Below are positions 1 through 64,000 of a DNA stretch of 64,000 nucleotides, piece by piece. The notes under the pieces are model-generated. The model was not told where the DNA came from. It searched no databases and was given only the letters and a program-made list of their open reading frames with translations. The DNA comes from a virus. Positions within the stretch are counted from its first letter, which is position 1; the number at the start of each line of letters is the position of its first letter. The stretch spans positions 26,919 through 90,918 of IMG/VR virus record IMGVR_UViG_3300008266_000018; one strand, written 5' to 3'. Made by a program: the position numbers and the translations under genes.

Positions 1-2822
1 ATTCAGGTCGTATAGCTGTTAAAGATGGAAATCTAGATAATTCAGAAATGAATCAAAATTATAAATATGATGATTATTCAGCATATTATTTAGGTATTAT
101 TGGCCCAATTGCTTCAATGTATACATTAGACGTAGAAGAATATATTTTAAATCTTGATACTTTAATGTTATTAGCAAATAATATATATTCAAATTATAAT
201 TTAAATAAAATTAGATTAGATACAGGAACAGGAAATCTTGCTTTTGATGAATCGATAAATGCTATAGAGTTTGTAGAATTTACTACTTTCACCAAAGAAG
301 ATTATAATAAATATTTAGCTGGGCATAAATTATTAATTTCTTATTTTGAAAATCATTTTGGTGATTCTAAACAAGCTTATGATACTTCTAAGCCTATTTT
401 AAATAAAAGCGAATCAGTCAGAATAACTGTTTTAAATTCTAGTAACGTTGAAATAGATTTATCTTCGGTTGCTATAGGGTCAGAATTTGAGCTTCCAACA
501 TGGAGTTCATCTTGGAATAATACGGTGCAGTTTAAATTTTATGTAGATGTAAATAATAGAGAGAAAAAAGATATTCTTCCTCCTAGTGAAATAGTTAATA
601 TTCCAATTTATATATCAATTAAAATTTCTATTCCTTATAATACAAATCCTATTTTAGAGCCTTTGATTAGAAATGGAGCAGTTCTAATTAAAAGAACTGG
701 AAACGCTATTGATACATCACAAGATGCTCCAACTGAAAGAGACGTATTCCAAGGCATTGCTCCTGATATTAATACTACTTTAAGTGGATCTTTATTAATT
801 GGGCGGCAATATAAAGTTTCTGGCGGCTCTATTTTTCATTCAGGAGTTGAATATACTAATAGTCAATTATTTACCGCTTCAAATACTCAGTACACTCCAA
901 GCAGTGGAACTCCAATAATTACTCCTACTAATGGAATTATGGAAATAGCTTTTCCATCTAATTTTAGTAATGAATGGGCTTTTTGGATAAACTTTTTACC
1001 ATTTAGTTCGTTTAATTCTTCTATATTTAAAAGAGAAGTGTATGGAGATACAAATAGTCCATTTATTGATAGATGTCATGTTAATTCTGATTTGCTTCCT
1101 AAAAGCGCAGAAAATAAACATATAAATTCTGGATTACCAAGAGCGTATGCTCCAGAAGCTCCACCTTCTTATAGATATCTGCCATTGATATTGCCTAATC
1201 AAATAAATTATGCTTTCCAAAATTTAGCAGTTCCATTGCTTTCCAATGGTTCAAATAAGAATACAATTGGTCGACAATTGCAAGAAAAATTTTATACTAG
1301 TTGTCAAGCTTTTAAAGCTCCATATAAAATAGTTAGAGCTTATATAGATTCGGCGCATCCAGATTCTGTTTTTATACAATTGAATAGAAAAATAGATGGA
1401 TATGATGCGTATAATACAGATAGTCAAACTCCAGGAGAAACAGCTAGAACTGATTATAATGGGTTAAAAGATTGGCTATCTGGAATAAATCCTTCAAGTT
1501 TTAGAATTGGAGATGCGTCTATAACTAATGAATTTGGACTTTTTCAATCTACTAGCGTTACTTCTAATCAATATCTTGGCTCTTATTACCCAAGATTTTT
1601 CTTCGTTAAATTAATACCAAGACCTTATTCTGATGGAAACGTTGATGGTCAACTTTCTGATTCTCCTACTAATCATGAAATGATTAAACAAGCAGAATTA
1701 TATTTAGAAGCTATGAGAGAAGGCTTTACGGCTAATTCTCAAGGAGCAACAGGAAGATTAGGATGCGAAAATATTAAAGGTCATTTAACTCCTCCAGATT
1801 TAAAATATGATCAGCTTTTTATGAATGCGACAAAGTTTTCTGGTATTGGAACGACGGTAAGAGGTTGGTTTGGAAATAAGTATCCTTCTTTATTGCCATC
1901 TTCACTTAATTTTAATTTAAGAGCGACATCTATTATACAAGGATATAGATTTGGCAAATCTTCAGTAAAAAGATATAAAGATAATCCAAGAGGCTTTGGC
2001 GCTATTCCTTATGTAGCAACATATCTTGAATCTTATGCTTCAATAGCTAAATCTATTAATTCTTTAATTTATTTTAGAGTTCCATTTCCATTAGATTACG
2101 AAGAAACAATAAGAAGCTATTCGTCTGTAGAAGATTTGCCGGGAACTTTAATACCTCAATCTTTAGGAAATTCAGGTTCTACATTTTCAACTGTATCTGG
2201 GCCGACAAGCGTATCAGATATTAAAAATACTGGCATCAAAACATTAGAAGCTACTTATAGTTTAAGGAATTTAAACGGCTCTTTAAGAGGAAGCAGCGTC
2301 AATCAAGGTTACTCTATAACTGGAAATCAAAATTCTACTACTGGACAACTCACAACTAATATAAAAATAGAAAAATATTATCAAGAAGTCGATCTAAAAT
2401 TAACTGGAATTGATGTTAATTTAGCAGATACTGCTTACGCTAATATAACAAAACTTTTACCATCTAATCCATCGTCATTTGCAACAAGAATTATATCTCA
2501 AGAATCTACTACAACTAGACAAGCTAAAGCTGATGACGTTTATTATCATGGATCTGGTACTAAATTAGAAGCTCTTACGATAGGTGATATTTTAAATACT
2601 CCTTCAGAAGGAGAATGTATTCCTGGTGTAAGTATGCAGCTTCTGCCTCCACCTTTGCTTTCAAGCCCTTTATTTTATAATTATAATATAGTTGGTTCAA
2701 ATCTTAACGGTCTTTGGACTAGATCTTCTTATAGCTCGTCAAGCCTTGGTATAAGTTTAATAGAAACTGGATTTCAAATAGTTAGATTAGAAACTCAATC
2801 TCCGCAGGTAATAATAAATTAA
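1..2822 (+). CDS. Large putative virion structural protein, probably 5'-truncated by the window
   Basis: Frame is open from nt 3 to the ATG at 48. Ser/Thr/Gly/Asn-rich, 924+ aa, no enzyme motif. Confidence 0.5.
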   Translation, partial: SGRIAVKDGNLDNSEMNQNYKYDDYSAYYLGIIGPIASMYTLDVEEYILNLDTLMLLANNIYSNYNLNKIRLDTGTGNLAFDESINAIEFVEFTTFTKEDYNKYLAGHKLLISYFENHFGDSKQAYDTSKPILNKSESVRITVLNSSNVEIDLSSVAIGSEFELPTWSSSWNNTVQFKFYVDVNNREKKDILPPSEIVNIPIYISIKISIPYNTNPILEPLIRNGAVLIKRTGNAIDTSQDAPTERDVFQGIAPDINTTLSGSLLIGRQYKVSGGSIFHSGVEYTNSQLFTASNTQYTPSSGTPIITPTNGIMEIAFPSNFSNEWAFWINFLPFSSFNSSIFKREVYGDTNSPFIDRCHVNSDLLPKSAENKHINSGLPRAYAPEAPPSYRYLPLILPNQINYAFQNLAVPLLSNGSNKNTIGRQLQEKFYTSCQAFKAPYKIVRAYIDSAHPDSVFIQLNRKIDGYDAYNTDSQTPGETARTDYNGLKDWLSGINPSSFRIGDASITNEFGLFQSTSVTSNQYLGSYYPRFFFVKLIPRPYSDGNVDGQLSDSPTNHEMIKQAELYLEAMREGFTANSQGATGRLGCENIKGHLTPPDLKYDQLFMNATKFSGIGTTVRGWFGNKYPSLLPSSLNFNLRATSIIQGYRFGKSSVKRYKDNPRGFGAIPYVATYLESYASIAKSINSLIYFRVPFPLDYEETIRSYSSVEDLPGTLIPQSLGNSGSTFSTVSGPTSVSDIKNTGIKTLEATYSLRNLNGSLRGSSVNQGYSITGNQNSTTGQLTTNIKIEKYYQEVDLKLTGIDVNLADTAYANITKLLPSNPSSFATRIISQESTTTRQAKADDVYYHGSGTKLEALTIGDILNTPSEGECIPGVSMQLLPPPLLSSPLFYNYNIVGSNLNGLWTRSSYSSSSLGISLIETGFQIVRLETQSPQVIIN

Positions 2823-2823
2823 T

Positions 2824-3060
2824 ATGAGTGTATATTTAACTTGGGGAGAAAATCAAACTACTTTTCATAGAGAAGACTTAATTAGATATTTAATTAATAA
2901 AGATAAAATTGCTACATCTAAATTATGCGGCGAATGTAAAATATTTGATAATCATAAAGAAAAATGCACCCATCCATCGTTTGGGTGCGAAAGCAATCCC
3001 ATAAGGTTTAGACCTTGGGAAAGTGAAGCTATATGTCCTAAGAAAATTAAGCCTTCGTAA
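2824..3060 (+). CDS. Small Cys-rich hypothetical protein
   Basis: CGEC..C..C..CP pattern; directly follows the large gene. Confidence 0.55.
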   Translation: MSVYLTWGENQTTFHREDLIRYLINKDKIATSKLCGECKIFDNHKEKCTHPSFGCESNPIRFRPWESEAICPKKIKPS

Positions 3061-3742
3061 TTCTATCTAGTAACTCAAAAATCTTAATCTTTGGAATCTC
3101 ATATATAGATGTCAAATTTTCGGCATCTGGATAATTCTCTTTAATAAGGCGCTTCTTAACAACTTCAAAAGAGATGTTCTTGTCTTTCATAACCTTCTCA
3201 AGCAGAGATGAAGGTTCAAAGACGTTCTTCTCTTCATCCTTGGACTTGCCAAGCTCTTCCTGAGCAACAATGTTAATCTTTAAGAAGTTGCGAACGCAGC
3301 GGCAGAAAGCGCGATTTTCAGCTATTGGGCCAAGATAGTTCTTGGCGAAATCCTTTGTATTGTATGGAGAAGCGTCTCCAATAGCGGAGAAAGTGACTTC
3401 TCTACCACCAGTCTCATAATTTGGAATAAATGAGATTGAACATACTGCCGCGACATAATCTTGATTTGGTGCAGAGACTGCATAAGATACGTTTGTGTAT
3501 CCACGAATTTGAGCTAGTTCTTTAATTCCTCCAAGAAGAATAATAAGATCTTTATCTTCTAGCTTTGTTACGTCTGTTTCCTTTGTGCGCTCTTTGTTGG
3601 AGACAAGGAATTCCTTGCGAACCATTGAACGCCAATCGATAGATCCATCTTCATTGAAGCTATATGGAACTGTTGGTTTGGTTAAGAGACCGTTTTCGTC
3701 TCGCTTGAAGTTTTCGATTATCTTTAATTCACTCACGGACAT
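3047..3742 (-). CDS. Putative ssDNA-annealing (Rad52/Sak-like) protein
   Basis: GDAS...AENRAFCRCVRNFL resembles the beta-beta-helix core of phage annealing proteins. Start may be GTG 3736. Confidence 0.45.
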   Translation of the reverse strand: MSVSELKIIENFKRDENGLLTKPTVPYSFNEDGSIDWRSMVRKEFLVSNKERTKETDVTKLEDKDLIILLGGIKELAQIRGYTNVSYAVSAPNQDYVAAVCSISFIPNYETGGREVTFSAIGDASPYNTKDFAKNYLGPIAENRAFCRCVRNFLKINIVAQEELGKSKDEEKNVFEPSSLLEKVMKDKNISFEVVKKRLIKENYPDAENLTSIYEIPKIKIFELLDRITKA

Positions 3743-3770
3743 ATCTTATCGTTTACTTGCTGTTTGTCAA
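3743..3770 (-). promoter_or_regulatory. Sigma70-type promoter
   Basis: TTGACA-16-TAAGAT on the - strand. Confidence 0.6.
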
Positions 3771-4010
3771 GTCTCTGACGATTAAAACGTTAGAAAAACT
3801 TTCAGAAAGATTAAACGAAGAAACTCTATTGAACTTATTTGGATCGTAAAAATTATTATTTATAATATCATCCTTTGAAATATAAAGTTGATTTTTATAA
3901 AGAATAACTTCATCGCATTTAAAGAATAAATCTTTGTCGTTTAAATTAAAATTAACGATTGGAGTAGTCGTCTTTTGAAAATTAATAGGCTCTACATCCA
4001 AATATTGCAT
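3753..4010 (-). CDS. Hypothetical protein
   Basis: ORF in operon arrangement. Confidence 0.5.
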   Translation of the reverse strand: MQYLDVEPINFQKTTTPIVNFNLNDKDLFFKCDEVILYKNQLYISKDDIINNNFYDPNKFNRVSSFNLSESFSNVLIVRDLTNSK

Positions 4011-4013
4011 CTT

Positions 4014-4910
4014 TCAATCATCGCAAACTTCTTCATCTAAAAACGAGAATAACAATAATTCAACTTTAGCTTTCTTGACATACTTAATAAATGTCGCGAA
4101 GTTTTCTCTATTTTTAATTTCTAAATCAATGCCAGCTATCTTGTCAGCATATTTTTGAATTATAGATTCTGGAATTTCTTTATTTGTCCTAATTCTGCAT
4201 TTTTTATTTTTTAAATGCTTTTCTAGAAACTCTAAATCAAAATGATAATCAAGTCTTATAATCGGTTCTGGTATTTGACTTAAATCATAAACGTAATCTT
4301 TAATTGGATATACGTTAATCTCAAAGAAATTCTCTTTATAATATTCGCCGCGATATAAAGTATCGTAAGGTTTATGAAATTCTAATCCAAGAAGATTTAA
4401 TATTTTTGCCGCAATATCTTCGGGCTTAATTTCATTCAATAAACCCTTTGAAGTTTTAGAATCAAATAATGGAAGATTGTTATTCTTAGAGTAATTGTTA
4501 ATTACAATTTGTTTATCTTTATTTGATAAGAATGGGCAGATTATCTTTTCATAAGCTATAGAATTAAGAATTAAGCTTTTTGTATTAACAGAAGAGCATA
4601 AATCAAAAAGTATAGAGTATTCTCCAAAATGAAGAAGGGAATTTCTAAGTATATAACTTGCAGATCCATAGTCCTTAACCTTAGAAACAGATAGAATTTT
4701 TGGATAATTTGTGCCGCCGATTTGAACGATATCGATTGCATAGCTTTTTAAAACAGGTTGAATTAAATTTAATACCTCTTGATATTGATCGTAATGTATC
4801 TTGTGAAAAGATATATATTGATTTGATCCGACAGGAGTAAATCTTTCGTATAATCTTTGATTAGTTAATTTAGCTCCAGATGCTAAAGCGAAACTTTCGG
4901 CTATGTGCAT
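4014..4910 (-). CDS. GT9-like (heptosyltransferase-like) glycosyltransferase
   Basis: IVQIGG...SYILRNSLLHFG(E) resembles the GT9 C-terminal lobe. Confidence 0.5.
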   Translation of the reverse strand: MHIAESFALASGAKLTNQRLYERFTPVGSNQYISFHKIHYDQYQEVLNLIQPVLKSYAIDIVQIGGTNYPKILSVSKVKDYGSASYILRNSLLHFGEYSILFDLCSSVNTKSLILNSIAYEKIICPFLSNKDKQIVINNYSKNNNLPLFDSKTSKGLLNEIKPEDIAAKILNLLGLEFHKPYDTLYRGEYYKENFFEINVYPIKDYVYDLSQIPEPIIRLDYHFDLEFLEKHLKNKKCRIRTNKEIPESIIQKYADKIAGIDLEIKNRENFATFIKYVKKAKVELLLFSFLDEEVCDD

Positions 4911-6814
4911 AATAGATCAAAGTTTATTATATCTTCAGAATTTCTAATATACGAATAATTAGGAAATATATCTGATAATTGAATTACTACGTCGCAATAT
5001 TTTATTTCATCTCCTTTCCCTTCTAAAAAGAAAGGAGTGGACATTTTGTCTATATAATCAATTACATAATCAAGATTTTCATTACCTTCAAAAATGTGGA
5101 AAAGATCATTTTTTGTCGCTACGATGATTTTAAAATCTTTATAGATTTCTTTTAGATTCTTTAATAAGCAGTTAGCATAAAAAGCTTCTCGCTCGCCGCT
5201 CTTTACTATTAACAATGCTTTCTTTTCTTTTATTGATTTTAAAAGTTCTAAAGTTTTATTTGGAGATTTTTTTTGCTCTTCTTTTAAAGCTACTTTTCTA
5301 AAGAAGTTTTCAACTGATTGTCTATTCTCTCCTTTGTTTAATCTATCTACCCAATGAAACAATCCTTCATCATCATCATTAACTTGGCAATTTAAAATAT
5401 TTGAATATAGAGTTTTTATCCAAGTGGCATTATCTTCTATTTTAGGAATTGCTGCGTATGGATACTTAGGAGAAACTATCTCTTTGTAATCAAATTTTTT
5501 ATTGCATTCCTCATCTATGAATTTCTCTATTTTCTTACATGTAGATTCAATAGAGTAATTTTTATAAGCCCATTCTCTAGAAATAATGCCGCGATCTTTT
5601 CTTTCTTCTTTACTCATTAAGTAGACTTTTCTAAGTTCATCCGCAATACTTGCAGCAGAAGTCGCCGCCTTAATAAATTGTGTTCCCGGCTCTCTATACT
5701 CTTCCCATTTTAAAGGAAATGATCCTGAATCTTTAGCGCAATTATCTTCTCCGCAGCTATAATTAGTAACAAGAGTAATTAACTCTGCAAATTTAGCTTC
5801 TTGAATTGGCATTTCTTGTCCACCACTAGTGAATGGATGGCAATAAACATCCATTAGATTGTAGACATCGTTCAATTCTTCTTCATCAATGCCATTGCTT
5901 GGAGAAGTAGTTACGAAAGTATCTTTTTCGCATTTGGCGCATTTCTTTTGCTTTGAAGTGGGATGTTCTACTCTAAAGTAGCCACATGATTTACAAACAA
6001 AAGTAGTTAATACGTCTTCATCTTGTAATGAAAACTCTTTCATGAACTTCTTTATGTCCCAACTTTCATCCCAACTCGTATGAAGTAGAACTTTGGCATT
6101 AGCTTCGGGATGATATTGTTTAAATAAATAGAGTCCTTTAAGAAGAGCGAAGACAGATTTCCTTAATTGATTTCTAAATACAAATCCTACAATAAAATCA
6201 TTCTGATTAATACCATGCTTTTCTCTTAAAGAAAGTTTTTCTTCGTCTGATTTTCTGTAAAATTTACTGTCATCAATCGCGCCATGATATGTTTTGACAT
6301 GGGTATGGCCCATCTTATGAAGTTCTCTTTCAGCGAACTCACTCCATACCCAGAAGTTTTTAGTCTTTTTAGCCGCTTTAACTGCACTTTCGAGAATGGG
6401 AGTTGAATCTAAAGTGGTCCACAGTATAGAGTCTATTTTAGAAAACCAATGCCGATCAATGGCAAAGTCTATACCCCAAATATCTTGAACAGCAAAATAT
6501 ACATCAGGCTTTTCTTTTTCTATTACTGAGTCTAATAAAGCTTCTCCATAGCCAAAAAGCTTCTTTCTATTCTCAGCTTCTTGAGGCTCAAGGTTTTCTA
6601 AAAGTTTTGGTATATTAGCTTCTAATGGAAAAGTTCCATATCCTTTCCAAGGAAGACGTTTAAGAACAGCGTCGTCTTCTTTTTGTGAAACGCAATATTG
6701 CGCCAAATCATACTTACCAGTTTTATATAAGTAAGAAAGAACGGCCTTAGCATTTCTGCCAAAGCCGGTCTTAGAAGTGGCGCAGTCGCTTTGAAAGAGT
6801 ATCTTCTTTTTCAA
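4901..6814 (-). CDS. GT4-family glycosyltransferase with Zn-ribbon insert and C-terminal extension
   Basis: TGFGR N-terminus, RNQLRK, YNLMDVYCHP..GGQEMPIQEA; CKSC/CAKC insert. Confidence 0.8.
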   Translation of the reverse strand: MKKKILFQSDCATSKTGFGRNAKAVLSYLYKTGKYDLAQYCVSQKEDDAVLKRLPWKGYGTFPLEANIPKLLENLEPQEAENRKKLFGYGEALLDSVIEKEKPDVYFAVQDIWGIDFAIDRHWFSKIDSILWTTLDSTPILESAVKAAKKTKNFWVWSEFAERELHKMGHTHVKTYHGAIDDSKFYRKSDEEKLSLREKHGINQNDFIVGFVFRNQLRKSVFALLKGLYLFKQYHPEANAKVLLHTSWDESWDIKKFMKEFSLQDEDVLTTFVCKSCGYFRVEHPTSKQKKCAKCEKDTFVTTSPSNGIDEEELNDVYNLMDVYCHPFTSGGQEMPIQEAKFAELITLVTNYSCGEDNCAKDSGSFPLKWEEYREPGTQFIKAATSAASIADELRKVYLMSKEERKDRGIISREWAYKNYSIESTCKKIEKFIDEECNKKFDYKEIVSPKYPYAAIPKIEDNATWIKTLYSNILNCQVNDDDEGLFHWVDRLNKGENRQSVENFFRKVALKEEQKKSPNKTLELLKSIKEKKALLIVKSGEREAFYANCLLKNLKEIYKDFKIIVATKNDLFHIFEGNENLDYVIDYIDKMSTPFFLEGKGDEIKYCDVVIQLSDIFPNYSYIRNSEDIINFDLLCT

Positions 6815-7374
6815 AAGTCGATATCGTCTCCGCTTGATTGTTGAGGAGGCTTAGGAGTTGGAGCGGGAGTTTCTGTTGCGGCTTCTTCTCCTGAAGATTC
6901 AGATTCTGCATTCTGCTTAATTGGGTTAGCGAATGAATCATGAATAATATAAATCATATACTCTCTTAGTAGGCGAGCCTCCTTGAAAGTAAGACCGATG
7001 ATAAAAGAAAGCTTTTCTTGAGAGTCCTTTCCAGTCTTATTTACTGAAAGCGAAAATCCCTTTCTTTCATTTGTATTCTTATCTACATAAGGAGCAAATC
7101 GAATCTGAATAGATTGATTTTGACTATTGTGATATTCCTTGAACTCTACATCCTTATCAACTGCTTCAAGAATACCTGCGGCTTCAGCTAAAGATAGCTT
7201 TACCTTTACGTTTCCTTTTGGATCTGTCTTGTTCTTCTGAAATGAACCAGTCTTTCTGGATTCATCCCAAGAAGCTTGCTTGATGATGCTGAACATGATG
7301 GCTCCGTCACGGGTCTTGTAGAATGAACATGCGGAACCAGAATTGCGGGGATTTGGCTTGTAGAATTGAACCAT
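6811..7374 (-). CDS. Putative ssDNA-binding protein (Whirly/PC4-like fold)
   Basis: Two beta-rich halves each ending in a helix (LSLAEA, LTFKEA), Pro-rich linker, acidic tail DDIDF. Confidence 0.5.
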   Translation of the reverse strand: MVQFYKPNPRNSGSACSFYKTRDGAIMFSIIKQASWDESRKTGSFQKNKTDPKGNVKVKLSLAEAAGILEAVDKDVEFKEYHNSQNQSIQIRFAPYVDKNTNERKGFSLSVNKTGKDSQEKLSFIIGLTFKEARLLREYMIYIIHDSFANPIKQNAESESSGEEAATETPAPTPKPPQQSSGDDIDF

Positions 7375-7422
7375 ATTTCAATTTATTATACTGTTTCTTC
7401 GAAGAAATTCGATACTTTTTCT

Positions 7423-8088
7423 TCAATCAACTGTATCTAATTCTTTGACATTATAATTAGGTTCTATCCTAGATCCATCTTTTCTTAAACTATAAAATAC
7501 AGCTTTTGTTCTTTGTACCATTATTTTTTTGTCTATTATAGACCAAGCTAAAAATGTTTCTGGATGAAACATGCCTTTTATATCTATGTATTGGTCTAAC
7601 CTTTGAAATCTTGTAAAATATATTTTCATGTTTTCATAATTGCCAAAAGCAAATCTATCATTCAATCCATGATAATTAGAAAATTTAGGTATAAAAATAT
7701 GATTAAGATTTTGTTCCGTTATTGTTTCTGGATTTTCAGGAAGAGTGGAAAATAAAGTATCTGGCCTCCATCTGATAACTACATCATGTTTGTCGCCATA
7801 TTTTTCATAAACATTCCAAACTTTTTCGAGACCCCAAAGCTGCTTTAATACTCTTTGAACCCCATGACATCCTCTAGATATATTCCAAGAATATTCCAAT
7901 CTTTCAGGCATTTCATGTTGAGGTTCAGCAATTAAGACTTTGGGCTTTAGCAAGAACGCTTTTTCAGTATCTTCGTCTAATACAGAGTGAACGTAAAAAT
8001 CAGCATTTGGATAAATTGATTTAACTTGATCGTAAGTCTTATCAAGAGTTCTCATCTGGCCGCATACTAAAACTGCAACTTTTCTCAT
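7423..8088 (-). CDS. Putative glycosyltransferase-like protein
   Basis: VAVLVCGQMR, DVVIRWRPD, NDRFAFG, HPE motifs. Confidence 0.65.
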   Translation of the reverse strand: MRKVAVLVCGQMRTLDKTYDQVKSIYPNADFYVHSVLDEDTEKAFLLKPKVLIAEPQHEMPERLEYSWNISRGCHGVQRVLKQLWGLEKVWNVYEKYGDKHDVVIRWRPDTLFSTLPENPETITEQNLNHIFIPKFSNYHGLNDRFAFGNYENMKIYFTRFQRLDQYIDIKGMFHPETFLAWSIIDKKIMVQRTKAVFYSLRKDGSRIEPNYNVKELDTVD

Positions 8089-9104
8089 TTACAAAGTTCC
8101 TTATAAATATCAGTCAAAGATTTTTTATTATTCCAGTTATAAGCTTTTTTAAACTTATTCATATCTGAAATATACCATCTGTGATCGCCGGTTCTAGAGG
8201 TTGGATTATAATTCAATTTAGCTTTTTTGTCTAATAGATTTTCTAATGCTGAAACTGCTTCTATTATAGAGCAAGATAATTGTCTGCCGCCAGTATTATA
8301 AATTTCTCCAGATTTAGGATTATTTAAAAATGTAATACAAGCATCTACTAAATCGTCAGCGTGAATATTGCATCTTACTTGTTTTCCTTCGTATCCAATA
8401 ACTGTATATTCAATATTATTTTTTATACATTTTGCAAGATATGATAAAAATCCATGAAGTGGAACTCCAGCATGATCAGATCCAGTTACACATCCAGGTC
8501 TAAAAATACCAATTTTTAATCCAAAGTGGCGACCATATTCTTGAGCGTATAAATCTCCAGCAACTTTGCTGCAACCAAAGAAGCTATGAAGACAATTATC
8601 TATTGAAAAATCTTCTTTTAATCCATTAAATAAATTGTGATCAGAAGGCAAATCTAATCTGTTTCCAAGATCTTCTAAAGGAAGTCTGTTTGGATTGTCT
8701 CCATATACTTTACTTGTTGAAATATGAGCAATAGGAGCGGTTTTATTAAATTTAAATACAGCATTAAAAATATTAATAGATCCAACCGCGTTTATTTCAA
8801 AATCTCTATGAATATTATTTGTCGCCCAATCATGAGATGGTTGTGCTGCGGTATGAATAACTCTATCAAATCCTTCATTGAACACCTTATCTATACTATT
8901 TTTATCTGCAATATCTACGGCATAATGTTTATAATTAGCATAACTAGAAAGAGTATTTAATTTACTATTAGTAGATCCTTCTTTACCAAAGAATTCTTCT
9001 CTTGCATTGCAGTCAATTCCAACTACTTCATGGCCTTCTTCAAGAAGACGCTTGCATGAAGCTAGGCCAACTAAGCCCAAAGATCCAGTAACTATATATT
9101 TCAT
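8085..9104 (-). CDS. NAD-dependent NDP-sugar epimerase (CDP-paratose 2-epimerase-like)
   Basis: TGSLGLVG, HTAAQPSH, STSKVYG, FGCSK, HGFLSY, GKQVR. Confidence 0.85.
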   Translation of the reverse strand: MKYIVTGSLGLVGLASCKRLLEEGHEVVGIDCNAREEFFGKEGSTNSKLNTLSSYANYKHYAVDIADKNSIDKVFNEGFDRVIHTAAQPSHDWATNNIHRDFEINAVGSINIFNAVFKFNKTAPIAHISTSKVYGDNPNRLPLEDLGNRLDLPSDHNLFNGLKEDFSIDNCLHSFFGCSKVAGDLYAQEYGRHFGLKIGIFRPGCVTGSDHAGVPLHGFLSYLAKCIKNNIEYTVIGYEGKQVRCNIHADDLVDACITFLNNPKSGEIYNTGGRQLSCSIIEAVSALENLLDKKAKLNYNPTSRTGDHRWYISDMNKFKKAYNWNNKKSLTDIYKELCK

Positions 9105-9105
9105 A

Positions 9106-10443
9106 TTAATTATCTTTCAAGTGTTTAGCTAGATTTCTGGCTTTTAATCCTCCATCATGCTCAGGCTTGTATTCTTCATTTATTTCTGCTCCTGAATACT
9201 TTTCTAGTTTTCCTTCTTTCTTTAAGTTAGAAAGCGGTGTTCCTTCGATTTCTGCTGTCCCACTTAATTGATGAGAATCAAATGGCAAACTATTTATATA
9301 ATTCAAAGTGTCTTGAACTTGCTCTTTTGTTTCTCCCGGCAATCCCATAGTAAATGTTCCATGAACAGTCATTCCTATTTCTTTTAGGTATTTAACAACT
9401 TCTGCCGCTTCTTTTAAATCTAGATGTTTATTAACTATATTATCTACAACGTATTGATTTCCACTTTCAAATCCGAGCTTAACGCCAAAGCATCCAGATT
9501 CTTTCATTACGCGCCAAGTATCTTTTTGAATGGTATCAGCGCGACACATAGCCGACCAAGGAAGACCAACTTCCTTCATCAACTCGCACATTTCAAGAGT
9601 ATGTTTATTTCCTAGATTAAATGTATCGTCATCAAAATAAATAGACTTATAATCATATCTACTCAATAGATTTTCGATATATCTGCCCATGTATTCTTTT
9701 GTATAATGGCGTACAGTTCTCTTAGATTTACCAAGAGGATCATTTCCTGTCATTACAGCAGGCCATACACAGAAGATGCACTTATATGGACATCCTCTGC
9801 TACTCCAAATATGTGCGTGAGGAAATACTTGCCCTCTTGGATTGCAATCATTATAACGCCACCATGTTTCATCGTTTAAATCAGGAAATGGAGCAGAGTT
9901 CATTTCCTCTAATGTCAAAAGATCATGCTGAATAATTCCTCTTTGACCATTTAAAACTTTGACGACATTTTTTTCGTATTCACCTTTAATTAATGCGATT
10001 ATACTTTCGTTCTTTAGAATCTCTTGCTCTTGATCTGCACTTGAAATCGTTCCAGTAAGAATTATTTTAAGATTTTTAAAATTCTTATTGATATAAGCTA
10101 TTACTTTCTTATCGTGATCCCAACTTGGAGTAGCTGTTTCAATAACTATATAGTCAGGCTTAAATTGATTTAAATAATTAAAATAGCTTTGATAAGATTC
10201 AGAAAGAGCGATTGAATCTCTCAAAACTACTTCGTATCCAGTTTTCTCTCTGCACCATGAAGCGGCATATCCCATAAAGAATGGATATGGAAGATATTCT
10301 CCAAATTGATATCTATCTGGGATGCATAAATATCTTTTACCTGTATGAGGCCAGCGGCTTCCAGCGCGGACTCCACGAACGAAATCATTAGAATTATCTG
10401 GATCGACATCCCACCAAGGAGGATTAGAAAATAAAACCTTCAT
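9106..10443 (-). CDS. B12-binding radical SAM protein
   Basis: SRGCPYKCIFC (CxxxCxxC), FDDDTF, GFESG, GLPGET; RAGSRWP N-terminus. Confidence 0.9.
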   Translation of the reverse strand: MKVLFSNPPWWDVDPDNSNDFVRGVRAGSRWPHTGKRYLCIPDRYQFGEYLPYPFFMGYAASWCREKTGYEVVLRDSIALSESYQSYFNYLNQFKPDYIVIETATPSWDHDKKVIAYINKNFKNLKIILTGTISSADQEQEILKNESIIALIKGEYEKNVVKVLNGQRGIIQHDLLTLEEMNSAPFPDLNDETWWRYNDCNPRGQVFPHAHIWSSRGCPYKCIFCVWPAVMTGNDPLGKSKRTVRHYTKEYMGRYIENLLSRYDYKSIYFDDDTFNLGNKHTLEMCELMKEVGLPWSAMCRADTIQKDTWRVMKESGCFGVKLGFESGNQYVVDNIVNKHLDLKEAAEVVKYLKEIGMTVHGTFTMGLPGETKEQVQDTLNYINSLPFDSHQLSGTAEIEGTPLSNLKKEGKLEKYSGAEINEEYKPEHDGGLKARNLAKHLKDN

Positions 10444-10469
10444 ATTGAATTATATTTGAATAAATAAAA

Positions 10470-11072
10470 TTATAAAATTTTAGATAAAAGAACTTGATTG
10501 TCTTGAAAATTAATAATTTTCCATCCTTTACTCATCATATAAGGAATAGATAAAGCTCCTTTGCCAGAAAAATTAGCATCAAGGATATCATCAAGAAGAA
10601 CTATCGAGTTTTCTTCTAGATTTTTTTCGCAAGCCTGAAACTCTTTTAATTGATGTTCCGCCGCCGCTCTCTTATTATTTTCATCTCCGCAATAATCAAA
10701 GCTATCTAAGAAAAGCAAATTTATCTTCATAAATGAAGGAAAGTTTTGTAAATAAGCTACTGAGTCGCTGAAGACGTAATTAACATAAGGAGATAATCCT
10801 ATTACATTTTTAGCAATATTTAAATGATATTGGTTTATATCTATAGAATAAATTATACTATTTGTTTTAGTGGCCCAGTGAATCCAAGATAGCGTTCCCC
10901 ATCCGTCTCCTTTTTTGTATATTTCACTTGGATTTCTAATACATCCAGTTTCAACAATTGTTATTGGATTAAATCCAAAACGTTTATATAGTTCTTCAAA
11001 TACAAAAATTTGAGAATTATTTCGTCCAGTTTGATTTTTATTTTCTATTAGATTTTGAAGTTCTGTATTCAT
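10470..11072 (-). CDS. Class I SAM-dependent methyltransferase
   Basis: IVETGC, SDSV, LLFLDSFD, LLDD; paralog of 41249-41833. Confidence 0.75.
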   Translation of the reverse strand: MNTELQNLIENKNQTGRNNSQIFVFEELYKRFGFNPITIVETGCIRNPSEIYKKGDGWGTLSWIHWATKTNSIIYSIDINQYHLNIAKNVIGLSPYVNYVFSDSVAYLQNFPSFMKINLLFLDSFDYCGDENNKRAAAEHQLKEFQACEKNLEENSIVLLDDILDANFSGKGALSIPYMMSKGWKIINFQDNQVLLSKIL

Positions 11073-11695
11073 TTAGTGTTTTTTGATTTGTATAAAGCAA
11101 AATAATGAGTTTCGTCATTTAATATATTTATTTTGTCGTTAGAAAAAGAAATCGGCTCCCAACAATTAGTCGCCATTATTAAATGATACATATTTACTCC
11201 TCCTGTATTATTTTTAAAATTTCTAAAAAAATCATTATAGCTTCTTGTACGCGAAAAGTAATATTTTGTTCTATAAGATAAATAAGTTAAATAAAATATA
11301 ACTTCATCAGGAGGCATATGTTGAAAAACTGTTGTCTCATATAATAATGAATAATTATTGTCGAATTCAGAAACGTCATGAATTAATTTATCGTCTTTTG
11401 AAGCGGTCTTTTTATATCTTTCAATCATTTCGGGAAGGTCAAAACCGTGAACTTCATTGAAAATTGATTTTAAATATTGTTGATTTCTTCCTAGACCAAC
11501 TCCGAAATCTACAACTTTATTTAATTCTACATTTTCTTTTATGTAATTAAGATAAGGTTCTGGAATTCTTGTTGGCCTTGAATAGCTTTTACTATTTTCA
11601 TCCCAAGAACTATTTAAATCTCTAGCTAACATATCTTCTTGAGAAGAAGTTATGAAAGATTTCCAATAATCTTTTTGATATTTTAAATTATTCAT
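11069..11695 (-). CDS. Class I SAM-dependent methyltransferase
   Basis: VVDFGVGLGR motif I; TVFQH. Confidence 0.75.
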   Translation of the reverse strand: MNNLKYQKDYWKSFITSSQEDMLARDLNSSWDENSKSYSRPTRIPEPYLNYIKENVELNKVVDFGVGLGRNQQYLKSIFNEVHGFDLPEMIERYKKTASKDDKLIHDVSEFDNNYSLLYETTVFQHMPPDEVIFYLTYLSYRTKYYFSRTRSYNDFFRNFKNNTGGVNMYHLIMATNCWEPISFSNDKINILNDETHYFALYKSKNTK

Positions 11696-14225
11696 CTTTC
11701 TTTATTTCTGATAGTTTTGTATAAATTTTATTTGTTTGCACTGCTATTACGTCGGCAAACACGCATCCATCTTTCTTTTTGCCACGAATAACAACAATGT
11801 CGCCTTTCTTAGGAGTCTTTTTATTTATATCAAGAAAATCTTCAAGTTTCTTATTGAACATTTTCACGTTTATTATATTACTTTCATCAAAAATATCCAT
11901 CGTCATGTATTTATTACCAGCTTTAGATGTGCGCGTTTCAGAATCGTCAGAAAGTCTTCCGATAAATCGCACTTCATAGTTTTCTGGCAGTCCGTTAATA
12001 TCATCTATCAATTCCAAGATGACATCTGATTGATCCATGACGATATCCTTTAAATTAGAGCCATAAGTATAACCAAGTAGTTTATTCTCATAAAACCAAT
12101 TAGCGAACTTCTCGGACTTCTTGTTCTTATCGTAAATCTCCGCATATCTTTGAGACTTATTTTTGATAGTTTCAATTCTTGAAGGTTTGATTAAAAGCTT
12201 TCCTTTTTCATCTACTTTCTCACAAATATACTTCATTGTTTTGACAAGATCATAATCAAATCCCGCGCCATAATTAATGCAATATCTCTTTTCCTTCTCA
12301 GTAAGAGTATTCCAAAGTTGAGCTTCATAGACGACCTTGGTTCTAGTCTGCTTAAAGCCTTCCAATGCTCCAGCTTGAATTAAAGCGCACAATATGCCAA
12401 GATTCAATCCAGCTTCATTTGCAGTGTTAAAGATCTCAAACTTATTTTGAAATATGCCGATAAAGTTATTAAGCTTCTCAATAGATTTATCTGAAATGCC
12501 TTTGATAGAAAGAAGACCAAATCGAATATTGTCTCCTTGAATACTAAAGTCTTTTTGAGATTTAAGTAGATGAGGGGGCAGTAATTCAATATTAAAATGC
12601 CGCATCTCTTTGTGAATTTTAGAAATCTCAGAAATCGGATCAGGTTCATGTCGAGTCATCTTCAACAACGACAAGAAGAACTGCTGCGGATATTTAAATT
12701 TAAGATATACTGTAATTGCAGCTAGAGCGGCATAACAAGCTGAATGCGATTTGTTGAAAGAGTAGTTCGCAGAGTCTTCAAGAACTTTCCATAGAATATC
12801 GCCAGCTTCTTGAGGAAGCTTATTTTCAACTATCTTATCTTGAATCTTCTGCTTCCACTTCTTAACCTCTTCGACTTTCTTTTTACCTACAATGCGGCGA
12901 AGAATTTCTGCTTCGTCCAAAGAGAAACCAATCTTTGTAGACATTTTCATCAACTGCTCTTGATATAGAGCAACGCCGCCAGTCACCTTTAGAACGTCAT
13001 CAAAGAGAGAGTGAATGCTCTCGTATGTTTCTGTATTGGTATAAAGAGCGTACTTATCGACGAATTGAAGCGCACCGGGACGCGCAAGAGCCAGAACGCC
13101 GCTAAGTTCTTCCAGATTCTTAGGCTTTACCTTCTTTAATACTTTAAAGTTAGTATCAGCTTCAATTTGGAATAATCCATGAGGAGTTCTCAGGTCTTGA
13201 AGACTCTGATAAATACAAGAATCATTTACATCGATATCTAGCAGATTAATACCGATATTCTTGCATACGTCATCTACAACTGAAACGCCACGAAGACCTA
13301 GAATATCAAGTTTGATATTAAATAATGTAACCCAGTTCATGTCAAATGATGACACGATGCTTCCGTCAGAAGATCTTTCTGTTGGGCAAGATTCTAGGAT
13401 ATTATCATAACAAAGTAGAACTCCAGAAGGATGTGCGCCTTTATTTTTAATTAGATCTTTTAACTTCCTAGAAACAGAATATATTCTAGGATTTTCGTCG
13501 CACCAGTTCTTGAATTCCTCTACTTCGGCATAAGCTTCTTCGACATCTTTGACCTGACCAAAGACTTTAGGAATCAAACCTGAAACTACTGTCATTTCAG
13601 ATTCAGGCTTCTCGTCGATAACCTTGCCGCATTCTTTAATTAGAAGTTTACTGCTAAGAGTGTTTAGAGTTAAGATTTTGGCGGTTTTGTTTTCGAACTT
13701 CTTTTCGAGGTACTCCAAAACTCTATGCCGCTGATAGTAACATATATCAAGATCAACGTCACACATAAGAGAACCGTCGAGATAGGTGATACCATTGACA
13801 ACATTTTTCTTTGCGCGAAATCTTGAAATAAAACGTTCAAAAAATAGTCCATATTTAAGAGGATCGATTTGAGTTACTCCACATGCGAATAGAATTAAAC
13901 TTCCTGCGGCAGATCCACGACCTACGCCAGTGGGAATGCTATTATCTTTACAGAAGTTGATTACATCCCAAACCAGTAGTAGATAATCCGTAAAGCTGAG
14001 TTCCTCTACGATTTCTAGCTCATAATTTAATCTATTTATATATTCTTGAGAGAATAGATTTTTTTCTTTTAGTCCGTATTCGCATAAAGACTTTAAGAAT
14101 GAAAGATTGGAGCAATCAAGATCTGCGCCAATTTTGTTCTTAAACTTATCTTCAATTTTAAATGAAGGTAGTCTTACGCCATGTAGCTCAAGCTTTAAAT
14201 CAGAAAAATTATCGTAAAAATTCAT
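11688..14225 (-). CDS. dnaE: DNA polymerase III alpha (DnaE-type) polymerase core, lacking the PHP domain
   Basis: GRGSAAGS, FERF, DVDLD, HPSG, KLDILGL, YQEQ, YSFNKSH, C-terminal OB fold. Confidence 0.95.
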   Translation of the reverse strand: MNFYDNFSDLKLELHGVRLPSFKIEDKFKNKIGADLDCSNLSFLKSLCEYGLKEKNLFSQEYINRLNYELEIVEELSFTDYLLLVWDVINFCKDNSIPTGVGRGSAAGSLILFACGVTQIDPLKYGLFFERFISRFRAKKNVVNGITYLDGSLMCDVDLDICYYQRHRVLEYLEKKFENKTAKILTLNTLSSKLLIKECGKVIDEKPESEMTVVSGLIPKVFGQVKDVEEAYAEVEEFKNWCDENPRIYSVSRKLKDLIKNKGAHPSGVLLCYDNILESCPTERSSDGSIVSSFDMNWVTLFNIKLDILGLRGVSVVDDVCKNIGINLLDIDVNDSCIYQSLQDLRTPHGLFQIEADTNFKVLKKVKPKNLEELSGVLALARPGALQFVDKYALYTNTETYESIHSLFDDVLKVTGGVALYQEQLMKMSTKIGFSLDEAEILRRIVGKKKVEEVKKWKQKIQDKIVENKLPQEAGDILWKVLEDSANYSFNKSHSACYAALAAITVYLKFKYPQQFFLSLLKMTRHEPDPISEISKIHKEMRHFNIELLPPHLLKSQKDFSIQGDNIRFGLLSIKGISDKSIEKLNNFIGIFQNKFEIFNTANEAGLNLGILCALIQAGALEGFKQTRTKVVYEAQLWNTLTEKEKRYCINYGAGFDYDLVKTMKYICEKVDEKGKLLIKPSRIETIKNKSQRYAEIYDKNKKSEKFANWFYENKLLGYTYGSNLKDIVMDQSDVILELIDDINGLPENYEVRFIGRLSDDSETRTSKAGNKYMTMDIFDESNIINVKMFNKKLEDFLDINKKTPKKGDIVVIRGKKKDGCVFADVIAVQTNKIYTKLSEIKKDE

Positions 14226-14860
14226 AGGTCAATCATATACTTAAGTTTGTTCCATACTTTCAAGTTCAGCTTCAAGTCGATGATAGCGTCATGTAATCTA
14301 TCATATTCATGCTCAATAGAGAACTCTTTACCCAATGCGGTCAGATTGGTCTTTATGCCCTTTCTTGGAGAATTTGCAAGCCTATATTGATATTCAGTTA
14401 AATTATCATCCTTCTTGGGAAGTTCTCCGTACTTGATACCTCTTGCAACGCAGTTTGTATCAATCATTTTATCTACATAATGCCGCCAAGGTTTACCGAA
14501 TTTCTCGCAAACTCCTTTAATTAAATAAATATCAAAGTTCAAAACATTATGACCAATGATCTTGTATGAAGAGTCAAGCCATTCAACCATTGTTTCAACG
14601 GCAATTTTAGGGTCTATGCCAAGCCTTTCAAGCTTTGCAGGGTCAAATCTTGTGATTTCCGCAGCACCTTTACTAATCTTAAGATGAGTATCCCATTTTA
14701 CATACATGTCTTTATAGTCAATAATTTCATTTCCAACTACTTTAAGCATTGAAATTTGCCAAGGTAGATTATTACAGGTGTTCAGACACAGATTAAATGT
14801 CTCAAGATCGATAAAGACAAGTTCGTCTTTATTATTAAATCGTAGTAAATGGCCGTCCAT
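14222..14860 (-). CDS. DEDDh 3'-5' exonuclease (DnaQ-like)
   Basis: FIDLET, GHNVLNFD, HDAIID. Confidence 0.9.
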   Translation of the reverse strand: MDGHLLRFNNKDELVFIDLETFNLCLNTCNNLPWQISMLKVVGNEIIDYKDMYVKWDTHLKISKGAAEITRFDPAKLERLGIDPKIAVETMVEWLDSSYKIIGHNVLNFDIYLIKGVCEKFGKPWRHYVDKMIDTNCVARGIKYGELPKKDDNLTEYQYRLANSPRKGIKTNLTALGKEFSIEHEYDRLHDAIIDLKLNLKVWNKLKYMIDL

Positions 14861-14861
14861 A

Positions 14862-15614
14862 TTATTGAGCGTTTAGATAGCTTTCGAAGCAAAAAGTGTC
14901 GCTACTCATGTGTTCAAGATTTGGTTTATTCAAATTAGTTCTATTGTTAATGCATCTAAAAGTTAAGTAAGCTAAGAAATCCTCTCTTTCGTAATAAAAG
15001 ACGCTTTGAGTTTTTTGAATCTCATATTTGTCTTTAGCGTATAAGTTAACTTTATCTAAAATGATATGATCGAAAGGAAGAGAATTTTCTTCTACAAAGA
15101 ATACAGGCTTGAAAAAAGATAAATCAGGAACGCAAAGATGACCATATAATGAATTATTAAATAGAAAGCTATCGTAGAATGGAATAGCAATCATTAAATT
15201 ATCATCAAAGTTGTCTTTCAAAGTAGTATAATCTAACCTAGGAACATAATAAAATCCTGTAGAGGAAGCAATTGTAGACAGCTTAATGAGCTTTTTATAT
15301 CCAGCATTGTTCTTGGGGAAGATGATTATCTTCGACTCCTTCTTTAAAGAAGCTTCACTTTTATCAGAAATATCTTCCGTAATCGTAACACGAAGACCAA
15401 AAATAAGCTTAATTCCCATATCTTTAGCATACGAGTAAGCTTGAATAAAGCCAGATATAGAATCTTCTACAAGAGTAATCTCTTTCAGTCCATGCTTTTT
15501 AGCAATTGAAAAAATAGAAATCGGACTAGAATCAGTAATTTCTGCGGCCTTCTCTAAAGTTAGAATAGACTTTCCAACAGAGTAATGACTCTTGAACAAT
15601 GGAATGATGCTCAC
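14862..15614 (-). CDS. Stand-alone PHP domain of DnaE
   Basis: SHYS..SIL, IKLIFG, KNNAGYKKLIKLST..GFYYVPRLD. Confidence 0.85.
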   Translation of the reverse strand: MSIIPLFKSHYSVGKSILTLEKAAEITDSSPISIFSIAKKHGLKEITLVEDSISGFIQAYSYAKDMGIKLIFGLRVTITEDISDKSEASLKKESKIIIFPKNNAGYKKLIKLSTIASSTGFYYVPRLDYTTLKDNFDDNLMIAIPFYDSFLFNNSLYGHLCVPDLSFFKPVFFVEENSLPFDHIILDKVNLYAKDKYEIQKTQSVFYYEREDFLAYLTFRCINNRTNLNKPNLEHMSSDTFCFESYLNAQ

Positions 15615-15620
15615 TTATAC

Positions 15621-15648
15621 ATGATACATCGCTTCAGCGCAAAGTCAA
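15621..15648 (-). promoter_or_regulatory. Sigma70-type promoter, probably leaderless transcript
   Basis: TTGACT-16-TATCAT; GTG start 7 nt downstream. Confidence 0.6.
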
Positions 15649-15649
15649 C

Positions 15650-16630
15650 TCAAAAGTCGAAGGCATCTTGGCTTTTCTTCGGCTTGTTATGAGCGGGGCA
15701 TCCATCGTACTGCTTTATTTTTTTAGTGTATCCTTCTGGAAGTTTTGAAGGAAGATTATCTAGAAAATAAGTTTTCTTTAAATTACCGCTTTCATCGTAA
15801 ACTTCGTAATATTTATATGGATGATAATACGGGCAAACCCAAGTTTTGCCAGCTTTGCACAACCATTTCTTTTCTTCAGAGTTCGCGGCGAAATTTGAAA
15901 CAGAAGTTTTAGCATCAAACTTAGAAGCTACATTATATATGTACTCTAAATACCTTTCATATCCATTCAACTGCTCTTCGGTTATTTCAACTTCTTGAAC
16001 AGGTTGTTTAGGAAATCTAAGGAAAATAAATTGAGTAATTACTCTTTTAATTTTGCCAGATACTTCTTTAAATTTATTAGACTTCTTTGTAGCAAGAGTG
16101 TATGTAAGAGCTTGGATATTTGCGGTTAACTCATCATCTTTGAACTTAGCTTTACTGCTCTTGTAATCGACGATTTTAAATAGATTATCTTTTGGATAAT
16201 ATCCATTTTTATCGATAAAGCCTTTAATTTTATATTTTGGACTTTCGCTATCAATTAAAAACTCTTGTTCAGCTTCTCCAAGTTTTGCGTTTTCTAAATA
16301 GAAGTCTTGACCAAGACCAACTACAATCATTTTATCAACCATCTCGTAATTTTCATCTGTATAAATATCAAGCTTTTTCATGTGCTTGATTACTAGACGA
16401 TTAATTGCTTTGCTGGCCTTGATTGAAGCTTGCTTTTGAATTTTAGTATAATGACTCTTATGTTTTTTGTTTAACAAGAGTTCAAATACAAGGTGGCAAA
16501 CTGTGCCACGATTTGCGCCGTCATTAGATTTATCTGGAAGCTTAAGGTGATAATTGCACCAGTAAGTCCAAGAACAAGTTTCCAGAGTTTTGATTCTGGA
16601 AGCTGATAGTATTAAATCTTTTTTCTCCAC
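15650..16630 (-). CDS. PD-(D/E)XK exonuclease, Cas4/AddB-like
   Basis: LSASRI..C, GTVCH, GFID, IVDYKS, QALTY, C-terminal cysteines. Confidence 0.85.
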   Translation of the reverse strand: MEKKDLILSASRIKTLETCSWTYWCNYHLKLPDKSNDGANRGTVCHLVFELLLNKKHKSHYTKIQKQASIKASKAINRLVIKHMKKLDIYTDENYEMVDKMIVVGLGQDFYLENAKLGEAEQEFLIDSESPKYKIKGFIDKNGYYPKDNLFKIVDYKSSKAKFKDDELTANIQALTYTLATKKSNKFKEVSGKIKRVITQFIFLRFPKQPVQEVEITEEQLNGYERYLEYIYNVASKFDAKTSVSNFAANSEEKKWLCKAGKTWVCPYYHPYKYYEVYDESGNLKKTYFLDNLPSKLPEGYTKKIKQYDGCPAHNKPKKSQDAFDF

Positions 16631-17511
16631 TCGGTTATTTCTTCGGCATTCATTTCTCCAAAGTCTTTTTTGGAAGGTAAATTTATGACGACTTGGTTTC
16701 GATCAAAGAATTTAGTTAGTTTTTCATAACCCTTTTCAGCCGCATTGTTGCCAGCAAATTTATTCTCGGAATCGTTGTTAAAACATATTCTAATGGTAGT
16801 TACATCCAATTTCAATAAAAAGTTGATTATTGAAGTAGATATTTCAAGACCAAAAGAAACAATTACATTTTTAACGCCAGCAGAATATAAAGACAATGCG
16901 TCTCCAATGCTCTCGACAATAAAAACTTCTTTAGTTTCTTTAATGATTTTAGAATTCTTTTTAGCTGGAAATACCCAAGTAGATTTGCCGCCAATGTGTT
17001 TCCATTTTGGCGCATCTTTTCTACTCAAGATATCTCTTCCTGAAAATCCAACAATTTGATCTACGCTGTTGAAGATAGGAAAAACATACCGTCCAGCCAT
17101 CTTTCCTGATCCAGCAACTCCGCCTTCAAACTCTACAAGAATTTCTTCTGGGACTCCTCTTTGAATCCAATAAGAATGATCTTTCTTTAATTTAAAAAGC
17201 ATATCTTTTTCATATACTTTTTGAGTAATAATTTTTGGTTTGGCTTCTTCTCTTCGTTCTAAAGAGATGTTTTTATTAGAAATCCAAGTTTTGACTTCTT
17301 CTACATTCTTAAGGTTTAACGATAACTTAATTAAGTCTTCGATAGATCCAGTAATTCCTTTGCTAAAATCAATAAATCTACCAGAATCTTTCTTTACTGA
17401 AAGAACGGTGTTGTTATCTGAATCCCTATAAATAGGGCGCATTCTATATTCTTTTGGGCCTTCTGAAATGTTAGAGTAGCCCAAATCAATCAAAATATCT
17501 TTAACGTTCAT
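16612..17511 (-). CDS. DNA primase (Toprim)
   Basis: RYVFPI, GFSGR, PKWKH, IVESIGD, DFGEM. Confidence 0.85.
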   Translation of the reverse strand: MNVKDILIDLGYSNISEGPKEYRMRPIYRDSDNNTVLSVKKDSGRFIDFSKGITGSIEDLIKLSLNLKNVEEVKTWISNKNISLERREEAKPKIITQKVYEKDMLFKLKKDHSYWIQRGVPEEILVEFEGGVAGSGKMAGRYVFPIFNSVDQIVGFSGRDILSRKDAPKWKHIGGKSTWVFPAKKNSKIIKETKEVFIVESIGDALSLYSAGVKNVIVSFGLEISTSIINFLLKLDVTTIRICFNNDSENKFAGNNAAEKGYEKLTKFFDRNQVVINLPSKKDFGEMNAEEITEWRKKI

Positions 17512-18989
17512 AGAGTTCCACTATCTTCTTTTTCTTGATCTTTCAATTCAAATTGTTCATTTTCAATCTTAACGATATCGTCAAGAGATCCTTTTTCTTC
17601 CACATTAAAACTATTTACATTAAAATTAAGGAAGTTATTCTGATAAGAGATTTCTCCTTGTTCGTTCCTACGTTTAACCAGATCGTGATGTCCAGCGGCA
17701 TCTTTGCCTTGGAATCTTGTTTTGATTGGAACCAGTTTATGAGTTCCGAAGTTTTCTCCATCAACTGCGATTTCATCAACAGTCTTACGACGGAAGATTG
17801 CTACGAACGAAGCGAACCATTGCAGACGATCAGAAAGAGCGATTGCAGAGCTATCATCAACTACTGCTGCGCCTTTACGGTTAAAATTCTCACCACTTCG
17901 ATTCATTTGCATCGCAGTGATAATAGGACAGCTAATCTCTTCAGATAGTCTTTTTAGTTTATCAATCTTTTCACCAATAACTTGATGTTCTGCCCAATTT
18001 TGACCAATCTTTTCGCCAGTTAGTTTTACATAGTCATAAGCTACAATACATTGATTGCCGCGCCCAACCTCCTTGTAATACCAACGTTTTACTAACGAGC
18101 AGATTTCATCAATATTTTTACTGCCTACTCTATAATGATAATACTTATAATCTACGACTTTCTTTAGAGCTTCTCTGACCTTTTTTGTCATTTCAGCATT
18201 TCTGCGCCAATTTCCGGTTTCTACATACCACATTGGAACTCCTGAGACTGAAGAAATCATGCGAAACTGCATTTCTTCTGCGCTCATTTCAGTATCAAGA
18301 ATTAGAGCTTTAACGTTATTCTTTAGAGAAGTCTTTAAACAGATATCATTGATCCAAGTTGTTTTACCCTGACCGGGACGAGAAACAATTGCATAAATGT
18401 TACCGGGACGAAGACCGCCATACAGACGATTGAATTCTGGATAAGGAGTTACTAATCCAGTATCGTCTTTGATATTATTGCCACGTTCTTCTACTTTCTC
18501 AGCAATAGTTTCAAACAGATTGCATGGCTTTTCATCTATTTCAATGCTAGATACTTTATCTGCGTAGATTTTATCACAACTAAGAATAAAATCATTTAAA
18601 GATTCGTCGCCTAGTTTTTGAGCGGTATTTTGTATCTTAACTCCTGTATGATACATTTCTCGACGAACGCGAAGTTTAATTAATTCTTTCGCCGCTTCAA
18701 TTGTAGCTTTTTCATTTAATTGAGCGAAAGTGATACTTTCTACATAATCAAATATATTAACTTCATCCTTAAAAGAGACTCCAAGGTCTTTGATTTTTTG
18801 AGCTACAAGAACTTTATCGATTTCCTGTTTGTTTAGATATAAATTCTTACAAACAAGAAAGATTGTTGAGTGAACTTCGTTGTAGAAGTCTTTTTCTGAT
18901 ACAAAGTTTACAAGCTCGCAAAGAATGTCTTTATTCTTGAAGATGCCAGCAATAACGTGTTTTTCTACTTGTAATGAGTAAATTGTCAT
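17508..18989 (-). CDS. dnaB: Replicative DNA helicase
   Basis: RPGQGKT Walker A, DTEM, YDYVK, QMNR. Confidence 0.92.
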   Translation of the reverse strand: MTIYSLQVEKHVIAGIFKNKDILCELVNFVSEKDFYNEVHSTIFLVCKNLYLNKQEIDKVLVAQKIKDLGVSFKDEVNIFDYVESITFAQLNEKATIEAAKELIKLRVRREMYHTGVKIQNTAQKLGDESLNDFILSCDKIYADKVSSIEIDEKPCNLFETIAEKVEERGNNIKDDTGLVTPYPEFNRLYGGLRPGNIYAIVSRPGQGKTTWINDICLKTSLKNNVKALILDTEMSAEEMQFRMISSVSGVPMWYVETGNWRRNAEMTKKVREALKKVVDYKYYHYRVGSKNIDEICSLVKRWYYKEVGRGNQCIVAYDYVKLTGEKIGQNWAEHQVIGEKIDKLKRLSEEISCPIITAMQMNRSGENFNRKGAAVVDDSSAIALSDRLQWFASFVAIFRRKTVDEIAVDGENFGTHKLVPIKTRFQGKDAAGHHDLVKRRNEQGEISYQNNFLNFNVNSFNVEEKGSLDDIVKIENEQFELKDQEKEDSGTL

Positions 18990-19402
18990 ATTTCAATACC
19001 GAATTTCTGAAAAATAAAATCTGCTGAAAGCTCTTTCATATCTCCTTGCTCAAGCTCAATGAATTTATAATTGTTTTTCATAAGCCATTCATATTTTTCA
19101 TAATCTCTACGGATAGACGAAAGATATTTTGCGCGAGAGTTTTGATGAAAGAATTTATTAAAAGAGGTATGTTGTGCGCCATTCACCTCTACGGCTATCT
19201 TACGAGTCGCGTTGAGAAAGTCAACCTTCATTCTGCTTCCATATACGGGGAATTCTTCGTAAACGATATGATTTTCCCAGTGTTGAAGCAAAAATTGTTT
19301 AACTTCAAATTGAATATTTGACCGAGATTTTTTATCCCAATCTATTCTATATTTGCTGACATTCTTGCTGACAAGTTTTCCTGATAATGAAAATAATCTC
19401 AT
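18986..19402 (-). CDS. Vsr/DUF559-like endonuclease
   Basis: VDF...IAVEVNGAQH...RD..K. Confidence 0.7.
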   Translation of the reverse strand: MRLFSLSGKLVSKNVSKYRIDWDKKSRSNIQFEVKQFLLQHWENHIVYEEFPVYGSRMKVDFLNATRKIAVEVNGAQHTSFNKFFHQNSRAKYLSSIRRDYEKYEWLMKNNYKFIELEQGDMKELSADFIFQKFGIEI

Positions 19403-20499
19403 TTCTTGAAAACTCGGATAAATTTTTCAAATAGATAAGAAGTTAGCTTTTGATCTTCTTCAAGAAGCTTGCGGAAATTATCCATTCCTTGAATCTGCTT
19501 AGGAACAGTAAATCCATTTTCAGTAAGCTCCTTCAATAGATCATCGCATACAGTAATCCAAGCGGTCTTAGCTTCGATCATTTCCCAAGCTTTCAACTGT
19601 TCGATAACTTCATATTCTATCCAAATACTATTGCCATTATCGCGACCATATTTAATTGGATATTTAACTTCTACTCCAGTCTTTTCATTAGGAGTCTTTC
19701 GGAACATGATCTTACACCAATGTCCAATTGGAGTCTTGTTATCAGGTCCGCCAAAGATAATATCCTTTTGAAAACGCTGTTGGAATTCAAGAATCCAATC
19801 AGAATAATGTAGAGCGGCATTTCCACCACTTGCGTTCGTAACCTTTGGATCGCCCTTTTCGTAAGGATTAATCTTAATGGTGGAACGGACTTGAGAAATC
19901 AAGAAACAGATATGCCCCTTGGTAGAGAAATAATTAGCCATCTTCCTCAAGAAGTTTGATGTAAGAAGTGCGCCACCAGCAGTTCGATCAGCTTCACTTG
20001 CGCCCTTTGCCATGTCATTTCTTGGAACGAGAGAATCAAGAGAATCAATGACGAACATGTAATAATGATCATCAGGATTTAGCTTGGTAACATCCCTGAT
20101 CATATCAATTACGAATTCAAAATCATTCGTAGGAATAACTTTCCATCGCTTGGGATCAGTATCAACACCAGATCGCGAAATGATTTCTTTAGAAAGTCGC
20201 CCTTCAGCCTTGATATAAACTACAACGCCATTGTCAGGATGAACCTTCTGAAAGTTTCTAGCGAAAGCAAGAGCGTTTGATGTTTTGCCGCCTTCTGTAA
20301 TACCTGTAGAACGAACAACACCGGGGCGAATTCCGCCGCCCATTTCCATATCAAGAACCAAGCTTCCGCTGCTAACTGTATATTCAACAGGATTATCGAA
20401 AGCAAAATGGTGTTCTGAATTATCTTTTAGATACTTATCTAGTGATGAAAGCTTTGAAGCTACTGTATTTGTGTCTTGGTTTTTTGGAGGTCTAGCCAT
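19399..20499 (-). CDS. recA: RecA/UvsX-like recombinase
   Basis: GITEGGKT, VIDSL, ISQVR, SGGNA. Confidence 0.9.
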   Translation of the reverse strand: MARPPKNQDTNTVASKLSSLDKYLKDNSEHHFAFDNPVEYTVSSGSLVLDMEMGGGIRPGVVRSTGITEGGKTSNALAFARNFQKVHPDNGVVVYIKAEGRLSKEIISRSGVDTDPKRWKVIPTNDFEFVIDMIRDVTKLNPDDHYYMFVIDSLDSLVPRNDMAKGASEADRTAGGALLTSNFLRKMANYFSTKGHICFLISQVRSTIKINPYEKGDPKVTNASGGNAALHYSDWILEFQQRFQKDIIFGGPDNKTPIGHWCKIMFRKTPNEKTGVEVKYPIKYGRDNGNSIWIEYEVIEQLKAWEMIEAKTAWITVCDDLLKELTENGFTVPKQIQGMDNFRKLLEEDQKLTSYLFEKFIRVFKK

Positions 20500-20926
20500 A
20501 ATTAATAAAATCTTTTAATGATAAAATAGGCTTCTTTATTTTAATATCTTCGCCTACTTTAGTTTCAGAGAGTATGACATCTTGCTTTGAGAAGTCAAGA
20601 GTCTTTTTCTTAGTTTTCACAAATTCTGCCCATTCATTTTTAACGAACAGATCATGCTGATACTTTATTATATCTTGATTTTCCTTCTTTATAAAGAAGC
20701 TTAAAGAAGATACTTTATCATTGGGAAGAGATTCCCAGAACTTTTGATCTAAACATATTTTACCAAGAGTGTTTGCTATCTTCATCTCTCTTGGATAATT
20801 AATAGTTTTTTTATCAGCTATAAATAAATCAATTAAATAAGTCGCGAAGCTTTGAAAGATTATTTCTTCGCCATTAACTGTTTTTGTATACTTCTTTTTC
20901 GATGAATTCAATAATTTCTTTGTCAT
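20492..20926 (-). CDS. Hypothetical protein
   Basis: ORF overlapping its neighbours in the operon. Confidence 0.55.
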   Translation of the reverse strand: MTKKLLNSSKKKYTKTVNGEEIIFQSFATYLIDLFIADKKTINYPREMKIANTLGKICLDQKFWESLPNDKVSSLSFFIKKENQDIIKYQHDLFVKNEWAEFVKTKKKTLDFSKQDVILSETKVGEDIKIKKPILSLKDFINYG

Positions 20927-21650
20927 TCTTTTTAGGATCTTTAGTCCAGAAAACTTGCAAATATTCTGAGTCTAAGTAAGGATTAATGAAAAATTTATCT
21001 CTAGTTTCATCAGGAAAATCTCCTACAATTAAATAAGTAGGTATTTTTTTAACTAGAGCCATTGTTTTAATTGAACTGTCAACAGCAATTACTTTTTTAC
21101 AAAGCTGAATATGACTTAAGCTAACCCAAATATCAGGGTGAGCTACAAGGCATACATTAGGCAACTCTTTGAGATTGTCAAACTCTAAAACTTCTTTCTC
21201 GCTGCCAAAAATTAAATAATTTTTATTAGGCTTTATTATTTTCTCAACGCATTCTTTAGAAATTCTTTTTTCAGGAAAATTAAGCTGGTTGTATGCGTTT
21301 TTAGCAAATCCACTGCCAAATGGATGTATTCCAATTATTTCGTTATCGTTATCAAAAGGAGACTGCACCTCGTAAGGAAATGCAGTCTCCATAAACTTTG
21401 TTCTTGGGCAAATAGTTAAATTAGATTTATTTAAAGAAGAAGAAGCTTCTGAATAAGAAGATAAATCATCGAAGTAAATAAATTCATAATTTTTAGTATC
21501 ACAAAAAGGCGCAAAGAACTTTTCCGCGCCTTTAAAGTGAGTCATTACAATAACTTTGAAAGAAGAAGGAAGACAAACTGCAACGTCAAGACATTGCAGA
21601 AAGTCTCCAATTCCGCCAGATATTAATATACTATTTACCTGATTGGACAT
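20874..21650 (-). CDS. GT9-like glycosyltransferase
   Basis: GGIGD, IGIHPFGS, VIAVDSS; likely start MSNQ. Confidence 0.75.
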   Translation of the reverse strand: MSNQVNSILISGGIGDFLQCLDVAVCLPSSFKVIVMTHFKGAEKFFAPFCDTKNYEFIYFDDLSSYSEASSSLNKSNLTICPRTKFMETAFPYEVQSPFDNDNEIIGIHPFGSGFAKNAYNQLNFPEKRISKECVEKIIKPNKNYLIFGSEKEVLEFDNLKELPNVCLVAHPDIWVSLSHIQLCKKVIAVDSSIKTMALVKKIPTYLIVGDFPDETRDKFFINPYLDSEYLQVFWTKDPKKNDKEIIEFIEKEVYKNS

Positions 21651-23611
21651 GCACCAGAAGAGCATTCTGCCATATCTAGCATTTCATTGCTATTGATGGT
21701 CATATTTGACAAAGGCTTGACCTTGCTGCTTGCAGCAAGATATGTGGCTTCGTCAATTTCTTGATATGGAGCTTGCTTGAAGCCGTGATCCTTGAATAGA
21801 AGGAAGCTAACACTCTTAACGTTATGCTCGTAATTATCTTTTAGCCAAGTCTTTAGAGACTCAAGTTCTTCAGGCTTGTAATAAGCAGTTACAGAAACAG
21901 CGTTGTCAGACCAAATTGTTTGAAGCTTCTTTACCATATCCAACTGCTTCAATACGTCCATATCCTTTGTAAGAATAGATCCTTCAGGAGTTTTGCACGG
22001 GAAGTAGACTACAACAGTATCACGATTTTCAGTACCATCAAAGTTTACAAGGAATTCAACGTGATATCCCATGTCTTTGCATGTTTGAACGAGAGCGTCA
22101 GAACTAGACATACGAACAGTACGCATGTAATACTTGCTGAACGCTGGATGAACGCCGGGAGTTGCTCCTCCTAGAAGACTCAACGTACCAGAAGGCTTGA
22201 TAGTCGTGAGTTTAATGCTTTCGGGCCAGCCGCGAAGCTTGCTCCAAGACTTGTCAAAATCACGCAAAGCGATATAACAATCGTCAAGCCAATCAAGCTT
22301 ATCAAGAGACTGACAAACGCCAGTAACACCAAGACCAAGCCGCATGTTCTTGTGAACAATTTTATTAGTTTCTTCATGAATGAATGGAAGAGCAGCGATA
22401 GCCTTTTGAGTCTTATAAAGAAGCTTTGTGCAGTCGATTAGCTCTTCTTTCGAAGTAATGTTATTTAGATAAAGTTCAGAAAGATTGCAGCACTCGTAAT
22501 TAGAAAGACTAATTTCGGCGCAAGGATTGGTCATTTCGCAATTATCTGCATCTGTTGGATACATTGAATTGTCTGAAATAGGACCATCCTTAATTCGCCC
22601 AAACTTTTGGGATAGAGGTAGATTAAAGAAACCATAAGGCTCGCCATTTGCATAGCCAGAATCCTTGTTGATTTCATATCCATTCTTCCAAAGTTCTTCA
22701 AGCACATGATCGTAGCTATCTGCGTAGATAGTATTGTTACTCATTGCTCGCCAATTTGGAACGTTACCAGAACCCCAGTTCTTGGCGCGAAGATAAAGAA
22801 TATCGTCAGGATCACCTAGAGCGATTTCAGCACTTCGACGAACATTGCCAGCAACAACAACGCTGCCAATAATGTTGCAGATATCAAGAACGTCAATTGA
22901 ACGAAGTTTCTTGTTTTCTCTTGACTGAAAGATTTTTGTGATTTTATCGATTCCGTCAATAAGGATTTGTGGGCCACTAGCCTTTCCGCCAAAACCCTTG
23001 ATTGGCTCTCCGTATCCTCTGATGAGGATAGTCGAGTAAGAAAACGATTTACCTGTGACGTAAAAAGCGTCCAATACCTTCGAAAGTAGATTAACCCAAC
23101 CTTCGCGTTTATCTGGAACAATATAATCAGCGTCTTTAGTTGCTTCATGAATGACATTTACACCTTTCTTAATCTTGGGAAGTTCGTGTACATCTTCGCG
23201 GCGAATGCTGTAACCAACTCCGCCGCCAAGCATTAGATTTTCAAACAAGAAAAGAAATGCCTTTGGCTCGCGCATTGCTGTTGCCCAGCAATTGAGAAGA
23301 GAATTTGCGCCAAAGCGATCTACGGTAGAAGTGCCAAGCTGCCAAAGCATTCGGCCAGCAAAGTTGCACTTTAAATTAAAAACGTAATCATAAATACGTT
23401 CTGCTTCTTCTGGAGTGTATTGAGCGCCAATCTTTTGTGCGCCTTCAATGCATCGTTGAACGGTCTCATACCATTCCTCTGTCTTGCCGTTATCCTTTAG
23501 ACGCGCATAAGTACGCTTATAAACGATATAACCTAGACCATTAAAACCCCAGTTGGGTTGTTTATTTTTATATTTAGATACAAAACTTTCAGTTAAAATT
23601 AATTCACTCAT
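21635..23611 (-). CDS. nrdJ: Class II (AdoCbl-dependent) ribonucleotide reductase
   Basis: KRTYAR, GNVRRSAEI, TNPCAEI, TTIKPSGT, C-terminal CSSGACPIR. Confidence 0.93.
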   Translation of the reverse strand: MSELILTESFVSKYKNKQPNWGFNGLGYIVYKRTYARLKDNGKTEEWYETVQRCIEGAQKIGAQYTPEEAERIYDYVFNLKCNFAGRMLWQLGTSTVDRFGANSLLNCWATAMREPKAFLFLFENLMLGGGVGYSIRREDVHELPKIKKGVNVIHEATKDADYIVPDKREGWVNLLSKVLDAFYVTGKSFSYSTILIRGYGEPIKGFGGKASGPQILIDGIDKITKIFQSRENKKLRSIDVLDICNIIGSVVVAGNVRRSAEIALGDPDDILYLRAKNWGSGNVPNWRAMSNNTIYADSYDHVLEELWKNGYEINKDSGYANGEPYGFFNLPLSQKFGRIKDGPISDNSMYPTDADNCEMTNPCAEISLSNYECCNLSELYLNNITSKEELIDCTKLLYKTQKAIAALPFIHEETNKIVHKNMRLGLGVTGVCQSLDKLDWLDDCYIALRDFDKSWSKLRGWPESIKLTTIKPSGTLSLLGGATPGVHPAFSKYYMRTVRMSSSDALVQTCKDMGYHVEFLVNFDGTENRDTVVVYFPCKTPEGSILTKDMDVLKQLDMVKKLQTIWSDNAVSVTAYYKPEELESLKTWLKDNYEHNVKSVSFLLFKDHGFKQAPYQEIDEATYLAASSKVKPLSNMTINSNEMLDMAECSSGACPIR

Positions 23612-23627
23612 AATAATGGGTTATATA

Positions 23628-24689
23628 TTACACTGACTTTTGGAAATTGTCAATATCAAACTTTACCATTTTTTCTACGAGCTTGTCAAAAGAAACCTTT
23701 GGCTTCCAACCTAATTCTCTTCTTGCGAGATCTGAATTTCCAAGTAGAATTTCTACTTCCGCTGGTCTATAGAATTTAGGGTTAATTTTAACTAAAACAG
23801 AAGACTGAGCTTCTCCAAGAGACAATAAATTAGTTTGAATACTTAATTCTTTATGTTCGCCTTCTCCATGCCAAGCGCAAGGAATATCAGCATAAACGAA
23901 AGCAAGATTTACAAATTCTTTGATTGTATGAGTTTCATTAGATGAAAGAACGTAATCTTTAGGAGTTTTTTGATTTAACATCTTCCATACGCCATCAACA
24001 AAGTCTTCTGAATCTGACCAGTCTCTTTTCGAATCTAAATTTCCTAATTCAATCGGAGCAAAAGGCTGATTATTTTTAATTGCGTTATGAATTCGCGCAA
24101 CGCCTAGAGAAATCTTTCTGGTTACAAACTCAGGGCCGCGCTTGGTTCCTTCGTGATTAAATAAAATGCCATGAACAGCATATAAATTATACGATTCACG
24201 ATATACTTTTACTAGTTGATGAGCAGCAACTTTAGATGCTCCATACGGACTTCTTGCCCTCATTGGGTGTTTCTCGTCTTGTGGAGAGTAAACAACGTCG
24301 CCAAATTCTTCGCTGCTTCCAGCAGAATAAAATCTGCACTTTGGATGATATTGACGAATCGCTTCAAGGCATCTAGCAACTCCAGTAGCGTTAATATCAA
24401 ATGTTTGAAGAGGAATATCCCAACTACAACCAACAAAACTTTGTGCGCCAAAATTAATAAAATAATCAGGCTTAATATCTTGAACTAAACTTGGAACACT
24501 TACACTGTCGCACAAATCTCCATAAACTAAATCTACTCTAGGATTATGAATAAAAGATTTACAGTTAACTAGATTCGGATTTGATGTCCTCCGAATCATG
24601 CCATAAATTTTAGCGTCAGTATTCTTTAGCAAATATTCCGCCATATTTGCGCCGTCTTGACCTAGTATTCCAGTTAATAAAATTTTCAT
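23628..24689 (-). CDS. gmd: GDP-mannose 4,6-dehydratase
   Basis: TGILGQDG, AQSFV, SSEEFG, SPYGASK, FNHE, FVTRKI, LGNLDSKRDW, RPAEV. Confidence 0.95.
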   Translation of the reverse strand: MKILLTGILGQDGANMAEYLLKNTDAKIYGMIRRTSNPNLVNCKSFIHNPRVDLVYGDLCDSVSVPSLVQDIKPDYFINFGAQSFVGCSWDIPLQTFDINATGVARCLEAIRQYHPKCRFYSAGSSEEFGDVVYSPQDEKHPMRARSPYGASKVAAHQLVKVYRESYNLYAVHGILFNHEGTKRGPEFVTRKISLGVARIHNAIKNNQPFAPIELGNLDSKRDWSDSEDFVDGVWKMLNQKTPKDYVLSSNETHTIKEFVNLAFVYADIPCAWHGEGEHKELSIQTNLLSLGEAQSSVLVKINPKFYRPAEVEILLGNSDLARRELGWKPKVSFDKLVEKMVKFDIDNFQKSV

Positions 24690-25066
24690 TCGATTGAGAA
24701 CATTTTTTTATTATATTTGACTTCGCGAGAAGGATCTTTAGGGTGCTTCTTGCCTTTACGAGTTTTACTGTAATCTTCGAAGAACTTCTTTTGTACAGGA
24801 TCTTCTCCAGCGATATCCTTGCGTTTTTCAGAAAGCTCTTTTGATCTATCCATCAAATCTCCAAGAGTTTCTTTTTTATTAGAAGTTTTATCTCTAAATC
24901 CTGTTTCACTAAAAGCGTCGATATGAGTGTCTATTGAAGCTTGTGGAATAGTAAAAATTCTTTCCCAATCAACTCCTTCTTCAGAATAAACATGATTCTC
25001 ACTCATTCTCTGAAGAATTTCTTTAATCTTGCCTGTTTTAGGATTTTTAAATAAATAAATAGGCAT
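24686..25066 (-). CDS. FmdB-like (Cys-less zinc-ribbon-type) protein
   Basis: MPIYLFKNPKTG N-terminus. Confidence 0.5.
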   Translation of the reverse strand: MPIYLFKNPKTGKIKEILQRMSENHVYSEEGVDWERIFTIPQASIDTHIDAFSETGFRDKTSNKKETLGDLMDRSKELSEKRKDIAGEDPVQKKFFEDYSKTRKGKKHPKDPSREVKYNKKMFSIE

Positions 25067-25067
25067 A

Positions 25068-26144
25068 TTAAATTAATGCTAAAAGTTGATCTACTGTTTT
25101 TTCATAAGTAAATTCAGTTTGGAGCTTTAATCCTTCTTCATTTACTCTGTTTTTTTCTACTCTTTTAATTACCTCTTCGCAACCAGCAATAAATTCATCT
25201 TCATTATAATTAAAATATTGACCTTGATTTATTTCTATTCCTTTCTTGAAGAATAGATTATCGTAGCAATCAATCTTATCTTTACTAGGATTAATTAATA
25301 CCGAGTTCTTTTCATTTGCCCAAGTTGAATGAGCATGAGCATTTAATATAACAGCATGTTTTCCAATCGCGACAGAAGAGAATTCAGGAATAGACCATCC
25401 TTCGCCGCTAGACATGCCAATAACTACATCGGCAGAATTAAGAAATTCATTGTAAGTCTTATTCTTTTCTATCCATTCAATGTTGTTATAATTAAAATAT
25501 CTATTTCCTTCAAGTGCGTCATTTATGATTTTAGCATTTAACTCTTTAGAAATAAAAGAATTATAGCAGCAAGATTGAAGTGAGTATTTTTTATTATTAC
25601 CAAACTTTTTAACCCAACTCTTAATTACTCTAACTTGATTCTTTCTGCGTTCGATTTTTCCGCAAACATTAAAAGTAATTCTTCCATCATCAAAAAACGT
25701 CTTGTTTAGATTTGAAAAAGTATTTGTATCAAATCCAAGAGGAACGAAATGAGTTTCTACGCCATGATTGTCGAAAACTTCTTTAGTGTATTTATTTGTA
25801 AAGACAGTTATATTTCCTTTAGCGACATTTTTCTCGTAGGTAGTTGGAGAGTCTAATTCATAGAATGAAATCAATATCTGCTTTTTAGATATAGATTCAT
25901 GACTTCCATTAAGATGCCAAAGTTTAATTACGGGAATATCTCTTGTATGAGATTCCTTATATTTAGAAATACATTTATTGATCCATTCTAAAAACTGTGG
26001 ATCATCTTCACAAGAAGAAACGTTGACGTTTCCAATTGGAAGTAAAGAAGGGGCCAGCCCCCTTCGGTAGATCTCTCTAAGAATTGCTAGAGATACTTGA
26101 CCGAAGGAGACTGGATTAATTGGGATGTTAAGAGCGAAATCCAT
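25068..26144 (-). CDS. GT4-like glycosyltransferase
   Basis: GKIERRKN, SSGEGWSIPEF. Confidence 0.8.
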   Translation of the reverse strand: MDFALNIPINPVSFGQVSLAILREIYRRGLAPSLLPIGNVNVSSCEDDPQFLEWINKCISKYKESHTRDIPVIKLWHLNGSHESISKKQILISFYELDSPTTYEKNVAKGNITVFTNKYTKEVFDNHGVETHFVPLGFDTNTFSNLNKTFFDDGRITFNVCGKIERRKNQVRVIKSWVKKFGNNKKYSLQSCCYNSFISKELNAKIINDALEGNRYFNYNNIEWIEKNKTYNEFLNSADVVIGMSSGEGWSIPEFSSVAIGKHAVILNAHAHSTWANEKNSVLINPSKDKIDCYDNLFFKKGIEINQGQYFNYNEDEFIAGCEEVIKRVEKNRVNEEGLKLQTEFTYEKTVDQLLALI

Positions 26145-26488
26145 TACAGGAGTCCGTCATCATCTTCCTGAACAGCATAAGTCTTCTTTACGGATGGCTT
26201 ATTTCCATAAGCTGGAGCCTTTGCTGTTGGAGCCGCCTTTTGAGGTGCGCTTGTTGTTGCGGTTGCAGGTCGTCCTTCCATAGGAAGCGACTCATAGATT
26301 CGAAAATCAGGTTGATTTTCAGACTTCTTATCTTTAGAAGAGAAGACTACAATCTTTACCTTCTCGCCATTTGCCTTGTTAATGTAACCAGTCAAGTATG
26401 TCTGGTTCTTACCTTGGCGTTTCCATAGAGCGCCGAGTTCTTCGCGTTTAGACTTATTAGCTGTATCGTTTGCGTTTGTATCACTCAT
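26144..26488 (-). CDS. DUF736-like small beta protein (possible SSB)
   Basis: LGALWK..YLTG..QPDFRIY; acidic tail EDDDGLL. Confidence 0.6.
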   Translation of the reverse strand: MSDTNANDTANKSKREELGALWKRQGKNQTYLTGYINKANGEKVKIVVFSSKDKKSENQPDFRIYESLPMEGRPATATTSAPQKAAPTAKAPAYGNKPSVKKTYAVQEDDDGLL

Positions 26489-27083
26489 ATATTTCTAATT
26501 TACGGTTCTTTATCTTTCTTTTAAGAAGACTTATTCCTTTTTTGTGAAGATTCAAAACTGTTTGCGTTGTAACTCCGAGTTCTTCCGCAATGTTTTTCCA
26601 CTTCACTTTATAATCAGAATACTTCCTCTTGAAAACGTATGAAATTCTATCATCAGAGACATCTGAAAATGCAGTTAAAATATTTTCTAAATTTACTTTA
26701 ACAGGCTTTTTTCGATAAGCCTCCATTGAGATTTCAGAATCTATGATAGGGGAAATTTCCTCATTGTCAACAAAGAATTTGTTTTTCGTGTTCGAAATCC
26801 TGTTCAGGCAATGGAATCTAGCTTGGTTCGCGAGCCAAGTAGAAAACTTAACATTTTTATCAGCGTCGAAAGAAGACAATGAATTATAAAATACGAACAT
26901 CTTATCAGATAAAATATCTTCACTTGATACTCCTGATCTCTTTAGTCCGTTCATATATCCATGACACACTTTATAATACAAGTTTTCGTGCCTTGAAACC
27001 AGTTCGCAAAATGCATCGTTGCAAGTTTCTTCGTTTATTAGCTTGATTAACTCTACGTCTGATAACTTATTTAAGTTTTTCAT
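26481..27083 (-). CDS. Phage RNA polymerase sigma70-family factor
   Basis: FDADKNVKFSTW (region 2); IAEELGVTTQTV (region 4 HTH). Confidence 0.85.
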   Translation of the reverse strand: MKNLNKLSDVELIKLINEETCNDAFCELVSRHENLYYKVCHGYMNGLKRSGVSSEDILSDKMFVFYNSLSSFDADKNVKFSTWLANQARFHCLNRISNTKNKFFVDNEEISPIIDSEISMEAYRKKPVKVNLENILTAFSDVSDDRISYVFKRKYSDYKVKWKNIAEELGVTTQTVLNLHKKGISLLKRKIKNRKLEIYE

Positions 27084-27700
27084 TTTAAATGTAAATCAAG
27101 GATGCACTGATTTACAAATAAGTCAAGCACTTTAATATCAGAAACTTTGGGCCAAATTACATAGTAATCAGCATCTTCTCTAACTTTAGGATAATGAAAC
27201 GATTCTTCTTCGTTTGGTGGCTGAACTTTTACGCCATTTTTTGGATTATAACATGAAACATCAATCAAGCGACCTTTTAAAACGTGCTTCAACCAAAATA
27301 CTTCATCTTTAGAAAAATAGTTATGACGTATATCGGTTATGCAAATGTATTGAGACTTAGATTCCAAGATCTTCTTAGTTATAATATCTGTCCAAAACTT
27401 TCCATACGATTCCAATCTCTTTTGCTTCGCAAAAAGAACGAGATCGTTTCTAACCAAGTCCTTCTCTTCTCGCGTACAATTCAAAATGTCAACATTGTAT
27501 TTTTTAATAAGGTCTTCCCTTAGAAGAATTTTCAATTCATCTGCTAGGGCGAATCTTTCGAACGGTAGTTTCTGCGATAGCAGAGAGAAGAACGTATCCT
27601 TTCCACTACTGGCTACGCCAGACAATCCAAGGATTGTACGAGAACCGAGATTTGATTTATTAAGTTTTGACATGCAACCAACGCTGGAAAAGGAATCCAT
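27080..27700 (-). CDS. Deoxynucleoside monophosphate kinase
   Basis: GLSGVASSGKDT, LADELK, ITDIR. Confidence 0.8.
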   Translation of the reverse strand: MDSFSSVGCMSKLNKSNLGSRTILGLSGVASSGKDTFFSLLSQKLPFERFALADELKILLREDLIKKYNVDILNCTREEKDLVRNDLVLFAKQKRLESYGKFWTDIITKKILESKSQYICITDIRHNYFSKDEVFWLKHVLKGRLIDVSCYNPKNGVKVQPPNEEESFHYPKVREDADYYVIWPKVSDIKVLDLFVNQCILDLHLK

Positions 27701-27735
27701 CTCTAATATGTATTTATATTAGATCATAAACGACA

Positions 27736-28017
27736 TTATTCAAGCCAAATCAGTTCTTCGCAACCTATTTCGTAGGCTTTCGACCCTATTTCGTAGAGCC
27801 TAGCTAATGACTTGAATAAATATTTACCGCCAAAATCCGATTGAACTTTTTTTATTGCTCGCCTCACCGACTAGGTGAGTCTATCGATCTCGTCTTACGA
27901 ACGCCGCTTTTTCCCGAAATAACGTTGAAGTTCTTAGCTTCACTTGATCGATGCCTTTCTACGGGCCTGATGTCTCTTACGGTTCACGCTGGATTCCCAG
28001 CAAGCTAGTAATCGGTT
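27736..28017 (-). ncRNA. Unidentified highly structured RNA or 5' leader
   Basis: GC-enriched non-coding gap with many nested helices; G-U pairs form on the - strand; promoter directly upstream. Confidence 0.7.
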
Positions 28018-28023
28018 GTCGTG

Positions 28024-28052
28024 ACCTTAGTCCTCCTTAGAAGATTTGTCAA
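28024..28052 (-). promoter_or_regulatory. Sigma70-type promoter for the structured RNA and downstream genes
   Basis: TTGACA-17-TAAGGT. Confidence 0.7.
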
Positions 28053-28449
28053 CCTCTTTTTTCAAAAAATCTAAAATGTGCAAAATGTTCCACAAATCCT
28101 TGGGTTTTAGCTCTTTTGGATCGCACGTTTCCGAGTCGTCCTTGATGACTTCTTGGCAGAACCAATTTACTCTGTCCGCGATATTGCAAGCAAGTGCGCC
28201 ATTAATTTTAATATCTTGCTCCATCTGCTCCAACTTTCTATTTAAAAAATAAATCTTCTCTCCGTCAGGATTAGATTCGCAAGCTACAAAATTTTCAGAC
28301 AATAAATTATTCAACGCGCAAACAACTGGGTATTTGTCGTTGTCATCCTCATGGATAACCAAAAGTTTATTTAAATCCTTCGGGTAATTAAAATAATCGT
28401 TTTCAGAAAACCAGTTAATTAGTTTTAAAGATGCTTCTAAAGTAGTCAT
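28027..28449 (-). CDS. Hypothetical protein
   Basis: 140-aa ORF. Confidence 0.6.
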   Translation of the reverse strand: MTTLEASLKLINWFSENDYFNYPKDLNKLLVIHEDDNDKYPVVCALNNLLSENFVACESNPDGEKIYFLNRKLEQMEQDIKINGALACNIADRVNWFCQEVIKDDSETCDPKELKPKDLWNILHILDFLKKEVDKSSKED

Positions 28450-28458
28450 AATAGTAAA

Positions 28459-28776
28459 ATGAATTTAATATTGATATCTATAGTTATCGGTTATTTAACT
28501 TTTATCTGGTTAAAAACAAACGCTATATACGATTATACAAGCTGGATATTAAAGAAGACTAATATTTTTAAAGAATACGAAGACTTTATTGAACAAAAAC
28601 AAATGAATTTAAGTTTGCCTGATTATTTATTATTAAAGAAGAAATCTTTCTTTTTTAAATTAATCACATGCCCTATATGCTGCTCGTTTTGGATGAGCAT
28701 GATATATTACAGGTCAATCGAAGGAGTTTGCGCCGCATGTTTTTCTTATTTAATTTATAAACTTTTAATTAAATGA
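28459..28776 (+). CDS. Small membrane protein with CxxC (DUF1360-like)
   Basis: Hydrophobic segments; LITCPICCSFW. Confidence 0.6.
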   Translation: MNLILISIVIGYLTFIWLKTNAIYDYTSWILKKTNIFKEYEDFIEQKQMNLSLPDYLLLKKKSFFFKLITCPICCSFWMSMIYYRSIEGVCAACFSYLIYKLLIK

Positions 28777-29060
28777 AAATTAAATTAGACTATTTTTTTA
28801 ATTTCGTAAAGAATAATCCAGCACACTTTTCAGTGTTAGACCCTGAGATTGCAAAACTATACGACATGAACATATCATCATGCAATTGTGCAACTCCAAA
28901 AGGGCAACTAACAACAGCATTTGAACAATTCAAAAAAGTGCTATGTATTGAAAATTGTAGGAACAAAATTCTTGACAAATCAAAGGAGTTATTAGATGAT
29001 TCTATACAGATAGAAGATTTCAGTGTAAATACTTGTGGTGAAAACTTTCAAAATAAATAA
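28773..29060 (+). CDS. Hypothetical protein
   Basis: ATGA overlap with the previous gene. Confidence 0.55.
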   Translation: MKIKLDYFFNFVKNNPAHFSVLDPEIAKLYDMNISSCNCATPKGQLTTAFEQFKKVLCIENCRNKILDKSKELLDDSIQIEDFSVNTCGENFQNK

Positions 29061-29220
29061 TTTAAAAATGAAAGTAACTGGTCAGAAGCTTGTCATTTAT
29101 GATTCTTTAAATGACGTTTCTGACGAAGAAGTTTTATTAATTGCCAATTATCTTTACAACGAAGGATTCTTTAAAACCAAAAAAATAGATGTACGAGTCC
29201 AAGGTGATAGAAAAAATTAA
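29035..29220 (+). CDS. Hypothetical protein
   Basis: YLYNEGFF; GTGTAA motif upstream. Confidence 0.5.
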   Translation: MVKTFKINNLKMKVTGQKLVIYDSLNDVSDEEVLLIANYLYNEGFFKTKKIDVRVQGDRKN

Positions 29221-29404
29221 TTATTTCTACGAAGAATTAGATAGCTTAAATCAAAGCTTAGATTGGCTAGAGAAAAAAATAGAAGTAACAACTTCTGAAG
29301 AAGATTTATTATATTTATATACTCAAGTAGTAGAAGAACAAAAAAAGCATGAACTGTTAACTAGAGAATTTATGGCACACTTAGCCATATTGTCTCAGCA
29401 GTGA
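29189..29404 (+). CDS. Hypothetical coiled-coil protein
   Basis: ORF in tandem arrangement. Confidence 0.5.
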   Translation: MYESKVIEKINYFYEELDSLNQSLDWLEKKIEVTTSEEDLLYLYTQVVEEQKKHELLTREFMAHLAILSQQ

Positions 29405-29457
29405 GTCAGATAGTCTCAAATAAAGCGTCTAAATATGAAATATAACCATGAAAAAGT

Positions 29458-29473
29458 TGGCATGAATCTTGCT
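29458..29473 (+). promoter_or_regulatory. Sigma54 (-24/-12) promoter
   Basis: TGGCAT-GAATC-TTGCT; exact TGGCAY-N5-TTGCW spacing. Confidence 0.75.
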
Positions 29474-29500
29474 ATAGAAATAAATAACAAGGAAAACAAT

Positions 29501-29812
29501 ATGGTATTAAATTATTATTACGACGCAACAAAAAACTACTACTTCAAACAAGATGGATCAGACTATGTAGTCTCCATTGATGTGCCGGGAATTAAAAAAT
29601 CAGAATTATCAATCACGATAAATAAAGAAGAACAAGATAATCTTCTGTCTATTAAAACGCAAAATAAAGACAGAGATTACAGTCAAAATTTTAGAGTGTC
29701 TGGCAAGTTTGATGAAAAATCAGTGAAGGCATCACTTTCTGAAGGAGTATTAAAAATAAAAATGAAGCTGAAAGAGGAAGCTTCAACGAAACATAAAATA
29801 GAAATTGAATAA
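29501..29812 (+). CDS. Small heat-shock protein (Hsp20)
   Basis: IDVPGIKKSEL, KASLSEGVLKI, KIEIE. Start at 29501 follows AAGGA and the sigma54 site. Confidence 0.88.
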   Translation: MVLNYYYDATKNYYFKQDGSDYVVSIDVPGIKKSELSITINKEEQDNLLSIKTQNKDRDYSQNFRVSGKFDEKSVKASLSEGVLKIKMKLKEEASTKHKIEIE

Positions 29813-29817
29813 AAAAT

Positions 29818-29843
29818 AACCCTCGCCAAACGGCGGGGGTTTT
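29818..29843 (+). terminator. Intrinsic terminator
   Basis: AACCCTCGCC-AAAC-GGCGGGGGTT followed by T's. Confidence 0.75.
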
Positions 29844-29857
29844 GTGTAATATTTTGT

Positions 29858-30073
29858 ATGCCTATTCCTAAACCGTCAAAGAAAAACCAAAACGAAGACA
29901 AGTATATTGGCGACTGTATGGGGGATTCAAGTATGTTAAAAGAATTCCCCAATCAGAAGCAAAGATATGCTGTATGCAAAACTACTTTTGATCGCGCCAA
30001 GAAAGCTAAAGCTTCAGAAGATGAAGATATAAATTGGGTTGACAATCAAGAAAAGGGTTATATATTGTATTGA
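29858..30073 (+). CDS. Small phage hypothetical protein
   Basis: MPIPKP..E..YI..CM...QRYAVC. Confidence 0.6.
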   Translation: MPIPKPSKKNQNEDKYIGDCMGDSSMLKEFPNQKQRYAVCKTTFDRAKKAKASEDEDINWVDNQEKGYILY

Positions 30074-30687
30074 TGCTGCTTACGAGCAAAGTCTTTACTC
30101 TGTGCCTTAATAAAAGCTGGATTCCCATCGGGACAAAGTGCGTTTCTGAAGCAGTATCTTGCCTGTATTCAGGAGATTATCAAGCGCTTTATATTCAAGA
30201 AAACGGTAACGAACCGATCTTCGAAGTTTTATCTTGGGAAGATTGGGTGAGAATTCCTGTCTCTGAAAATGACATAACTATCTCATCTGTAAAACTCACC
30301 ATCAAAGTTCCTACAATTATTATTTGTAAAAATTACAATGCAATTCCTATGCTTGAAGTTAAGCTGAACAGCGATAGGATTGCAGAGAGAGATAATTATA
30401 CTTGTCAATATTCTGGGCGCAAATTTACTCCAGAAGAAGTCAAAAAGAAAGCTTCAATTGATCACATTATTCCAAGATCAAGAGGAGGAAAAGATTCTTG
30501 GGATAATTTAGTTCTTTGCGATAAAGAAATTAATTCAATGAAGTCTAATAAGACTCCAGAAGAAGCGGGGCTTAAATTAATTAGAAAGCCTTCTTTAAAG
30601 CCGTACAAAGTTCCATATCAATCTTCTATTAGAAATATTAACCATTACTCATGGAAGCATTTTATAATAGAAAAGAATGAACAATAA
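30070..30687 (+). CDS. HNH endonuclease
   Basis: RDNYTCQY, IDHIIPRSRGG..WDNLVLC..N..K. Confidence 0.9.
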   Translation: MMLLTSKVFTLCLNKSWIPIGTKCVSEAVSCLYSGDYQALYIQENGNEPIFEVLSWEDWVRIPVSENDITISSVKLTIKVPTIIICKNYNAIPMLEVKLNSDRIAERDNYTCQYSGRKFTPEEVKKKASIDHIIPRSRGGKDSWDNLVLCDKEINSMKSNKTPEEAGLKLIRKPSLKPYKVPYQSSIRNINHYSWKHFIIEKNEQ

Positions 30688-30970
30688 ATCTCAAGAGAGA
30701 TCCCATAAGCAAATAATGAAGTGCGTCAAAGAGCTTTCAGAAAGTTACGACACAGTTCAGATTTTTTTAACAAGACACGTTGATGTAAGTAAAAATATTG
30801 AAGATACTGAATCTCTTTATTTTGGGATAGGAAATAAATTTGCAATTTACGGCCAAGTTAGAAATTGGTTGTTGACAGAAGAGAAAAAGATGCTAAACAT
30901 AGCTGACCTAGAATTCGACTCTGAATTTGGAGGAGAAGACGAGGACGACGGAACAGAAGAAAAAGAATAA
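30677..30970 (+). CDS. Hypothetical protein
   Basis: ORF with acidic tail. Confidence 0.55.
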   Translation: MNNKSQERSHKQIMKCVKELSESYDTVQIFLTRHVDVSKNIEDTESLYFGIGNKFAIYGQVRNWLLTEEKKMLNIADLEFDSEFGGEDEDDGTEEKE

Positions 30971-30971
30971 T

Positions 30972-31397
30972 ATGAACATTCAAATTAAGAAATTGTCTGA
31001 TAAAGCTAAGATTCCAACTCAAGGATCAAAGTATGCTGCTGGTTATGATTTGTATGCAGCAGAAGAAGTTCTTGTAAATACAATGGGAAGAAAGTTGGTA
31101 AAAACCAATATTTCTATTTCAATTCCTGAAGGATATTATGGGCGCATTGCTCCTCGTTCAGGTCTAGCTTATAAGAATGGAATCGATGTTTTGGCTGGAG
31201 TTATCGATTCTGATTATCGCGGCGATATTGGAGTTATTCTTTTTAATACAGATCATAATCTTGATTTTGAAGTTAATGTTGGCGACAGAATCGCGCAAAT
31301 TATTATTGAAAAGTGTCATTCTGCAAATTGGGAAACTGTTGAGACTCTTGATGCCACCGTTCGATCTGAAGGTGGATTTGGAAGCTCAGGAGTTTAA
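30972..31397 (+). CDS. dut: dUTPase (trimeric)
   Basis: AGYDL, PRSGLA, GVIDSDYRG, RIAQ, GGFGSSG. Confidence 0.95.
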   Translation: MNIQIKKLSDKAKIPTQGSKYAAGYDLYAAEEVLVNTMGRKLVKTNISISIPEGYYGRIAPRSGLAYKNGIDVLAGVIDSDYRGDIGVILFNTDHNLDFEVNVGDRIAQIIIEKCHSANWETVETLDATVRSEGGFGSSGV

Positions 31398-31400
31398 AAT

Positions 31401-31943
31401 ATGTCAAGGCATGCTAATCTTCCATTTCATCTTTACGTCAAAGTAAGCAATAAATATCTTGGCGCGGAAATGCCAGATGGTTATACAGAAGCTATTTGGC
31501 ACGGAGTTTTTGGAAGATTTAATCAGGTTTTATCCTGCCATGTCTTGTTAGAAAGTGGAGCGCATTGGAGCGGCTTGCCAATTCAAGCAATATCTACAAA
31601 AAATAATTATTCTCATTCTTCTAACATTTTAATGCCTTGGGCAACTATGGGAGAAGAAATAGACTGCATTCATTTTAAATACTTAGAAGGTATTGAGTGC
31701 GAAACTAGAGAAGTAATAAAAACTCCAGCTAGACATACAGGAATAATCATAGACTGGAAAGATGGTTTTAGTAGATATCCGCAAGAACACAAGCCGCTCA
31801 ATTTGATTGAATTAGAAAATGGTCAATTTGCTTTATACCCAAATAACTATCTTTATTTCAAAGACGCTCATTTTATTTCAGATGAAGCTAAAAGTAATTT
31901 AAAATTTTACAAGCGAAACGAAGAAATATACTGGGGAAATTAA
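31401..31943 (+). CDS. Phage hypothetical protein
   Basis: LESGA.W..LPI, EHK...L.NGQFALYPNN. Confidence 0.6.
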   Translation: MSRHANLPFHLYVKVSNKYLGAEMPDGYTEAIWHGVFGRFNQVLSCHVLLESGAHWSGLPIQAISTKNNYSHSSNILMPWATMGEEIDCIHFKYLEGIECETREVIKTPARHTGIIIDWKDGFSRYPQEHKPLNLIELENGQFALYPNNYLYFKDAHFISDEAKSNLKFYKRNEEIYWGN

Positions 31944-31944
31944 A

Positions 31945-32328
31945 ATGCTTAGAATAAAAACAAAATTAGATAAAAGCCAAATCGCTGGAATTGGAGTTTT
32001 CACTGACGAAGATATTCATGAAGGACAAATTATATGGAGTATGAATAATCTTTCTGTCTTTAGAATAACTTCCGAAGATTATAAATCTCTTTCCGAAGAA
32101 GAAAAAAATTTTATAGAAGAAAAAGATTACTATTGGATCGACAGCGATGGAAGCTATATGATTCCATTAGATGACAGCAGATTTATAAATCATTCTGAAA
32201 GTCCAAATGTTATAGATAAAAATGATTATTTAACTATTGCAGCTAGAAATATTAAAAAAGGCGAAGAGTTAACTATGAATTATAGGACATTAGTTAGTGA
32301 AGAATATTGGAAACCTTATTTTAAATGA
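31945..32328 (+). CDS. SET-domain protein
   Basis: GIGVF, RFINHSESPN, IKKGEELTMNY. Confidence 0.9.
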   Translation: MLRIKTKLDKSQIAGIGVFTDEDIHEGQIIWSMNNLSVFRITSEDYKSLSEEEKNFIEEKDYYWIDSDGSYMIPLDDSRFINHSESPNVIDKNDYLTIAARNIKKGEELTMNYRTLVSEEYWKPYFK

Positions 32329-32825
32329 GACTTAATAAAATTGAATATGGTTTTTATCTTGCTCTTGCGTCTAGGGCAAGATCTGAAGATCGTCAAACTC
32401 AGACAGGATGCGTACTTTTTGATGAAAACTGGCGCACAATTGGCACTGGTTTCAACGGATTCGCGCCAAAATTCGTTCCAACCGAAGATGTTTTTGAAGA
32501 TCGCTCTTTCAAATCTGAAATTATTTGTCACGCAGAAATTAATGCTATTCTTAATAGCTCAAAAAACGCTAAGTATTTATTTTCAGTATTAAGTCCATGC
32601 GTATCTTGCGCCAAAACAATTGCCGCCACATCAATCAAAGAAGTTTATTTTATTAAACAATATCATAAAGCTGGCGCAGAAGCTGACATGAAGTACGCCA
32701 AAATCTTTGATTTATATGGAATAAAAGTTTTTCAAATTTCTAAAGATAGTCTTTCAAATATAGAAAAAGTAATGAAACAAGAAGTAGAAAATATTAAAAA
32801 TTTATCTTTGGATCTTGAGTATTAA
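32325..32825 (+). CDS. dCMP deaminase
   Basis: RSED..TQTG, GFNG, HAEINA, SPCVSC. Confidence 0.9.
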   Translation: MRLNKIEYGFYLALASRARSEDRQTQTGCVLFDENWRTIGTGFNGFAPKFVPTEDVFEDRSFKSEIICHAEINAILNSSKNAKYLFSVLSPCVSCAKTIAATSIKEVYFIKQYHKAGAEADMKYAKIFDLYGIKVFQISKDSLSNIEKVMKQEVENIKNLSLDLEY

Positions 32826-32840
32826 AACGTAATATATTAC

Positions 32841-33125
32841 ATGAAGGATCAAAGGAAAGATGATTCGCTTCTTAACCTTTGTAAGGTACTAGATACTGAT
32901 TACATAGATTATGGAGGCAAAATCACTCGTTGGCTTGATCCTGATGCTGACTACAATGACTGTAGCGACGGGTGTAAGTATTTTATTCCTTTACACAATG
33001 AGTCGTATAAAGGAGCAGATTTGGATTTCGGAGTATGCACAAATCCAAAAAGTAAAAGGTGCGGATTGCTTACAAATGAACATCAAGCAGGATATGGATG
33101 TTTTGAAATAGAAAAATTAAAATAG
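32841..33125 (+). CDS. Cys-rich hypothetical protein
   Basis: DCSDGCKYF..DFGVCTNP..EHQ.G.GC. Confidence 0.6.
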   Translation: MKDQRKDDSLLNLCKVLDTDYIDYGGKITRWLDPDADYNDCSDGCKYFIPLHNESYKGADLDFGVCTNPKSKRCGLLTNEHQAGYGCFEIEKLK

Positions 33126-33130
33126 ATTTT

Positions 33131-33204
33131 GAGAGTATAGCTTAATGGTAAAGCGCGATTTTTCCAAATTCGACATGGATGTTCGATTCAACCTACTCTC
33201 TCCA
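33131..33204 (+). tRNA. tRNA-Gly(UCC), atypical
   Basis: GAGAGTA/TACTCTC acceptor plus TCCA; loop TT-TCC-AA; one mismatch each in the anticodon and T stems. Confidence 0.75.
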
Positions 33205-33231
33205 TCTTCTAAAAATAAACATCTAATTTAT

Positions 33232-33307
33232 TGGGGGTTCGTATAATGGATCATTACTGTCGCCTTTGAAGCGATAAATGGGGTTTCGATCACCTCACCC
33301 CCAACCA
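33232..33307 (+). tRNA. tRNA-Gln(UUG)
   Basis: TGGGGGT/ACCCCCA acceptor, GTCGC-CTTTGAA-GCGAT, encoded CCA. Confidence 0.88.
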
Positions 33308-33315
33308 ATTTTAAA

Positions 33316-33510
33316 ATGCAAGAACACGAAATTATACTAAAAGAACTAATTGAAAAGCTGAAAACAGTTGATGTAAATAAGACCGCTCCATACCTAGTCA
33401 AAGAAATAGATAAACACGTTCAAGAAGCTTACTCTCAAATTTATAAAGCTAGAGAGCAAAAAACAGTGTATAATCCTCTAGTTTATGATAAAAAAGGACA
33501 CTGCTGCTAA
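33316..33510 (+). CDS. Hypothetical protein
   Basis: Short ORF. Confidence 0.45.
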   Translation: MQEHEIILKELIEKLKTVDVNKTAPYLVKEIDKHVQEAYSQIYKAREQKTVYNPLVYDKKGHCC

Positions 33511-33673
33511 AATATCCACGCCATGTACAAAGCAATGCCGTTTAGTAGGAGCAATTAGATGTTATGGATGCGGAAGAACTTGGCAGCAAATTAAAAACTG
33601 GTCATTCTACTCTGAAGAAGAACGTATTGAAATAATAAAAAATTTGAAAAAGCCAGTTTTCGACGATATATAA
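33485..33673 (+). CDS. DUF1289-like Cys protein
   Basis: STPC...C.....CYGCGRT..QI..W. Confidence 0.75.
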   Translation: MIKKDTAAKISTPCTKQCRLVGAIRCYGCGRTWQQIKNWSFYSEEERIEIIKNLKKPVFDDI

Positions 33674-33678
33674 AATAT

Positions 33679-33813
33679 ATGTCAGCAGGTAAAGGCGATA
33701 AACCCAGAAATTGTTTTAGTAGTAAATATAAAAATAATTACGACGACATAAATTGGGGTGATAAAAATAAGACTTTAAAAAAGAAGAAAAATTCTAATAA
33801 TAAAGTCAAATGA
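33679..33813 (+). CDS. Small phage peptide (not in ORF track)
   Basis: MSAGKGDKPRNCFSSKYKNNYDDINW..., 44 aa; fills the gap. Confidence 0.6.
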   Translation: MSAGKGDKPRNCFSSKYKNNYDDINWGDKNKTLKKKKNSNNKVK

Positions 33814-35168
33814 AGAATCTTTCAATTATTTTTATCTCACTTCTTGTAGCTTTTACAGCTATAAGCATTAAAGCCAAAAGTCAATCTAAAGCTCAAACTA
33901 AGTTTCCAGACTTCGGCTTTATGGTTCCGCCCAGCGAAGTCACAAATGTTAATGAAGTTTTTAAACTAAGTCAGGATTACCCGAAGAGCCTTCCAAAGAA
34001 CAAGCTTCCTAAATTTTACAGCATAGATTATAAAACTAATTGGCGCGAATATCTACTTTCTGTACGAGATTACTGTTTTGAAGGAAATACAAATGTAGAT
34101 TTTCGAGTTGAGAATAATAAGGCTCGAAATTGGTATCACATGCCTTTCCAACATTATTCTGCAAATGGCCGAGAAGGGTTTCACGGATTAACCAAGGAAG
34201 CGCCAGTTAAGGCGCATCAACTCGCTATTTCGCAAGAATACGCCACATCTGGCGCGTGGGCAGTAGGCTTCTTTAATGACGTAGCTGGATATACAATTGG
34301 TCAAGTTTGGGCTGATCATGAAAACCCAGATGTCACCCTTATGAAGGGAGGATTTAAACATGGTGCAGTATTGTTTAAGCTATTGTTTACTTCTATTCCA
34401 AAAGACGTAGCTGAAGCCACAGTTCCATTTTTCCGCAACGGAATTTGGTGGGACGCTTATGCAACATATAATTTTAATAGTTCAGACCGTTCAAAAATTC
34501 AAGTTGTATTAACCCAAATGGACATTATGGTTCGTGATGATAATGCTCCTAACGGTTGGGTATTTGGCAATTTCCAATATAATGGCGCAGTAAATAATCC
34601 TATTAAGTGGAATAATCTAGTTCCAGTAGGTTTGATGTGGGGCCAAGATCCTACAAATAATGTAGATTTCTCTAATCCATATCCAACAAACACGATTATT
34701 AATACAGCTTTGAAGGAAACTATTATTAATCCTGATAGAAACGAGCTTCCTCCTACGCATCTTGGCTGGAATGGTCGTTTAAATGGCCCTCTTGATAACT
34801 CTATGAGTTCTTGTTATAGCTGCCATTCAACGGCTGAATATCCTCAAGGATCTCCTATCAGTCCATTGTTTGATCCAGTTCTTTCTAAGAAATATCCCCC
34901 CGGCAGCGATGGTTGGATGCTTTGGTTTAGAAATCTAAAGTGCGCTCAGTCTTTTGATAAGTCAACTTACGCTAAACCTCATTATTCAACTGACTTCTGT
35001 TTACAAATGTCAGAAGCTCTTGAGAATTTCGTAAATTGGAAAGCTGCACAAGGCGGTCTTTATCGCAAGGATTATGATAAATCTTCAAATAATTTCCTTG
35101 AACTTCGAAATGGAGAGATTAACCTTAGAGAAGGTAAGATCTACCCTGTAGATCGTCGAAATAAATGA
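33810..35168 (+). CDS. Secreted protein with a CxxCH haem-c motif
   Basis: Signal peptide; SSCYSCHSTA. Confidence 0.65.
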   Translation: MKNLSIIFISLLVAFTAISIKAKSQSKAQTKFPDFGFMVPPSEVTNVNEVFKLSQDYPKSLPKNKLPKFYSIDYKTNWREYLLSVRDYCFEGNTNVDFRVENNKARNWYHMPFQHYSANGREGFHGLTKEAPVKAHQLAISQEYATSGAWAVGFFNDVAGYTIGQVWADHENPDVTLMKGGFKHGAVLFKLLFTSIPKDVAEATVPFFRNGIWWDAYATYNFNSSDRSKIQVVLTQMDIMVRDDNAPNGWVFGNFQYNGAVNNPIKWNNLVPVGLMWGQDPTNNVDFSNPYPTNTIINTALKETIINPDRNELPPTHLGWNGRLNGPLDNSMSSCYSCHSTAEYPQGSPISPLFDPVLSKKYPPGSDGWMLWFRNLKCAQSFDKSTYAKPHYSTDFCLQMSEALENFVNWKAAQGGLYRKDYDKSSNNFLELRNGEINLREGKIYPVDRRNK

Positions 35169-35707
35169 AAGACAAAGACGGATATCTCCTAGTCGAAAAA
35201 GAGTTTACTCTTCGCGGTTATAAATTTAAATTCATCAAGCAATTAAAAAATGATTGGTGCATTTATGAGAAAATCAAAAAAGAAGAAGCAGGAGTAAAAA
35301 GCAGAACCAAGCACATTCATAAAAAGTATGAGCTTGTAAAATTACGGCGGCAAGAATCTTATGTATTTAATGATAAGAAGATTGAAGCTAAATGGCTGTA
35401 TCCAAGCGATAACGCTTTTGGAAAACTTGGTTTTGACTGCATTTCTTTAGATGCGGCGCAAAATCGATACGAAGAAATCGTTAAAGCTGGAGAGAAAAAA
35501 GAAATAGAAGAAGAGCTTAAGAATGAAGAAGTAAGAATTCCTACAAAGGATTTTACTATCAAAGACTTTATTAAAGCTAATCCAAAGCTAAATTATTCAA
35601 TAGCTTATCAAAAGATTAAGGAATTAATCTCAAATAAGGGCATTAGACTCGCAGGAGAAAAGAAAAATAAACGAGGTAAAGCTAGTAATCTTTATAAAAA
35701 GGTGTAA
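35165..35707 (+). CDS. Hypothetical protein with possible C-terminal winged helix
   Basis: FTIKDF...RGKASNLY. Confidence 0.5.
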   Translation: MKDKDGYLLVEKEFTLRGYKFKFIKQLKNDWCIYEKIKKEEAGVKSRTKHIHKKYELVKLRRQESYVFNDKKIEAKWLYPSDNAFGKLGFDCISLDAAQNRYEEIVKAGEKKEIEEELKNEEVRIPTKDFTIKDFIKANPKLNYSIAYQKIKELISNKGIRLAGEKKNKRGKASNLYKKV

Positions 35708-35716
35708 TAAAAGACT

Positions 35717-35965
35717 ATGGAAGAATACATAGGAGATATTAAATTATTCGCAGGAACTTATTGTCCACAATACTTTATGTACTGCGATGGTCAAACATTA
35801 CAAATTCAATACAATCAAGCGTTATTTGCTGTTATTGGATTTCAATATGGAGGAGACAATAAAACATTATTTGCTCTTCCTAATTTAAATAAAAACCCGA
35901 TTATACAAGGCACAAGTTTGAAATATATAATTTGTACAGAGGGAATTTTCCCAACTAGACCATAA
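35717..35965 (+). CDS. Tail-collar domain protein
   Basis: IGDIKLFAG..P..FMYCDGQ.L...NQALFAVIG..YGGD...FALPNL...YIIC..GIFP.R. Confidence 0.85.
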   Translation: MEEYIGDIKLFAGTYCPQYFMYCDGQTLQIQYNQALFAVIGFQYGGDNKTLFALPNLNKNPIIQGTSLKYIICTEGIFPTRP

Positions 35966-35975
35966 TAAAAACAAC

Positions 35976-36000
35976 AAGCCGCCGAAAGGCGGCTTTTTTT
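35976..36000 (+). terminator. Intrinsic terminator
   Basis: AAGCCGCC-GAAA-GGCGGCTT plus T-run. Confidence 0.9.
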
Positions 36001-36014
36001 GTGTAAATAAAGAT

Positions 36015-36974
36015 ATGAATTTTAAAAAAATTTTTGCCGTATTTTGTTTATTTTTATTTACAGGATGCTTTTCTACAATAAAGCCAGCAAAACAAATTGA
36101 CGACAATCAAAAAATTATTGCCAAAGAAGAGAAGAAGGTAGACAACACTCTTGTAGAAATAGAAAAAAACGACAAAGGTAAGAAAATACAAACCTCTGGT
36201 CTTTCTATTGGTATTCAGCATTCTTTAAATCAAGTTACTAATGCTCCTGTACAAGTAGACACGGCGTTAAAATTGAATGAAAGAGTTATTTCTATTGTAG
36301 GTTCACCTCATATAGATGAAACAAAAAGAATTAAAGCTACAGTAGATTTATTAAATTCTGCTTTAGTTGAAGAGCGTAAGAAAGGCGAAGAACTTCTCGC
36401 TCAACGTGACGATTTAATTAATAAACTTCAAAAAGAAAAATCAGAGCTTAATCAAAAATATGATGACCAACTCTGGCAATTAACCGACAAAGCTAAAGAA
36501 GTCGCCAAAGAAGCTGACCAAAACAAAGCTGTATTAGATTCAATGAGCGGAATGTTCGGATTAAACGCCGTGTTTTGGGGCTTAAAGAAGTTTGTTGTTA
36601 GTGCATTAACTACAATAGTAGTATTTGTTATAGTATTTGTTCTTCTTCGTTTATTGGCTACGGTTCATCCCGCTGCCGCCGCCGCATTCTCAATATTTAA
36701 CATGTTGGGATCTGCAATAATATCTATTCTTAAAGCTCTTACTCCCAAAGCTTTTGAAATGTGTGATTTCGCAACAAAAGAAAAAGTTGATGAATTTAAA
36801 TCTCCTCTTGTTAAAATTATAGATGTTATTCAAGAACTAAAAGAAAAACAAAAAGAATCTCCTGATAGAGTATATCCATTAAATGAATTACTAAAACGTT
36901 TCGAGAAAGAAATGGATAGTGATGAAAAAGATTTAATAGATGATATATTAAGAGAACAAAAGTGGATCAAATAA
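36015..36974 (+). CDS. Lipoprotein with coiled coil and internal TM helices (spanin-like?)
   Basis: Lipobox LFTGC; helical region; hydrophobic segments at about aa 180-240. Confidence 0.6.
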   Translation: MNFKKIFAVFCLFLFTGCFSTIKPAKQIDDNQKIIAKEEKKVDNTLVEIEKNDKGKKIQTSGLSIGIQHSLNQVTNAPVQVDTALKLNERVISIVGSPHIDETKRIKATVDLLNSALVEERKKGEELLAQRDDLINKLQKEKSELNQKYDDQLWQLTDKAKEVAKEADQNKAVLDSMSGMFGLNAVFWGLKKFVVSALTTIVVFVIVFVLLRLLATVHPAAAAAFSIFNMLGSAIISILKALTPKAFEMCDFATKEKVDEFKSPLVKIIDVIQELKEKQKESPDRVYPLNELLKRFEKEMDSDEKDLIDDILREQKWIK

Positions 36975-37058
36975 CCGACAATATACCATAAAACACCGGA
37001 TAACTTAAAAAATCTATTTTATTTATTTTAGTGTAATCAGTTATACGCAACTGATTAT

Positions 37059-37439
37059 ATGAACACAAACGACGTTAATATTATATCGCAACAAGCATTA
37101 GAATCAACTGGTCAAGATTTGACTGGTAAATATGTTTGGTTATTTATTATTGGACTTATAGCGTTAATGTTTAAGTCTAGTATTGAAAAGTTTGCGGCAG
37201 CTTTGTTTATGTTTGTTGGAAATGATTATAAAGAAGACGATGTTGTTTATGTAGATGGTAAACCCGGAAGAATAGTAAGAGTAGGTCTTACAAAGACTGT
37301 TTTCTTTATATACGATGTGGTTGACGGAAAAGTTTTGGGCGGCAGCAAGTTAGTTGTCCAAAACGAAAGACTAGCCTCATTAAATATTGAAAAGCCTCTT
37401 GCCAACTTAGATCTTAGCAGATTTAAGAAACAAGATTAA
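37059..37439 (+). CDS. Mini MscS-like membrane protein
   Basis: TM segments, then YKEDDVVYVDGKPGRIVRVGLTKT (MscS beta domain), VVQNERL. Confidence 0.65.
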   Translation: MNTNDVNIISQQALESTGQDLTGKYVWLFIIGLIALMFKSSIEKFAAALFMFVGNDYKEDDVVYVDGKPGRIVRVGLTKTVFFIYDVVDGKVLGGSKLVVQNERLASLNIEKPLANLDLSRFKKQD

Positions 37440-37440
37440 A

Positions 37441-39192
37441 ATGGCAATTAATATTTTCACTCACATACGACGCAATTTATATGATAATGTCTATAACTGC
37501 ATAGTTAAAGACAAAGTAAATATAAATGAAAGAGATGAGGACACTGGAAATCCTCCTCTCATAGTTGCTGTATCGGAGAATAATAAAGAGATTGTTGAAT
37601 TATTATTGAATCACGGCGCGGATGTTAATTGTAAAGATTGGACAAGTAAAAATACAGCACTTGATATAGCAGAGCAAAAAGGTTTTTTATCTATTGTCGA
37701 TGTTCTTCAAAAGCGTGGTGCAAAATATGGCAGCGGAAGTAGCTTTCATTTGGCGGCTAAAAATGGCGACATAGTTTCAGTAGAAGAAATGCTGAATAAA
37801 GGCCATACTTTAAATGAAGTTGACGCTGCAAAAGGTTGGACCGCAATGCATTATGCAGTTCATTATGGACAAAAACATTTAGTTGAATATTTAATACTTA
37901 GAGGCGCTGATGTTAATTCTAAAGACTTCTTAGGTAAAAATAATCCAATAGATGTATTAGCTTTAGGCAATAGAGGAGAAATCGTAAGAATATTAACCAA
38001 ATCTGGCGCAAAATCTTCTGGTGGTTCAAGCATTCATTTTTGTGCAGAAACTGGTGATTTTGAAGGTGTACAGAAATATTTTGACATTGATGGTCGTATA
38101 AACGGTAGAGACGAAAAGAATGGATGGATGCCTATCCATTATGCCGTTAACGCTAACGATATTGAGATGGTTGAATTCTTAATCTGTTTAGGAGCCAACG
38201 TTAATGGCGCGGATTTTAAAGGTGAAGTTGCGCCATTAGATTTAGCTTTTAAAACTGGTAATATTAAAATGCAAACACTGCTTCAATCAAAAGGGGCAGC
38301 TAGAAAGAAAAAAATAGATAATGGAGGCGGCGGCAAAGACGTTACAATCCATATCAGTGAAGAATTTAAAAAACAAATGCAAGCTTATATTGATAAAAGA
38401 AATCAAGAAGAAGCTGTTTTAAAAAAGATACATGAAGAAGAAGTCTCAAAAGATCCAAAGAAAAAAGATAAAAAGACTATTAACTGGAAAGAATTTTTAA
38501 AAAGTAAAAATAAGCCTGTCGAAGAAAAGAAGGTCGAAGAAGTTAAGAAAATTGAAGCTCCAAAACCTCCTAAGAAAATAATAAATCAAGTTGCGGTGAT
38601 TGATGCTGAAGTTAAATCTAGTCGTCTTGAATTGGATAAAATACAAGATGGCTATATTTTTTTCATGGACATAGTTGGATATAGTAAAAAAACTACTGAC
38701 GAGCAAAGAAAATGTTTTAAAGATCTAGGCGAAATAGTTAAATCAACTATACAATTTAAAACAGCTAATGCTCTTGAAAAATTAATCGTTCTTCCAACAG
38801 GTGACGGAATGATTCTTGGATTCTTCACTTACCTTGAAGACGCTATCAATTGTGGCATCACTGTTGCAAAAGTAGTTAAAAATAGACCAGATTTAGAAAT
38901 GAGAATGGGCATTCATTGCGGCGACGTTTGCCCACTAGAAGATATAAATGGTAATTTAAATATTAGCGGCGATGGAATTAATTACGCTCAAAGAGTAATG
39001 GATGCTGGAGAAACTAATCATTTATTAGTTAGCTCTGACGTTATGGCTAAATATGACAGACCAAATTATGTATTAGTTGAAGATCTTGGCGATGTAATAG
39101 TCAAGCACGGAGTTATTATGCGATTGTATAGTTTGTATTCATCTGATTTTGGAAATAAAAATTTTCCGAATTCAAGAGTAAAAAAAGTGTAA
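37441..39192 (+). CDS. Ankyrin-repeat protein with C-terminal class III nucleotide cyclase
   Basis: Repeated G..(P/A)(L/M/I)H.A...GADVN; FMDIVGYS, TGDG, RMGIHCG, GDGINYAQRVM. Confidence 0.9.
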   Translation: MAINIFTHIRRNLYDNVYNCIVKDKVNINERDEDTGNPPLIVAVSENNKEIVELLLNHGADVNCKDWTSKNTALDIAEQKGFLSIVDVLQKRGAKYGSGSSFHLAAKNGDIVSVEEMLNKGHTLNEVDAAKGWTAMHYAVHYGQKHLVEYLILRGADVNSKDFLGKNNPIDVLALGNRGEIVRILTKSGAKSSGGSSIHFCAETGDFEGVQKYFDIDGRINGRDEKNGWMPIHYAVNANDIEMVEFLICLGANVNGADFKGEVAPLDLAFKTGNIKMQTLLQSKGAARKKKIDNGGGGKDVTIHISEEFKKQMQAYIDKRNQEEAVLKKIHEEEVSKDPKKKDKKTINWKEFLKSKNKPVEEKKVEEVKKIEAPKPPKKIINQVAVIDAEVKSSRLELDKIQDGYIFFMDIVGYSKKTTDEQRKCFKDLGEIVKSTIQFKTANALEKLIVLPTGDGMILGFFTYLEDAINCGITVAKVVKNRPDLEMRMGIHCGDVCPLEDINGNLNISGDGINYAQRVMDAGETNHLLVSSDVMAKYDRPNYVLVEDLGDVIVKHGVIMRLYSLYSSDFGNKNFPNSRVKKV

Positions 39193-39208
39193 GTTAAAAG
39201 TATCTTTT

Positions 39209-39826
39209 ATGACAAACGTCGTTACAGAAATTTCAAATACGCTTAATTCTATAGGGAATTTTTTCACTATGGCAAACGCGACAATTGCAGCATTAATTAT
39301 TTTTACCGGATACTTAATAAGTTTCAGCAAGAAAATTAAACCATATATTTCAGTAAAAGATGATATTGCTTCATTAAAAGTAGACCTCGCTAAAATATCA
39401 AGTGAATTTAAAACAAATGGCGGCAAAAGCTTAAAAGATCAAATAAACGATTTACAAACATCTACAAAAACCATTCTTTATAGACAAAGATGGATACTTG
39501 ATAACAGAGAAGAGCCGATATTTGAAACAGATGAACATGGAAATTTTACATGGGTAAACGATGCATTTGCAAGATTAACAGATAGACCGTTCAGAGATTT
39601 ACAAAATAATAACTGGATTAATTGTTTAAAAGAAGACACAAGGGAAGAAATCACTGTTAGTTGGAATGTAGCGATGGAAAATAAAAGAACTTTCGAGCAT
39701 ATATTATTTGTAGTTGATAGTAAAAATAGAGTTTTTTCTACAAAATGCATTGCTTCTCGTCAAGAAGATGGAAAATATATAGGAAGTTTTACGAACGTAG
39801 AGAAAATCGTTGAAAAAAAATCTTGA
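39209..39826 (+). CDS. Single-TM protein with PAS domain
   Basis: TM at about aa 20-38, NGGKSLKD, PIFETDEHGNFTWVNDAFARLT...W. Confidence 0.75.
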   Translation: MTNVVTEISNTLNSIGNFFTMANATIAALIIFTGYLISFSKKIKPYISVKDDIASLKVDLAKISSEFKTNGGKSLKDQINDLQTSTKTILYRQRWILDNREEPIFETDEHGNFTWVNDAFARLTDRPFRDLQNNNWINCLKEDTREEITVSWNVAMENKRTFEHILFVVDSKNRVFSTKCIASRQEDGKYIGSFTNVEKIVEKKS

Positions 39827-39850
39827 CTTCGTGAAAAATACATGTAATAT
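39823..39850 (+). promoter_or_regulatory. Sigma70-type promoter
   Basis: TTGACT-16-TAATAT. Confidence 0.55.
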
Positions 39851-39858
39851 GTAAGTGT

Positions 39859-40563
39859 ATGATTAAGTATATTAATATTATTATCGCAACCCTTATGGCT
39901 TCAGTCGCAGTTTTCGCTGCGGATACTGAATCACCTGTTAACGCCAGCATTAACGCTGGTTATAACAACCATTATATTGTGAATGGTTTGGCAAAAACTG
40001 GCGGACAAGGTTTCGCTGGTTTCAATATTGGATCGACATATTTTGGTGTCGATGGTTATGTCGGCGGCGTTATTCTTCCAGACGCTAATAACATTGATGA
40101 ATCCCACTGGAATGTTGGTGTAGGCAAGGCTTTGAAGGTTACCGAGAAGTTCTCGCTTCGCGGAGATTTGCAAGTTCTTCGTCATCAAAGTTCAATCGTA
40201 GGAGGCCGCAATTCAATCGAAATAGCTCCAAAGATTGCTTTGGTAAATCCATATCTAACTCCATATATTCGCGGTTCTCATGATTTCAATCTAAAGCAAT
40301 CAGGATATATTGTTGGCGTTGAACGTCCTACCGACGTATTTGGTTGGGTTACTGTCACCCCATCAGTTGAGTATGGCAAGTTCACTGATTATGATGTTGT
40401 GGCTGCTAAGATTGGCGTGTCACGCACCTTCTTCAATCATCTAACTCCTTATGCTGAAGTTGGCTGGTACGACAACAACTTCTCAGCTTCAAAGTACAAG
40501 TTCGCTTCTCAAGAGTTTAGCGGCGATATCGTCGCTACTGCTGGAGTTCGTTGGAACTTCTAA
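39859..40563 (+). CDS. Outer-membrane beta-barrel protein
   Basis: Signal peptide, amphipathic beta strands, BAM-type C-terminus AGVRWNF. Confidence 0.8.
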   Translation: MIKYINIIIATLMASVAVFAADTESPVNASINAGYNNHYIVNGLAKTGGQGFAGFNIGSTYFGVDGYVGGVILPDANNIDESHWNVGVGKALKVTEKFSLRGDLQVLRHQSSIVGGRNSIEIAPKIALVNPYLTPYIRGSHDFNLKQSGYIVGVERPTDVFGWVTVTPSVEYGKFTDYDVVAAKIGVSRTFFNHLTPYAEVGWYDNNFSASKYKFASQEFSGDIVATAGVRWNF

Positions 40564-40582
40564 AAAATAAATAAAACAAGTC

Positions 40583-40612
40583 AACCGTCATCCGAAAGGG
40601 TGGCGGTTTTTT
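40583..40612 (+). terminator. Intrinsic terminator
   Basis: AACCGTCATCC-GAAA-GGGTGGCGGTT plus T-run. Confidence 0.85.
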
Positions 40613-40626
40613 GCTGCAAAAATCTC

Positions 40627-40654
40627 TTGACAAAGCACTTGGTCCGTACATAAT
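40627..40654 (+). promoter_or_regulatory. Sigma70-type promoter
   Basis: TTGACA-16-CATAAT. Confidence 0.6.
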
Positions 40655-40692
40655 AGTGATGTCCACTTGAATTGTGGACTTTTTGAATCAAA

Positions 40693-40953
40693 ATGAATAC
40701 TGAAATCTCAGATCCAAACATTGTAAAACTCGAAAATATTATCGCAAAGGCTACCGCTGATCAGATCGATATTTTGTGGGCTATTCTTAAGTATAAGGAA
40801 ATTGGAATTTATAGGAAAGTAAAGTGCATGTGCGTTGTTTTAGGTTCAGACTTGGAATCCGCAGTAAGTCTGCTTCCAAAAGATCAAGATGGCAGAATTC
40901 TTGATTACAAGAGCCGCCACATGATTCACGATATTTTAATTAAATATTCCTAA
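40693..40953 (+). CDS. Hypothetical protein
   Basis: ORF after the promoter. Confidence 0.55.
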   Translation: MNTEISDPNIVKLENIIAKATADQIDILWAILKYKEIGIYRKVKCMCVVLGSDLESAVSLLPKDQDGRILDYKSRHMIHDILIKYS

Positions 40954-41252
40954 TGAAACCTTTCAGCGGATCTATAGATCAACTTCTCCAAAGATGTTCG
41001 GAGATGTCTATAAAAGAAATTGATAAAATAGACGCTGAAGCCGAGAAGAATATGTCTATCTCTTTTATAATGAAGGAGATGGACTGTTCTTTTGAAGAAG
41101 CTATTGCTGTTTATAAAGAAATAGCAATGATAGAAACGCAAAAAGCTTTAGATAAAATGTTAAAAGCAGGAGAAGTTAAGATAGTTGGATACAATGAAGA
41201 TGGAGAAGCTTTATACGATGTAACAAAGAAAGGAAGGAAAAAGTTGAAATGA
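40953..41252 (+). CDS. Hypothetical protein
   Basis: Translationally coupled ORF. Confidence 0.55.
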   Translation: MKPFSGSIDQLLQRCSEMSIKEIDKIDAEAEKNMSISFIMKEMDCSFEEAIAVYKEIAMIETQKALDKMLKAGEVKIVGYNEDGEALYDVTKKGRKKLK

Positions 41253-41833
41253 ATGTATTAGATTTAATAAATCAAAATCCCAGCACTGGAAGATCTTCTT
41301 CTCAAATTTTTACATACAAAGAGCTTTTTAAAAGATTCAATTTTAATTCAATTAATATAGTCGAAACAGGATGCATTAGAAACCCAAACGATTCTTGTGA
41401 TGGATGGGGAACCGTTTTATGGAAAAGGTGGGCAGACGCAAGCAATAGTTTTGTTTATTCTGTAGATAATAATTCTCACCATTTATTTAACTGTATGAGC
41501 GTTGTAAAATATTCTCCTAGAGTGTTTTATATACACAATGACTCAGTTGAATTTTTAAGAAATTTACCGCCTTCTTTTTCTATTCAATTTCTATTTTTAG
41601 ATAGTTACGATTACGCTGGAGATGAAAAAAATAAAAAACTTGCGGCTGAACATCAATTAAGCGAAATTCAGGCGGCAGAAAAAAATCTTAAACATAATTC
41701 TTTGATTTTAATTGACGATATTTTTAATACCACATCATTTCAAGGTAAAGGAGAATTATCTATACCTTATTTATTAAATAAGAAGTGGAAAATTATTAAC
41801 TATTCAGACACTCAAATACTGTTATCAAAATGA
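41249..41833 (+). CDS. Class I SAM-dependent methyltransferase
   Basis: IVETGCIRNP, FLDSYD, LIDD; paralog of 10470-11072. Confidence 0.75.
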   Translation: MNVLDLINQNPSTGRSSSQIFTYKELFKRFNFNSINIVETGCIRNPNDSCDGWGTVLWKRWADASNSFVYSVDNNSHHLFNCMSVVKYSPRVFYIHNDSVEFLRNLPPSFSIQFLFLDSYDYAGDEKNKKLAAEHQLSEIQAAEKNLKHNSLILIDDIFNTTSFQGKGELSIPYLLNKKWKIINYSDTQILLSK

Positions 41834-42627
41834 TACATATTATCTATAGAACTTGCGAGAAGTTTAACCCAACAAATGGAAGTCGCCCAAGCTGGTGTCA
41901 AGACAAAGAATTTAAAAATAAATGCCTTAAATCTTTAGCGTCTGGATTAAAAGATCAAGAATATAAATTTATAGTTATTGGCGACAAATTAAGTCAAGAA
42001 TCTATAAATGGAATTAAATCTATAATCCCAAACGCTGATATTCGCAATTTTGAAGAAGGTCTTGGTAATCAAAAAAGTTTATTTCAATCTTATTATGCCG
42101 CAGATTCTTTAAAAGAAGACAAAGACGTAGTTTTCTTTTGCGAGGATGATTATCTATTTTTGCCTAATTGGTTTAAAAACATGAGCTATTTCTTCACAAA
42201 TATAGCTAACAAATGCGAATATTCATTTTATCATCCCACTGATTATCCAGATCAATATAGAGATGATAGGACAAGAAGAGGGTATTTGTTTCTGAATCCA
42301 AATGGCGGCTGGTATAGAGAAGTTGACAGCACAACTTGCACCAAAGCTTGTTTAATTAAAACTTATAAGAAGTACGCCGAATTAATGAAAGATTGTGCAA
42401 TAAGAAAGAAAATAGGATACAATCAGCAAGCTGAACCAGTTTATGATTCCACCGGAGCAGATGATGGTAGATTATCTGAAATATTCGGTCATAAAAACGC
42501 TATGGGATATATTAAATTGACTCAAACTGCTTTTTGCTTTAGCCCAATTCCCGGCGACTCCGCTCATGTTCACGAAGGTACGACAAGTTATTTTATCGAC
42601 TGGAAAAATATTTATAATAATATTTAA
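41830..42627 (+). CDS. GT-A (GT2-like) glycosyltransferase
   Basis: FFCEDDY; DYPDQY; STTCT. Confidence 0.7.
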   Translation: MIHIIYRTCEKFNPTNGSRPSWCQDKEFKNKCLKSLASGLKDQEYKFIVIGDKLSQESINGIKSIIPNADIRNFEEGLGNQKSLFQSYYAADSLKEDKDVVFFCEDDYLFLPNWFKNMSYFFTNIANKCEYSFYHPTDYPDQYRDDRTRRGYLFLNPNGGWYREVDSTTCTKACLIKTYKKYAELMKDCAIRKKIGYNQQAEPVYDSTGADDGRLSEIFGHKNAMGYIKLTQTAFCFSPIPGDSAHVHEGTTSYFIDWKNIYNNI

Positions 42628-42636
42628 TAAATAAAT

Positions 42637-43248
42637 ATGACTCTTCTTACTTACCACGATGCTAATTACAAATCTTTAGCGAATGCGACAAATCCTATTA
42701 TAAAAAAATATTGCGAAAAACATAATTATGTATTTAGATCAAGAAACGAACCTTATTTAGCTCAAGGCAGACCTAGTTCTTGGGCTAAAATAAATGCAAT
42801 CAAAGAAGAGTTTGAAAAAACTAGCGATTGGATTTTTTGGATAGACACAGATGCGGCAATAACGAATCATCAAGTAAAAATAGAAAATATTATTGATGAA
42901 AATTATAATAGTATTTTTTCTCCAGATGGTTGTGAATGGATAAGTGCTTGTTGCTTTGCGATAAAAAAAACAAATGATTCAATAAAATTATTAAATAAAA
43001 TATGGGATCAACCAAATGAAGTAATAAATCATTGTTGGTGGGAAAATCTCGCCTTAATGAAAGTCCTTGAAAACGATTCTGATTTAAGAAAAACTTGTAA
43101 AATAATTGAATATAAAAAAATATTTTCTCAAATACAGAACTGGAATAAAGGAGATTTCATAATGCATATTGGAGGAGGATTAAGAGTAGGTGAAAAAAAG
43201 GCTGATATGATGAATCATTTTTTAAATTCTAATTCAATTGTTTATTAA
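42637..43248 (+). CDS. GT34 (MNN10/GMA12-like) glycosyltransferase
   Basis: YCEKHNY, WAKI, WIFWIDTDA, GDFIMH. Confidence 0.8.
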   Translation: MTLLTYHDANYKSLANATNPIIKKYCEKHNYVFRSRNEPYLAQGRPSSWAKINAIKEEFEKTSDWIFWIDTDAAITNHQVKIENIIDENYNSIFSPDGCEWISACCFAIKKTNDSIKLLNKIWDQPNEVINHCWWENLALMKVLENDSDLRKTCKIIEYKKIFSQIQNWNKGDFIMHIGGGLRVGEKKADMMNHFLNSNSIVY

Positions 43249-43992
43249 GTGAATAAAATTGGAATTATAAGACCTTGTAAAATTGGAGATTTGATAATAT
43301 CTTTACCTATAGGCAAATATTATTTTAATAAAGGATACGAGATATATTGGCCTATCATGTCTAAATACTATCAGATGTTTCATGAAGTTGCTGGGCATTA
43401 TATAAATTTTATTCCAATAACAAACTTAGATTTTTTTGTCGTAAATAGCGCAAAGCAAGAATTGATTGATAGAAAAGTTTCAAATATATTGAATTTAACA
43501 TTCAACGTTGGAACATTTAACGATGTTAATTCTTTGAATTTTGCCTCATCAAATTTATCTTTCGATCAATTTATTTATAAACTAGCAAACGTGCCTTTCG
43601 ATCAAAAATGGAATTTAGATATAAAAAGAAATGTAATTGAAGAAGAAAAGGCTTATAAATCTTTAGTTAAAAATAACGAATATTCTGTTTGCCATTTCGA
43701 AGTAGATTATAATAAATATGGATGGCAAAAAGGTAAACAAACAAGAGATGGATATTTTAATCTTTGCAAAAATAAAATAAAAAATCAAATCATAGAGATA
43801 AACAAAGCGCAAAATATAAAAAATATTTTTTATTGGTTAAAAATATTAGAAAATTCAAAGCAACTATTTCTTGTTGATAGTAGCATTTTAAACTTAATTG
43901 AAGGATTAAATATTAATACAGAAAAATATATCTTATTAAGATCAAGCAAAAAAGAAACTCCAATTATTAAAAACAACTGGAATATAATATAA
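43249..43992 (+). CDS. GT9-like glycosyltransferase
   Basis: KIGDLII, LVDSS. Confidence 0.6.
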   Translation: MNKIGIIRPCKIGDLIISLPIGKYYFNKGYEIYWPIMSKYYQMFHEVAGHYINFIPITNLDFFVVNSAKQELIDRKVSNILNLTFNVGTFNDVNSLNFASSNLSFDQFIYKLANVPFDQKWNLDIKRNVIEEEKAYKSLVKNNEYSVCHFEVDYNKYGWQKGKQTRDGYFNLCKNKIKNQIIEINKAQNIKNIFYWLKILENSKQLFLVDSSILNLIEGLNINTEKYILLRSSKKETPIIKNNWNII

Positions 43993-43999
43993 TTTAAAA

Positions 44000-44653
44000 A
44001 TGAAAATAACTATTTATAAAGGAGATAGAGAAGACGTATTAAAAGACATTGCTCAAATTAAAAATGGTATTTGTGCGGAAATTGGAGTTTTAGAAGGATA
44101 TTATTCAAAAAAAATCTTAGAACAAAATCCTAAAACTCTTTATTTAATTGACGTTTGGATGCCTCTTAAAAATTATGAAGATATAACTAACAATATTAAT
44201 TACCCAAATGCATTCGCAAAAGTAAAAAATATGTCAGATTCTTACGCAAATAAATGCGTAATGATTAAAGAAACGTCTATTGAAGCTTCTAAGAATTTTA
44301 AAAATAATTTTTTTGATTTTATTTATATAGACGCGAATCATTGTTATGAAGAAATAAAAAAAGATATTCTTGCATGGTTTCCAAAAGTAAAAAATGGAGG
44401 AGTTTTAAGCGGTCACGATTATTTAAAATTTAATTGGGAAGAAAATAAAAATTTTTTAAAAAATGGAAAAGACGTATTTCTATATACAGAAAATAAAATA
44501 GTAAAAATTGGTGGAGAAGAATGCAAAAATAAAGAAAATAAATTCGGCGTATTTGGAGTTAATCCTGCTGTAAATGAATTTTGTATAGAAAATAATTATG
44601 AATTAAATATAACGAATGAATTAAGCGCAAATTGGTGGATAGTTAAAAAATAA
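44000..44653 (+). CDS. SAM methyltransferase (Methyltransf_24-like)
   Basis: EIGVLEG, DFIYIDANH.Y, GGVLSGHDY. Confidence 0.85.
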   Translation: MKITIYKGDREDVLKDIAQIKNGICAEIGVLEGYYSKKILEQNPKTLYLIDVWMPLKNYEDITNNINYPNAFAKVKNMSDSYANKCVMIKETSIEASKNFKNNFFDFIYIDANHCYEEIKKDILAWFPKVKNGGVLSGHDYLKFNWEENKNFLKNGKDVFLYTENKIVKIGGEECKNKENKFGVFGVNPAVNEFCIENNYELNITNELSANWWIVKK

Positions 44654-44654
44654 A

Positions 44655-44729
44655 AAATATTTATTGATAAAAGCTTTAGATCGTCCAAAAGGAATGCCAA
44701 TAATAAAAAATAACTGGAGAATTATTTAA
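44655..44729 (+). pseudogene. Relic 3' end of a GT9-like gene
   Basis: Reads KYLLIKALDRPKGMPIIKNNWRII*, versus KYILLRSSKKETPIIKNNWNII* at the end of 43249-43992. Confidence 0.7.
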
Positions 44730-45355
44730 TGAGCAATTATCAAGCTGTTATCACTAGATATAATGAAGATATTGAGTGGGTTAAGACGTTCGATGACTAT
44801 ATAGTATTTAATAAAGGAAGCAATATAGGAATAAATCAAGAAATCTTAAATAGGACATATAATTTGCCTAATCTTGGAATAGATGTAGAAGTAATTTTGC
44901 GTTATATTACGACGCATTATAATTATTTACCCAGTAAAGTAGCATTTTGTCAGGGTAATTATTTTGATCATTATCAATTAACTCTTAATGAATTCAAGCA
45001 TCAATTATTAACGCTACAAAACGGACATAGTATTTTAAATTATAATTACAATAGATATGGAGAAATTAATAGCAATAAACCCTCATTTAATATTGAAGAA
45101 TGGCCTCCAAATCGTAAATTAGAAAATTATAAGCCACAATATAATCTGGAAAACTGGTGGAAAGAATTATCTGGAGAAGCGTATGTCCAAAAACAAATGG
45201 TTTTTTGGGGTAGTATATTTTGCGTCGATAAAACTTTAATTCATAGAAGACCGTTATCTTTTTATAATAAAATGCATCAATACTACATTAAAAATTTAAA
45301 TCCAGTAGAAACTCATTTTGCAGAAAGATCATGGGTAAATATATTTAAAATTTAA
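44729..45355 (+). CDS. DUF3431-like glycosyltransferase-related protein
   Basis: RYNEDIEW, LPNLG, YI..HY..LP, ERSW..IF. Confidence 0.75.
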   Translation: MSNYQAVITRYNEDIEWVKTFDDYIVFNKGSNIGINQEILNRTYNLPNLGIDVEVILRYITTHYNYLPSKVAFCQGNYFDHYQLTLNEFKHQLLTLQNGHSILNYNYNRYGEINSNKPSFNIEEWPPNRKLENYKPQYNLENWWKELSGEAYVQKQMVFWGSIFCVDKTLIHRRPLSFYNKMHQYYIKNLNPVETHFAERSWVNIFKI

Positions 45356-45357
45356 AA

Positions 45358-46404
45358 ATGAAAAATATTATATATACAATTGTAGATAAAAACTTTTATA
45401 AGCTATTCAAATATTTTTATTACTCTTTAAGAAGATACGATTCTGAAACTAAGCTCGTTTGCATAACTCCGACAGATTTAGAAATAAAATTTAAAGATGT
45501 TATCCAATACAAAAGAGATGATTTTGATTTTAAATATTTTGGCAAATACAAAATAATTGAATGGTCTGAATTTGATATGCATGACAACTATGTTTATTTA
45601 GATACTGATATACTATTTTTAGAAAATCCAAAAGATTTATTTATTGAAATTGAAAAAGATAAAAATAGAATCCATTCTGTTATAGAAAATTATTCAATCA
45701 ACAATGCGGACGAACATTTCAATTTTAATAAAACCATATTTGAAAAAGACACACCTTCTTTCAACGCTGGAAATTTTGGTTTTCATAAAAGTTTAAAATC
45801 TAAAATTAAAGAGTTTATTGAATATACAGAAAAAAATAAAGAAAAAGCGATATTTTTCGATCAACCTTTATTAAATGTTTTTTTTCACGATTTGATAAAT
45901 GATAGCTTTTCAAAACATATAGAACTTTTTGAATTTGTGAAACCAATAAAACCTAAATTAATTCATCTTTTAGGATCTTTGTATGATATTGGAGGCAAAA
46001 GTCAAACATATAAAAAATATTTACGAAAAGAGTCTCGCGGTGATATTTTATTTCATTTACCTCAAAAATCAAATATTGGATTATTTAATTGTGGAGATTA
46101 TTTTGAAAATGAATCCATAAAACTTATGAGAGAAACAAGAAAAAAAGAAATAAATGTATTTAAAAATAATTACACAGTAAATAATGAATTTTACGATTAC
46201 ATTTATATAGACAGTGCTTCAAGCGTAAATGAATTAGTGGATATAATAAGAAAAATTTATCCAAAAGTCAAAGGCGGCGGTATTATAGCTTCAGTTATGG
46301 GAGGAGAAGCAGGAAAAAACGCTTTAAAAAACTTTATTACGAAATCAGGGCTTGACTTCTTTCAATGTTATGAAGATGATGTGTTCTTTACGATAAAGCT
46401 ATGA
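45358..46404 (+). CDS. GT8-like glycosyltransferase with degenerate methyltransferase tail
   Basis: YLDTD, FNAG, DQPLLN; DYIYID..KGGGII. Confidence 0.75.
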   Translation: MKNIIYTIVDKNFYKLFKYFYYSLRRYDSETKLVCITPTDLEIKFKDVIQYKRDDFDFKYFGKYKIIEWSEFDMHDNYVYLDTDILFLENPKDLFIEIEKDKNRIHSVIENYSINNADEHFNFNKTIFEKDTPSFNAGNFGFHKSLKSKIKEFIEYTEKNKEKAIFFDQPLLNVFFHDLINDSFSKHIELFEFVKPIKPKLIHLLGSLYDIGGKSQTYKKYLRKESRGDILFHLPQKSNIGLFNCGDYFENESIKLMRETRKKEINVFKNNYTVNNEFYDYIYIDSASSVNELVDIIRKIYPKVKGGGIIASVMGGEAGKNALKNFITKSGLDFFQCYEDDVFFTIKL

Positions 46405-46772
46405 ACGAAAAGATAACTAAAAGAATAATTGAGCAAAATCCTAAAATCTTCGCGCCGAATTTCTATTTTGAATGCGACGATGGCTGGGCAGATATTATTT
46501 TTAATCTGTGCAAAGAGCTTCAGCAAGAAATAGACAACTCAGGCTGCGAACAAGTGGTCGCCGCCCAAGTTAAAGAAAAATTTGCAGGACTTCGATTTTA
46601 TGCTTCTGGCGGCAGCGAAAAGACTAGTCAGATAATTGATAAGTACAGCAAGCTCTCAACTGAAACTTGCGAAGTAACTGGCGGCAGAGGTTATATCTGC
46701 GAAAAACACGATTGGTACAAGACTCTTTGTCCTGAAGCTGCGCTTCTCCTTGGGTTTAAGAGGTGCAAGTGA
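46401..46772 (+). CDS. Phage hypothetical protein
   Basis: ECDDGW, QVKEKFAGLRFY, TCEVTG. Confidence 0.7.
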   Translation: MNEKITKRIIEQNPKIFAPNFYFECDDGWADIIFNLCKELQQEIDNSGCEQVVAAQVKEKFAGLRFYASGGSEKTSQIIDKYSKLSTETCEVTGGRGYICEKHDWYKTLCPEAALLLGFKRCK

Positions 46773-46841
46773 GAAATTTACTCTTTCTTGAAGAATTTTC
46801 TTGATTCTTCGCCTTTTATGCCGTAAGTTCATTTCAAGACT

Positions 46842-47532
46842 TATGAAATTACTTGATTTATTTTGTTGCGCTGGCGGAGCAAGCATGGGCTATAGCCAAG
46901 CTGGATTTGAGGTAACTGGAGTTGATATTAAAGATCAGCCCAGTTATCCTTTTAAATTTATTAAAGGAGATGTTTTAGAAATCTTGAAAGACAAAGAATT
47001 TCTCAATTCTTTTGACGTTATTCACGCTTCACCTCCTTGTCAGGGGTATAGCAGCGCGACAAAGCCAGATTCAATTTATGTTCATTATTCCCAAGGCAAA
47101 GATACTCCTAAATTAATTGAGCCAGTTCGCACCGCATTAATTAACACTGGTAAATATTATATTATTGAGAATGTAGCTGGAGCAAAAGAATATCTTATAG
47201 AACCGTTTAAATTAACTGGTTATATGTTTAATATGCCAATTGAAAGAACGCGATATTTTGAATGTAATTTTCCTGTTGCAGAGTTAAAAAGTATAACTAA
47301 ACGTGGATATTCTAAAAAATATGCCGAAGATAATGGAATAGATTATCGCGATATGAGTGTGACTGGAAAAAGCCGCCGTAAAGGATCAATCGATGTTTGG
47401 CGTAAGGTTATGGATATGCCTTGGGCAGGTCGCGGTTGGGAGCTAACCGAAGCTATTCCTCCAGCTTATACTAAATACATTGGTGAACAACTTTTAAAAT
47501 ATGAAAGCAATCTTAGAATTCAATTTACCTGA
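46842..47532 (+). CDS. C5-cytosine DNA methyltransferase (compact type)
   Basis: LDLFCCAGG, HASPPCQ, IENV, R.R.F, EAIPPAYT. Confidence 0.85.
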
Positions 47533-47725
47533 AGATCAGAGACAGTTCGAAATGGCTAATCAGGCTGCTGATATGGTCGCTGCTATTGGTCATTTTGAAG
47601 ATAGACTACGAAGCTATATAAAATACGGCCACGAATTTAAATCTGCAAATGAAGCTCTTGAATCTATTCGCGCTCTTTTGCATGAAGAAATTAACCTTCG
47701 ACGCATAAATATACATGACTGCTGA
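47501..47725 (+). CDS. Hypothetical protein
   Basis: MKAILEFNLPED phage-type N-terminus. Confidence 0.6.
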   Translation: MKAILEFNLPEDQRQFEMANQAADMVAAIGHFEDRLRSYIKYGHEFKSANEALESIRALLHEEINLRRINIHDC

Positions 47726-48002
47726 TATACAAAAAGAAATAGTTAAACTCTCTGAACAGTGGTACGAACTTATTAGTAGCAATCATCATAAAGATAAAGA
47801 TTGCCATTGGTACATAGAAACGCGCTGGTCTTATGGCGAGCAACCTGAGTTTCGAGTGTTGCATCATGGCTATATTACTGATGACATAGAAATTGCCTGT
47901 GACTCTTATGATACGGCACTAATGGAATTGCGAACTATTATTAAACGAGCTATTGAAAGAGAAAAAGAATTAGAAAAACTACCAAATTCTAATGTCTGGT
48001 AA
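47715..48002 (+). CDS. Hypothetical protein
   Basis: HHKDKDCHWYI. Confidence 0.55.
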   Translation: MTADIQKEIVKLSEQWYELISSNHHKDKDCHWYIETRWSYGEQPEFRVLHHGYITDDIEIACDSYDTALMELRTIIKRAIEREKELEKLPNSNVW

Positions 48003-48408
48003 ATCTAAAGGGTTTACTTTAATAGAAATAGTGTTGGCGACAGTGATATTATTATCATTGATCGCCGCGCTTGTTATTAACTTTGATTCTTTAAGAGGAG
48101 ATCAATACAAAGAAGCGAAAGAGAATCTCAAAACATTTCTAATAAATAAACGTCATCAAGCCGCATATCATCAAAAAGAGCTTGAGCTATCTTTCTCTGA
48201 AGATTATACGATTAATTCAATTGAAAATCCTGACGAGCTTGCGGCGATAACTAACGATTTAAAAATAATAGAAACTTCCGCGACAAAAATCGTTTTTTTT
48301 CTTGACGGCACAATTGAAGAAAGCTATATTATCACCAGTTCTAATGATGGAAAAGTAACTAATACTTTTCGTATAAACGTCATTGGAAAAATAGACTACG
48401 ATAAATAA
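47992..48408 (+). CDS. Type IV pilin/pseudopilin-like protein
   Basis: KG/FTLIEIVLATVILLSLIAAL class III signal with E5; IVFFLDG (FimT/GspH-like). Confidence 0.8.
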   Translation: MSGKSKGFTLIEIVLATVILLSLIAALVINFDSLRGDQYKEAKENLKTFLINKRHQAAYHQKELELSFSEDYTINSIENPDELAAITNDLKIIETSATKIVFFLDGTIEESYIITSSNDGKVTNTFRINVIGKIDYDK

Positions 48409-48411
48409 TTT

Positions 48412-48993
48412 ATGTTAAAGATAAAAATCTGGATGCGCGGTACTATGGAATACAGTCGCGACACTATCGCTGGCCCTATGCCTGATCAAACTAAAGAAAT
48501 GTTTGAGGAAATGTTCATTGAAAGCGATGAATGTTATTCTGGGGGAGACGTTTATGAGACTTGTCCTTATTTTGATTTTGAGGATGGTAGAGATGATATA
48601 AAAGTATATCTAGGCGGTGACGAATACATTCAAAATCACGAAGAACCTTTCTTTGAAACATCAGATTGGAATCAATTTAAATTTGAAGAAGGTGGTGGTT
48701 GTAATTATGTACCGCAAGAACCCGACAATGTAGGCGAAGTAAATATTTGGTGGTCTCATGATATGAAATTTAATTATATTTATTATTGGAGTGAGATTAC
48801 AGAATTTGATCCTAAGAAACTAAGCATTCAATATGGAGTCGATCAACGTGGTAAAAAATATCTTGAAGATATAATGTATGATGGCGAATGCCCTGATGAT
48901 TATCATGATCATGGCGATACAGGATATGGATATGATGGCCCAGATTTTATCTATCATCCAGATCAAAAATTTGCTGAAGAGGAAGAAAACTGA
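48412..48993 (+). CDS. Acidic hypothetical protein
   Basis: Asp/Glu-rich ORF. Confidence 0.55.
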   Translation: MLKIKIWMRGTMEYSRDTIAGPMPDQTKEMFEEMFIESDECYSGGDVYETCPYFDFEDGRDDIKVYLGGDEYIQNHEEPFFETSDWNQFKFEEGGGCNYVPQEPDNVGEVNIWWSHDMKFNYIYYWSEITEFDPKKLSIQYGVDQRGKKYLEDIMYDGECPDDYHDHGDTGYGYDGPDFIYHPDQKFAEEEEN

Positions 48994-48999
48994 TATAAT

Positions 49000-49368
49000 A
49001 TGAGCATGAATCGCAAAGGTTTTTTTAAGACTCTATTCGGAGGCTTTGTTGCTGCCTCTGCCGCGCCATCTCTAGTTAAAGCAGCAGAGACTCCTCAACC
49101 GCCAAAAGATTTAGCACTCGGTAGAGAAGCTTTAAGAATTGACGAACATGGCAACGTTGGATTAGGAACTAATATGCCTACAACTAAACTCCATGTTGAA
49201 GGTATTATTTTTCATATTAATGATCGAATGTTAGAAATGGCAGGAGATGAGAATGGTAATTTTAAAATAAAATGGTTAAATCCGAAAGAAAACGAAACCG
49301 CTAACACTATCGTAATCCATAAACCAAAGGATGATCCGTGGAAGATGAATTTGAAGCGGATCAGCTAA
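49000..49368 (+). CDS. Tat-signal-like exported protein
   Basis: MNRKGFFK..AxA; RIDEHGNVGLGT..P..KLHV. Confidence 0.55.
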   Translation: MSMNRKGFFKTLFGGFVAASAAPSLVKAAETPQPPKDLALGREALRIDEHGNVGLGTNMPTTKLHVEGIIFHINDRMLEMAGDENGNFKIKWLNPKENETANTIVIHKPKDDPWKMNLKRIS

Positions 49369-49503
49369 CTCTTGACGAGATAAGTCAGGGCTGGCATTAT
49401 TGTTATACTTGGAAAGGGTTGCTAATTGGTCCCGGCGATCCTAAAATGGATAACTGTAAATGCAAGATAGATAAAAGAACTCACAACACTTTACGAAAGA
49501 AAA

Positions 49504-50274
49504 ATGACATTCGACAGTCATAAGAAAAAAATAGTATTGCTTTCTGATCTTCACAATAACATTGAGAAGTTCAATAAGATTATTCAACACGAATCGGCGG
49601 ACATAAATATTTGTCTTGGAGATTGGTTTGATAGTTTTTATTTGGATGATTCTGATGATTATAAAAAGACTGCTGATTATTTGATGCGATATCTATCTGC
49701 GCCAAATAATTACACTCTTTTTGGCAATCATGATTTGCATTATTTATTCAATAATCATTATACTATTTGCAGTGGATATGAGGACAGGAAGTATTTTGCT
49801 ATCGATGAAATTCTAGGATCTGAACGTCAAAATATTACTAATAAATTTAAATGGCGCGTTTGGGTTGATGGTATTCTTTGTACTCATGCTGGACTATTTT
49901 CTGATTACATAGATCCATCTATTAAAAATAATGATGATTTAAGTCTTTTTCTTGTGAAAGAAGTAGAACGTGCAAATATTGCCGTGCGAACAGATCAAAA
50001 TCATTGGTTTTATTATGCTGGCCGAAGTCGAGGTGGCCCTAAAAAAGCTGGAGGAATTGTGTGGCTAGATTTTAAACAAGAGTTTCAGCCTGTTGAAGGA
50101 TTAAAACAAATTGTTGGTCACACTTATCATAAAAATGGTAAAGTTAATCCTCACCATTTAGACGGCAGCGTTAATCCCGCAGATTGCGACAATCTTTGTA
50201 TTGACAACGGATTAAATGAGTATATTGTAGTCAGCAACGGTAAGTTGGAAATAAAGAAATTTTTAGATATATGA
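49504..50274 (+). CDS. Calcineurin-like metallophosphoesterase
   Basis: SDLH, LGDWFD, GNHD, THAG, VGHT. Confidence 0.9.
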   Translation: MTFDSHKKKIVLLSDLHNNIEKFNKIIQHESADINICLGDWFDSFYLDDSDDYKKTADYLMRYLSAPNNYTLFGNHDLHYLFNNHYTICSGYEDRKYFAIDEILGSERQNITNKFKWRVWVDGILCTHAGLFSDYIDPSIKNNDDLSLFLVKEVERANIAVRTDQNHWFYYAGRSRGGPKKAGGIVWLDFKQEFQPVEGLKQIVGHTYHKNGKVNPHHLDGSVNPADCDNLCIDNGLNEYIVVSNGKLEIKKFLDI

Positions 50275-50912
50275 ATGTTAAACTAGTAGCCGTAACTTCA
50301 CCAAAAATTGAAGGATTAAATAATGCCGAAGATATTGTATCGTATTGCGCGAGAGTAAGTAATCCATCTAATCAGATGAATACTGAAACCGCGCCAAGAC
50401 TTCTTAAATATCTAATTAAGCATCAACATTGGAGTCCATTTGAAATGGCAAGTGTAACAGTCGAAATTGTTACGAGCAGAGCTATTGCCGCGCAAATTCT
50501 AAGGCACAGATCTTTTGCTTTCCAAGAATTCAGTCAAAGATATAGCGTAGCTACAAAGCTAGAAGATATTCAATGGCGAATGCAAGGTAAAACTAATAGG
50601 CAAGTTGGTGATGCTGAAGTAGATTTGTCGCCAGAAAAAATTGAATTAGTCAATAATGCACTTAACAGCAGTCTCAAAGCGTATGATTCATTAATTGAAG
50701 CTGGCGTTGCTAAAGAATGCGCTAGAATGGTATTGCCATTAACTACGCAGACCACTATGTACATGACTGGCACACTTCGCAGTTGGATTCATTATATTGA
50801 ATTGAGAGCGAAGGAAGATACGCAAAAGGAGCATAGAGAAATTGCAGTAGGTATTAAGAATATATTCATTAATGAGTTTCCTGTCATTAGCGAAGCTTTA
50901 AGCTGGATTTAA
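50271..50912 (+). CDS. thyX: Flavin-dependent thymidylate synthase
   Basis: HWSPFE, QILRHRSF.FQEFSQRY, KECARMVLP, TQKEHR. Confidence 0.95.
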   Translation: MNVKLVAVTSPKIEGLNNAEDIVSYCARVSNPSNQMNTETAPRLLKYLIKHQHWSPFEMASVTVEIVTSRAIAAQILRHRSFAFQEFSQRYSVATKLEDIQWRMQGKTNRQVGDAEVDLSPEKIELVNNALNSSLKAYDSLIEAGVAKECARMVLPLTTQTTMYMTGTLRSWIHYIELRAKEDTQKEHREIAVGIKNIFINEFPVISEALSWI

Positions 50913-50920
50913 AATCAATT

Positions 50921-51298
50921 ATGATATCTAAATATAATATATTCTTAGATGATGTAAGAATTCCTACTCAAGTTTATTGGGCGGAAATTCCTAAAGATCA
51001 GCATTATTCTGTAGTTCGCAACTTTAATGAATTTGTGGATCTCATTAGTCTTAGAGGTTTGCCTAAATTTGTTTGTTACGATCACGATCTTTCGACGGAA
51101 CATTATCATGATGTTGGCAAGGTATCAATGAACTACGATAATTATAAAGAGAAAACTGGTTATGATTGCGCCAAATGGTTAGTATCTTATTGTATTGAAA
51201 AAAATATTAAACATCCACCTTATGTTGTGCATAGTTTAAATCCTATTGGTAAACAAAACATTGAATCATATATTAACTCTTATAATAAAACGCTATGA
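50921..51298 (+). CDS. Receiver-like protein (cyclic-phosphate-processing type)
   Basis: FLDDVR, DHDL, TGYDCAKWL, HSLNPIG. Confidence 0.75.
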   Translation: MISKYNIFLDDVRIPTQVYWAEIPKDQHYSVVRNFNEFVDLISLRGLPKFVCYDHDLSTEHYHDVGKVSMNYDNYKEKTGYDCAKWLVSYCIEKNIKHPPYVVHSLNPIGKQNIESYINSYNKTL

Positions 51299-51963
51299 GT
51301 TATCAAATGGAATTTGATTTCGAAACGCCAGAACAAAAAGAAAAACGTTTTAAAGCATTGCAAAAACAAGATTTAGAATTTGATAAACTGTTTGGAGCGG
51401 ATGGCGATTATTATACATATAATAAATATATAGATAATCTTATCGATTTTCTTCCTTATAGACTTGGATGGGGATTTAAGCATAACTGGAGCGATTTGCG
51501 TTGGTGGATAAAATGCAAGTATCAGAAGTTGCGGTATGGAGTTTCTGATGATGATGTTTTTTCTTTAGAAACTAATATCGCTAAATATATTGCGCCGCGT
51601 TTGCAATATTTTAAAAAGAAAGGCAAGTATGGAATTCCTATGAAATTTTTGCCTAGTAATTATTCATATCTTAACGAAGAAGATCGTGAAAAAGCAGAAA
51701 AAATTGGCGAACAAGAAATGAATCGGATTTTAGATGAAATGATTTTTGCTTTTGATTATACAATTAACCCTGATAAATACGTTCCATTTCCTGAAGAGTC
51801 AATGAAATGGGATCTTAAAGATAAAAATTACTTTAATAGAGAAAAAACTATTGAAGAAAAGGTTGCTTGGGACGATTATATAAAGAAGTGCGAACAACAT
51901 GATACTCGCAAAAAACAAGGTCTGCAATTATTTGTAGATCACATAGATATTCTCTGGTTATGA
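51295..51963 (+). CDS. Phage hypothetical protein
   Basis: LDEMIFAF...GLQLF..LW. Confidence 0.65.
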   Translation: MSYQMEFDFETPEQKEKRFKALQKQDLEFDKLFGADGDYYTYNKYIDNLIDFLPYRLGWGFKHNWSDLRWWIKCKYQKLRYGVSDDDVFSLETNIAKYIAPRLQYFKKKGKYGIPMKFLPSNYSYLNEEDREKAEKIGEQEMNRILDEMIFAFDYTINPDKYVPFPEESMKWDLKDKNYFNREKTIEEKVAWDDYIKKCEQHDTRKKQGLQLFVDHIDILWL

Positions 51964-52154
51964 AGTTTACAACTGAACAATATAATCTTATCTGTCAAAC
52001 TCGCGATGAAATAAGAGCTTTGAACAATAGGCAGCATACTTTATACAATAATCTATTAAAAGAATTAAATATAAGTATTTATGCCGAAGATTGGATGTTT
52101 GATTATATTTATAATGAAAGCGGCTCAATCGACGATATAGAAGCGAGGATGTAA
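51960..52154 (+). CDS. Hypothetical protein
   Basis: Translationally coupled ORF. Confidence 0.5.
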   Translation: MKFTTEQYNLICQTRDEIRALNNRQHTLYNNLLKELNISIYAEDWMFDYIYNESGSIDDIEARM

Positions 52155-52513
52155 TGGACTTAACTTCAGCAATAATAGGCCATCTTGTAGCAGATTATCT
52201 TCTGCAATTCGATTTTATTGCTGAGAATAAGAAAAAGAGTAGTCTTATTTGCGTTCTTCATTGTTTAATTTGGGCGAGTTGTGTTTGTTTATTGGGTGAT
52301 ATATGGAACGTTACCGTTTTCAATGTTTTATTTATAACACATTACATACAAGATCGCTGGCAATTGATACCTTGGTATATGAAAACTATTGGACAAAACA
52401 ATTTTACAAAGCCGCCTCTTGCTCCGTGGTCATTAATTGTCGTTGATAATGTCTGGCATATTTTTACAATATGGATAGTGTATAAGTTATGCATGAACCA
52501 AGTTTTTATTTAA
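52154..52513 (+). CDS. DUF3307-like membrane protein
   Basis: HLVADYLLQ, H, THYIQD, DNVWH. Confidence 0.75.
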   Translation: MDLTSAIIGHLVADYLLQFDFIAENKKKSSLICVLHCLIWASCVCLLGDIWNVTVFNVLFITHYIQDRWQLIPWYMKTIGQNNFTKPPLAPWSLIVVDNVWHIFTIWIVYKLCMNQVFI

Positions 52514-52663
52514 GTTTAGATCTTCCTAAGAATTTTACTAGAGAAGACGCTGAAAAGATTCGTAAAGATGTGCTTGACTTCCTTGAAGGCAAGCGTCATT
52601 ATGGTGCGAAATACGATGGCAAAAATGGAATAACCGTTAAAGTCATCAGCGTATCTACAAATC

Positions 52664-52834
52664 ATGATTGAAAAATCTATCGAACGTCTTCGCGCATACA
52701 ACGAATGGCGCACTGGAAAAGATAATCGCACAATGGATGAAGCGGGTATTAAGCCGCGCCAAGTTACCGAAGATATTGAAAATATCTGCAATGAACTAGA
52801 AAAACTAATTAAAATGTATGCAAGTAGTAATTAA
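52664..52834 (+). CDS. Hypothetical protein (not in ORF track)
   Basis: MIEKSIERLRAYNEWRTG..., 56 aa. Confidence 0.55.
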   Translation: MIEKSIERLRAYNEWRTGKDNRTMDEAGIKPRQVTEDIENICNELEKLIKMYASSN

Positions 52835-53108
52835 CCTTTCAGGAACTTTTTCTATTAGCTCCGAAGCTGTAGAATTTATAAAAAAGAAAATAAAAGACAA
52901 GAACGCCAAAAAAACAATTGGCCCTTATTCATTCGATAATGATCGAACTAATTATCTTTTAATTGAAGCAGTAAAAAAACTAAAAAAGAAAGCGAATGGA
53001 ATTGATGCAGATTTAAAAATCGTAGAGATTCCAGATGATATCGAATGGTCTATTTTCGGTTGTTCTGGTAGCGAGTGGATTGGAGAAAAACATAGAACTT
53101 GGCGATGA
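52818..53108 (+). CDS. Phage hypothetical protein
   Basis: LKIVEIPDD.EW...G.EWI.EKHRTW. Confidence 0.65.
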   Translation: MQVVINLSGTFSISSEAVEFIKKKIKDKNAKKTIGPYSFDNDRTNYLLIEAVKKLKKKANGIDADLKIVEIPDDIEWSIFGCSGSEWIGEKHRTWR

Positions 53109-53498
53109 ATGAAGCCGCGAATATTGAAACGGGCAGTTGAAACTGCTCGCGCTCTTTGTCCTACTAATTGGAAGAATGTAAATAATTCTCATATAGCTTT
53201 TCTTGTTAGAAAGAATAAGATTATAAAAATTGGCTGGAACAGAAAAAGAACTCATCCTGAAATTGTCAAACATCCATATCATGATGGATATGTCGGCACT
53301 CATGCTGAACTTGATGTTATTTTAAAGTCTGGGCTTGACGATCTTGAAGATCATTCTATGATCGTGTTAAGAATAGACAGAAATGGTAAATTGAATAACA
53401 GCAAGCCGTGTTCAGGTTGCCGCAGCGTGTTAAATCAATTTAACGTAAAAAATATTTTTTATTCTAATTCCGAAGGTAATATAGTAAAATATGACTAA
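53109..53498 (+). CDS. Zn-dependent cytidine-deaminase-fold protein
   Basis: THAELD, SKPCSGC. Confidence 0.8.
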   Translation: MKPRILKRAVETARALCPTNWKNVNNSHIAFLVRKNKIIKIGWNRKRTHPEIVKHPYHDGYVGTHAELDVILKSGLDDLEDHSMIVLRIDRNGKLNNSKPCSGCRSVLNQFNVKNIFYSNSEGNIVKYD

Positions 53499-53914
53499 CA
53501 CTTCTATATCAGAATTTGAGAGAACAAAGCCCACCGAAACTTATAAAAAGATCGCGCAGCTTGAAAAATTAATCAAAGAAGAACAAATAAAGACAGAAAA
53601 TCTATATTCTAATAGAATTGCTACGCTTGACAAGATGTTAAAGCATACGCAAGATTTAATGGAAACATTTAAAAAAGGAGAATAAAATGCAAAAAGATTT
53701 ATACATGAAGAATCCTAATGAGAAGATAGTTGTCCAAAGCGACGATCTTAAGTACGACGGAAAGAATATTATTATTCCAAGTTATTATGCAGGTGTCATT
53801 TCTGATTATTTAGCAAACGTAGACACGCAAGCCATGAATGACGCAGATAAGCATGACTTTATGGCGTTCTCTAGTTTTTTTGAAGCGATTCTTGATTATA
53901 AAAACAATAAATAA
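53491..53914 (+). CDS. Two small hypothetical proteins (53491-53685, 53687-53914)
   Basis: Tandem ORFs. Confidence 0.5.
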
Positions 53915-53916
53915 TT

Positions 53917-54504
53917 ATGGGAATGTACGATACTATTATTTGTAAGTGTTGGCTACCAATGCCAGACGAACCAAAAGGTTATACTGGCTCACATGATTTT
54001 CAGACTAAAGATCTTGATCTAGCTCTTTCATCATACGATATTGATGAAAATGGTCAATTATTTATTCATCGATATGAAGGTGAATGGATTGAAGGAAATA
54101 AAAATTCCGAAAGTTTATTCGGAAGAATGGGTCATTTTAAAACTACTAAGAGATGGCTTGAAGAATTAAATATCACTACTACTATTGTATTTTATGATTA
54201 TCAGCATTCACAAAATACTGATTATGATTATTTTATAGAATACGAAACAGTATTTATTGATGGCAAAATGACTTCAGCAAAATTAATTAACTTTGAAGCT
54301 AAAGACAATGCCGAAAGAAAAAAAAGGGACATTGAGTTTGATGAAAAGCTAAAGCGACATCATGAGTTTATAAATACTTGGAAGTATAAGTATTTTGTAA
54401 AGCCATACAATAGAAGTATTAGTTATATATTTCGTAAATCTAGCAAGGCTTTTTATAACCTATCCTATATCTTGAATAGAATAGAAATTAAAATTAAATT
54501 ATGA
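53917..54504 (+). CDS. Phage hypothetical protein
   Basis: MGMYD...FQTKDL...F.DG. Confidence 0.65.
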   Translation: MGMYDTIICKCWLPMPDEPKGYTGSHDFQTKDLDLALSSYDIDENGQLFIHRYEGEWIEGNKNSESLFGRMGHFKTTKRWLEELNITTTIVFYDYQHSQNTDYDYFIEYETVFIDGKMTSAKLINFEAKDNAERKKRDIEFDEKLKRHHEFINTWKYKYFVKPYNRSISYIFRKSSKAFYNLSYILNRIEIKIKL

Positions 54505-54770
54505 AGTTTAAGAATTTTGAGGGTGTTGAATATACAGTTAATTATAATAAACCATTAGGGCGGCAAAACGCTTCTGGTTTATGTGATTCACCTGATACAG
54601 AATACCCTCAAATTCATGTTGATCCAAGATTGCTGACTCGCCGCAAGCTTAACGTATTAATAGAAGAAGTCTTTCACGCTCATCTTTTTGATTTACCAGA
54701 AAGAAAAGCTAGAAAGTTCGCGGCTAATTTAGGTAAGTTAATTTACGCGCAGTTTCTAAAAAAGAACTAA
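54501..54770 (+). CDS. Minimal zincin-like protein
   Basis: GLCD..I.VD..LIEEVFHA (HExxH variant). Confidence 0.5.
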   Translation: MKFKNFEGVEYTVNYNKPLGRQNASGLCDSPDTEYPQIHVDPRLLTRRKLNVLIEEVFHAHLFDLPERKARKFAANLGKLIYAQFLKKN

Positions 54771-55474
54771 GTTAACTGTGGATAATTCCACATGTTAGAC
54801 CAATAAGGATCGTTTTCCCAACAATAACTTACTGATCCATTAGTCCTCAGTAGCTTGAATCTAAAATCATGCTTCTGGGGATTTATTTTATTCTTATCAG
54901 CAATAGCTTTGAATAATATTTCATAATGAAATATGCCGTTGTTATAAAAATGCTCATCAACAAAAGAGAATCTATTATCAACAATATTCATATTTTTACT
55001 GTTAGAGAAATAAACTCTATCATTATAACCAAACCAAGCGTCATGCTTGAATACATGAAGTTTATTTAAATCTAATGCAGCGACTTCTGGAAATATCGCA
55101 TCAGGTTCAACTAAAATATCAGGTCGAAGACGAATTACACAATCATAAATAAAGTCATTTTCTTTTTCATGCTTATTTTTAATATCATTACATCTATTAA
55201 GACAATAAGTTTGGCGCAATAATCCTTGAACATTTACTTCAGGACGCTTTCTTAAAGAATACATCTTTTCAGCAAAAGTTTTTCTTGGTTCAATAACTAT
55301 GTCCTTCAAATTTAATTGATTTAAATATTTTAATTTAGACTTATCTGGATCGTCATCCCAAGCGAAATAAAATGCGTCATATTCTCCTAATTTAGGCAAT
55401 ATCTTTTCTTTCCATCCGTCAATACATTTATCTATACTTCTTAATTCTCCGCTTAAACAAATTGCAGTTTTCAC
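54767..55474 (-). CDS. Putative glycosyltransferase-like protein
   Basis: AICLSGELR, YDCVIRLRPD, NDR; paralog of 7423-8088. Start approximate, at the GTG of VKTAIC. Confidence 0.65.
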   Translation of the reverse strand: MKTAICLSGELRSIDKCIDGWKEKILPKLGEYDAFYFAWDDDPDKSKLKYLNQLNLKDIVIEPRKTFAEKMYSLRKRPEVNVQGLLRQTYCLNRCNDIKNKHEKENDFIYDCVIRLRPDILVEPDAIFPEVAALDLNKLHVFKHDAWFGYNDRVYFSNSKNMNIVDNRFSFVDEHFYNNGIFHYEILFKAIADKNKINPQKHDFRFKLLRTNGSVSYCWENDPYWSNMWNYPQLT

Positions 55475-55498
55475 TTTATTATCATACAATAAAAACGA

Positions 55499-56233
55499 AT
55501 GAAGCCAAAGATTTACTTCCCAGTTATATGTTATAATCATAATGTTTTGGTGCATTATATGTTCAGCGTTATGAGACTATGCAATGATTGCATGGTTAAA
55601 GATATATCTATTGGATTTGATTGTATTTATTTTGACAGCTTAATAGCTAGAGCTAGAAATGCAGCGATAGCAGGATTTTTAAATCAAAAAGATTCGACGC
55701 ATCTTTTATTTGTAGATACAGATATAAATTTTAAAAGTGAAGATGTTTTTAAAATGCTTGAAAGAGACAAAGAAGTAGTTTGCGGACTATATCCTAAAAA
55801 ATATATTTCAAAAACTAAACTTAATTATGTTGCAAAGATGAATAAAGAATTGCCAAATAACTACGAATCTCTATGTACTGACTTTTCATCTGAATTATTA
55901 AACAATGCCGAAAAAGCGAAATATGCCGCGACGGGATTTATGTTGATTAAAAAAGAAGCTATTCTAAAGATTATCGAAAAGTTCCCAAATATAAAGTATA
56001 AGAACGATATTGACGCTTATCACCAATACGGAGATAACTTTTATAATCTATTTCCATGCGAAATTAATCCAGAAACAAAGAAGTATGAAAGCGAAGACTA
56101 CGGATTTTCAAGACTTTGGCGCGAAACTGGAGGAGAAATTTTTGTTGAAAAGTCTGCGGAATTAATTCATTATGGATGGAAAGGTTATTCGGGAAACATA
56201 AACGAGCAAATAAACTACTTTAATAAAAAATGA
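55499..56233 (+). CDS. GT-A glycosyltransferase-like protein
   Basis: SLIARARN, THLLFVDTD, ATGFMLI, SEDYGF, H.G. Confidence 0.75.
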   Translation: MKPKIYFPVICYNHNVLVHYMFSVMRLCNDCMVKDISIGFDCIYFDSLIARARNAAIAGFLNQKDSTHLLFVDTDINFKSEDVFKMLERDKEVVCGLYPKKYISKTKLNYVAKMNKELPNNYESLCTDFSSELLNNAEKAKYAATGFMLIKKEAILKIIEKFPNIKYKNDIDAYHQYGDNFYNLFPCEINPETKKYESEDYGFSRLWRETGGEIFVEKSAELIHYGWKGYSGNINEQINYFNKK

Positions 56234-56326
56234 TAACTCTAAAGAAGTCTAAAATCTCAGCTAAAGGTTCTGCCGCGATAAATATTTTGAAATTTCGCTA
56301 TCTGTTCTGTAATATAGAACGAAGCG

Positions 56327-56500
56327 ATGATAGACAAAGAAAAGACAATCTTAGTTTTGTTGAATCAAACTATAGAGGAATCTATAAAGTTAGATCTTCG
56401 CAATAGAGTCGAAAAAGCTAGAAAAGGCGAATTTGATGAAGGCGGAGATAGCATCGTAACGCATAATTTAAAAATGTTAAAAGAATTAATTCTTTCATAA
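56327..56500 (+). CDS. Hypothetical protein (not in ORF track)
   Basis: 57-aa ORF filling the gap. Confidence 0.45.
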   Translation: MIDKEKTILVLLNQTIEESIKLDLRNRVEKARKGEFDEGGDSIVTHNLKMLKELILS

Positions 56501-56501
56501 A

Positions 56502-56657
56502 ATGCTACACAGATATAAAAAAGAACAAGCTTGCCCATATTGCGGCTTGATGACAAAAGATTTCTTCGAAACAGAAGACTCTACGTTAGTTTGTAGAGAT
56601 TGCTTTGAAGAAGAAAATAACGATAGTTATAACGATTACCAAGAAGAAAGAGATTAA
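56502..56657 (+). CDS. Small Zn-ribbon protein (not in ORF track)
   Basis: CPYC...CRDC, 51 aa. Confidence 0.55.
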   Translation: MLHRYKKEQACPYCGLMTKDFFETEDSTLVCRDCFEEENNDSYNDYQEERD

Positions 56658-56858
56658 ATGGCCCATTTAGTTCCATTAAGAGCTTTAGACGTAAAACACG
56701 ATAACGGTAAAGCTTACGATACTATATTATTTAATTTAGATAATGTAATTAGTATTGAAAAAAGCTATGTTCATTCTATTATTTATACTGATCACAATCC
56801 AAGAGGTATTAGAGTAATGGAGTCTTTAGATGAAATTCTTGAATTAGCTAAAAAATGA
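56658..56858 (+). CDS. Small hypothetical protein (FlbD-like ending)
   Basis: N.D.VISIE...VMESLDEI. Confidence 0.55.
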   Translation: MAHLVPLRALDVKHDNGKAYDTILFNLDNVISIEKSYVHSIIYTDHNPRGIRVMESLDEILELAKK

Positions 56859-57508
56859 ATTTAGTTGTTTGTATACCGGGGAATAACTTTTCCGAAATAT
56901 TTCTAGGAAGTATTTTAAATTTTCAACGTATATGCTTTTCTAAAGGTATTAATGTTGTATTTTCTACAGGATATTCTCCCAATTTATATATTGTAAGAAA
57001 TATGGTTCTTGGAGGATCTGGAACCGCAGGAAACAATCAAAAGCCTTGGCAAGGAAAAGTCAGCTACGATTATATTCTTTGGGTAGACAGCGATATTATT
57101 TTTAATTTTGAACAGTTCGAAGAGCTATTAAACTCAAATAAGCAAATAACTTCTGGTCTTTATTATTTACATGATGAAAGGCGCAGATATTTTGCCGCGA
57201 TTAAGCATTGGGACGAAGATTATTATCTTAAAAATGGTACTTTTCAATGGCTATCTAATGAAGACATATCATCTTCTAAAGAGCTATTTAAGGTAGATCA
57301 CATCGGCATGGGATTCATGTTGATGAAAGCTGGAGTATTAGAGAATCTTCCTTATCCTTGGTTTAGGCCAATGATGGCTGAACTTCATGCAAATATAGAA
57401 ATTTGTACTGAGGATGTATCATTTTGTCATTTTATAGTTAAAAAAGGATTTAGTATTTGGGTCAATCCAAAAGTAATAGTTAAACACGAAAAAAGAATAC
57501 TGCTTTGA
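56855..57508 (+). CDS. GT-A glycosyltransferase-like protein
   Basis: YDYILWVDSD, GMGFMLM, YPWF, EDVSFC, HEK. Confidence 0.8.
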   Translation: MNLVVCIPGNNFSEIFLGSILNFQRICFSKGINVVFSTGYSPNLYIVRNMVLGGSGTAGNNQKPWQGKVSYDYILWVDSDIIFNFEQFEELLNSNKQITSGLYYLHDERRRYFAAIKHWDEDYYLKNGTFQWLSNEDISSSKELFKVDHIGMGFMLMKAGVLENLPYPWFRPMMAELHANIEICTEDVSFCHFIVKKGFSIWVNPKVIVKHEKRILL

Positions 57509-57699
57509 AAACAATAACCTGTAAATGTATTAAGTGCAACGAAGTCCAAACATACGATTCTTTCAAGGTCGCTTGGATGCAAGGTTGGGAGTTTTTAAAA
57601 GAAACAAAAAATAAAACTCAAGATATTCTTGGAGTTTGCCAGAATTGCCCTCCGTTGACGAAGGAAGAAGAAGTTGATTTCAGAGAAACTGTCGCTTGA
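57505..57699 (+). CDS. Small Zn-finger hypothetical protein
   Basis: CIKC...GW...CQNC. Confidence 0.5.
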   Translation: MKTITCKCIKCNEVQTYDSFKVAWMQGWEFLKETKNKTQDILGVCQNCPPLTKEEEVDFRETVA

Positions 57700-57724
57700 C
57701 AGGCTAAAATTTCTTTGCTAAGGT
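57696..57724 (+). promoter_or_regulatory. Sigma70-type promoter, near-leaderless
   Basis: TTGACA-17-TAAGGT; ATG 8 nt downstream. Confidence 0.65.
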
Positions 57725-57731
57725 CACGCCC

Positions 57732-58676
57732 ATGATCAAATATGGGCTGGTTTGCATCTCAAACACCTTGCGCGAAGCTGATCCAGACATGGCTTTCAAG
57801 GTCATGACTCGCACTCAATTTTTAAAAATGGAGCGCGAAAAAGGAATTCTTCTTCTTTCAGATAGAATTTTCCATAACATCAACGTAACTGCCGAGACGT
57901 TAAAGCAGTGCGCCAAGATTGGAATTAAACATTACCGAATTTCTTGCAATCTTTTTCCTCTTGTTACTGATCCTACTTTAAATATCTTTTTTGAAGAGTT
58001 TCCTAACATCGACAGAATCACTCAAAAACTAGCTGAAGTTGGTCAAATAGCGAAGTCTCTTGGCATCTCTATGAGTTGTCATCCTGATCAATTTGTTGTT
58101 CTTGGATCTAACTCAGATGATGTTTGTAAAAAGTCTATTGATGAATTAAATTTCCATGCATGGGTAATGGATAAAATGGGATTGCCGCAAGATTATTCTG
58201 CTCCCATTAATATTCATGCAAGTCTTTCTAAGTTTGAAACTCCTGAGAAGTTTGTAGATAAATTTGTGCGTAACTTTTTTGCTTGTGATGTTGGAGTTCG
58301 TAATCGCTTAGTGCTTGAAAATGAGGATAAGGGCTTCTGGAATTGTCAAAATTTGTATAGATACTTTTATACTTACATGCGACATACATATAACTTTAAT
58401 TTCCCGTTAACTTTAGATAATCTGCATGACAAATGCAATCCTTCCAAAGATCAAGATGGAAATGTAATTTCTTGCAAAGATTGGTTCGTTAAGTTTTATC
58501 CTACTTGGGGAACTGTTCCGGTGTTTCATTGGAGCGAAGGAATCGGAACTTCAAATAAACACGCTGATGACATTACTGTCGCGCCAGAAGATTTTGGCCT
58601 TGATTGTATTTATGAGTGTGAAGTGAAGAACAAGGATAAAGGTTTTCTACATTTATTGCCGGTGCAAAATATTTGA
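57732..58676 (+). CDS. uvsE: UV-damage endonuclease
   Basis: GLVCI, YRIS..LFP, HPDQF..L.S, INIH, LVLENED, D..H, HAD, E.K.KD. Confidence 0.9.
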   Translation: MIKYGLVCISNTLREADPDMAFKVMTRTQFLKMEREKGILLLSDRIFHNINVTAETLKQCAKIGIKHYRISCNLFPLVTDPTLNIFFEEFPNIDRITQKLAEVGQIAKSLGISMSCHPDQFVVLGSNSDDVCKKSIDELNFHAWVMDKMGLPQDYSAPINIHASLSKFETPEKFVDKFVRNFFACDVGVRNRLVLENEDKGFWNCQNLYRYFYTYMRHTYNFNFPLTLDNLHDKCNPSKDQDGNVISCKDWFVKFYPTWGTVPVFHWSEGIGTSNKHADDITVAPEDFGLDCIYECEVKNKDKGFLHLLPVQNI

Positions 58677-58723
58677 AAAAATCCTTTGATTTTCCGGTTA
58701 TCTCCGGTAGAATATTATGTAAT

Positions 58724-58939
58724 ATGAATAAGGTAACTAAGCTAAATTCTACGGGAGGTAGGTTCTCTACCTTGGTCGCAACAGTCAATGGTAAGCGCAA
58801 TGCTTTTTGCGCGAAGATCACTTCTGCTACTGAGAAGTACGTTTCGTTCTGGGACGTAAATGCAGATAAGAATCGTCGCGTTGCAACTAGCAACATTGTA
58901 GCCATGAAGTCAGGCAAGACTCGTTTCGCTAACGCTTAA
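58724..58939 (+). CDS. Small basic hypothetical protein
   Basis: ATG 58724 follows TTGATT-16-TAGAAT. Confidence 0.55.
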   Translation: MNKVTKLNSTGGRFSTLVATVNGKRNAFCAKITSATEKYVSFWDVNADKNRRVATSNIVAMKSGKTRFANA

Positions 58940-58945
58940 AAATTT

Positions 58946-59035
58946 ATGGCAAAGAATACTCCAAAGGCTGGCTCAAAGACTCCAGCATCCACCCCAACTC
59001 CTGCTCCTGCCCCAAAGGGCGGTAAGAAGAAGTAA
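58946..59035 (+). CDS. 29-aa Lys/Pro/Ala-rich peptide (not in ORF track)
   Basis: MAKNTPKAGSKTPASTPTPAPAPKGGKKK; followed by a terminator. Confidence 0.55.
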   Translation: MAKNTPKAGSKTPASTPTPAPAPKGGKKK

Positions 59036-59054
59036 GGTATAGTACATAGCAACG

Positions 59055-59089
59055 AGTGTGCCAAAGTTTCGACTTTGGCGCACTTTTTT
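59055..59089 (+). terminator. Intrinsic terminator
   Basis: AGTGTGCCAAAGT-TTCG-ACTTTGGCGCACT plus T-run. Confidence 0.9.
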
Positions 59090-59103
59090 ATTTTTTTTAG
59101 TTG

Positions 59104-59132
59104 TTGACGTTTCGATTGCTGTCGTTTAGACT
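59104..59132 (+). promoter_or_regulatory. Sigma70-type promoter
   Basis: TTGACG-17-TAGACT. Confidence 0.6.
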
Positions 59133-59141
59133 GTTCCCACG

Positions 59142-61340
59142 ATGAAAATTCTTATTGCCGATAGAGTCGTTGCCACTTCGCACGATTTTCCCACTGTAAA
59201 CTGCACGATTGATCCAGAAGATATGAGGTATATTTCCTCGCTTCTGCGAAACAATTATTCGAACACGATTCTTGCTACGATTCGTGAAACTTATGCTAAT
59301 GCTGTAGATGCCAATAAAGAATCTGGATTGTCTCCAGAGTCAATTGAAATCAAATGCCCGACTGGTTTGGATCAGACTTTTTCTGTTCGTGATTTCGGTT
59401 CTGGTTTGAGCCGAGATCAGATTTTTAATCTATATAGTAAATTTGGTAAGTCTACCAAGCGTGGTTCTGATCAGATGGTGGGCGGGTTTGGAATAGGCCG
59501 CTTCGCGCCTCTATCTTATAAGGACAGTTTTACTGTTACTTCTTATCATAACGGTACTAAATCTATCTATAGTCTTTATATTTCTGAAGAAAATGATACT
59601 AAGATTGATGAAGTATTCTCAGAGCCTACTTCTGAAGCTAATGGTATTTGTATTTCTGTTGGAGTTGCGAAGAATGATCTAACTAAATTCAATGAAGAAA
59701 TCTCTAATTTCTTTAGTAATTTTGAAATTCTACCAAAGTTTCTAAATATCCAAACTAATATTGTTAAGCCTGAAATTCTTAGTATTGGTAATGGTTGGCA
59801 GATTCGCAAGTCTCTTAATAGTTACAATTCGTGGTCAGTTGGCGAACAAGGTATTATTATGGGAGGTATTTATTATCCCATTAATCCTGAACTCATTGAT
59901 TTCAATGATTCAGACGCTTATTTTGCTTGGACTAAACATCTCAATAAACTAGTTTTTATTGCTGATATTGGTTCTGTTTCATTGCATCACTCACGCGAAA
60001 CACTTGAGTACAATAAGACTACAAAGTCTTATCTAAAGTCTTGTTATAAATCTTTTTGCGAAGAATTTACTAATTCAATCAAGAATAAGATCGCGCAATT
60101 TGATTGTTTGCGCGATGCTATGGATTATTACAAGGAAATTAAGAATACATTTCCTCGAAACGCCTTTGATAAGCTTGAATCGCAAGATGTTTTTGTATTC
60201 AAGGGGTATAAGGTTACCTCTTTTACTTTCAATCGCGCTGCTTATGAAGTAGATAATAAAGCTCATCGAATTCCTGTTTATGCTAAAACTTACAGCTTAG
60301 TTAATAATGATCGCGTAAGCGTCAGCAAGTGTTATACAATTACTAATGATAAAAATAATTATATTGTATTTAATGATATGCCTGACAATACAAAGATCGC
60401 TCCTCGCGTATTTAATTTACTCAAGAAATACTCGACTGTAGTCGTTGTTGCTCACGATCAATCAATCATTAGCTCTACTATTGTTAATGGAGTTGACAAG
60501 TTCAAAGAAGTTAATGGATTTAATCTTATTAAGTCTGGTTATTGCAATCTTAGTGAATTGGCTCCAGTAAAGCTTCCTTCTAACAAGAAAGCTTCTACCA
60601 GTTCGTACACGCCTAGTTATTTTTACAAGGTTGAAGGTTCCGCTTTTCGCTCTTCAACTTCTTTTACTCAAGAAATCAACGATACTTCCATTACTAAGCT
60701 TTATTTTCCCATCTCTGATGGAAAGCCTATTAATCAGTATTCACAATTTTATTACGAAAAGAATAAACTCAATAGCCGCTTTTTTAGTGAAGTAGTCCTA
60801 TTATTTAATACTCCTGTTTATGCAGTGTCAAATAATGTAGCTATGACTACTAAATTTAAAAATCGCGCCGACTTCGTTGATGTTATTAAGTATATCCAAG
60901 ATAAATGGAACAGTTGCACTGATGAAGTTAAGTCGTTGATTCTTGAATATATTTCTTGCAAGACTGATGATGCATATAATATTATGACTTTTACTGTCAT
61001 GGTCGCAGATATTATTACTTGTCAGAAATATGATTACAAACTGAATTTTTGTTCAGAACTTCTTAAAAAAGCAAATATGCTTGAATTCGCTAATTTTATT
61101 AAAAAATGGCGGCATGTATTGGAGAGTCTTAAAATTAATATGTCCCACGACAATGAAACTCCAGTTTCTATCTGCGGAAAATATCTAAATCAAGCCACTG
61201 AAGAAATTTATAAAAATTATCCCATGCTTGAAGTTCACCGCGATCTTTGGCATTCTGATCGCGACAAAAATGAAGTAAAATTTAAAGAGTACATTTCCTT
61301 CATCAATCAGCAGAATTCTGTTGACTTTTCGAAAATTTGA
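59142..61340 (+). CDS. rIIA: rIIA-like protein (GHKL ATPase N-terminus)
   Basis: IRE..NAVDA, VRDFGSG, STKR, GGFGIG, SRETLEY. Confidence 0.85.
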   Translation: MKILIADRVVATSHDFPTVNCTIDPEDMRYISSLLRNNYSNTILATIRETYANAVDANKESGLSPESIEIKCPTGLDQTFSVRDFGSGLSRDQIFNLYSKFGKSTKRGSDQMVGGFGIGRFAPLSYKDSFTVTSYHNGTKSIYSLYISEENDTKIDEVFSEPTSEANGICISVGVAKNDLTKFNEEISNFFSNFEILPKFLNIQTNIVKPEILSIGNGWQIRKSLNSYNSWSVGEQGIIMGGIYYPINPELIDFNDSDAYFAWTKHLNKLVFIADIGSVSLHHSRETLEYNKTTKSYLKSCYKSFCEEFTNSIKNKIAQFDCLRDAMDYYKEIKNTFPRNAFDKLESQDVFVFKGYKVTSFTFNRAAYEVDNKAHRIPVYAKTYSLVNNDRVSVSKCYTITNDKNNYIVFNDMPDNTKIAPRVFNLLKKYSTVVVVAHDQSIISSTIVNGVDKFKEVNGFNLIKSGYCNLSELAPVKLPSNKKASTSSYTPSYFYKVEGSAFRSSTSFTQEINDTSITKLYFPISDGKPINQYSQFYYEKNKLNSRFFSEVVLLFNTPVYAVSNNVAMTTKFKNRADFVDVIKYIQDKWNSCTDEVKSLILEYISCKTDDAYNIMTFTVMVADIITCQKYDYKLNFCSELLKKANMLEFANFIKKWRHVLESLKINMSHDNETPVSICGKYLNQATEEIYKNYPMLEVHRDLWHSDRDKNEVKFKEYISFINQQNSVDFSKI

Positions 61341-61377
61341 GTTAGCATAGTCGAAGAATAAAGGTGTAAAAAATATT

Positions 61378-62451
61378 ATGAACAAGCCAGCATATATTGT
61401 CACTAGCAACGCAATCACGGTCATTTGGGAAGGTCAGCCTTATACGGTTAATACCGACAATCCCAATTATACTGGATTGAAGAATGCTCTGCTAAATGCA
61501 GAATACGAAAACATTGGTCGCTTTCTTGATATTAAGAAGCAGATCGAAGACTTTTCTCACGGCAGTATCAAGGTTCTTGCCGAAAAGGTTTATTACGGTA
61601 GTTACGAACTGAAGGGTTTTGTAATTGATAAGCTGCTTGAGTTTTTGCGCTCAGGAGCCAAGGATGCTCAACCTATTCTCAATTTTATTGAGAAGCTTAT
61701 GTTCAATCCTAGCAAGAACAGTGTCGATCAGTTGTACACTTTTCTTTCTTACAAGACTTTGCCATTGACTGAAACCGGCAATGTTATTGGGTACAAGGGT
61801 GTTGATACTAATTATTATTCAAAGCATGGTAATAAGAATACGATTGTTATTACTGGCACTGTGAATGAAAACGGCTGCATCTTGAACAAGATTGGTGAGA
61901 TTATCGAAGTCGCTCGCAATTGTGTTGATGATAATAAGGACAATCATTGTTCTAACGGTTTGCACGTTGGTAGTTACGATTATGCAAAGGATTGGGCTGG
62001 CAATAACGGTCATCTTATGATGGTTGAGTTCGATCCTTCAAATGCAGTTAGTGTACCTACTGATTGCAATTTTCAGAAGCTTCGTGTTTCTAAATACAAG
62101 GTCATTGGTGAAGTTCCTTTTGAGCGCATTAAGGAAGAAGCTCCGCTCAATGAGCCATATTACAATACCGATGAAGAAATCGATGTTGATGATGAAAACG
62201 ATTGCGACGATGATTGCGGCTGCAATATCAACGAAGGTTATGAATATAGCGATTCTACTTACTTCGCTATTAAGAATTATGTTGAAATTCGTAATGAAGC
62301 AGGGTCGCAGCCTAGTATTAAAGAAATTCAATCTCATTTGAAGGGTATTCATATTACTTGTGAGGAAATTAAAAATATTTGCCTTGAATTGGATTTTAGT
62401 GTAGAAGAAGATGAAGATATCTCTTTGAGCAATTCAAAAGTTAGTTGGTAA
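61378..62451 (+). CDS. rIIB: rIIB-like protein
   Basis: NPS...QLY.FL, G..IGYKGV, R..VDD...CSNGLHVG...YA, VSVP.D...KLRV..Y. Confidence 0.88.
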   Translation: MNKPAYIVTSNAITVIWEGQPYTVNTDNPNYTGLKNALLNAEYENIGRFLDIKKQIEDFSHGSIKVLAEKVYYGSYELKGFVIDKLLEFLRSGAKDAQPILNFIEKLMFNPSKNSVDQLYTFLSYKTLPLTETGNVIGYKGVDTNYYSKHGNKNTIVITGTVNENGCILNKIGEIIEVARNCVDDNKDNHCSNGLHVGSYDYAKDWAGNNGHLMMVEFDPSNAVSVPTDCNFQKLRVSKYKVIGEVPFERIKEEAPLNEPYYNTDEEIDVDDENDCDDDCGCNINEGYEYSDSTYFAIKNYVEIRNEAGSQPSIKEIQSHLKGIHITCEEIKNICLELDFSVEEDEDISLSNSKVSW

Positions 62452-62464
62452 ATAAAAATTTAAA

Positions 62465-62553
62465 GCCTCCATGACCGGAAATGGCTATCGGCCTTGTTTT
62501 GTAAACAAGTATGGATTAATTATCCTTTGTCAGTTCAAATCTGACTGGAGGCT
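62465..62553 (+). tRNA. tRNA-Thr(UGU) with long variable arm
   Basis: GCCTCCA/TGGAGGC; CTTGT-TTTGTAA-ACAAG; V-arm GGAT-TAATT-ATCC; GTCAG-TTCAAAT-CTGAC. Confidence 0.8.
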
Positions 62554-62597
62554 CACTTTTTTATTTTAAATATTCCGAATATCTTTTATGATATTCA

Positions 62598-63155
62598 ATG
62601 GAATATTCTGATTTATCGGCGCAAATTAACGATTTATTTTCTCAAGGAAAAAGCATAACTGAAATTGCAAAAAATTTAAAATGCAATAGATCAACGGTTC
62701 GTTATCATACAGATCCAGTTTATAAAGAAAAATGCTTAGAGGAAAAAAGAAGTTATAAAAAAAGAATTAGAGCCGCTAAAAAGAAAAAAATAATAGACAG
62801 ATTTGGCGCGAAATGTCAAATTTGCTTTTATAATAAATGTCAAAATTCTTTAAATTTTCATCATATAGATCCAAGCACAAAATGTTTTGATGTTTCAGAT
62901 GCAACTTGTAGAAAAAATATTCCTGATGAACTTCTCGAAAAAGAATTAAAAAAATGTATTTTAATTTGTGCAAATTGTCACAATGAAATTCATGCGGGAA
63001 TGACGGAAATTCCTGAAAACGTGAAGAACCACTTGACAAACGAAGAAAGTGTTGTAGGATGTACACGTTCGCTAGAGGTGGTGATTTCAGCAGATGGTAA
63101 AAGCGCAGAAAAAGCTGAAAACCCCTTGACAATTCAACAGATTGTAGTAAGTTGA
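62598..63155 (+). CDS. HTH + HNH endonuclease (free-standing, within the tRNA region)
   Basis: SITEIAKNL HTH; CQIC..FHHIDP..KCILICANCHNEIH. Confidence 0.85.
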   Translation: MEYSDLSAQINDLFSQGKSITEIAKNLKCNRSTVRYHTDPVYKEKCLEEKRSYKKRIRAAKKKKIIDRFGAKCQICFYNKCQNSLNFHHIDPSTKCFDVSDATCRKNIPDELLEKELKKCILICANCHNEIHAGMTEIPENVKNHLTNEESVVGCTRSLEVVISADGKSAEKAENPLTIQQIVVS

Positions 63156-63299
63156 TGTCGTTCTTTAAATTTTTGCGGGTTGGAGAAGAGGTCATCTCGT
63201 CACGCTCATAACGTGAAGATCATCGGTTCGAATCCGATACCCGCTAAGTTTCCCCTTGACAATCGAAGAAAGTGTGATAGATTGTCAATGTTCTTTAAA
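63033..63299 (+). promoter_or_regulatory. Three tandem TTGACA-16 promoters with two boxA-like GTTCTTTAAA elements
   Basis: -35 boxes at 63033, 63126, 63256; GTTCTTTAAA at 63160 and 63290. Confidence 0.7.
63174..63246 (+). tRNA. tRNA-Met(CAU), initiator-like
   Basis: T1:T72 mismatch, GCGGGT/ACCCGC, TCACG-CTCATAA-CGTGA, GGTTCGAATCC. Confidence 0.85.
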
Positions 63300-63306
63300 A
63301 TTTAAT

Positions 63307-63339
63307 GCATCCGTAGCTCAACGGTAGAGCAGCAGACTT
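63307..63339 (+). tRNA. 5' exon of an intron-containing tRNA, inferred Lys(UUU)
   Basis: GCATCCG-TA-GCTC-AACGGTA-GAGC-A-GCAGA-CTT, then intron. Confidence 0.8.
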
Positions 63340-64000
63340 AGGTAATAAGAGCGTTTATACAGAAATGTATAAAATGAATCGAGCCGTATGCGGGAAACCC
63401 CTTAGAGCTTAAACTACTTGAAAAAGTAAAAATGTTTAAGATTGGGCAATCCGCAGGAAACTAAAAGATTAGCAATCTGATGGTTTATGTGTATAATATA
63501 GTATATGATAACACATAGCAAACAGAAAGGCAATCTTGGATTCTCTGCTACTTTAAAAGAGTTACATAAACTTGGATATAATGTTTTTTCTGAAATTGGT
63601 GACTACTCTAAAATAGATATGATAGTCGAATACAATAGTAAGTTAATAAAAATTCAAGTTAAATACGCTAAAGAAAAAAATGGAATTGCTACGCTTCCTT
63701 TAAGGAAATCTGGACCTAATGGATATAGATATCTTTATAAAGTTAGTGACATTGATATTTTTAGCGTGTATCTTCCTGATCAAGACAAGGTGCTTTTTAT
63801 TCCAGCTAAATTAGCTTGCGAAAATAAAAGTTCTTTTATTATCAGGTATAAAGAAAGCAAGAATCTTCAAAAGTCAAAAGTTCATTATATAAATGAATTT
63901 TTAGACCTAGATAGAATCCTCAGAGACTTTACGCTTGACATCTGTAATGATGATGATAAAGTCCAGACCACAACGGAAACGGTCAGCGAAAGCTGAAGTG
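63340..64000 (+). mobile_element. Group I intron (resembling IC3 tRNA-Leu introns); 3' end beyond the window
   Basis: P2, P3 (TCGAGC/GCTTGA), P4 (TGCGGG/TCCGCA), R (TCAGAGACTTTA), P7 (GACTTTA/TAAAGTC), P9 (TCAGC-GAAA-GCTGA). Confidence 0.88.
63505..63996 (+). CDS. Intron-encoded PD-(D/E)XK homing endonuclease (I-Ssp6803I-like)
   Basis: KG..G, IDMIVE...IKIQVK, Y....IDIF.VY. Confidence 0.85.
   Translation: MITHSKQKGNLGFSATLKELHKLGYNVFSEIGDYSKIDMIVEYNSKLIKIQVKYAKEKNGIATLPLRKSGPNGYRYLYKVSDIDIFSVYLPDQDKVLFIPAKLACENKSSFIIRYKESKNLQKSKVHYINEFLDLDRILRDFTLDICNDDDKVQTTTETVSES

Follow-up and report, generated by a model that had tools for sequence, protein, structure and literature searches.

A covariation-supported pseudoknot RNA family at the head of a sigma-factor operon in uncultured large phages

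Introduction

To our knowledge, only a few cis-acting RNAs that control transcription elongation have been described (put, EAR and conAn2), and large phage-encoded riboregulators are rare. The put element is about 70 nt long and consists of two stem-loops, and EAR measures about 120 nt. In two accounts (PMC9378689, PMC8191782), put, which is phage-encoded, and EAR are presented as structured RNAs that follow an early or operon promoter and act without being translated, and put, EAR and conAn2 are all described as acting in cis at the head of long operons. In the conAn system, a small protein gene (ConAn1) is followed by a cis-acting RNA of 260-600 nt (conAn2) near the start of a long operon (PMC8191782). 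Conserved structured leaders and noncoding RNAs of phages are a general kind that is already known, and an intergenic screen of IMG/VR has yielded 10,006 unnamed candidate structured RNAs, with many motifs located upstream of particular genes (Fremin et al. 2023, PMC10690425).

The present analysis concerns a 64,000-nt stretch of viral DNA (IMG/VR record IMGVR_UViG_3300008266_000018, positions 26,919 to 90,918; hereafter the window), which derives from a large phage that carries rIIA/rIIB and tRNAs and is remote from all cultured phages. A sequence-only reading had proposed that a gap on the minus strand encodes a promoter-driven, structured RNA, either a novel noncoding RNA or a put-like leader, upstream of about 25 kb of co-oriented genes. 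Comparative analysis upheld a novel structured RNA with its own promoter, on the grounds of strong covariation, a conserved promoter and the lack of an Rfam match, while two of the proposed helices gave way to a pseudoknot. These sequence comparisons support well the view that the element belongs to a new phage RNA family characterized by a covariation-supported pseudoknot and a conserved promoter.

Like put and EAR, the window RNA lies just after a promoter, at the head of a long co-oriented block and on the same strand; unlike them, it is about 280-420 nt long, comprises two or three domains with a double pseudoknot, and has no Rfam match. The resemblance to conAn, in which a protein gene (here for a 140-aa winged-helix-like protein) precedes the RNA and the long operon, is one of gene order only: the window RNA belongs to a phage rather than a plasmid, has its own promoter, and lacks the upstream protein gene in a subgroup of seven sequences, and conAn2 is poorly conserved whereas the present family has more than 50 invariant positions. 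With orphan riboswitch candidates, raiA, GOLLD and ROOL, it shares a covarying multihelix fold, invariant junctions, a phage or metagenome origin and, in one lineage, an adjacent tRNA; unlike raiA, GOLLD and ROOL, it has no Rfam match and is tied to one operon, and it is much smaller than GOLLD and ROOL. The candidates of the IMG/VR screen have a data source in common with the present family and rest on a like kind of evidence. Pieces of the window RNA may be among them; the text of that paper mentions neither sigma nor kinase (PMC10690425).

Genomic setting and promoter

The main features of the locus, in the direction of transcription, are:

28027..28449, minus strand: 140-aa ORF upstream of the RNA, conserved in most lineages, with the promoter in its last codons
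28047..28052, minus strand: -35 hexamer TTGACA, within the last codons of the 140-aa ORF; TTGAC conserved in homologues
28024..28029, minus strand: -10 hexamer TAAGGT, 3/6 to consensus; T and A positions conserved in homologues
27736..28018, minus strand: structured RNA, defined by nhmmer and cmsearch homologues and by covariation (domain 1, 28017-27834; domain 2, 27819-27736)
27080..27673, minus strand: dNMP-kinase-like P-loop protein, first downstream gene (PHROG 139, 2.8e-9)
26481..27083, minus strand: phage sigma factor (Sigma70_r2 at 1e-8), which always follows the RNA (39/39 loci)

The 140-aa protein is acidic and falls in no Pfam or PHROG family; in its AF2 model (mean pLDDT 78.5), an N-terminal winged-helix-like domain precedes two long helices, with only weak PDB matches (MarR, TFIIE and eWH domains; best E 0.019). 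The sigma factor gene is followed by genes for a 114-aa protein, a glycosyltransferase, a GDP-mannose 4,6-dehydratase and a class II ribonucleotide reductase and, further downstream, for a UvsX-like recombinase, a DnaB-like helicase and a DnaE-like polymerase, with co-orientation extending to about position 3000, so that the proposed block of about 25 kb of co-oriented ORFs was indeed found. A divergent gene junction occurs 400 nt from the element itself. The replicative polymerase (11688-14225, minus strand) is of the DnaE-like (Pol III alpha) type; its identity to the nearest GenBank phage proteins is only about 26%, and the phage lineage is without a cultured relative. Within the same block, a 14-bp GC-rich hairpin followed by UUUU occurs at 21358-21390 (minus strand) inside a 263-aa ORF (20874-21665) and could represent an internal terminator-like or regulatory hairpin of the operon.

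The gap extends over 326 nt to the first ATG (27700) and 353 nt to the kinase start at 27673. The latter is conserved; the in-frame ATG at 27700 is not conserved as a start, and in L001 and L038 a 1-nt indel causes a frameshift between the two. The AUG of the motif AGAGAUG (27698-27700 in the window; UUG in some lineages) is itself conserved, with a frame that closes after 5-45 codons in relatives, and may mark a short upstream ORF or simply be RNA sequence. As the sequence-only reading had remarked, the gap is GC-rich, with a GC content of 0.42-0.44 vs about 0.30-0.34 in the flanks.

The proposed minus-strand promoter, TTGACA-17-TAAGGT, is present as described, its -10 hexamer overlapping the TAA stop of the 140-aa ORF. 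In a MAFFT alignment of 39 homologues, conservation of TTGAC and of the TA in the -10 hexamer is complete or reaches at least 90%, whereas the spacer of 17-18 nt varies freely. The -10 hexamer reads TATAGT in L006, TAGGAT in the L155 group, TATTAT in L160 and TAAAAG in L037, at a spacing of 17-18 nt, and the L160 promoter (TTGACA-17-TATTAT) matches consensus at 11 of 12 positions. Because the window's -10 hexamer matches at only 3/6, a simple promoter scan omits it. The TTGACA motif is retained in the subgroup that lacks the upstream 140-aa ORF, which points to promoter conservation beyond coding conservation alone. In every lineage, the 5' strand of helix P1 begins 5-10 nt past the -10 hexamer, which fits a transcript beginning there; for the window, we infer an RNA start at about 28016-28019, near the 5' end of P1. 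These motifs are best explained as a promoter, located where the 140-aa ORF ends, that would be read by the host sigma-70-type polymerase.

Homologues and known RNA families

Relatives were retrieved from IMG/VR starting with the kinase protein, three invariant strings were run as exact DNA patterns, and candidates were confirmed with an nhmmer profile. By exact patterns, nhmmer and cmsearch, 45 distinct homologues were found in IMG/VR and JGI metagenome contigs (loci are denoted by L numbers). The 15-mer GCGAAGAACTGATTT was discarded as a DNA search pattern, being too unspecific (>111 matches, mostly by chance). An exact-pattern scan of one genome each from 185,579 bacterial and archaeal species gave no match, nor did blastn searches of 50,697 GenBank phage records that took the window element or a distant family member as query, nor a tblastn search of the sigma factor against GenBank phages.

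Divergence within the family is considerable. In L001, the kinase protein is 81% identical and the gap about 93% identical (mean column identity of 92% over an aligned stretch that includes short flanks), and the few changes in the gap are compensatory. L006 has a kinase of only 51% identity, yet about 85% is retained along the aligned gap, with other hairpins in place of those of the window.

All 39 members with downstream sequence (39/39) carry the RNA on the same strand as, and 30-250 nt upstream of, either kinase followed by sigma or sigma alone; the gene order is kinase, sigma, 114-aa protein and glycosyltransferase. In one subgroup of seven sequences, the RNA stands directly before sigma, with no 140-aa ORF upstream. 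Since sigma follows with or without the kinase in between, the constant neighbour is the sigma operon, away from which the RNA is never found in the 39 loci. Homologues upstream of kinase and sigma genes were thus recovered as the sequence-only reading had proposed, and their covariation proved strong in both domains (scores of 0.385 and 0.508, each well above shuffles, as detailed below).

A covariance model of the domain-1 core, R1, was built from 13 close sequences and used to align 43 members (32 distinct); the nested helices in this alignment are biased towards R1, and the pseudoknots are absent from R1. The window scores 164.8 bits over positions 1-130 of 130, by construction since it belongs to the seed, and independent members score 89-105 bits. 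A second, weak R1 match (20.9 bits, E 0.002), which may be due to chance, lies at L163:9948-10074 (minus strand), about 200 nt upstream of the true copy and inside the homologue of the 140-aa ORF.

The RNA had been judged to resemble none of tmRNA, RNase P, SRP RNA, 6S RNA or a riboswitch, and its novelty was retained in comparison with known families. A cmscan of positions 27600-28200 against the families of Rfam 15, among them, where represented, EAR, GOLLD, ROOL, raiA, wcaG and manA, gave 0 matches at E<=10; the whole window, at gathering thresholds, gave only 3 tRNAs, all elsewhere; and the homologous loci L001-L004 gave only noise at E<=1. ARAGORN, applied to 26000-34000, found only two tRNAs at 33131-33307 and no tRNA or tmRNA in the element. 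A literature search with the invariant strings retrieved no relevant paper.

Fold of domain 1

Domain 1 contains the following elements, all on the minus strand and listed 5' to 3':

28010..28017: P1 5' strand AACCGAUU, which closes domain 1 by pairing with 27834-27842
28002..28005: 5' strand of pseudoknot PK-a, GCUU, with its partner AAGC at 27906-27909 in the P5 loop
27988..28001: P2 hairpin GCUGG-GAAU-CCAGC, 6/6 pairs compensatory, 100% paired
27955..27977: near-invariant single-stranded or pseudoknot segment AGAGACAUCAGGCCCGUAGAAAG, from invariant alignment columns
27946-27952 with 27883-27889: P4, AUCGAUC/GAUCGAU, covarying; it encloses P3, P5, the P5 loop and P6
27926-27942: P3, UGAAG/CUUCA, 5/5 pairs compensatory
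27921-27925 with 27901-27905: P5, CGUU/GGCG, two compensatory pairs and a U.G to C.A change
27906-27920: P5 loop, 15 nt, invariant, proposed partner of both upstream pseudoknot segments
27890-27900: P6, UCG/CGA, present in some lineages only
27863..27879: P7, variable hairpin CUCACC-UAGUC-GGUGAG, with compensatory variants in L001 and L038
27834..27842: P1 3' strand AAUCGG(A)UU, covarying

Comparison among lineages reveals extensive sequence replacement with retention of pairing. The P1 pair of the window, AACCGAUU/AAUCGGUU, corresponds in other lineages to CGUUCGAUU/AAUCGAACG, AUCGGCU/AGCCGAU and AGUUCUUUGUCU/AGACAAAGAACU, so that the sequence is wholly different while the pairing is always kept. 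P4 occurs as UACAGUC/GACUGUA, UACAAAC/GUUUGUA, CCAAUC/GAUUGG and AUCAACC/GGUUGGU, and the U.G pair of P5 is replaced in the L155 group by C.A, the isosteric change. P7 is GCCACC/GGUGGC in L001 and ACUACC/GGUGGU in L038, and a 60-nt stem-loop takes its place in other lineages. Over the domain-1 core in the R1 alignment, 95.8% of 1139 cells form standard pairs, and 19/36 pairs are changed on both sides. The covariation score is 0.385 vs 0.199 +/- 0.009 in shuffles (0/500 reach the observed value), and it falls to <=0.10 when partners are slid by 1-3 columns.

Seven helices of the sequence-only reading (P1, P2, P3, P4, P5, P7 and, in domain 2, P8) were confirmed by covariation. Its UCGU/ACGA helix survives as P6 in the shorter form UCG/CGA and in some lineages only. 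Its ACU/AGU helix is contradicted by L006, which carries AGU on both sides. The proposed GCUUG/CGAGC helix is not supported either: L212 and L218 carry an altered 3' partner, which other lineages lack, and GCUU instead covaries with AAGC in the P5 loop, a pairing that is better supported. The latter helix, PK-a, has the general form GCYU/ARGC and lies outside the model used for aligning. At its third pair, 21 sequences have C-G and 11 have U-A, with 100% pairing and no unpaired cell; those with U-A belong to three separate lineages (the window type, L156 and L189).

A candidate second pseudoknot, PK-b, would join CCCG.AGA (27965-27958) to UUU.CGGG in the P5 loop (27913-27919). These segments are pairable in 100% of sequences and never vary except for A/G opposite U (CCCG.ARA), which makes PK-b plausible. 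As PK-a and PK-b both cross P4 and P5, the core would form a double pseudoknot around the 15-nt invariant loop. In all, more than 50 positions are invariant across the family.

Domain 2 and the 3' hairpin

The 3' part of the element, again on the minus strand, comprises:

27736..27819: domain 2, supported by covariation on a plain MAFFT alignment not fitted to structure
27808-27819 with 27736-27747: P8, UUAUUCAAGUCA/UGGCUUGAAUAA, 12/13 pairs compensatory, which closes domain 2
27782-27800: P10 hairpin, covarying, with a variable loop
27764-27776: P11 hairpin, covarying, missing in the L037 subgroup
27703..27722: AU-only hairpin CUAAUAU-N6-AUAUUAG, with the conserved AGAGAUG immediately after it

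Domain 2 retains two invariant segments, UAGCUAGGCU and UGCGAAG.A.UGA. Its covariation score is 0.508 vs 0.211 in shuffles (0/500 reach it), obtained in a run that, like the domain-2 model R2, carries mis-set pairs for the short helix P9; the intended P9 pairs, G20-C64 and C21-G63 in alignment A12, are invariant. The window scores 88.7 bits over positions 1-89 of 89 of this R2 model, again by construction as a seed member. A three-way junction is the best explanation of the comparative data. Two other interpretations were considered and rejected: a hammerhead-like domain (CUGA...GAAA), in which, judged by eye, the junction strands are wrongly ordered and P11 is dispensable, and twin CGAAA hairpins serving as a dimer site or as iterons, which is contradicted by loop variation and by the lack of P11 in one subgroup, the twin CGAAA loops being no feature of the family. 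The AU-only hairpin that follows keeps its stem and varies in its loop within the window type; other lineages have a hairpin of different sequence at this place.

Strand and coding potential

Single-sequence folding gives z values vs shuffles of -2.0 for the minus strand and -2.2 for the plus strand. These values are modest and equal on both strands, so the case rests on comparative data rather than on thermodynamics. Over both domains, 187 G.U cells were counted vs 44 A.C cells, which identifies the minus strand as the folding strand and agrees with the earlier remark that several pairs are G-U on this strand and C-A on the other. The gap had also been said to hold no credible ORF, and accordingly no open frame crosses the element in any of 38 homologues, whose element lengths (290 to 364 nt) differ by non-multiples of 3.

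Variation among lineages

No terminator-like site is present in the window's gap, and the window's operon contains 15 such sites vs 10.0 +/- 3.3 expected, which is not an excess. Across lineages, neither a consistent terminator nor a consistent start-site-sequestering hairpin was found. In L160, a hairpin GCGUUC-UGC-GAACGC followed by U6 (L160:1095-1118) separates the RNA from the sigma start codon (1125) and leaves no room for a promoter before sigma, so that sigma expression would need read-through. This hairpin covaries in L037, L190 and L208, where the U tracts are poor. In L156, a tRNA-Gly(GCC) (L156:1310-1385) lies between the RNA and the kinase, followed at about 1400-1440, before the kinase, by a separate promoter-like motif resembling TTGACA-17-TATTAT. 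In loci of the L006 type, the kinase start codon and the conserved 3' module overlap.

A verbatim copy of the P7 3' strand (13-18 nt) is found 66-82 nt past domain 2 in all lineages except that of the window (L006:2500-2530, L155, L037:1370-1400, L156:1270-1290, L189 and others), whereas shuffled controls give a mean of about 6.5 nt. The two copies change in concert (AAAGUUGGCAGUCG, AAAGCUGGCAGUUC, AAAGCUGGUAAACG, AAAGGCUGACAGUCAA, GGAAGGAAGAAGUUAAA and AAAAGACUAGUGGUC), which is the pattern expected of alternative pairings or of a shared partner. In L006-type loci, this repeat is also coding sequence, specifying the first kinase residues.

Sister phages of the L003/L004 type have, in the same slot, the same TTGACA followed by about 300 nt and then by kinase and sigma, and this interval holds a different GC-rich element (L010:1240-1640, equal to L003; L004:2600-2979; L014, L015, L017, L019, L020 and L023; more distantly, L024 and L025). 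The sister element has compensatory pairs of its own and no Rfam match, and it probably represents a second new RNA family, as judged from these alignments. It was also considered as a diverged homologue of the window RNA, and this was rejected after nhmmer and three covariance models (one with filters off) found nothing. The relatives L002, L009 and L013 possess the operon without a long leader.

Possible functions

The preferred reading, although it falls somewhat short of an even chance, is that of a cis-acting leader controlling read-through or entry into the sigma operon. The host sigma-70-type polymerase would start the transcript at the end of the 140-aa ORF, and the two closed domains would fold, with the P5 loop pairing with two upstream segments as a double pseudoknot. 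The RNA would constitute the 5' part of a transcript that, as we infer, continues into the genes for the kinase, the sigma factor, the glycosyltransferase and replication; acting in cis while being made, it would set the level of transcription or translation into the sigma-factor operon, with the timing of the switch from host-sigma to phage-sigma transcription as the outcome. All 39 members lie on the same strand just upstream of this operon, no terminator-like site interrupts the window's gap, overlap between the 3' module and the kinase start codon is seen in the L006 type, the sigma factor of L160 appears dependent on read-through past the hairpin and U6, and related phages hold a different structured element in the same place.

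Several observations weigh against action in cis. Gene order is conserved throughout the lineage, so that the constant position is weak evidence for it; no terminator or start-site-sequestering hairpin is consistent across lineages; P1, at 8-16 bp, is longer than that of ligand-gated RNAs; and L002, L009 and L013 manage without a long leader. In addition, the tRNA and fresh TTGACA motif of L156, and the promoter and terminator-like site that bound the RNA in L160, would suit an independent transcript. Within the cis-acting reading, control of elongation or termination is favoured over ligand sensing: an effect on the elongating polymerase or on termination, by analogy with put, EAR and conAn2, may be proposed tentatively, and the sensing of a ligand or protein is a slightly weaker possibility. 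A correspondingly tentative proposal is that the double-pseudoknot RNA reprograms the host polymerase or senses a nucleotide-pool signal and thereby times the sigma and replication genes.

A possible alternative not far behind, though on balance doubtful, is a stand-alone, trans-acting RNA (a ribozyme, a component of an RNP or a factor-binding RNA) that simply occupies the leading position of the operon and would be set free by termination or processing. In L156, the tRNA straight after the RNA and the separate promoter-like motif of the kinase recall large phage RNAs that lie beside tRNAs; the RNA of L160 is flanked by a canonical promoter and a terminator-like hairpin; long helices close the two domains, and the invariant positions number more than 50; and the window type has no recognisable expression platform. 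Against this, none of the 39 loci has the RNA apart from the sigma operon, a terminator is absent from most lineages, the L006 type shows overlap of the 3' module with the kinase start, and the non-homologous element of relatives in the same slot suggests that the slot, not the RNA, matters.

Less likely again is a riboswitch-like sensor, whose core would bind a small molecule, such as a nucleotide or a nucleotide-sugar related to the kinase, ribonucleotide reductase or GDP-mannose genes, and gate expression. Junction and loop nucleotides are invariant whereas the peripheral hairpins (P2 and P7) vary, as is typical of aptamers, and the P7 3'-strand repeat changes in concert, as mutually exclusive pairings would. 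Yet the first regulated gene varies (kinase or sigma), the window type has lost the P7 repeat, the size of the RNA (300-420 nt) and its long P1 are atypical, and no ligand can be named.

That the element is not an RNA at all, being a DNA-level control region (operators or iterons of a divergent early region) or a small gene, is very improbable: its position 400 nt from a divergent gene junction, the two identical 12-mers CTACGAAATAGG in the window and the similar folding z (about -2) on both strands would fit this reading, but compensatory changes occur in at least 7 helices, only one strand pairs (187 G.U vs 44 A.C cells), the twin 12-mers are specific to the window type, with loops that vary and one hairpin missing in a whole subgroup, and a small gene is contradicted by the lack of any open frame and by lengths that are not multiples of 3.

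Implications

The comparative support for this RNA is unusually clean, comprising about 45 sequences, a covarying pseudoknot and a defined promoter, and the RNA occupies a critical position in the phage programme, immediately ahead of the sigma factor that the phage encodes. Its short length suits in vitro transcription, probing and structural work. Even if it proves to be merely a stable leader or an RNA with another role, it represents a new family that could be added to Rfam. The RNA could reveal how the passage from host to phage transcription is timed in large uncultured phages. Should it reprogram the host polymerase or sense a nucleotide-pool signal, as tentatively proposed, it would be a put-like or riboswitch-like device of new fold, with a second, unrelated fold doing the same job in sister phages.

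Follow-up and report, generated by a model that had tools for sequence, protein, structure and literature searches.

The window analysed here, a 64,000-nucleotide stretch of viral DNA, carries five ORFs, designated A to E, which are all on the plus strand and co-oriented between positions 36015 and 40563. The group is bounded by two terminator-like hairpins on the same strand, one upstream of A (35976-35995; 8 pairs, 6 of them GC, with a GAAA loop and a T-run) and one 3' of E (40583-40608; 11 pairs, 6 of them GC, with a T-run). These are the two best terminator sites of the region, in which 10 terminator-like sites were observed against 4.2 ± 1.9 in shuffled sequences. The hairpin upstream of A closes the preceding unit and is bidirectional in form. 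The ATG of C lies 1 nt beyond the stop codon of B, and a GTGTAA box precedes A (36001-36006, plus strand, 8 nt 5' of the ATG), B (22 nt 5' of the ATG) and D (16 nt 5' of the ATG, incorporating the stop codon of C). When the sequence was re-read, the co-oriented ORFs, both terminators, the 1-nt spacing and the boxes described in an earlier, sequence-only reading of this DNA all proved real. Its assignment of the DNA to a phage is likewise borne out by rIIA/rIIB, a DnaB-like helicase and RNR encoded in the window and by virion genes in relatives, and the envelope theme that it proposed agrees with a region rich in envelope proteins. Strong purifying selection acts on all five genes (dN/dS 0.03-0.14).

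The GTGTAA hexamer occurs 19 times in the window, a number equal to that expected by chance. Within 35 nt 5' of ORF starts it is the top enriched hexamer of the window (6 occurrences against 0.37 expected, P = 3e-6), and a complete related genome gives 20 against 1.17 expected (P = 3e-18). The box 5' of A is retained in closer relatives despite differing flanks, and GTGTAA probably serves this phage clade as a promoter-like signal close to gene starts. At the start of B, the box falls in the 5' arm of a hairpin (37031-37061, plus strand, -11.7 kcal/mol) whose 3' arm extends to the AUG. The stem is identical in three related loci (L001, L002 and L005) and a different hairpin with GTGTAA occupies the same position in L006; in the 74-82% clade the B-start hairpin is absent.

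Gene A (36015-36974, plus strand) encodes a predicted lipoprotein of 319 aa with a periplasmic coiled-coil body and a charged, conserved 75-aa tail. It has two strong hydrophobic segments (residues 193-211 and 221-242) and two, possibly three, membrane segments overall. The lipobox L-x-[TLS]-[GS]-C is present in 19/19 distinct relatives, its Cys is invariant down to 25% identity, and dN/dS is 0.08-0.11. The family is broad among phages (243 clusters at 50% identity), and in 50 loci of more distant phages A stands without an adjoining B or C; it is a member of a widespread, free-standing phage lipoprotein family. Its predicted topology is envelope-spanning and spanin-like. As in the unimolecular spanin T1 gp11, an outer-membrane lipoprotein signal is joined to inner-membrane anchoring, and a periplasmic coiled coil is common to A and the Rz protein of the Rz/Rz1 pair. 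However, A differs from spanins in its 319-aa length, its two or three membrane segments, its conserved C-terminal domain and its position outside any lysis cassette, and its sequence matches no spanin family significantly.

These features bear on the possibility that the locus is a lysis cassette, in which A would act as a unimolecular spanin of the coiled-coil type, B and any D would be holin- or antiholin-like membrane proteins, and the cyclase would tune lysis timing. Such a role would suit the lipid anchor, coiled coil and inner-membrane segments of A, as well as the small, single-pass B with its charged tail. It is also consistent with a weak Rz-like spanin match in one distant A homologue (E = 0.0014), with the hairpins that cover the A or B start in certain relatives, as they do in T4 late genes, and with a locus (L083) in which a gene for a 640-aa protein with a lysozyme domain stands two genes ahead of A. 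In a complete relative, GTGTAA stands 5' of two genes, one for a virion structural protein and one tape-measure-like, a pattern compatible with late expression, but it also stands 5' of RNR and rIIB in the window. The lysis link drawn in the sequence-only reading finds no support at the locus itself, where the neighbours are Hsp20, HNH, dUTPase, SET, deaminase, tRNAs and transferases, with no endolysin or holin nearby. Moreover, neither of the two complete relatives has PF00959, and in a further genome (G006) it is distant from A; A is also unlike known u-spanins in its membrane segments and tail. We regard a lysis cassette as unlikely.

Gene B (37059-37439, plus strand) encodes 126 aa and is predicted to be a single-pass inner-membrane protein that pairs a helix resembling TM3 of MscS with a beta-domain of the MscS type. 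Its match to Pfam PF00924 is sub-threshold (15.3 bits against a cut-off of 20.2, E = 0.022; E = 0.0035-0.017 for its relatives), and two structure searches support the MscS identity of the modelled protein (AlphaFold2 pLDDT 64). The best Foldseek matches were AtMSL10 and EcMscS (E = 4e-3), and the three best matches of VIA-align were all MscS-family chains (Z 7.3, 5.5 and 5.3). Compared as a predicted fold, the long helix, short amphipathic helix and five-strand beta-domain of B superpose best on TM3 and the beta-domain of MscS channels (Flycatcher1, H. pylori MscS, YbiO, YnaI and AtMSL10), whereas the TM1-TM2 paddles, the C-terminal alpha/beta domain and the barrel are missing. The MscS family includes minimal forms, such as Trypanosoma cruzi MscS (9bgq). 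B has 1194 relatives, and its nearest Atlas clusters are viral.

Gene C (37441-39192, plus strand) encodes a predicted cytoplasmic protein of 583 aa in which no hydrophobic segment was found. It combines an ankyrin array of about 8 repeats (residues 1-290; Pfam E = 7e-36), a K/E-rich linker (residues 291-395) and a class III cyclase homology domain, or CHD (residues 396-583; DNA 38626-39192, plus strand). The Pfam Guanylate_cyc match only just exceeds its cut-off (23.1 bits against 21.9), and the structure was modelled with low confidence (pLDDT 47). A sequence search of the PDB retrieved 3mr7 (E = 5e-5) and Rv1900c (E = 6e-4), and Foldseek gave 99 matches at E <= 1e-3, all of them class III cyclases among the matches listed; C has a class III cyclase fold. 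Both metal-binding Asp residues and the transition-state Asn and Arg are retained and are invariant in relatives, and 28 distinct relatives all keep the motifs FMDIVGYS, PTGDGM, RMGIHCG and GINYAQR unchanged. Judged by these residues, C looks catalytically intact, which upholds the class III cyclase of the first reading.

The base-recognition pair of C is Leu/Asn, replacing the purine-specifying Lys/Asp. P0116, a bacterial kinase fusion, has the same pair in each of its two tandem cyclase domains (42-43% identity), and the pair is therefore read as a subfamily mark and not as decay; since the bacterial kinase-cyclase homologues have it too, the base of the product is left undefined. The best sequence and structure matches of C are the soluble class III CHDs Rv1900c/LipJ (1ybt), Ma1120 (4wp9) and Ruegeria pomeroyi 3mr7, in which the fold and the catalytic motifs (two metal Asp, transition-state Asn, Arg) are as in C. 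The specificity pair of Rv1900c is also non-canonical. In contrast to these proteins, C is phage-encoded, has the Leu/Asn pair and carries ankyrin repeats at its N-terminus where they have a hydrolase or sensor domain. The closest cellular relatives of its cyclase domain are Ser/Thr kinase fusions with tandem cyclases (P0116 and relatives, from Acidobacteriota and Verrucomicrobiota MAGs), which have LPTGDGM, the Leu/Asn pair and GINxAQRVMD in common with C. Unlike C, they are cellular signalling proteins with two tandem domains behind a kinase and no ankyrin repeats.

A cyclase beside a small membrane protein, with non-purine base-specifying residues, is also the arrangement of Pycsar (PycC with a cNMP-binding membrane or TIR effector). 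By analogy, the ankyrins would sense a competing phage, C would make a (pyrimidine) cNMP, and B would be the effector that collapses the cell or blocks superinfection. The ankyrins of C match the PADLOC candidate defence protein PDC-M72A (E = 5e-28), which is repeat similarity only, and a YLATT-like 3-TM gene is inserted at this locus in two relatives (L006 and L066). Nevertheless, the cNMP-binding effector that a Pycsar-like system implies was found neither by the PADLOC search nor by a search for PF00027: B itself lacks a cNMP-binding domain, a search of five phage records, including two rated 100% complete, gave no PF00027, and the PADLOC match to PycC is not significant (E = 0.029, 11.5 bits), with none to PycTM. 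Furthermore, the genes are phage-encoded and not in a defence island, the Leu/Asn subfamily is found in bacterial Ser/Thr-kinase signalling proteins, not defence islands, and the gene linkage of B is closer with A than with C. Phage-borne exclusion of this kind is quite improbable.

Comparison of related loci shows that A, B and C are a conserved gene trio. They are contiguous in 56/62 C-centred loci with widely different flanks; A is upstream of B in 74/77 loci and C directly downstream of B in 62/71, and a conserved, unassigned 70-aa protein follows C in 57/66. The linkage of B is tighter with A than with C. Downstream of A, B and C constitute an addition specific to one lineage. In four loci (L131, L161, L162 and L169) B is followed, instead of C, by an OMP-like gene, a membrane cyclase (479-483 aa; PF00211 E = 8e-29 to 6e-30; Lys/Thr pair) and an HD protein. 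Cyclic-nucleotide genes recur at this spot, in keeping with the second-messenger theme proposed earlier, and some relatives have this second, canonical cyclase. Among the phages open to this check, those with B have at least one class III cyclase and those with A alone have neither, as in four A-only records of 99-304 kb that gave no PF00211 match and no B in a search run with a positive control.

All B-bearing genomes belong to one phage lineage, and the co-occurrence of B with cyclases could therefore reflect shared descent and not function. On a reading of pure juxtaposition, C would manipulate the host as an enzyme on its own, and B would be an unrelated membrane gene, as would A, D and E. 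The locus is a recombination hot spot whose neighbours vary widely. Although B and C mostly sit side by side, ~13-15 kb separates them on three related contigs (G002, L056/L198 and L069/L197), and L006 and L066 carry two intervening genes, as such juxtaposition would allow. Yet the adjacency persists despite saturated synonymous divergence (dN/dS 0.03-0.06 at dS 0.5-2.3 for both genes), the spacing is 1 nt, another cyclase often lies beside B where C does not, and the A-only genomes are without both B and cyclases. Juxtaposition alone is rather unlikely.

The last two genes behave differently. D (39209-39826, plus strand; 205 aa) begins with a single membrane helix, continues with a short coiled coil and a PAS domain (PAS_4, 34.2 bits; cut-off 23.1), and lacks an output domain. 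It follows C in only 2/66 relatives, and a D-like gene directly follows A, without B and C, in L099, an order also found in L101-L103 and L121. E (39859-40563, plus strand; 234 aa) is predicted to be secreted, and its signal peptide, invariant terminal Phe and a sub-threshold OMP_b-brl match (17.2 bits against 28.7) suggest an outer-membrane beta-barrel. It has a putative sigma-70-like promoter of its own (39823-39850), is present in 8 related loci, and belongs to a family of 42 proteins only, none of them named. D and E are swappable, variable cargo. The sequence-only reading had wired all five genes into one envelope-sensing circuit, to which their co-orientation between two terminators and their common envelope and signalling theme would point. 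However, most relatives lack D and E, a promoter-like site of its own precedes E, and A, also counted as a member, occurs in distant phages without B or C beside it. Synteny largely refutes this circuit, which we consider very improbable.

It was also stated that no equivalent had been described, which is too strong. In pelagiphages, likewise aquatic, class III adenylate cyclases are reported beside or within clusters of envelope-associated accessory genes, a precedent for the reading favoured below; the curli (T8SS) clusters combine an adenylate cyclase with FecR and a histidine kinase (PMC9599517). Those clusters differ from the present locus, where CsgG is absent and the partners are others, and the system as described has no ankyrin fusion and no MscS-like gene. 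Our literature search found no paper on an ankyrin-cyclase fusion or a mini-MscS.

Taken together, our results indicate that the five genes do not make up a single circuit. They belong to a large tailed phage, as yet uncultured, which at this variable site carries a mosaic of accessory genes for envelope and signalling functions. The reading that we favour, and to which we give about an even chance, is that C makes a cyclic nucleotide acting on host targets, with B as its probable membrane partner and A, D and E as separate envelope cargo. A would then be an outer-to-inner-membrane tether or spanin-like protein. During infection, C may dimerise and make a cyclic nucleotide of undefined base in the host cytoplasm, while its ankyrin repeats would dock it to another protein. 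The leading candidate is B, whose MscS-type beta-domain is for this reason of interest, being expected on the cytoplasmic side, and docking would tie the activity or location of the cyclase to the inner membrane. Given that the phage encodes no recognisable cNMP-binding domain, host proteins would be the readers of the signal; the phage may instead encode a non-canonical receptor, and the conserved 70-aa protein after C is noted in this connection. The outcome may be the reprogramming of the host or interference with its cNMP-based responses.

Five co-oriented ORFs lie exactly where the sequence-only reading had placed them, between terminator-like hairpins at 35976 and 40583. All have dN/dS of 0.03–0.14 against relatives at a synonymous divergence of 0.5–2.4, and they are real genes under constraint. 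On the plus strand they encode a lipoprotein (A, 36015–36974), a mini-MscS-like protein (B, 37059–37439), an ankyrin-cyclase (C, 37441–39192), a membrane-anchored PAS protein (D, 39209–39826) and a barrel-like secreted protein (E, 39859–40563). They had been taken for a single envelope-sensing second-messenger module, and gene order in related contigs supports this in part: A, B and C are usually contiguous and B is linked to a cyclase, but D and E vary and A is independent, so that A–E are not one unit.

C (583 aa), which has no hydrophobic segment, begins with an ankyrin array and ends with a class III cyclase domain; the K/E-rich linker between them is poorly conserved. Its match to PF00211 is marginal (23.1 bits, cut-off 21.9) and covers only the C-terminal half of the profile; relatives score 24–25 bits. 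When C is aligned with Rv1900c, 3mr7 and the canonical cyclase of related phages, the metal-binding Asp pair (FMDIVGYS and PTGDGM), the transition-state Asn and Arg (GDGINYAQR, conforming to G-x-x-x-N-x-A-x-R) and the Arg of R-x-G-x-H-x-G can be read, all of them invariant in 28 distinct relatives. The C model, itself poor (pLDDT 47), gave 99 Foldseek matches at E ≤ 1e-3, which were class III cyclases throughout among the matches listed, Ma1120 being the best (E = 2e-7; TM 0.51–0.60). Alignment and model together indicate a class III cyclase fold (beta-alpha-beta-beta-alpha-beta core) whose catalytic residues appear intact. The best 115 matches to the cyclase domain, each standing for one cluster at 90% identity, were all ankyrin-cyclase proteins, 76–98% identical to the domain in the window, and the family is abundant in metagenomes. 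In one related locus (L064:10001–11562 region) the gene is broken in two, with an ankyrin fragment of 122 aa separated from the remaining 429 aa; a decaying copy, a frameshift or a sequencing error could account for this.

In class III cyclases, Lys together with Asp or Thr specifies ATP, and Glu with Cys and the like specifies GTP. C carries no such purine-specifying pair: Lys is replaced by Leu and Asp/Thr by Asn, and for this reason its product is not predictable from sequence. The same Leu/Asn pair is found in both tandem cyclase domains of P0116, a bacterial Ser/Thr-kinase fusion (42–43% identical), which marks it as a subfamily trait, not as decay. Relatives of P0116 with tandem domains behind Ser/Thr kinases come from Acidobacteriota and Verrucomicrobiota MAGs (L202–L235), where the Leu/Asn subfamily is common; it appears to be uncharacterised. 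Since this predicted pocket is unlike that of adenylyl or guanylyl cyclases, C may make an unexpected product.

B (126 aa) has one hydrophobic segment, a membrane helix, followed by Lys-rich residues, so that by the positive-inside rule the rest of the protein should be cytoplasmic. The model predicts two helices, one long and one short, and a five-strand beta-domain, with the chain stopping about 25 residues past the latter. The match to Pfam PF00924 is below the cut-off (15.3 bits against 20.2; relatives 13.9–15.3), Foldseek placed MscS-family chains on top (AtMSL10 and E. coli MscS, E = 4e-3), and VIA-align, run all-against-representatives, ranked Flycatcher1, H. pylori MscS and YbiO as the top three (Z 7.3, 5.5 and 5.3). 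These three weak lines agree in suggesting that B corresponds to the TM3 pore helix and beta-domain of MscS. A PDB profile search and a PHROGs search with B gave no match, and the ESM Atlas placed it only in unnamed viral clusters. As judged from hydrophobicity and the model, the TM1–TM2 tension-sensing paddles and the C-terminal alpha/beta domain of MscS are absent, and B is thus MscS-like but not an MscS. Its family counts 1194 proteins. We know of no smaller MscS relative that has been described, and B would reveal what a TM3 helix and a beta-domain are capable of on their own.

The linkage of B and C was followed in 73 C-centred loci (73–96% identity), 62 of them with enough upstream sequence; A, B and C were contiguous in 56 of these 62. 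The gene after C was a 70-aa protein in 57 of 66 loci, an OMP-like gene in six, D in two and another gene in one; E was found in eight C-centred loci, and the genes upstream of A belonged to at least nine different families. Among the B-centred loci, 74 of 77 had A upstream and 62 of 71 had C as the next gene downstream; in four, B was followed by an OMP-like gene, a membrane cyclase of 479–483 aa and a protein with an HD domain. The distance between B and C grows to some 13–15 kb on three related contigs. A two-TM gene and a YLATT-like three-TM gene are inserted between them in L006 and L066; in L066 the pair (9056–9673 and 9677–10000) encodes proteins of 205 aa and 107 aa, respectively, the second matching YLATT (PF20303) near threshold (E = 3e-5). 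YLATT is a domain described from conflict systems. B and a cyclase travel together: in most cases the two are adjacent, at times with 1 nt between them, and at times the partner is another cyclase. On this ground we take them as the functional core. As only a single lineage is concerned, their co-occurrence may partly reflect descent. We consider it unlikely that B and C are simply juxtaposed.

An alternative or additional cassette stands at the same spot in L025, L030, L035–L039, L131, L161, L162 and L169 (for example L039:3221–4669, L025:5041–5814 and L037:3086–3733). It encodes a secreted OMP-like protein of about 215 aa, a two-TM sensor adenylyl cyclase of about 480 aa (PF00211, E ~1e-28) with the canonical Lys/Thr (adenylyl) pair, and an HD-domain protein of about 257 aa that could be a phosphodiesterase; a PDB search with the latter gave no match. 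G002, a complete genome, has both cyclases. The window lacks this cassette's membrane cyclase, HD protein and OMP-like gene, and it lacks the 70-aa protein and Mom as well. The 70-aa protein (e.g. L067:11776–11988) matches no family, and its place in the window is occupied by the PAS gene. As a neighbour of C it is better conserved than D or E, and it is a candidate partner or receptor.

The PAS domain initially seen in D stands above the Pfam cut-offs (PAS_4, 34.2 bits against 23.1; PAS, 27.5 against 22.6) and is accompanied by one membrane helix; a PDB search with D found no match. E has a signal peptide or hydrophobic N-terminus and an invariant terminal Phe. It scores 17.2 bits against OMP_b-brl (PF13505 clan), where the cut-off is 28.7, and this profile is matched by 2 of 18 relatives (best E = 2.6e-4); neither the PDB nor PHROGs gave a match for E, and E shows no detectable homology to the OMP-like gene found in that alternative cassette. 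E is probably an outer-membrane barrel. It has its own sigma-70-like promoter and its own terminator, which is the classic moron layout. Judging by gene order, D and E are cargo, gained and lost.

A has a wider distribution. In 50 loci with distant A homologues, neither B nor a cyclase occurs within 6 kb, and a gp23-type capsid gene or a Mom gene lies near A in some of them. These loci were retrieved with a narrower alignment, the broad one offering no conserved stretch as query; two single distant A proteins, used as queries for further A loci, found nothing. Four A-only records of 99–304 kb contained neither a class III cyclase nor B in searches run with a positive control. In L099 a D-like TM-PAS gene directly follows A, and the same gene order recurs in L101–L103 and L121; B-C, and E, therefore look like insertions into an older A-D arrangement. 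The A family has 243 representatives at 50% identity, nearly all of 300–330 aa. PHROGs gave no match for A, with distant homologues matching only at E > 1e-3, and the ESM Atlas placed A only in unnamed viral clusters. A is a widespread, independent envelope protein. A link to CsgG and curli was ruled out, as PF03783 was not found in five records.

A (319 aa) has an LFTGC lipobox that is retained by every relative; its Cys does not vary among 28 sequences that go down to 25% identity, and the +2 residue is not Asp. Its body of about 155 aa is helical, charged and coiled-coil-like and is joined by an invariant Gly-rich amphipathic segment, and two strong hydrophobic segments (193–211 and 221–242) precede a conserved charged tail of 75 aa. 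The topology is predicted to be envelope-spanning, the tail being periplasmic with two membrane helices or cytoplasmic with three. Such a topology would suit a lysis cassette in which A is the spanin and B is holin-like, and A shares the N-terminal outer-membrane lipoprotein signal of unimolecular spanins of the T1 gp11 type. However, A departs from known spanins: the gp11 type has a single, extreme C-terminal membrane helix and a small beta-rich periplasmic body, whereas A has two strong segments at 193–242, the 75-aa tail and a helical, coiled-coil-like body. Moreover, lysis enzymes are not found nearby. The ORFs scanned from 29.4 to 44.0 kb include no lysis genes, unlike the setting of gp11-type spanins beside a holin and an endolysin, and a lysozyme-domain gene lies close to A in L083 only.

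Lysis could also be suggested by hairpins at start codons, which resemble T4 late-gene control. GTGTAA often forms the 5' arm of such a hairpin, which ends at the ATG. This motif, picked out earlier before three of the genes, is indeed tied to position: no hexamer is more enriched upstream of ORF starts, either in the window (6 copies in the 35 nt before starts, 0.37 expected) or in the complete relative G001 (L298–L306), where 20 of 54 copies precede starts against 1.17 expected (P = 3e-18). It is often extended to (A/T)GTGTAAT. Examples in the window lie at 35702, 36001, 37031, 39187 and 61364 on the plus strand and at 23628–23633 on the minus strand. Among the genes preceded by the motif are, in G001, a virion structural gene and a tape-measure-like one, and in the window also those for ribonucleotide reductase and rIIB; in the closer clade the motif is retained before A despite differing flanks. 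GTGTAA is probably a promoter element of the phage, one with very short leaders. Shine-Dalgarno motifs are rare in the window (11 of 71 genes). An 82-aa ORF at 35717–35965, which is nearly all Phage Tail Collar domain (PF07484, E = 1e-19), has its own GTGTAA box and ends shortly 5' of the terminator at 35976.

The phage encodes rIIA/rIIB, a DnaB-like helicase, a ribonucleotide reductase and a DnaE-like replicative polymerase of the Pol III alpha type (11688–14225, minus strand), whose best cultured matches are actinophage genes, about 26% identical. Related contigs in IMG/VR reach 174–296 kb, are rated complete and have among their genes one for a virion structural protein and a tape-measure-like one. 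In the cultured-phage collection the region had no DNA match, A had no protein match and C matched solely through its ankyrin repeats; the window derives from a tailed phage that lacks close relatives in culture. A gp23-type capsid gene is present in some phages that have distant A homologues; the label T4-like was dropped for the window's own clade, whose polymerase is DnaE-like. The MAG labels of family members conflict (Ca. Fonsibacter, Verrucomicrobiota or Gammaproteobacteria). Upstream, at 29435–32825, lie genes for Hsp20, an HNH endonuclease, a dUTPase, a SET-domain protein (PF00856, E = 2e-15) and a dCMP deaminase, then tRNA-Gly and tRNA-Gln; SET domains are uncommon in phages. A 452-aa secreted protein at 33810–35168 carries the haem-c motif CxxCH, matches cytochrome P460 weakly (E = 5e-4, below the cut-off), is common only to the window and L066 among the loci retrieved, and is an unusual cargo for a phage.

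Cyclic-nucleotide signalling is central to work on phage–host conflict, with Pycsar, CBASS and the phage nucleases or sponges directed at such signals. Here the cyclase is carried by the phage itself, sometimes two of them, plus an HD hydrolase. A Pycsar-like exclusion system would share the layout of a cyclase with a membrane protein, but in the Pycsar effector a membrane or TIR module is joined to a cNMP-binding domain, and B has no such domain. PADLOC found no match for B, and its PycC match to C is insignificant (E = 0.029, 11.5 bits, 20 residues only). Phage adenylate cyclases within envelope-gene clusters have been described in pelagiphages (PMC9599517); our literature search found no paper on a phage ankyrin-cyclase fusion or a phage mini-MscS. 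C is a phage-encoded class III cyclase, of a known kind, with an unusual fusion, base-recognition pocket and neighbour.

Taken together, the observation of the sequence-only reading is confirmed and its interpretation is supported in part. Inside the infected cell C would make a cyclic nucleotide, and B would probably anchor C to the membrane or regulate it. No cNMP-binding domain (PF00027) occurs in five related phage records, two of them complete, so the signal would most simply be read by host proteins. A bolder proposal, which we hold to be distinctly improbable, is that A-B-C is a phage-built trans-envelope transducer in which A would link the outer to the inner membrane, paddle-less B would form a ring that reports envelope or membrane state, and the ankyrin array of C would dock on this ring. 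The Leu/Asn pocket might allow C to make a non-canonical cyclic nucleotide, and this signal would set lysis inhibition, superinfection exclusion or a similar phage decision. All the parts are small and expressible in E. coli, which makes product, partner and phenotype directly testable. If the transducer proposal is true, a virus would be encoding a second-messenger pathway whose input module is of a new kind.

Follow-up and report, generated by a model that had tools for sequence, protein, structure and literature searches.

The window (the whole stretch of DNA that was analyzed, 64,000 nucleotides) ends within what appears to be an interrupted tRNA gene, which raises the question of what interrupts this gene and which tRNA it encodes. 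An earlier note on the same DNA had proposed a group I intron with a homing endonuclease in the anticodon of a tRNA-Lys(UUU) gene. Both the tRNA 5' half ending in CUU and every intron element listed in that note (P1 guide, P2, P3, P4, P7, P9 hairpin and ORF) were found where they had been placed (Table 1), and the ordered features of the element go far beyond chance. The context within the window, including genes for DNA polymerase, DnaB, RNR and rIIA/rIIB, is that of a phage. On the evidence described below, the locus is very probably a phage gene for tRNA-Lys(UUU) into which a group I intron of about 666 nt is inserted between U34 and U35, with a homing endonuclease in the P6a loop; splicing, homing, promoter activity and the 3' exon of the window copy are predicted from the sequence.

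Table 1. Features of the intron-bearing tRNA gene and its surroundings (window coordinates)
Feature	Position	Strand	Description
Promoter-like site TTGACA-16-TAGATT	63256-63283	+	Upstream of the tRNA; consensus scan, 10/12 positions plus TG before the second hexamer; putative function
Conserved leader TGTTCTTTAAAAT	63289-63301	+	Upstream of the tRNA; also found ahead of the tRNA genes in relatives
Predicted tRNA-Lys(UUU) 5' exon	63307..63339	+	Acceptor 5' strand, D arm, anticodon-stem 5' strand, then C32 U33 U34; GCATCCG/TA/GCTC-AACGGTA-GAGC/A/GCAGA/CUU
Predicted group I intron	63340..64000	+	First 661 of a predicted 666 nt; window ends inside the P9 3' strand, ~5 nt before the predicted 3' splice site
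Internal guide AAGAG	63347..63351	+	GAG (63349-63351) pairs with exon C32-U33-U34 (P1); U34-G(63349) wobble at the 5' splice site
Guide AA	63347-63348	+	Directly before GAG; free to pair with the UU opening the 3' exon (P10)
P2	63354..63373	+	8-bp hairpin, GAAA loop; two compensatory pairs and one G-U change
P3 5' strand	63379..63384	+	Partner 63933-63938; both-side changes in 3/6 pairs
P4-P5-P5a-P5b domain	63389..63455	+	Matches Rfam consensus UGCGGgAAA...AAuCCGCAG
P4	63389-94/63450-55	+	J4/5 AAAC; J5/4 CAA
P5	63399-401/63444-46	+	One compensatory pair
P5a	63408-14/63434-40	+	Five compensatory pairs
P5b	63415-28	+	GAAA loop
P6 (GGA) and P6a (CUA) 5' strands	63456..63463	+	Partners 63917-19 and 63912-14; close the ORF-holding loop; pairs all invariant
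Internal promoter-like site TTAGCA-17-TATAAT	63469-63497	+	Consensus scan; putative function
Hairpin holding the endonuclease start codon	63488-63519	+	Stem retained in L127 with different letters; putative function
Putative endonuclease ORF, 163 aa	63505..63996	+	In the P6a loop; I-Ssp6803I-type PD-(D/E)XK; codons 133-163 (last 31) overlap the ribozyme core, from P6' to P9b
P6a and P6 3' strands	63912..63919	+	From ORF-less L135 and pair alignment
P7/P3'/P8 segment	63923..63964	+	P7 5' strand 63923, 63925-31; P3 3' strand 63933-38; P8 hairpin 63939-52; J8/7 63953-56; P7 3' strand 63957-64; invariant in 10/10 close copies (A1); aligns to Rfam consensus gaUgAAGAUAUAGUC
P9 domain	63967..64000	+	ACCAC (63967-71) pairs with GUGGU (63998-64002, cut by the window end); encloses GAAA-capped hairpins 63974-81 and 63983-96
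P9b hairpin UCAGC-GAAA-GCUGA	63983-63996	+	

Identity of the interrupted tRNA gene

ARAGORN and Rfam (at the gathering threshold), run on the window, gave no call for the intron-split tRNA gene; because both miss such a gene, the tRNA sets of phages of this kind are under-counted. We identified 12 complete copies of the intron in viral and metagenome contigs, 10 of them close to the window copy and two in huge phages. Past the point where the window ends, the complete copies read ...GUGGUAAG|UUAAUCUGU..., followed by the T arm, the acceptor strand and CCA. All 12 introns end in GGTAAG with the terminal G (that of the window copy is expected ~5 nt beyond position 64000), and all 12 3' exons begin with UUAA (TTAA in DNA). 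Two of these loci, L003 and L133, share the 33-nt 5' exon of the window without a single difference and read on as ...GAAGTGGTAAG|TTAATCTGTTGG..GTGGATTCGATTTCCACCGGATGCACCA, so that their 3' exons complete the cloverleaf. The downstream sequence anticipated in the earlier note was recovered almost exactly in these two relatives, which read G|TTAATCTGT and end in CGGATGC-A-CCA; only the expected ...CTGC was not found, so pair 27-43 is G-U and not G-C. The continuation of the window itself past 64000 is expected to be GTAAG, then TTAATCTGTTGG(T/C)TGTGGATTCGATTTCCACCGGATGCACCA.

When the exons of the relatives, including L003 and L133, are joined, they form the 7-nt anticodon loop CUUUUAA of tRNA-Lys(UUU). 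The lysine identity elements under the E. coli LysRS rule are anticodon U35 and discriminator A73, and both are present in the joined exons of the relatives; the 10 copies close to the window encode CCA directly after A73, and the two huge-phage copies contain A73 without encoding CCA. In an alignment of 11 sequences (A2), all four tRNA stems are paired in 100% of the cells, with 16 compensatory pairs. Covariation of the acceptor and anticodon stems extends across the intron, and the anticodon-stem pair 31-39, the two sides of which belong to different exons, alternates between A-U and C-G. These observations support the assignment of the window gene as a likely phage tRNA-Lys(UUU), with the 5' half seen in the window and the 3' exon predicted from the relatives.

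The ribozyme core and its covariation

The window intron is 94-96% identical to complete 666-nt introns from five loci (L003, L125, L129, L133 and L134) and contains the canonical order of helices P1-P9, including the P3/P7 pseudoknot. The comparison with group I models suggested in the earlier note was successful for a relative and partially so for the window copy. An ORF-less intron of 243 nt with the same core (L135), within a gene of 318 nt, scored 82.4 bits against Rfam RF00028 (Intron_gpI; E 1.3e-21; gathering score 50 bits). In the window copy, the core is split by the ~450-nt ORF-bearing insert in P6a, so that this copy alone yielded partial matches (20.8 and 16.6 bits); its P4-J4/5...J5/4-P4' and P8'-J8/7-P7' segments were aligned by Rfam to the group I consensus. 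At the P6/P6a position, L135 reads GGA-AA-CUAUCU...AGAUAG-GA-UCC and directly displays the long-range GGA/UCC and CUA/UAG pairings; the local P6 that came from the partial Rfam alignment of the ORF-bearing copy was accordingly dropped. An initial reading of P9 as GACC/GGUC was also abandoned, the ACCAC/GUGGU stem around two hairpins being the one that covaries.

The helices were assessed in two alignments. In A1, 99.8% of the cells are paired, with 14 compensatory pairs; in A2, the respective values are 99.5% and 31 (three in P3, one in P5, five in P5a, six in the P9 domain and the tRNA-stem pairs mentioned above). In the control, with the partners slid by 1 to 3 columns, only 27-42% of the cells were paired, compared to 99.5-99.8%. 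Across A1 and A2, 16 intron pairs show compensatory changes, and these are located in P2, P3, P5, P5a, P9, P9a and P9b; those in the P9 domain, seen in the comparison with the huge-phage Lys introns, include one in P9, one in P9a and four in P9b. P4, P6, P7 and P8 never vary and hence lack covariation support of their own, and the exon pairs of P1 number only three. Both the Rfam score of the ORF-less homolog and the covariation support the group I identity put forward in the earlier note, and self-splicing is predicted. The ORF and the core overlap by 85 nt, all of which are invariant across the 10 close copies (A1), and this overlap is under dual constraint.

We propose that the gene would be transcribed from its own sigma-70-like promoter and that the intron would fold into P1-P9, with the guide GAG pairing with exon C32-U33-U34 and the U-G wobble marking the 5' splice site, which would be attacked by an external guanosine. 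The guide AA would next align the UU that opens the 3' exon (P10), with the 3' splice site marked by the terminal G of ...GGUAAG, and exon ligation would yield a 75-nt tRNA, including CCA, with the anticodon loop CUUUUAA (predicted junction ...GCAGACUU-UUAAUCUG, CUU-UUAA). The endonuclease presumably would cut intron-less tRNA-Lys(UUU) DNA at the anticodon stem-loop, and repair would copy the intron in.

The endonuclease ORF

The ORF product matches Pfam PF11645 (70 bits, E 2.8e-19, residues 4-132; curated cut-off 26.1 bits) as well as the sequence of PDB 2OST (phmmer E 6.8e-5), with an identity of only ~20%. In the latter comparison, IDMIVEYNSKLIKIQVK is aligned to YDLVFDVEGILLKVQVK of 2OST, so that D38...Q51-V-K53 forms the segment D-x12-Q-x-K. 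D38, Q51 and K53, which are reportedly the catalytic residues (Zhao et al. 2007), are invariant in 8 homologs. A Foldseek search with the AlphaFold model (pLDDT 74.6, pTM 0.72) returned chains of 2OST as the top four matches (E 3.4e-9 to 1e-5, TM 0.62-0.75), followed by archaeal Hjc resolvases. Thus, the Pfam match, the 2OST alignment and the predicted fold all agree with the I-Ssp6803I-family PD-(D/E)XK ORF that had been noted in the P6 loop, and support a homing endonuclease of this type, with predicted DNA cleavage activity.

In each of the 10 loci compared, the ORF is intact, and its dN/dS is 0.05-0.23 at dS of up to 0.83; in one huge-phage copy, it is frameshifted and encodes 49 aa. The ORF, the helices of the ribozyme and the tRNA in its spliced form are all under selection. 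Long vertical inheritance, in place of recent spread, would likewise fit the dS of up to 0.8 between copies. A tblastn search with the endonuclease detected only ~30%-identical homologs, one of which lies as a free-standing gene among the clustered tRNAs of Acinetobacter phage Herod, outside any intron.

Relationships, distribution and alternative explanations

The Lys intron appears to be related to the anticodon-loop introns of tRNA-Leu(UAA) (cyanobacterial and plastid, Anabaena/Nostoc type), the comparison having been made with the phage copy in L151. This neighboring phage tRNA-Leu(UAA) intron scores 58.4 bits on RF00028, contains the guide UUGAG, and is followed by a 3' exon that starts with AAAA. 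Both introns sit in the anticodon loop between nucleotides 34 and 35; in both, the CUU at the end of the 5' exon pairs with the guide GAG and forms a U-G wobble, P4-J4/5-P5 and J8/7-P7 have sequences of one type, and the P9 closing stem ACCAC/GUGGU, the GAAA-capped P9 hairpins and the intron end GUGGUAAG are shared. Unlike the Leu intron, the Lys intron contains the P10 guide AA rather than UU and a 3' exon opening with UU rather than AA, and therefore its host gene would be tRNA-Lys(UUU), as the earlier note had deduced from the AAGAG guide; the association of AAGAG with a 3' exon UU holds in every Lys intron, among which this guide does not vary, and UUGAG goes with AA in the Leu intron of L151. 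Further differences from the Leu(UAA) type are that the window copy carries an endonuclease ORF and is located in a phage. Because Leu and Lys tRNAs both have C32-U33-U34, retargeting would need only a two-base switch of the guide, and the AAGAG/UUGAG pair provides a clean natural example of target change by a group I intron. We take the tRNA anticodon-loop introns of the Leu(UAA) type to belong to subgroup IC3, a label that the Lys intron could receive by resemblance only.

The tRNA-fMet intron of Synechocystis PCC 6803, which encodes I-Ssp6803I (PDB 2OST), is likewise of group I, interrupts the anticodon loop of a tRNA and comes with a small PF11645 PD-(D/E)XK enzyme, matched here in fold and in the D...QxK segment; it differs in its host (fMet in a cyanobacterium rather than Lys in a phage) and in the protein sequence, and the overlap of the last 31 ORF codons with the P6'-P9 core is a feature of the Lys intron in this comparison. 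Close homologs of I-Ssp6803I are generally cyanobacterial according to a review (PMC3384342). As a tool, the Lys-intron family would offer a new enzyme of the I-Ssp6803I type, with a predicted different target of 20-30 bp. In being phage-borne, of a mobile type and endowed with an endonuclease in a peripheral loop, the Lys intron resembles the phage group I introns in protein genes (T4 td, nrdB and others), unlike which it resides in a tRNA gene. In T4-type phage introns, the endonuclease start codon lies in a hairpin beside an internal promoter-like site, and the same arrangement is seen in the Lys intron.

A 2014 review of bacterial group I introns stated that the known phage introns were all in protein-coding genes despite the many phage tRNA genes (PMC3984707), and Devoto et al. 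2019 described phage-tRNA introns as previously unreported and their own Lak megaphage introns as "enigmatic", leaving the class unnamed although these had been tested against Rfam (PMC6784885). The Lys intron shares with the Lak introns the location in phage tRNA genes and, unlike those, is recognizable as a group I ribozyme with an endonuclease. A search of the literature turned up no paper on a group I intron with an endonuclease in tRNA-Lys(UUU) or in any phage tRNA gene. A "group I intron" described for the tRNA-Lys(CTT) of cyanobacteria (PMC5733544) is listed at 37-49 nt and was not counted as a precedent because this is too short for a ribozyme. The Lys intron is built like the known bacterial tRNA introns, with no real precedent found for tRNA-Lys(UUU). 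Its interest lies in the combination of a canonical ribozyme and an endonuclease within a phage tRNA, as opposed to the protein genes in which the reviews place phage introns; as a mechanism, splicing of this kind is well established and to that extent not surprising.

A megablast search against 50,697 phage records produced no match, and a 21-mer of the core had only two chance matches, in a Solobacterium coding gene, among 185,579 species genomes. Two extra IMG/VR matches to the 17-mer CTTAGGTAATAAGAGCG were rejected as chance occurrences in coding sequence. The survey for intron-minus alleles that the earlier note had recommended found none with the same exons in IMG/VR; a looser search with a 25-mer, in contrast, detected tRNA-Lys genes without an intron in other lineages of phages, more than 120 in number, in which the ~30 bp flanking the insertion site are the same. 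Because no intron-plus/intron-minus polymorphism was found in IMG/VR, homing is predicted from the enzyme family and the one ORF-less variant.

Could the element be a decayed insertion, with the tRNA-Lys gene a dead pseudogene killed by a selfish element and nothing spliced? Decay does occur among these introns, as illustrated by the frameshifted 49-aa ORF of the huge-phage copy, but the tRNA stems keep pairing via 16 compensatory pairs, some of which span the intron, the core of the ribozyme shows either no variation or compensated changes, the endonuclease ORF is under purifying selection, and no second tRNA-Lys gene was called in the window or in the tRNA clusters of six relatives; we consider this explanation highly improbable. 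It is barely credible that proteins excise the insert, or that it stays in place, and that the group I helices are incidental: the score of the window copy by itself, below the Rfam cut-off, would fit, whereas the 82.4 bits (E 1.3e-21) of the ORF-less homolog, the compensatory changes in 16 intron pairs and the finding of a U-G pair at the 5' splice site, a terminal G and guide/P10 complementarity argue against it.

If the element is, as we favor, a self-splicing mobile intron, it might, beyond selfish mobility, be kept for the benefit of the phage, either by excluding co-infecting relatives through cutting of intron-less tRNA-Lys genes or by timing or shielding tRNA-Lys(UUU), a substrate of anticodon nucleases such as PrrC. 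The purifying selection on the ORF over dS of up to 0.83 has lasted longer than expected of a purely parasitic endonuclease, and intron endonucleases are known to cause marker exclusion among T-even phages. In T4, Pnkp and Rnl1 repair the tRNA-Lys that PrrC has cut, and a huge phage has an RNA ligase gene (PF09414, 6e-15) directly downstream of its intron-bearing tRNA-Lys gene. However, nothing in the window ties the intron to defense, a search for an RNA ligase homolog in the 64 kb found none, once spliced and mature, the tRNA would be no less open to cleavage than any other, and ongoing homing also predicts purifying selection on the endonuclease, so that such a benefit appears unlikely.

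More broadly, we tentatively raise the possibility, short of probable, that phage tRNA clusters carry mobile group I introns of an undescribed lineage, which would have been derived from the tRNA-Leu(UAA) intron by the two-base switch in the P10 guide (UU to AA) and, in at least two unrelated phage groups, would occupy the one tRNA-Lys(UUU) gene seen in the parts that were sampled, with the endonuclease long kept for phage-phage competition or for control of a tRNA supply that is targeted by host anticodon nucleases. Within the set of introns analyzed here, the ORF-less member, at 243 nt, offers a compact ribozyme as a tool.

An interrupted tRNA-Lys(UUU) gene and its predicted 3' exon

The window is phage DNA with a G+C content of 31-36%. 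Its genes include those for a DNA polymerase, a helicase of the DnaB type, ribonucleotide reductase and rIIA/rIIB, with a small tRNA cluster immediately downstream of rIIA/rIIB. The tRNA 5' half in question consists, in order, of the acceptor strand GCATCCG, UA, the D arm GCTC-AACGGTA-GAGC, A, the anticodon-stem strand GCAGA and C-U-U. This locus is called neither by ARAGORN nor by Rfam at the gathering threshold, which call four and three tRNAs, respectively, elsewhere in the window. No call for a second tRNA-Lys gene was obtained from the window or from the tRNA clusters of six relatives, in which the tRNA-Leu(UAA) genes are uninterrupted.

Relatives of the locus were collected with exact-pattern scans, which yielded two IMG/VR contigs (L001/L003, 39 kb, and L002/L125, 129 kb) and ten metagenome loci (L127-L136). 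In every relative, the sequence continues as ...GCTGAAGTG-GTAAG and then TTAA(T/G)CTGTTGG..., with the splice site between the two, followed by the T arm, the acceptor 3' strand, A73 and CCA. The intron is 666 nt long (669 in L127/L132), so that the window, the last base of which (64000) lies inside the 3' strand of the P9 helix ACCAC/GUGGU, stops about 5 nt short of the predicted 3' splice site. The 33-nt 5' exon of the window is identical in L003 and L133, where the 3' side reads TTAATCTGT TGG(T/C)T GTGGA TTCGATT TCCAC CGGATGC A CCA. Joining the exons of the relatives gives a 75-nt tRNA with the anticodon loop CUUUUAA, that is, the Lys(UUU) identity that an earlier note had forecast from the intron guide; the downstream sequence predicted in that note is off by a single base, the pair 27-43 being G-U rather than G-C in L003 and L133.

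Coordinates of the features described in the text
Feature	Position	Strand	Basis or remark
tRNA 5' half	window, from 63307, C-U-U end at 63339	+	sequence
Promoter-like TTAGCA-17-TATAAT and hairpin	window 63469-63519	+	match ends 7 nt upstream of ATG
Endonuclease ORF, 163 aa	window 63505-63996	+	sequence
tRNA-Thr(UGU)	window 62465-62554	+	Rfam tRNA, 41.1 bits
Free-standing ORF, 185 aa	window 62598-63155	+	between tRNA-Thr and tRNA-Met
tRNA leader motif	window 63159-63171, 63289-63301
Huge-phage intron-bearing tRNA-Lys loci	L146 3515-4156, L146 4199-4934, L151 2423-3167	-	sequence
tRNA-like RNA	L003 ~2065-2133
I-Ssp6803I-like ORF of phage Herod	L137 1504-1944 (MW316732.1 28192-28632)

The ribozyme core and its covariation

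All core helices proposed earlier are present in the sequence where they had been placed. The window copy produces only two partial matches to the Rfam group I family (20.8 and 16.6 bits), and so does the complete L003 copy (23.7 and 16.1 bits), because the ORF splits the ribozyme core; aligned to the family consensus, the two matches cover P4-J4/5-P5...J5/4-P4' (UGCGGGAAAC...CAAUCCGCAGG) and P8'-J8/7-P7' (GAUGAUGAUAAAGUCC). The decisive evidence for the group I class comes from L135, a metagenomic tRNA-Lys(UUU) gene whose copy of this intron lacks the ORF (243 nt) and scores 82.4 bits (E 1.3e-21; gathering score 50). In L135, P6 is GGA/UCC, followed by a 2x2 internal loop and P6a CUAUCU/AGAUAG, a layout that places the ORF-bearing insert of the window within P6a (63461-63 pairing with 63912-14).

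Covariation also bears out the claim of a group I intron. In an alignment of ten close copies, standard pairing holds in 99.8% of the pair cells, and both partners change in 14 pairs, including two in P2. When L135 and two homologous huge-phage tRNA-Lys introns, from IMG/VR contig 3300025715_000009 (388 kb, L146/L157) and contig 3300010429_001520 (L151), are added, 99.5% of the cells are paired and 31 pairs are compensatory, namely three in P3, one in P5, five in P5a, one each in P9 and P9a, four in P9b and sixteen in the tRNA stems; sliding the partners by 1-3 columns as a control reduces pairing to 32-42%. P4, P6, P7 and P8 are invariant, so covariation speaks neither for nor against these helices. 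An initial P9 pairing was dropped because covariation favours ACCAC/GUGGU around two GAAA hairpins. The acceptor and anticodon stems covary although their strands are split between the exons, the pair 31-39 being A-U or C-G depending on the copy; thus, selection acts on the spliced product.

Taken with the endonuclease described below, these data confirm the initial observation and support the reading of the element as a canonical tRNA intron of group I that encodes an endonuclease of the I-Ssp6803I type. According to a 2014 review, all phage introns then known resided in protein-coding genes, despite the many phage tRNA genes (PMC3984707); the Lak megaphage study described phage tRNA introns as previously unreported and termed its own 'enigmatic' (PMC6784885), and a homing-endonuclease review describes I-Ssp6803I, together with closely related homologues, as generally cyanobacterial (PMC3384342). 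In the literature outside subscription journals, we found no group I intron described in tRNA-Lys(UUU) or in any phage tRNA, which is not proof of absence. A 'group I intron' reported in cyanobacterial tRNA-Lys(CTT) (PMC5733544) was set aside as a precedent, being 37-49 nt long and too short for a ribozyme. What is new here is the host gene, tRNA-Lys(UUU), and the setting in a phage tRNA cluster.

The intron-encoded endonuclease

The ORF matches PF11645 (PDDEXK_5; 70 bits, E 2.8e-19, residues 4-132), and its sole significant sequence match in the PDB is I-Ssp6803I (2OST), with IDMIVEYNSKLIKIQVK aligned to YDLVFDVEGILLKVQVK; D38, Q51 and K53 are unchanged across eight homologues. The top structural matches of the AlphaFold model (pLDDT 74.6) are the four 2OST chains (best E 3.4e-9, TM 0.62-0.75), followed by archaeal Hjc resolvases. 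The assignment of a P6-loop PD-(D/E)XK ORF to the I-Ssp6803I family is therefore supported by both sequence and predicted fold. All ten close copies keep the ORF unbroken (dN/dS 0.05-0.23, dS up to 0.83); it is a maintained gene rather than a relic.

The end of the Pfam domain approximately coincides with the point where the core resumes at P6a', and codons 133-163 read through P6', P7, P3', P8, P7' and P9, with the stop UGA in the last hairpin. The 85 nt of overlap between the ORF and the core are invariant in the ten close copies whereas synonymous sites elsewhere in the ORF differ between copies, the signature expected under double constraint. The ATG lies inside a conserved hairpin (63488-63519) without a Shine-Dalgarno sequence; together with the promoter-like match just upstream, this suggests a separate, possibly leaderless, endonuclease transcript, with the start codon masked in the precursor. 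The intron endonucleases of T4 show delayed expression, which this combination of start-codon hairpin and internal promoter-like site appears to resemble.

Distribution of the intron and the surrounding tRNA cluster

Between loci, identity is 87-99.7% for the intron, 75-100% for the exons and 14-98% for the flanks, and the element, of which an ORF-less form also exists, is shared by at least two phage groups that are unrelated to each other. tRNA-Lys genes that lack the intron and share the ~30 bp spanning its insertion site occur commonly in other viral contigs, so homing targets exist; IMG/VR yielded no intron-less allele with identical exons. The dS values of 0.5-0.8 between some copies are also compatible with long vertical descent. 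Homing appears likely. No close copy was detected among 50,697 isolate phage records, and a 21-mer of the core gave only chance matches in 185,579 species genomes.

On the 388-kb phage contig there are two tRNA-Lys(UUU) genes with the intron; the endonuclease ORF of one is frameshifted, and the variable arm of the other is long (GACC-GUAA-GGUC). Directly downstream of the first is a gene for an RNA ligase (PF09414, 6e-15); it has no homologue in the 64-kb window, where the proposed connection to host defence finds no support, this neighbour being the sole hint of it.

The 61-kb contig L151 contains the same two Lys introns and, directly downstream, a tRNA-Leu(UAA) gene whose group I intron lacks an ORF and scores 58.4 bits. 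The introns share the 3' end ...GUGGUAAG and differ in the guide: every Lys intron has CUU|...AAGAG with a 3' exon that begins UU, whereas the Leu intron has CUU|...UUGAG with a 3' exon that begins AAAA. The two-base change in the guide thus matches the two-base change in the exon, as the original guide reasoning implied, and the guide tracks the exon. This correspondence suggests that the lineage of Lys introns is related to the Leu(UAA) intron and has been retargeted.

Several other features of the tRNA cluster were noted. The window tRNA-Thr measures 90 nt, 17 of which form an extra (variable) arm, AUGGAUUAAUUAUCCUU, and its counterparts in L125 and L136 are 75 nt long; bacterial tRNA-Thr is not expected to have a long arm, and this one may be a small insertion. 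The 185-aa ORF weakly matches helix-turn-helix domains at its N-terminus and has an HNH-like tail (CANCHNEIH) at its C-terminus; it is probably a second homing endonuclease of the cluster. A leader, (T/C)GTTCTTTAAA(A/T)T, occurs just upstream of mature tRNA 5' ends in the window and in L003, L125, L129 and L136; the exact motif is uncommon elsewhere in the window, and a TTGACA-type promoter-like site also precedes each such tRNA gene. Behind the same leader, directly after tRNA-Lys and just past the point where the window ends, L003, L125, L129, L133, L134 and L136 encode a conserved tRNA-like RNA of 68-71 nt that is not called by ARAGORN. It combines an acceptor-like stem of 7-8 bp with compensatory changes (GAGCGG.G vs AAGCAGTG), a central arm of ~8-13 bp whose loop has a conserved GUGU at its centre (AAUGUGUGUU or AACGUGUGUU), and a T-like arm of 5 bp, and lacks a D arm. 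Finally, Acinetobacter phage Herod encodes a free-standing I-Ssp6803I-like ORF (30% identity), annotated as hypothetical, which has its own AGGAGG and is flanked by intact tRNA-Arg and tRNA-Met genes.
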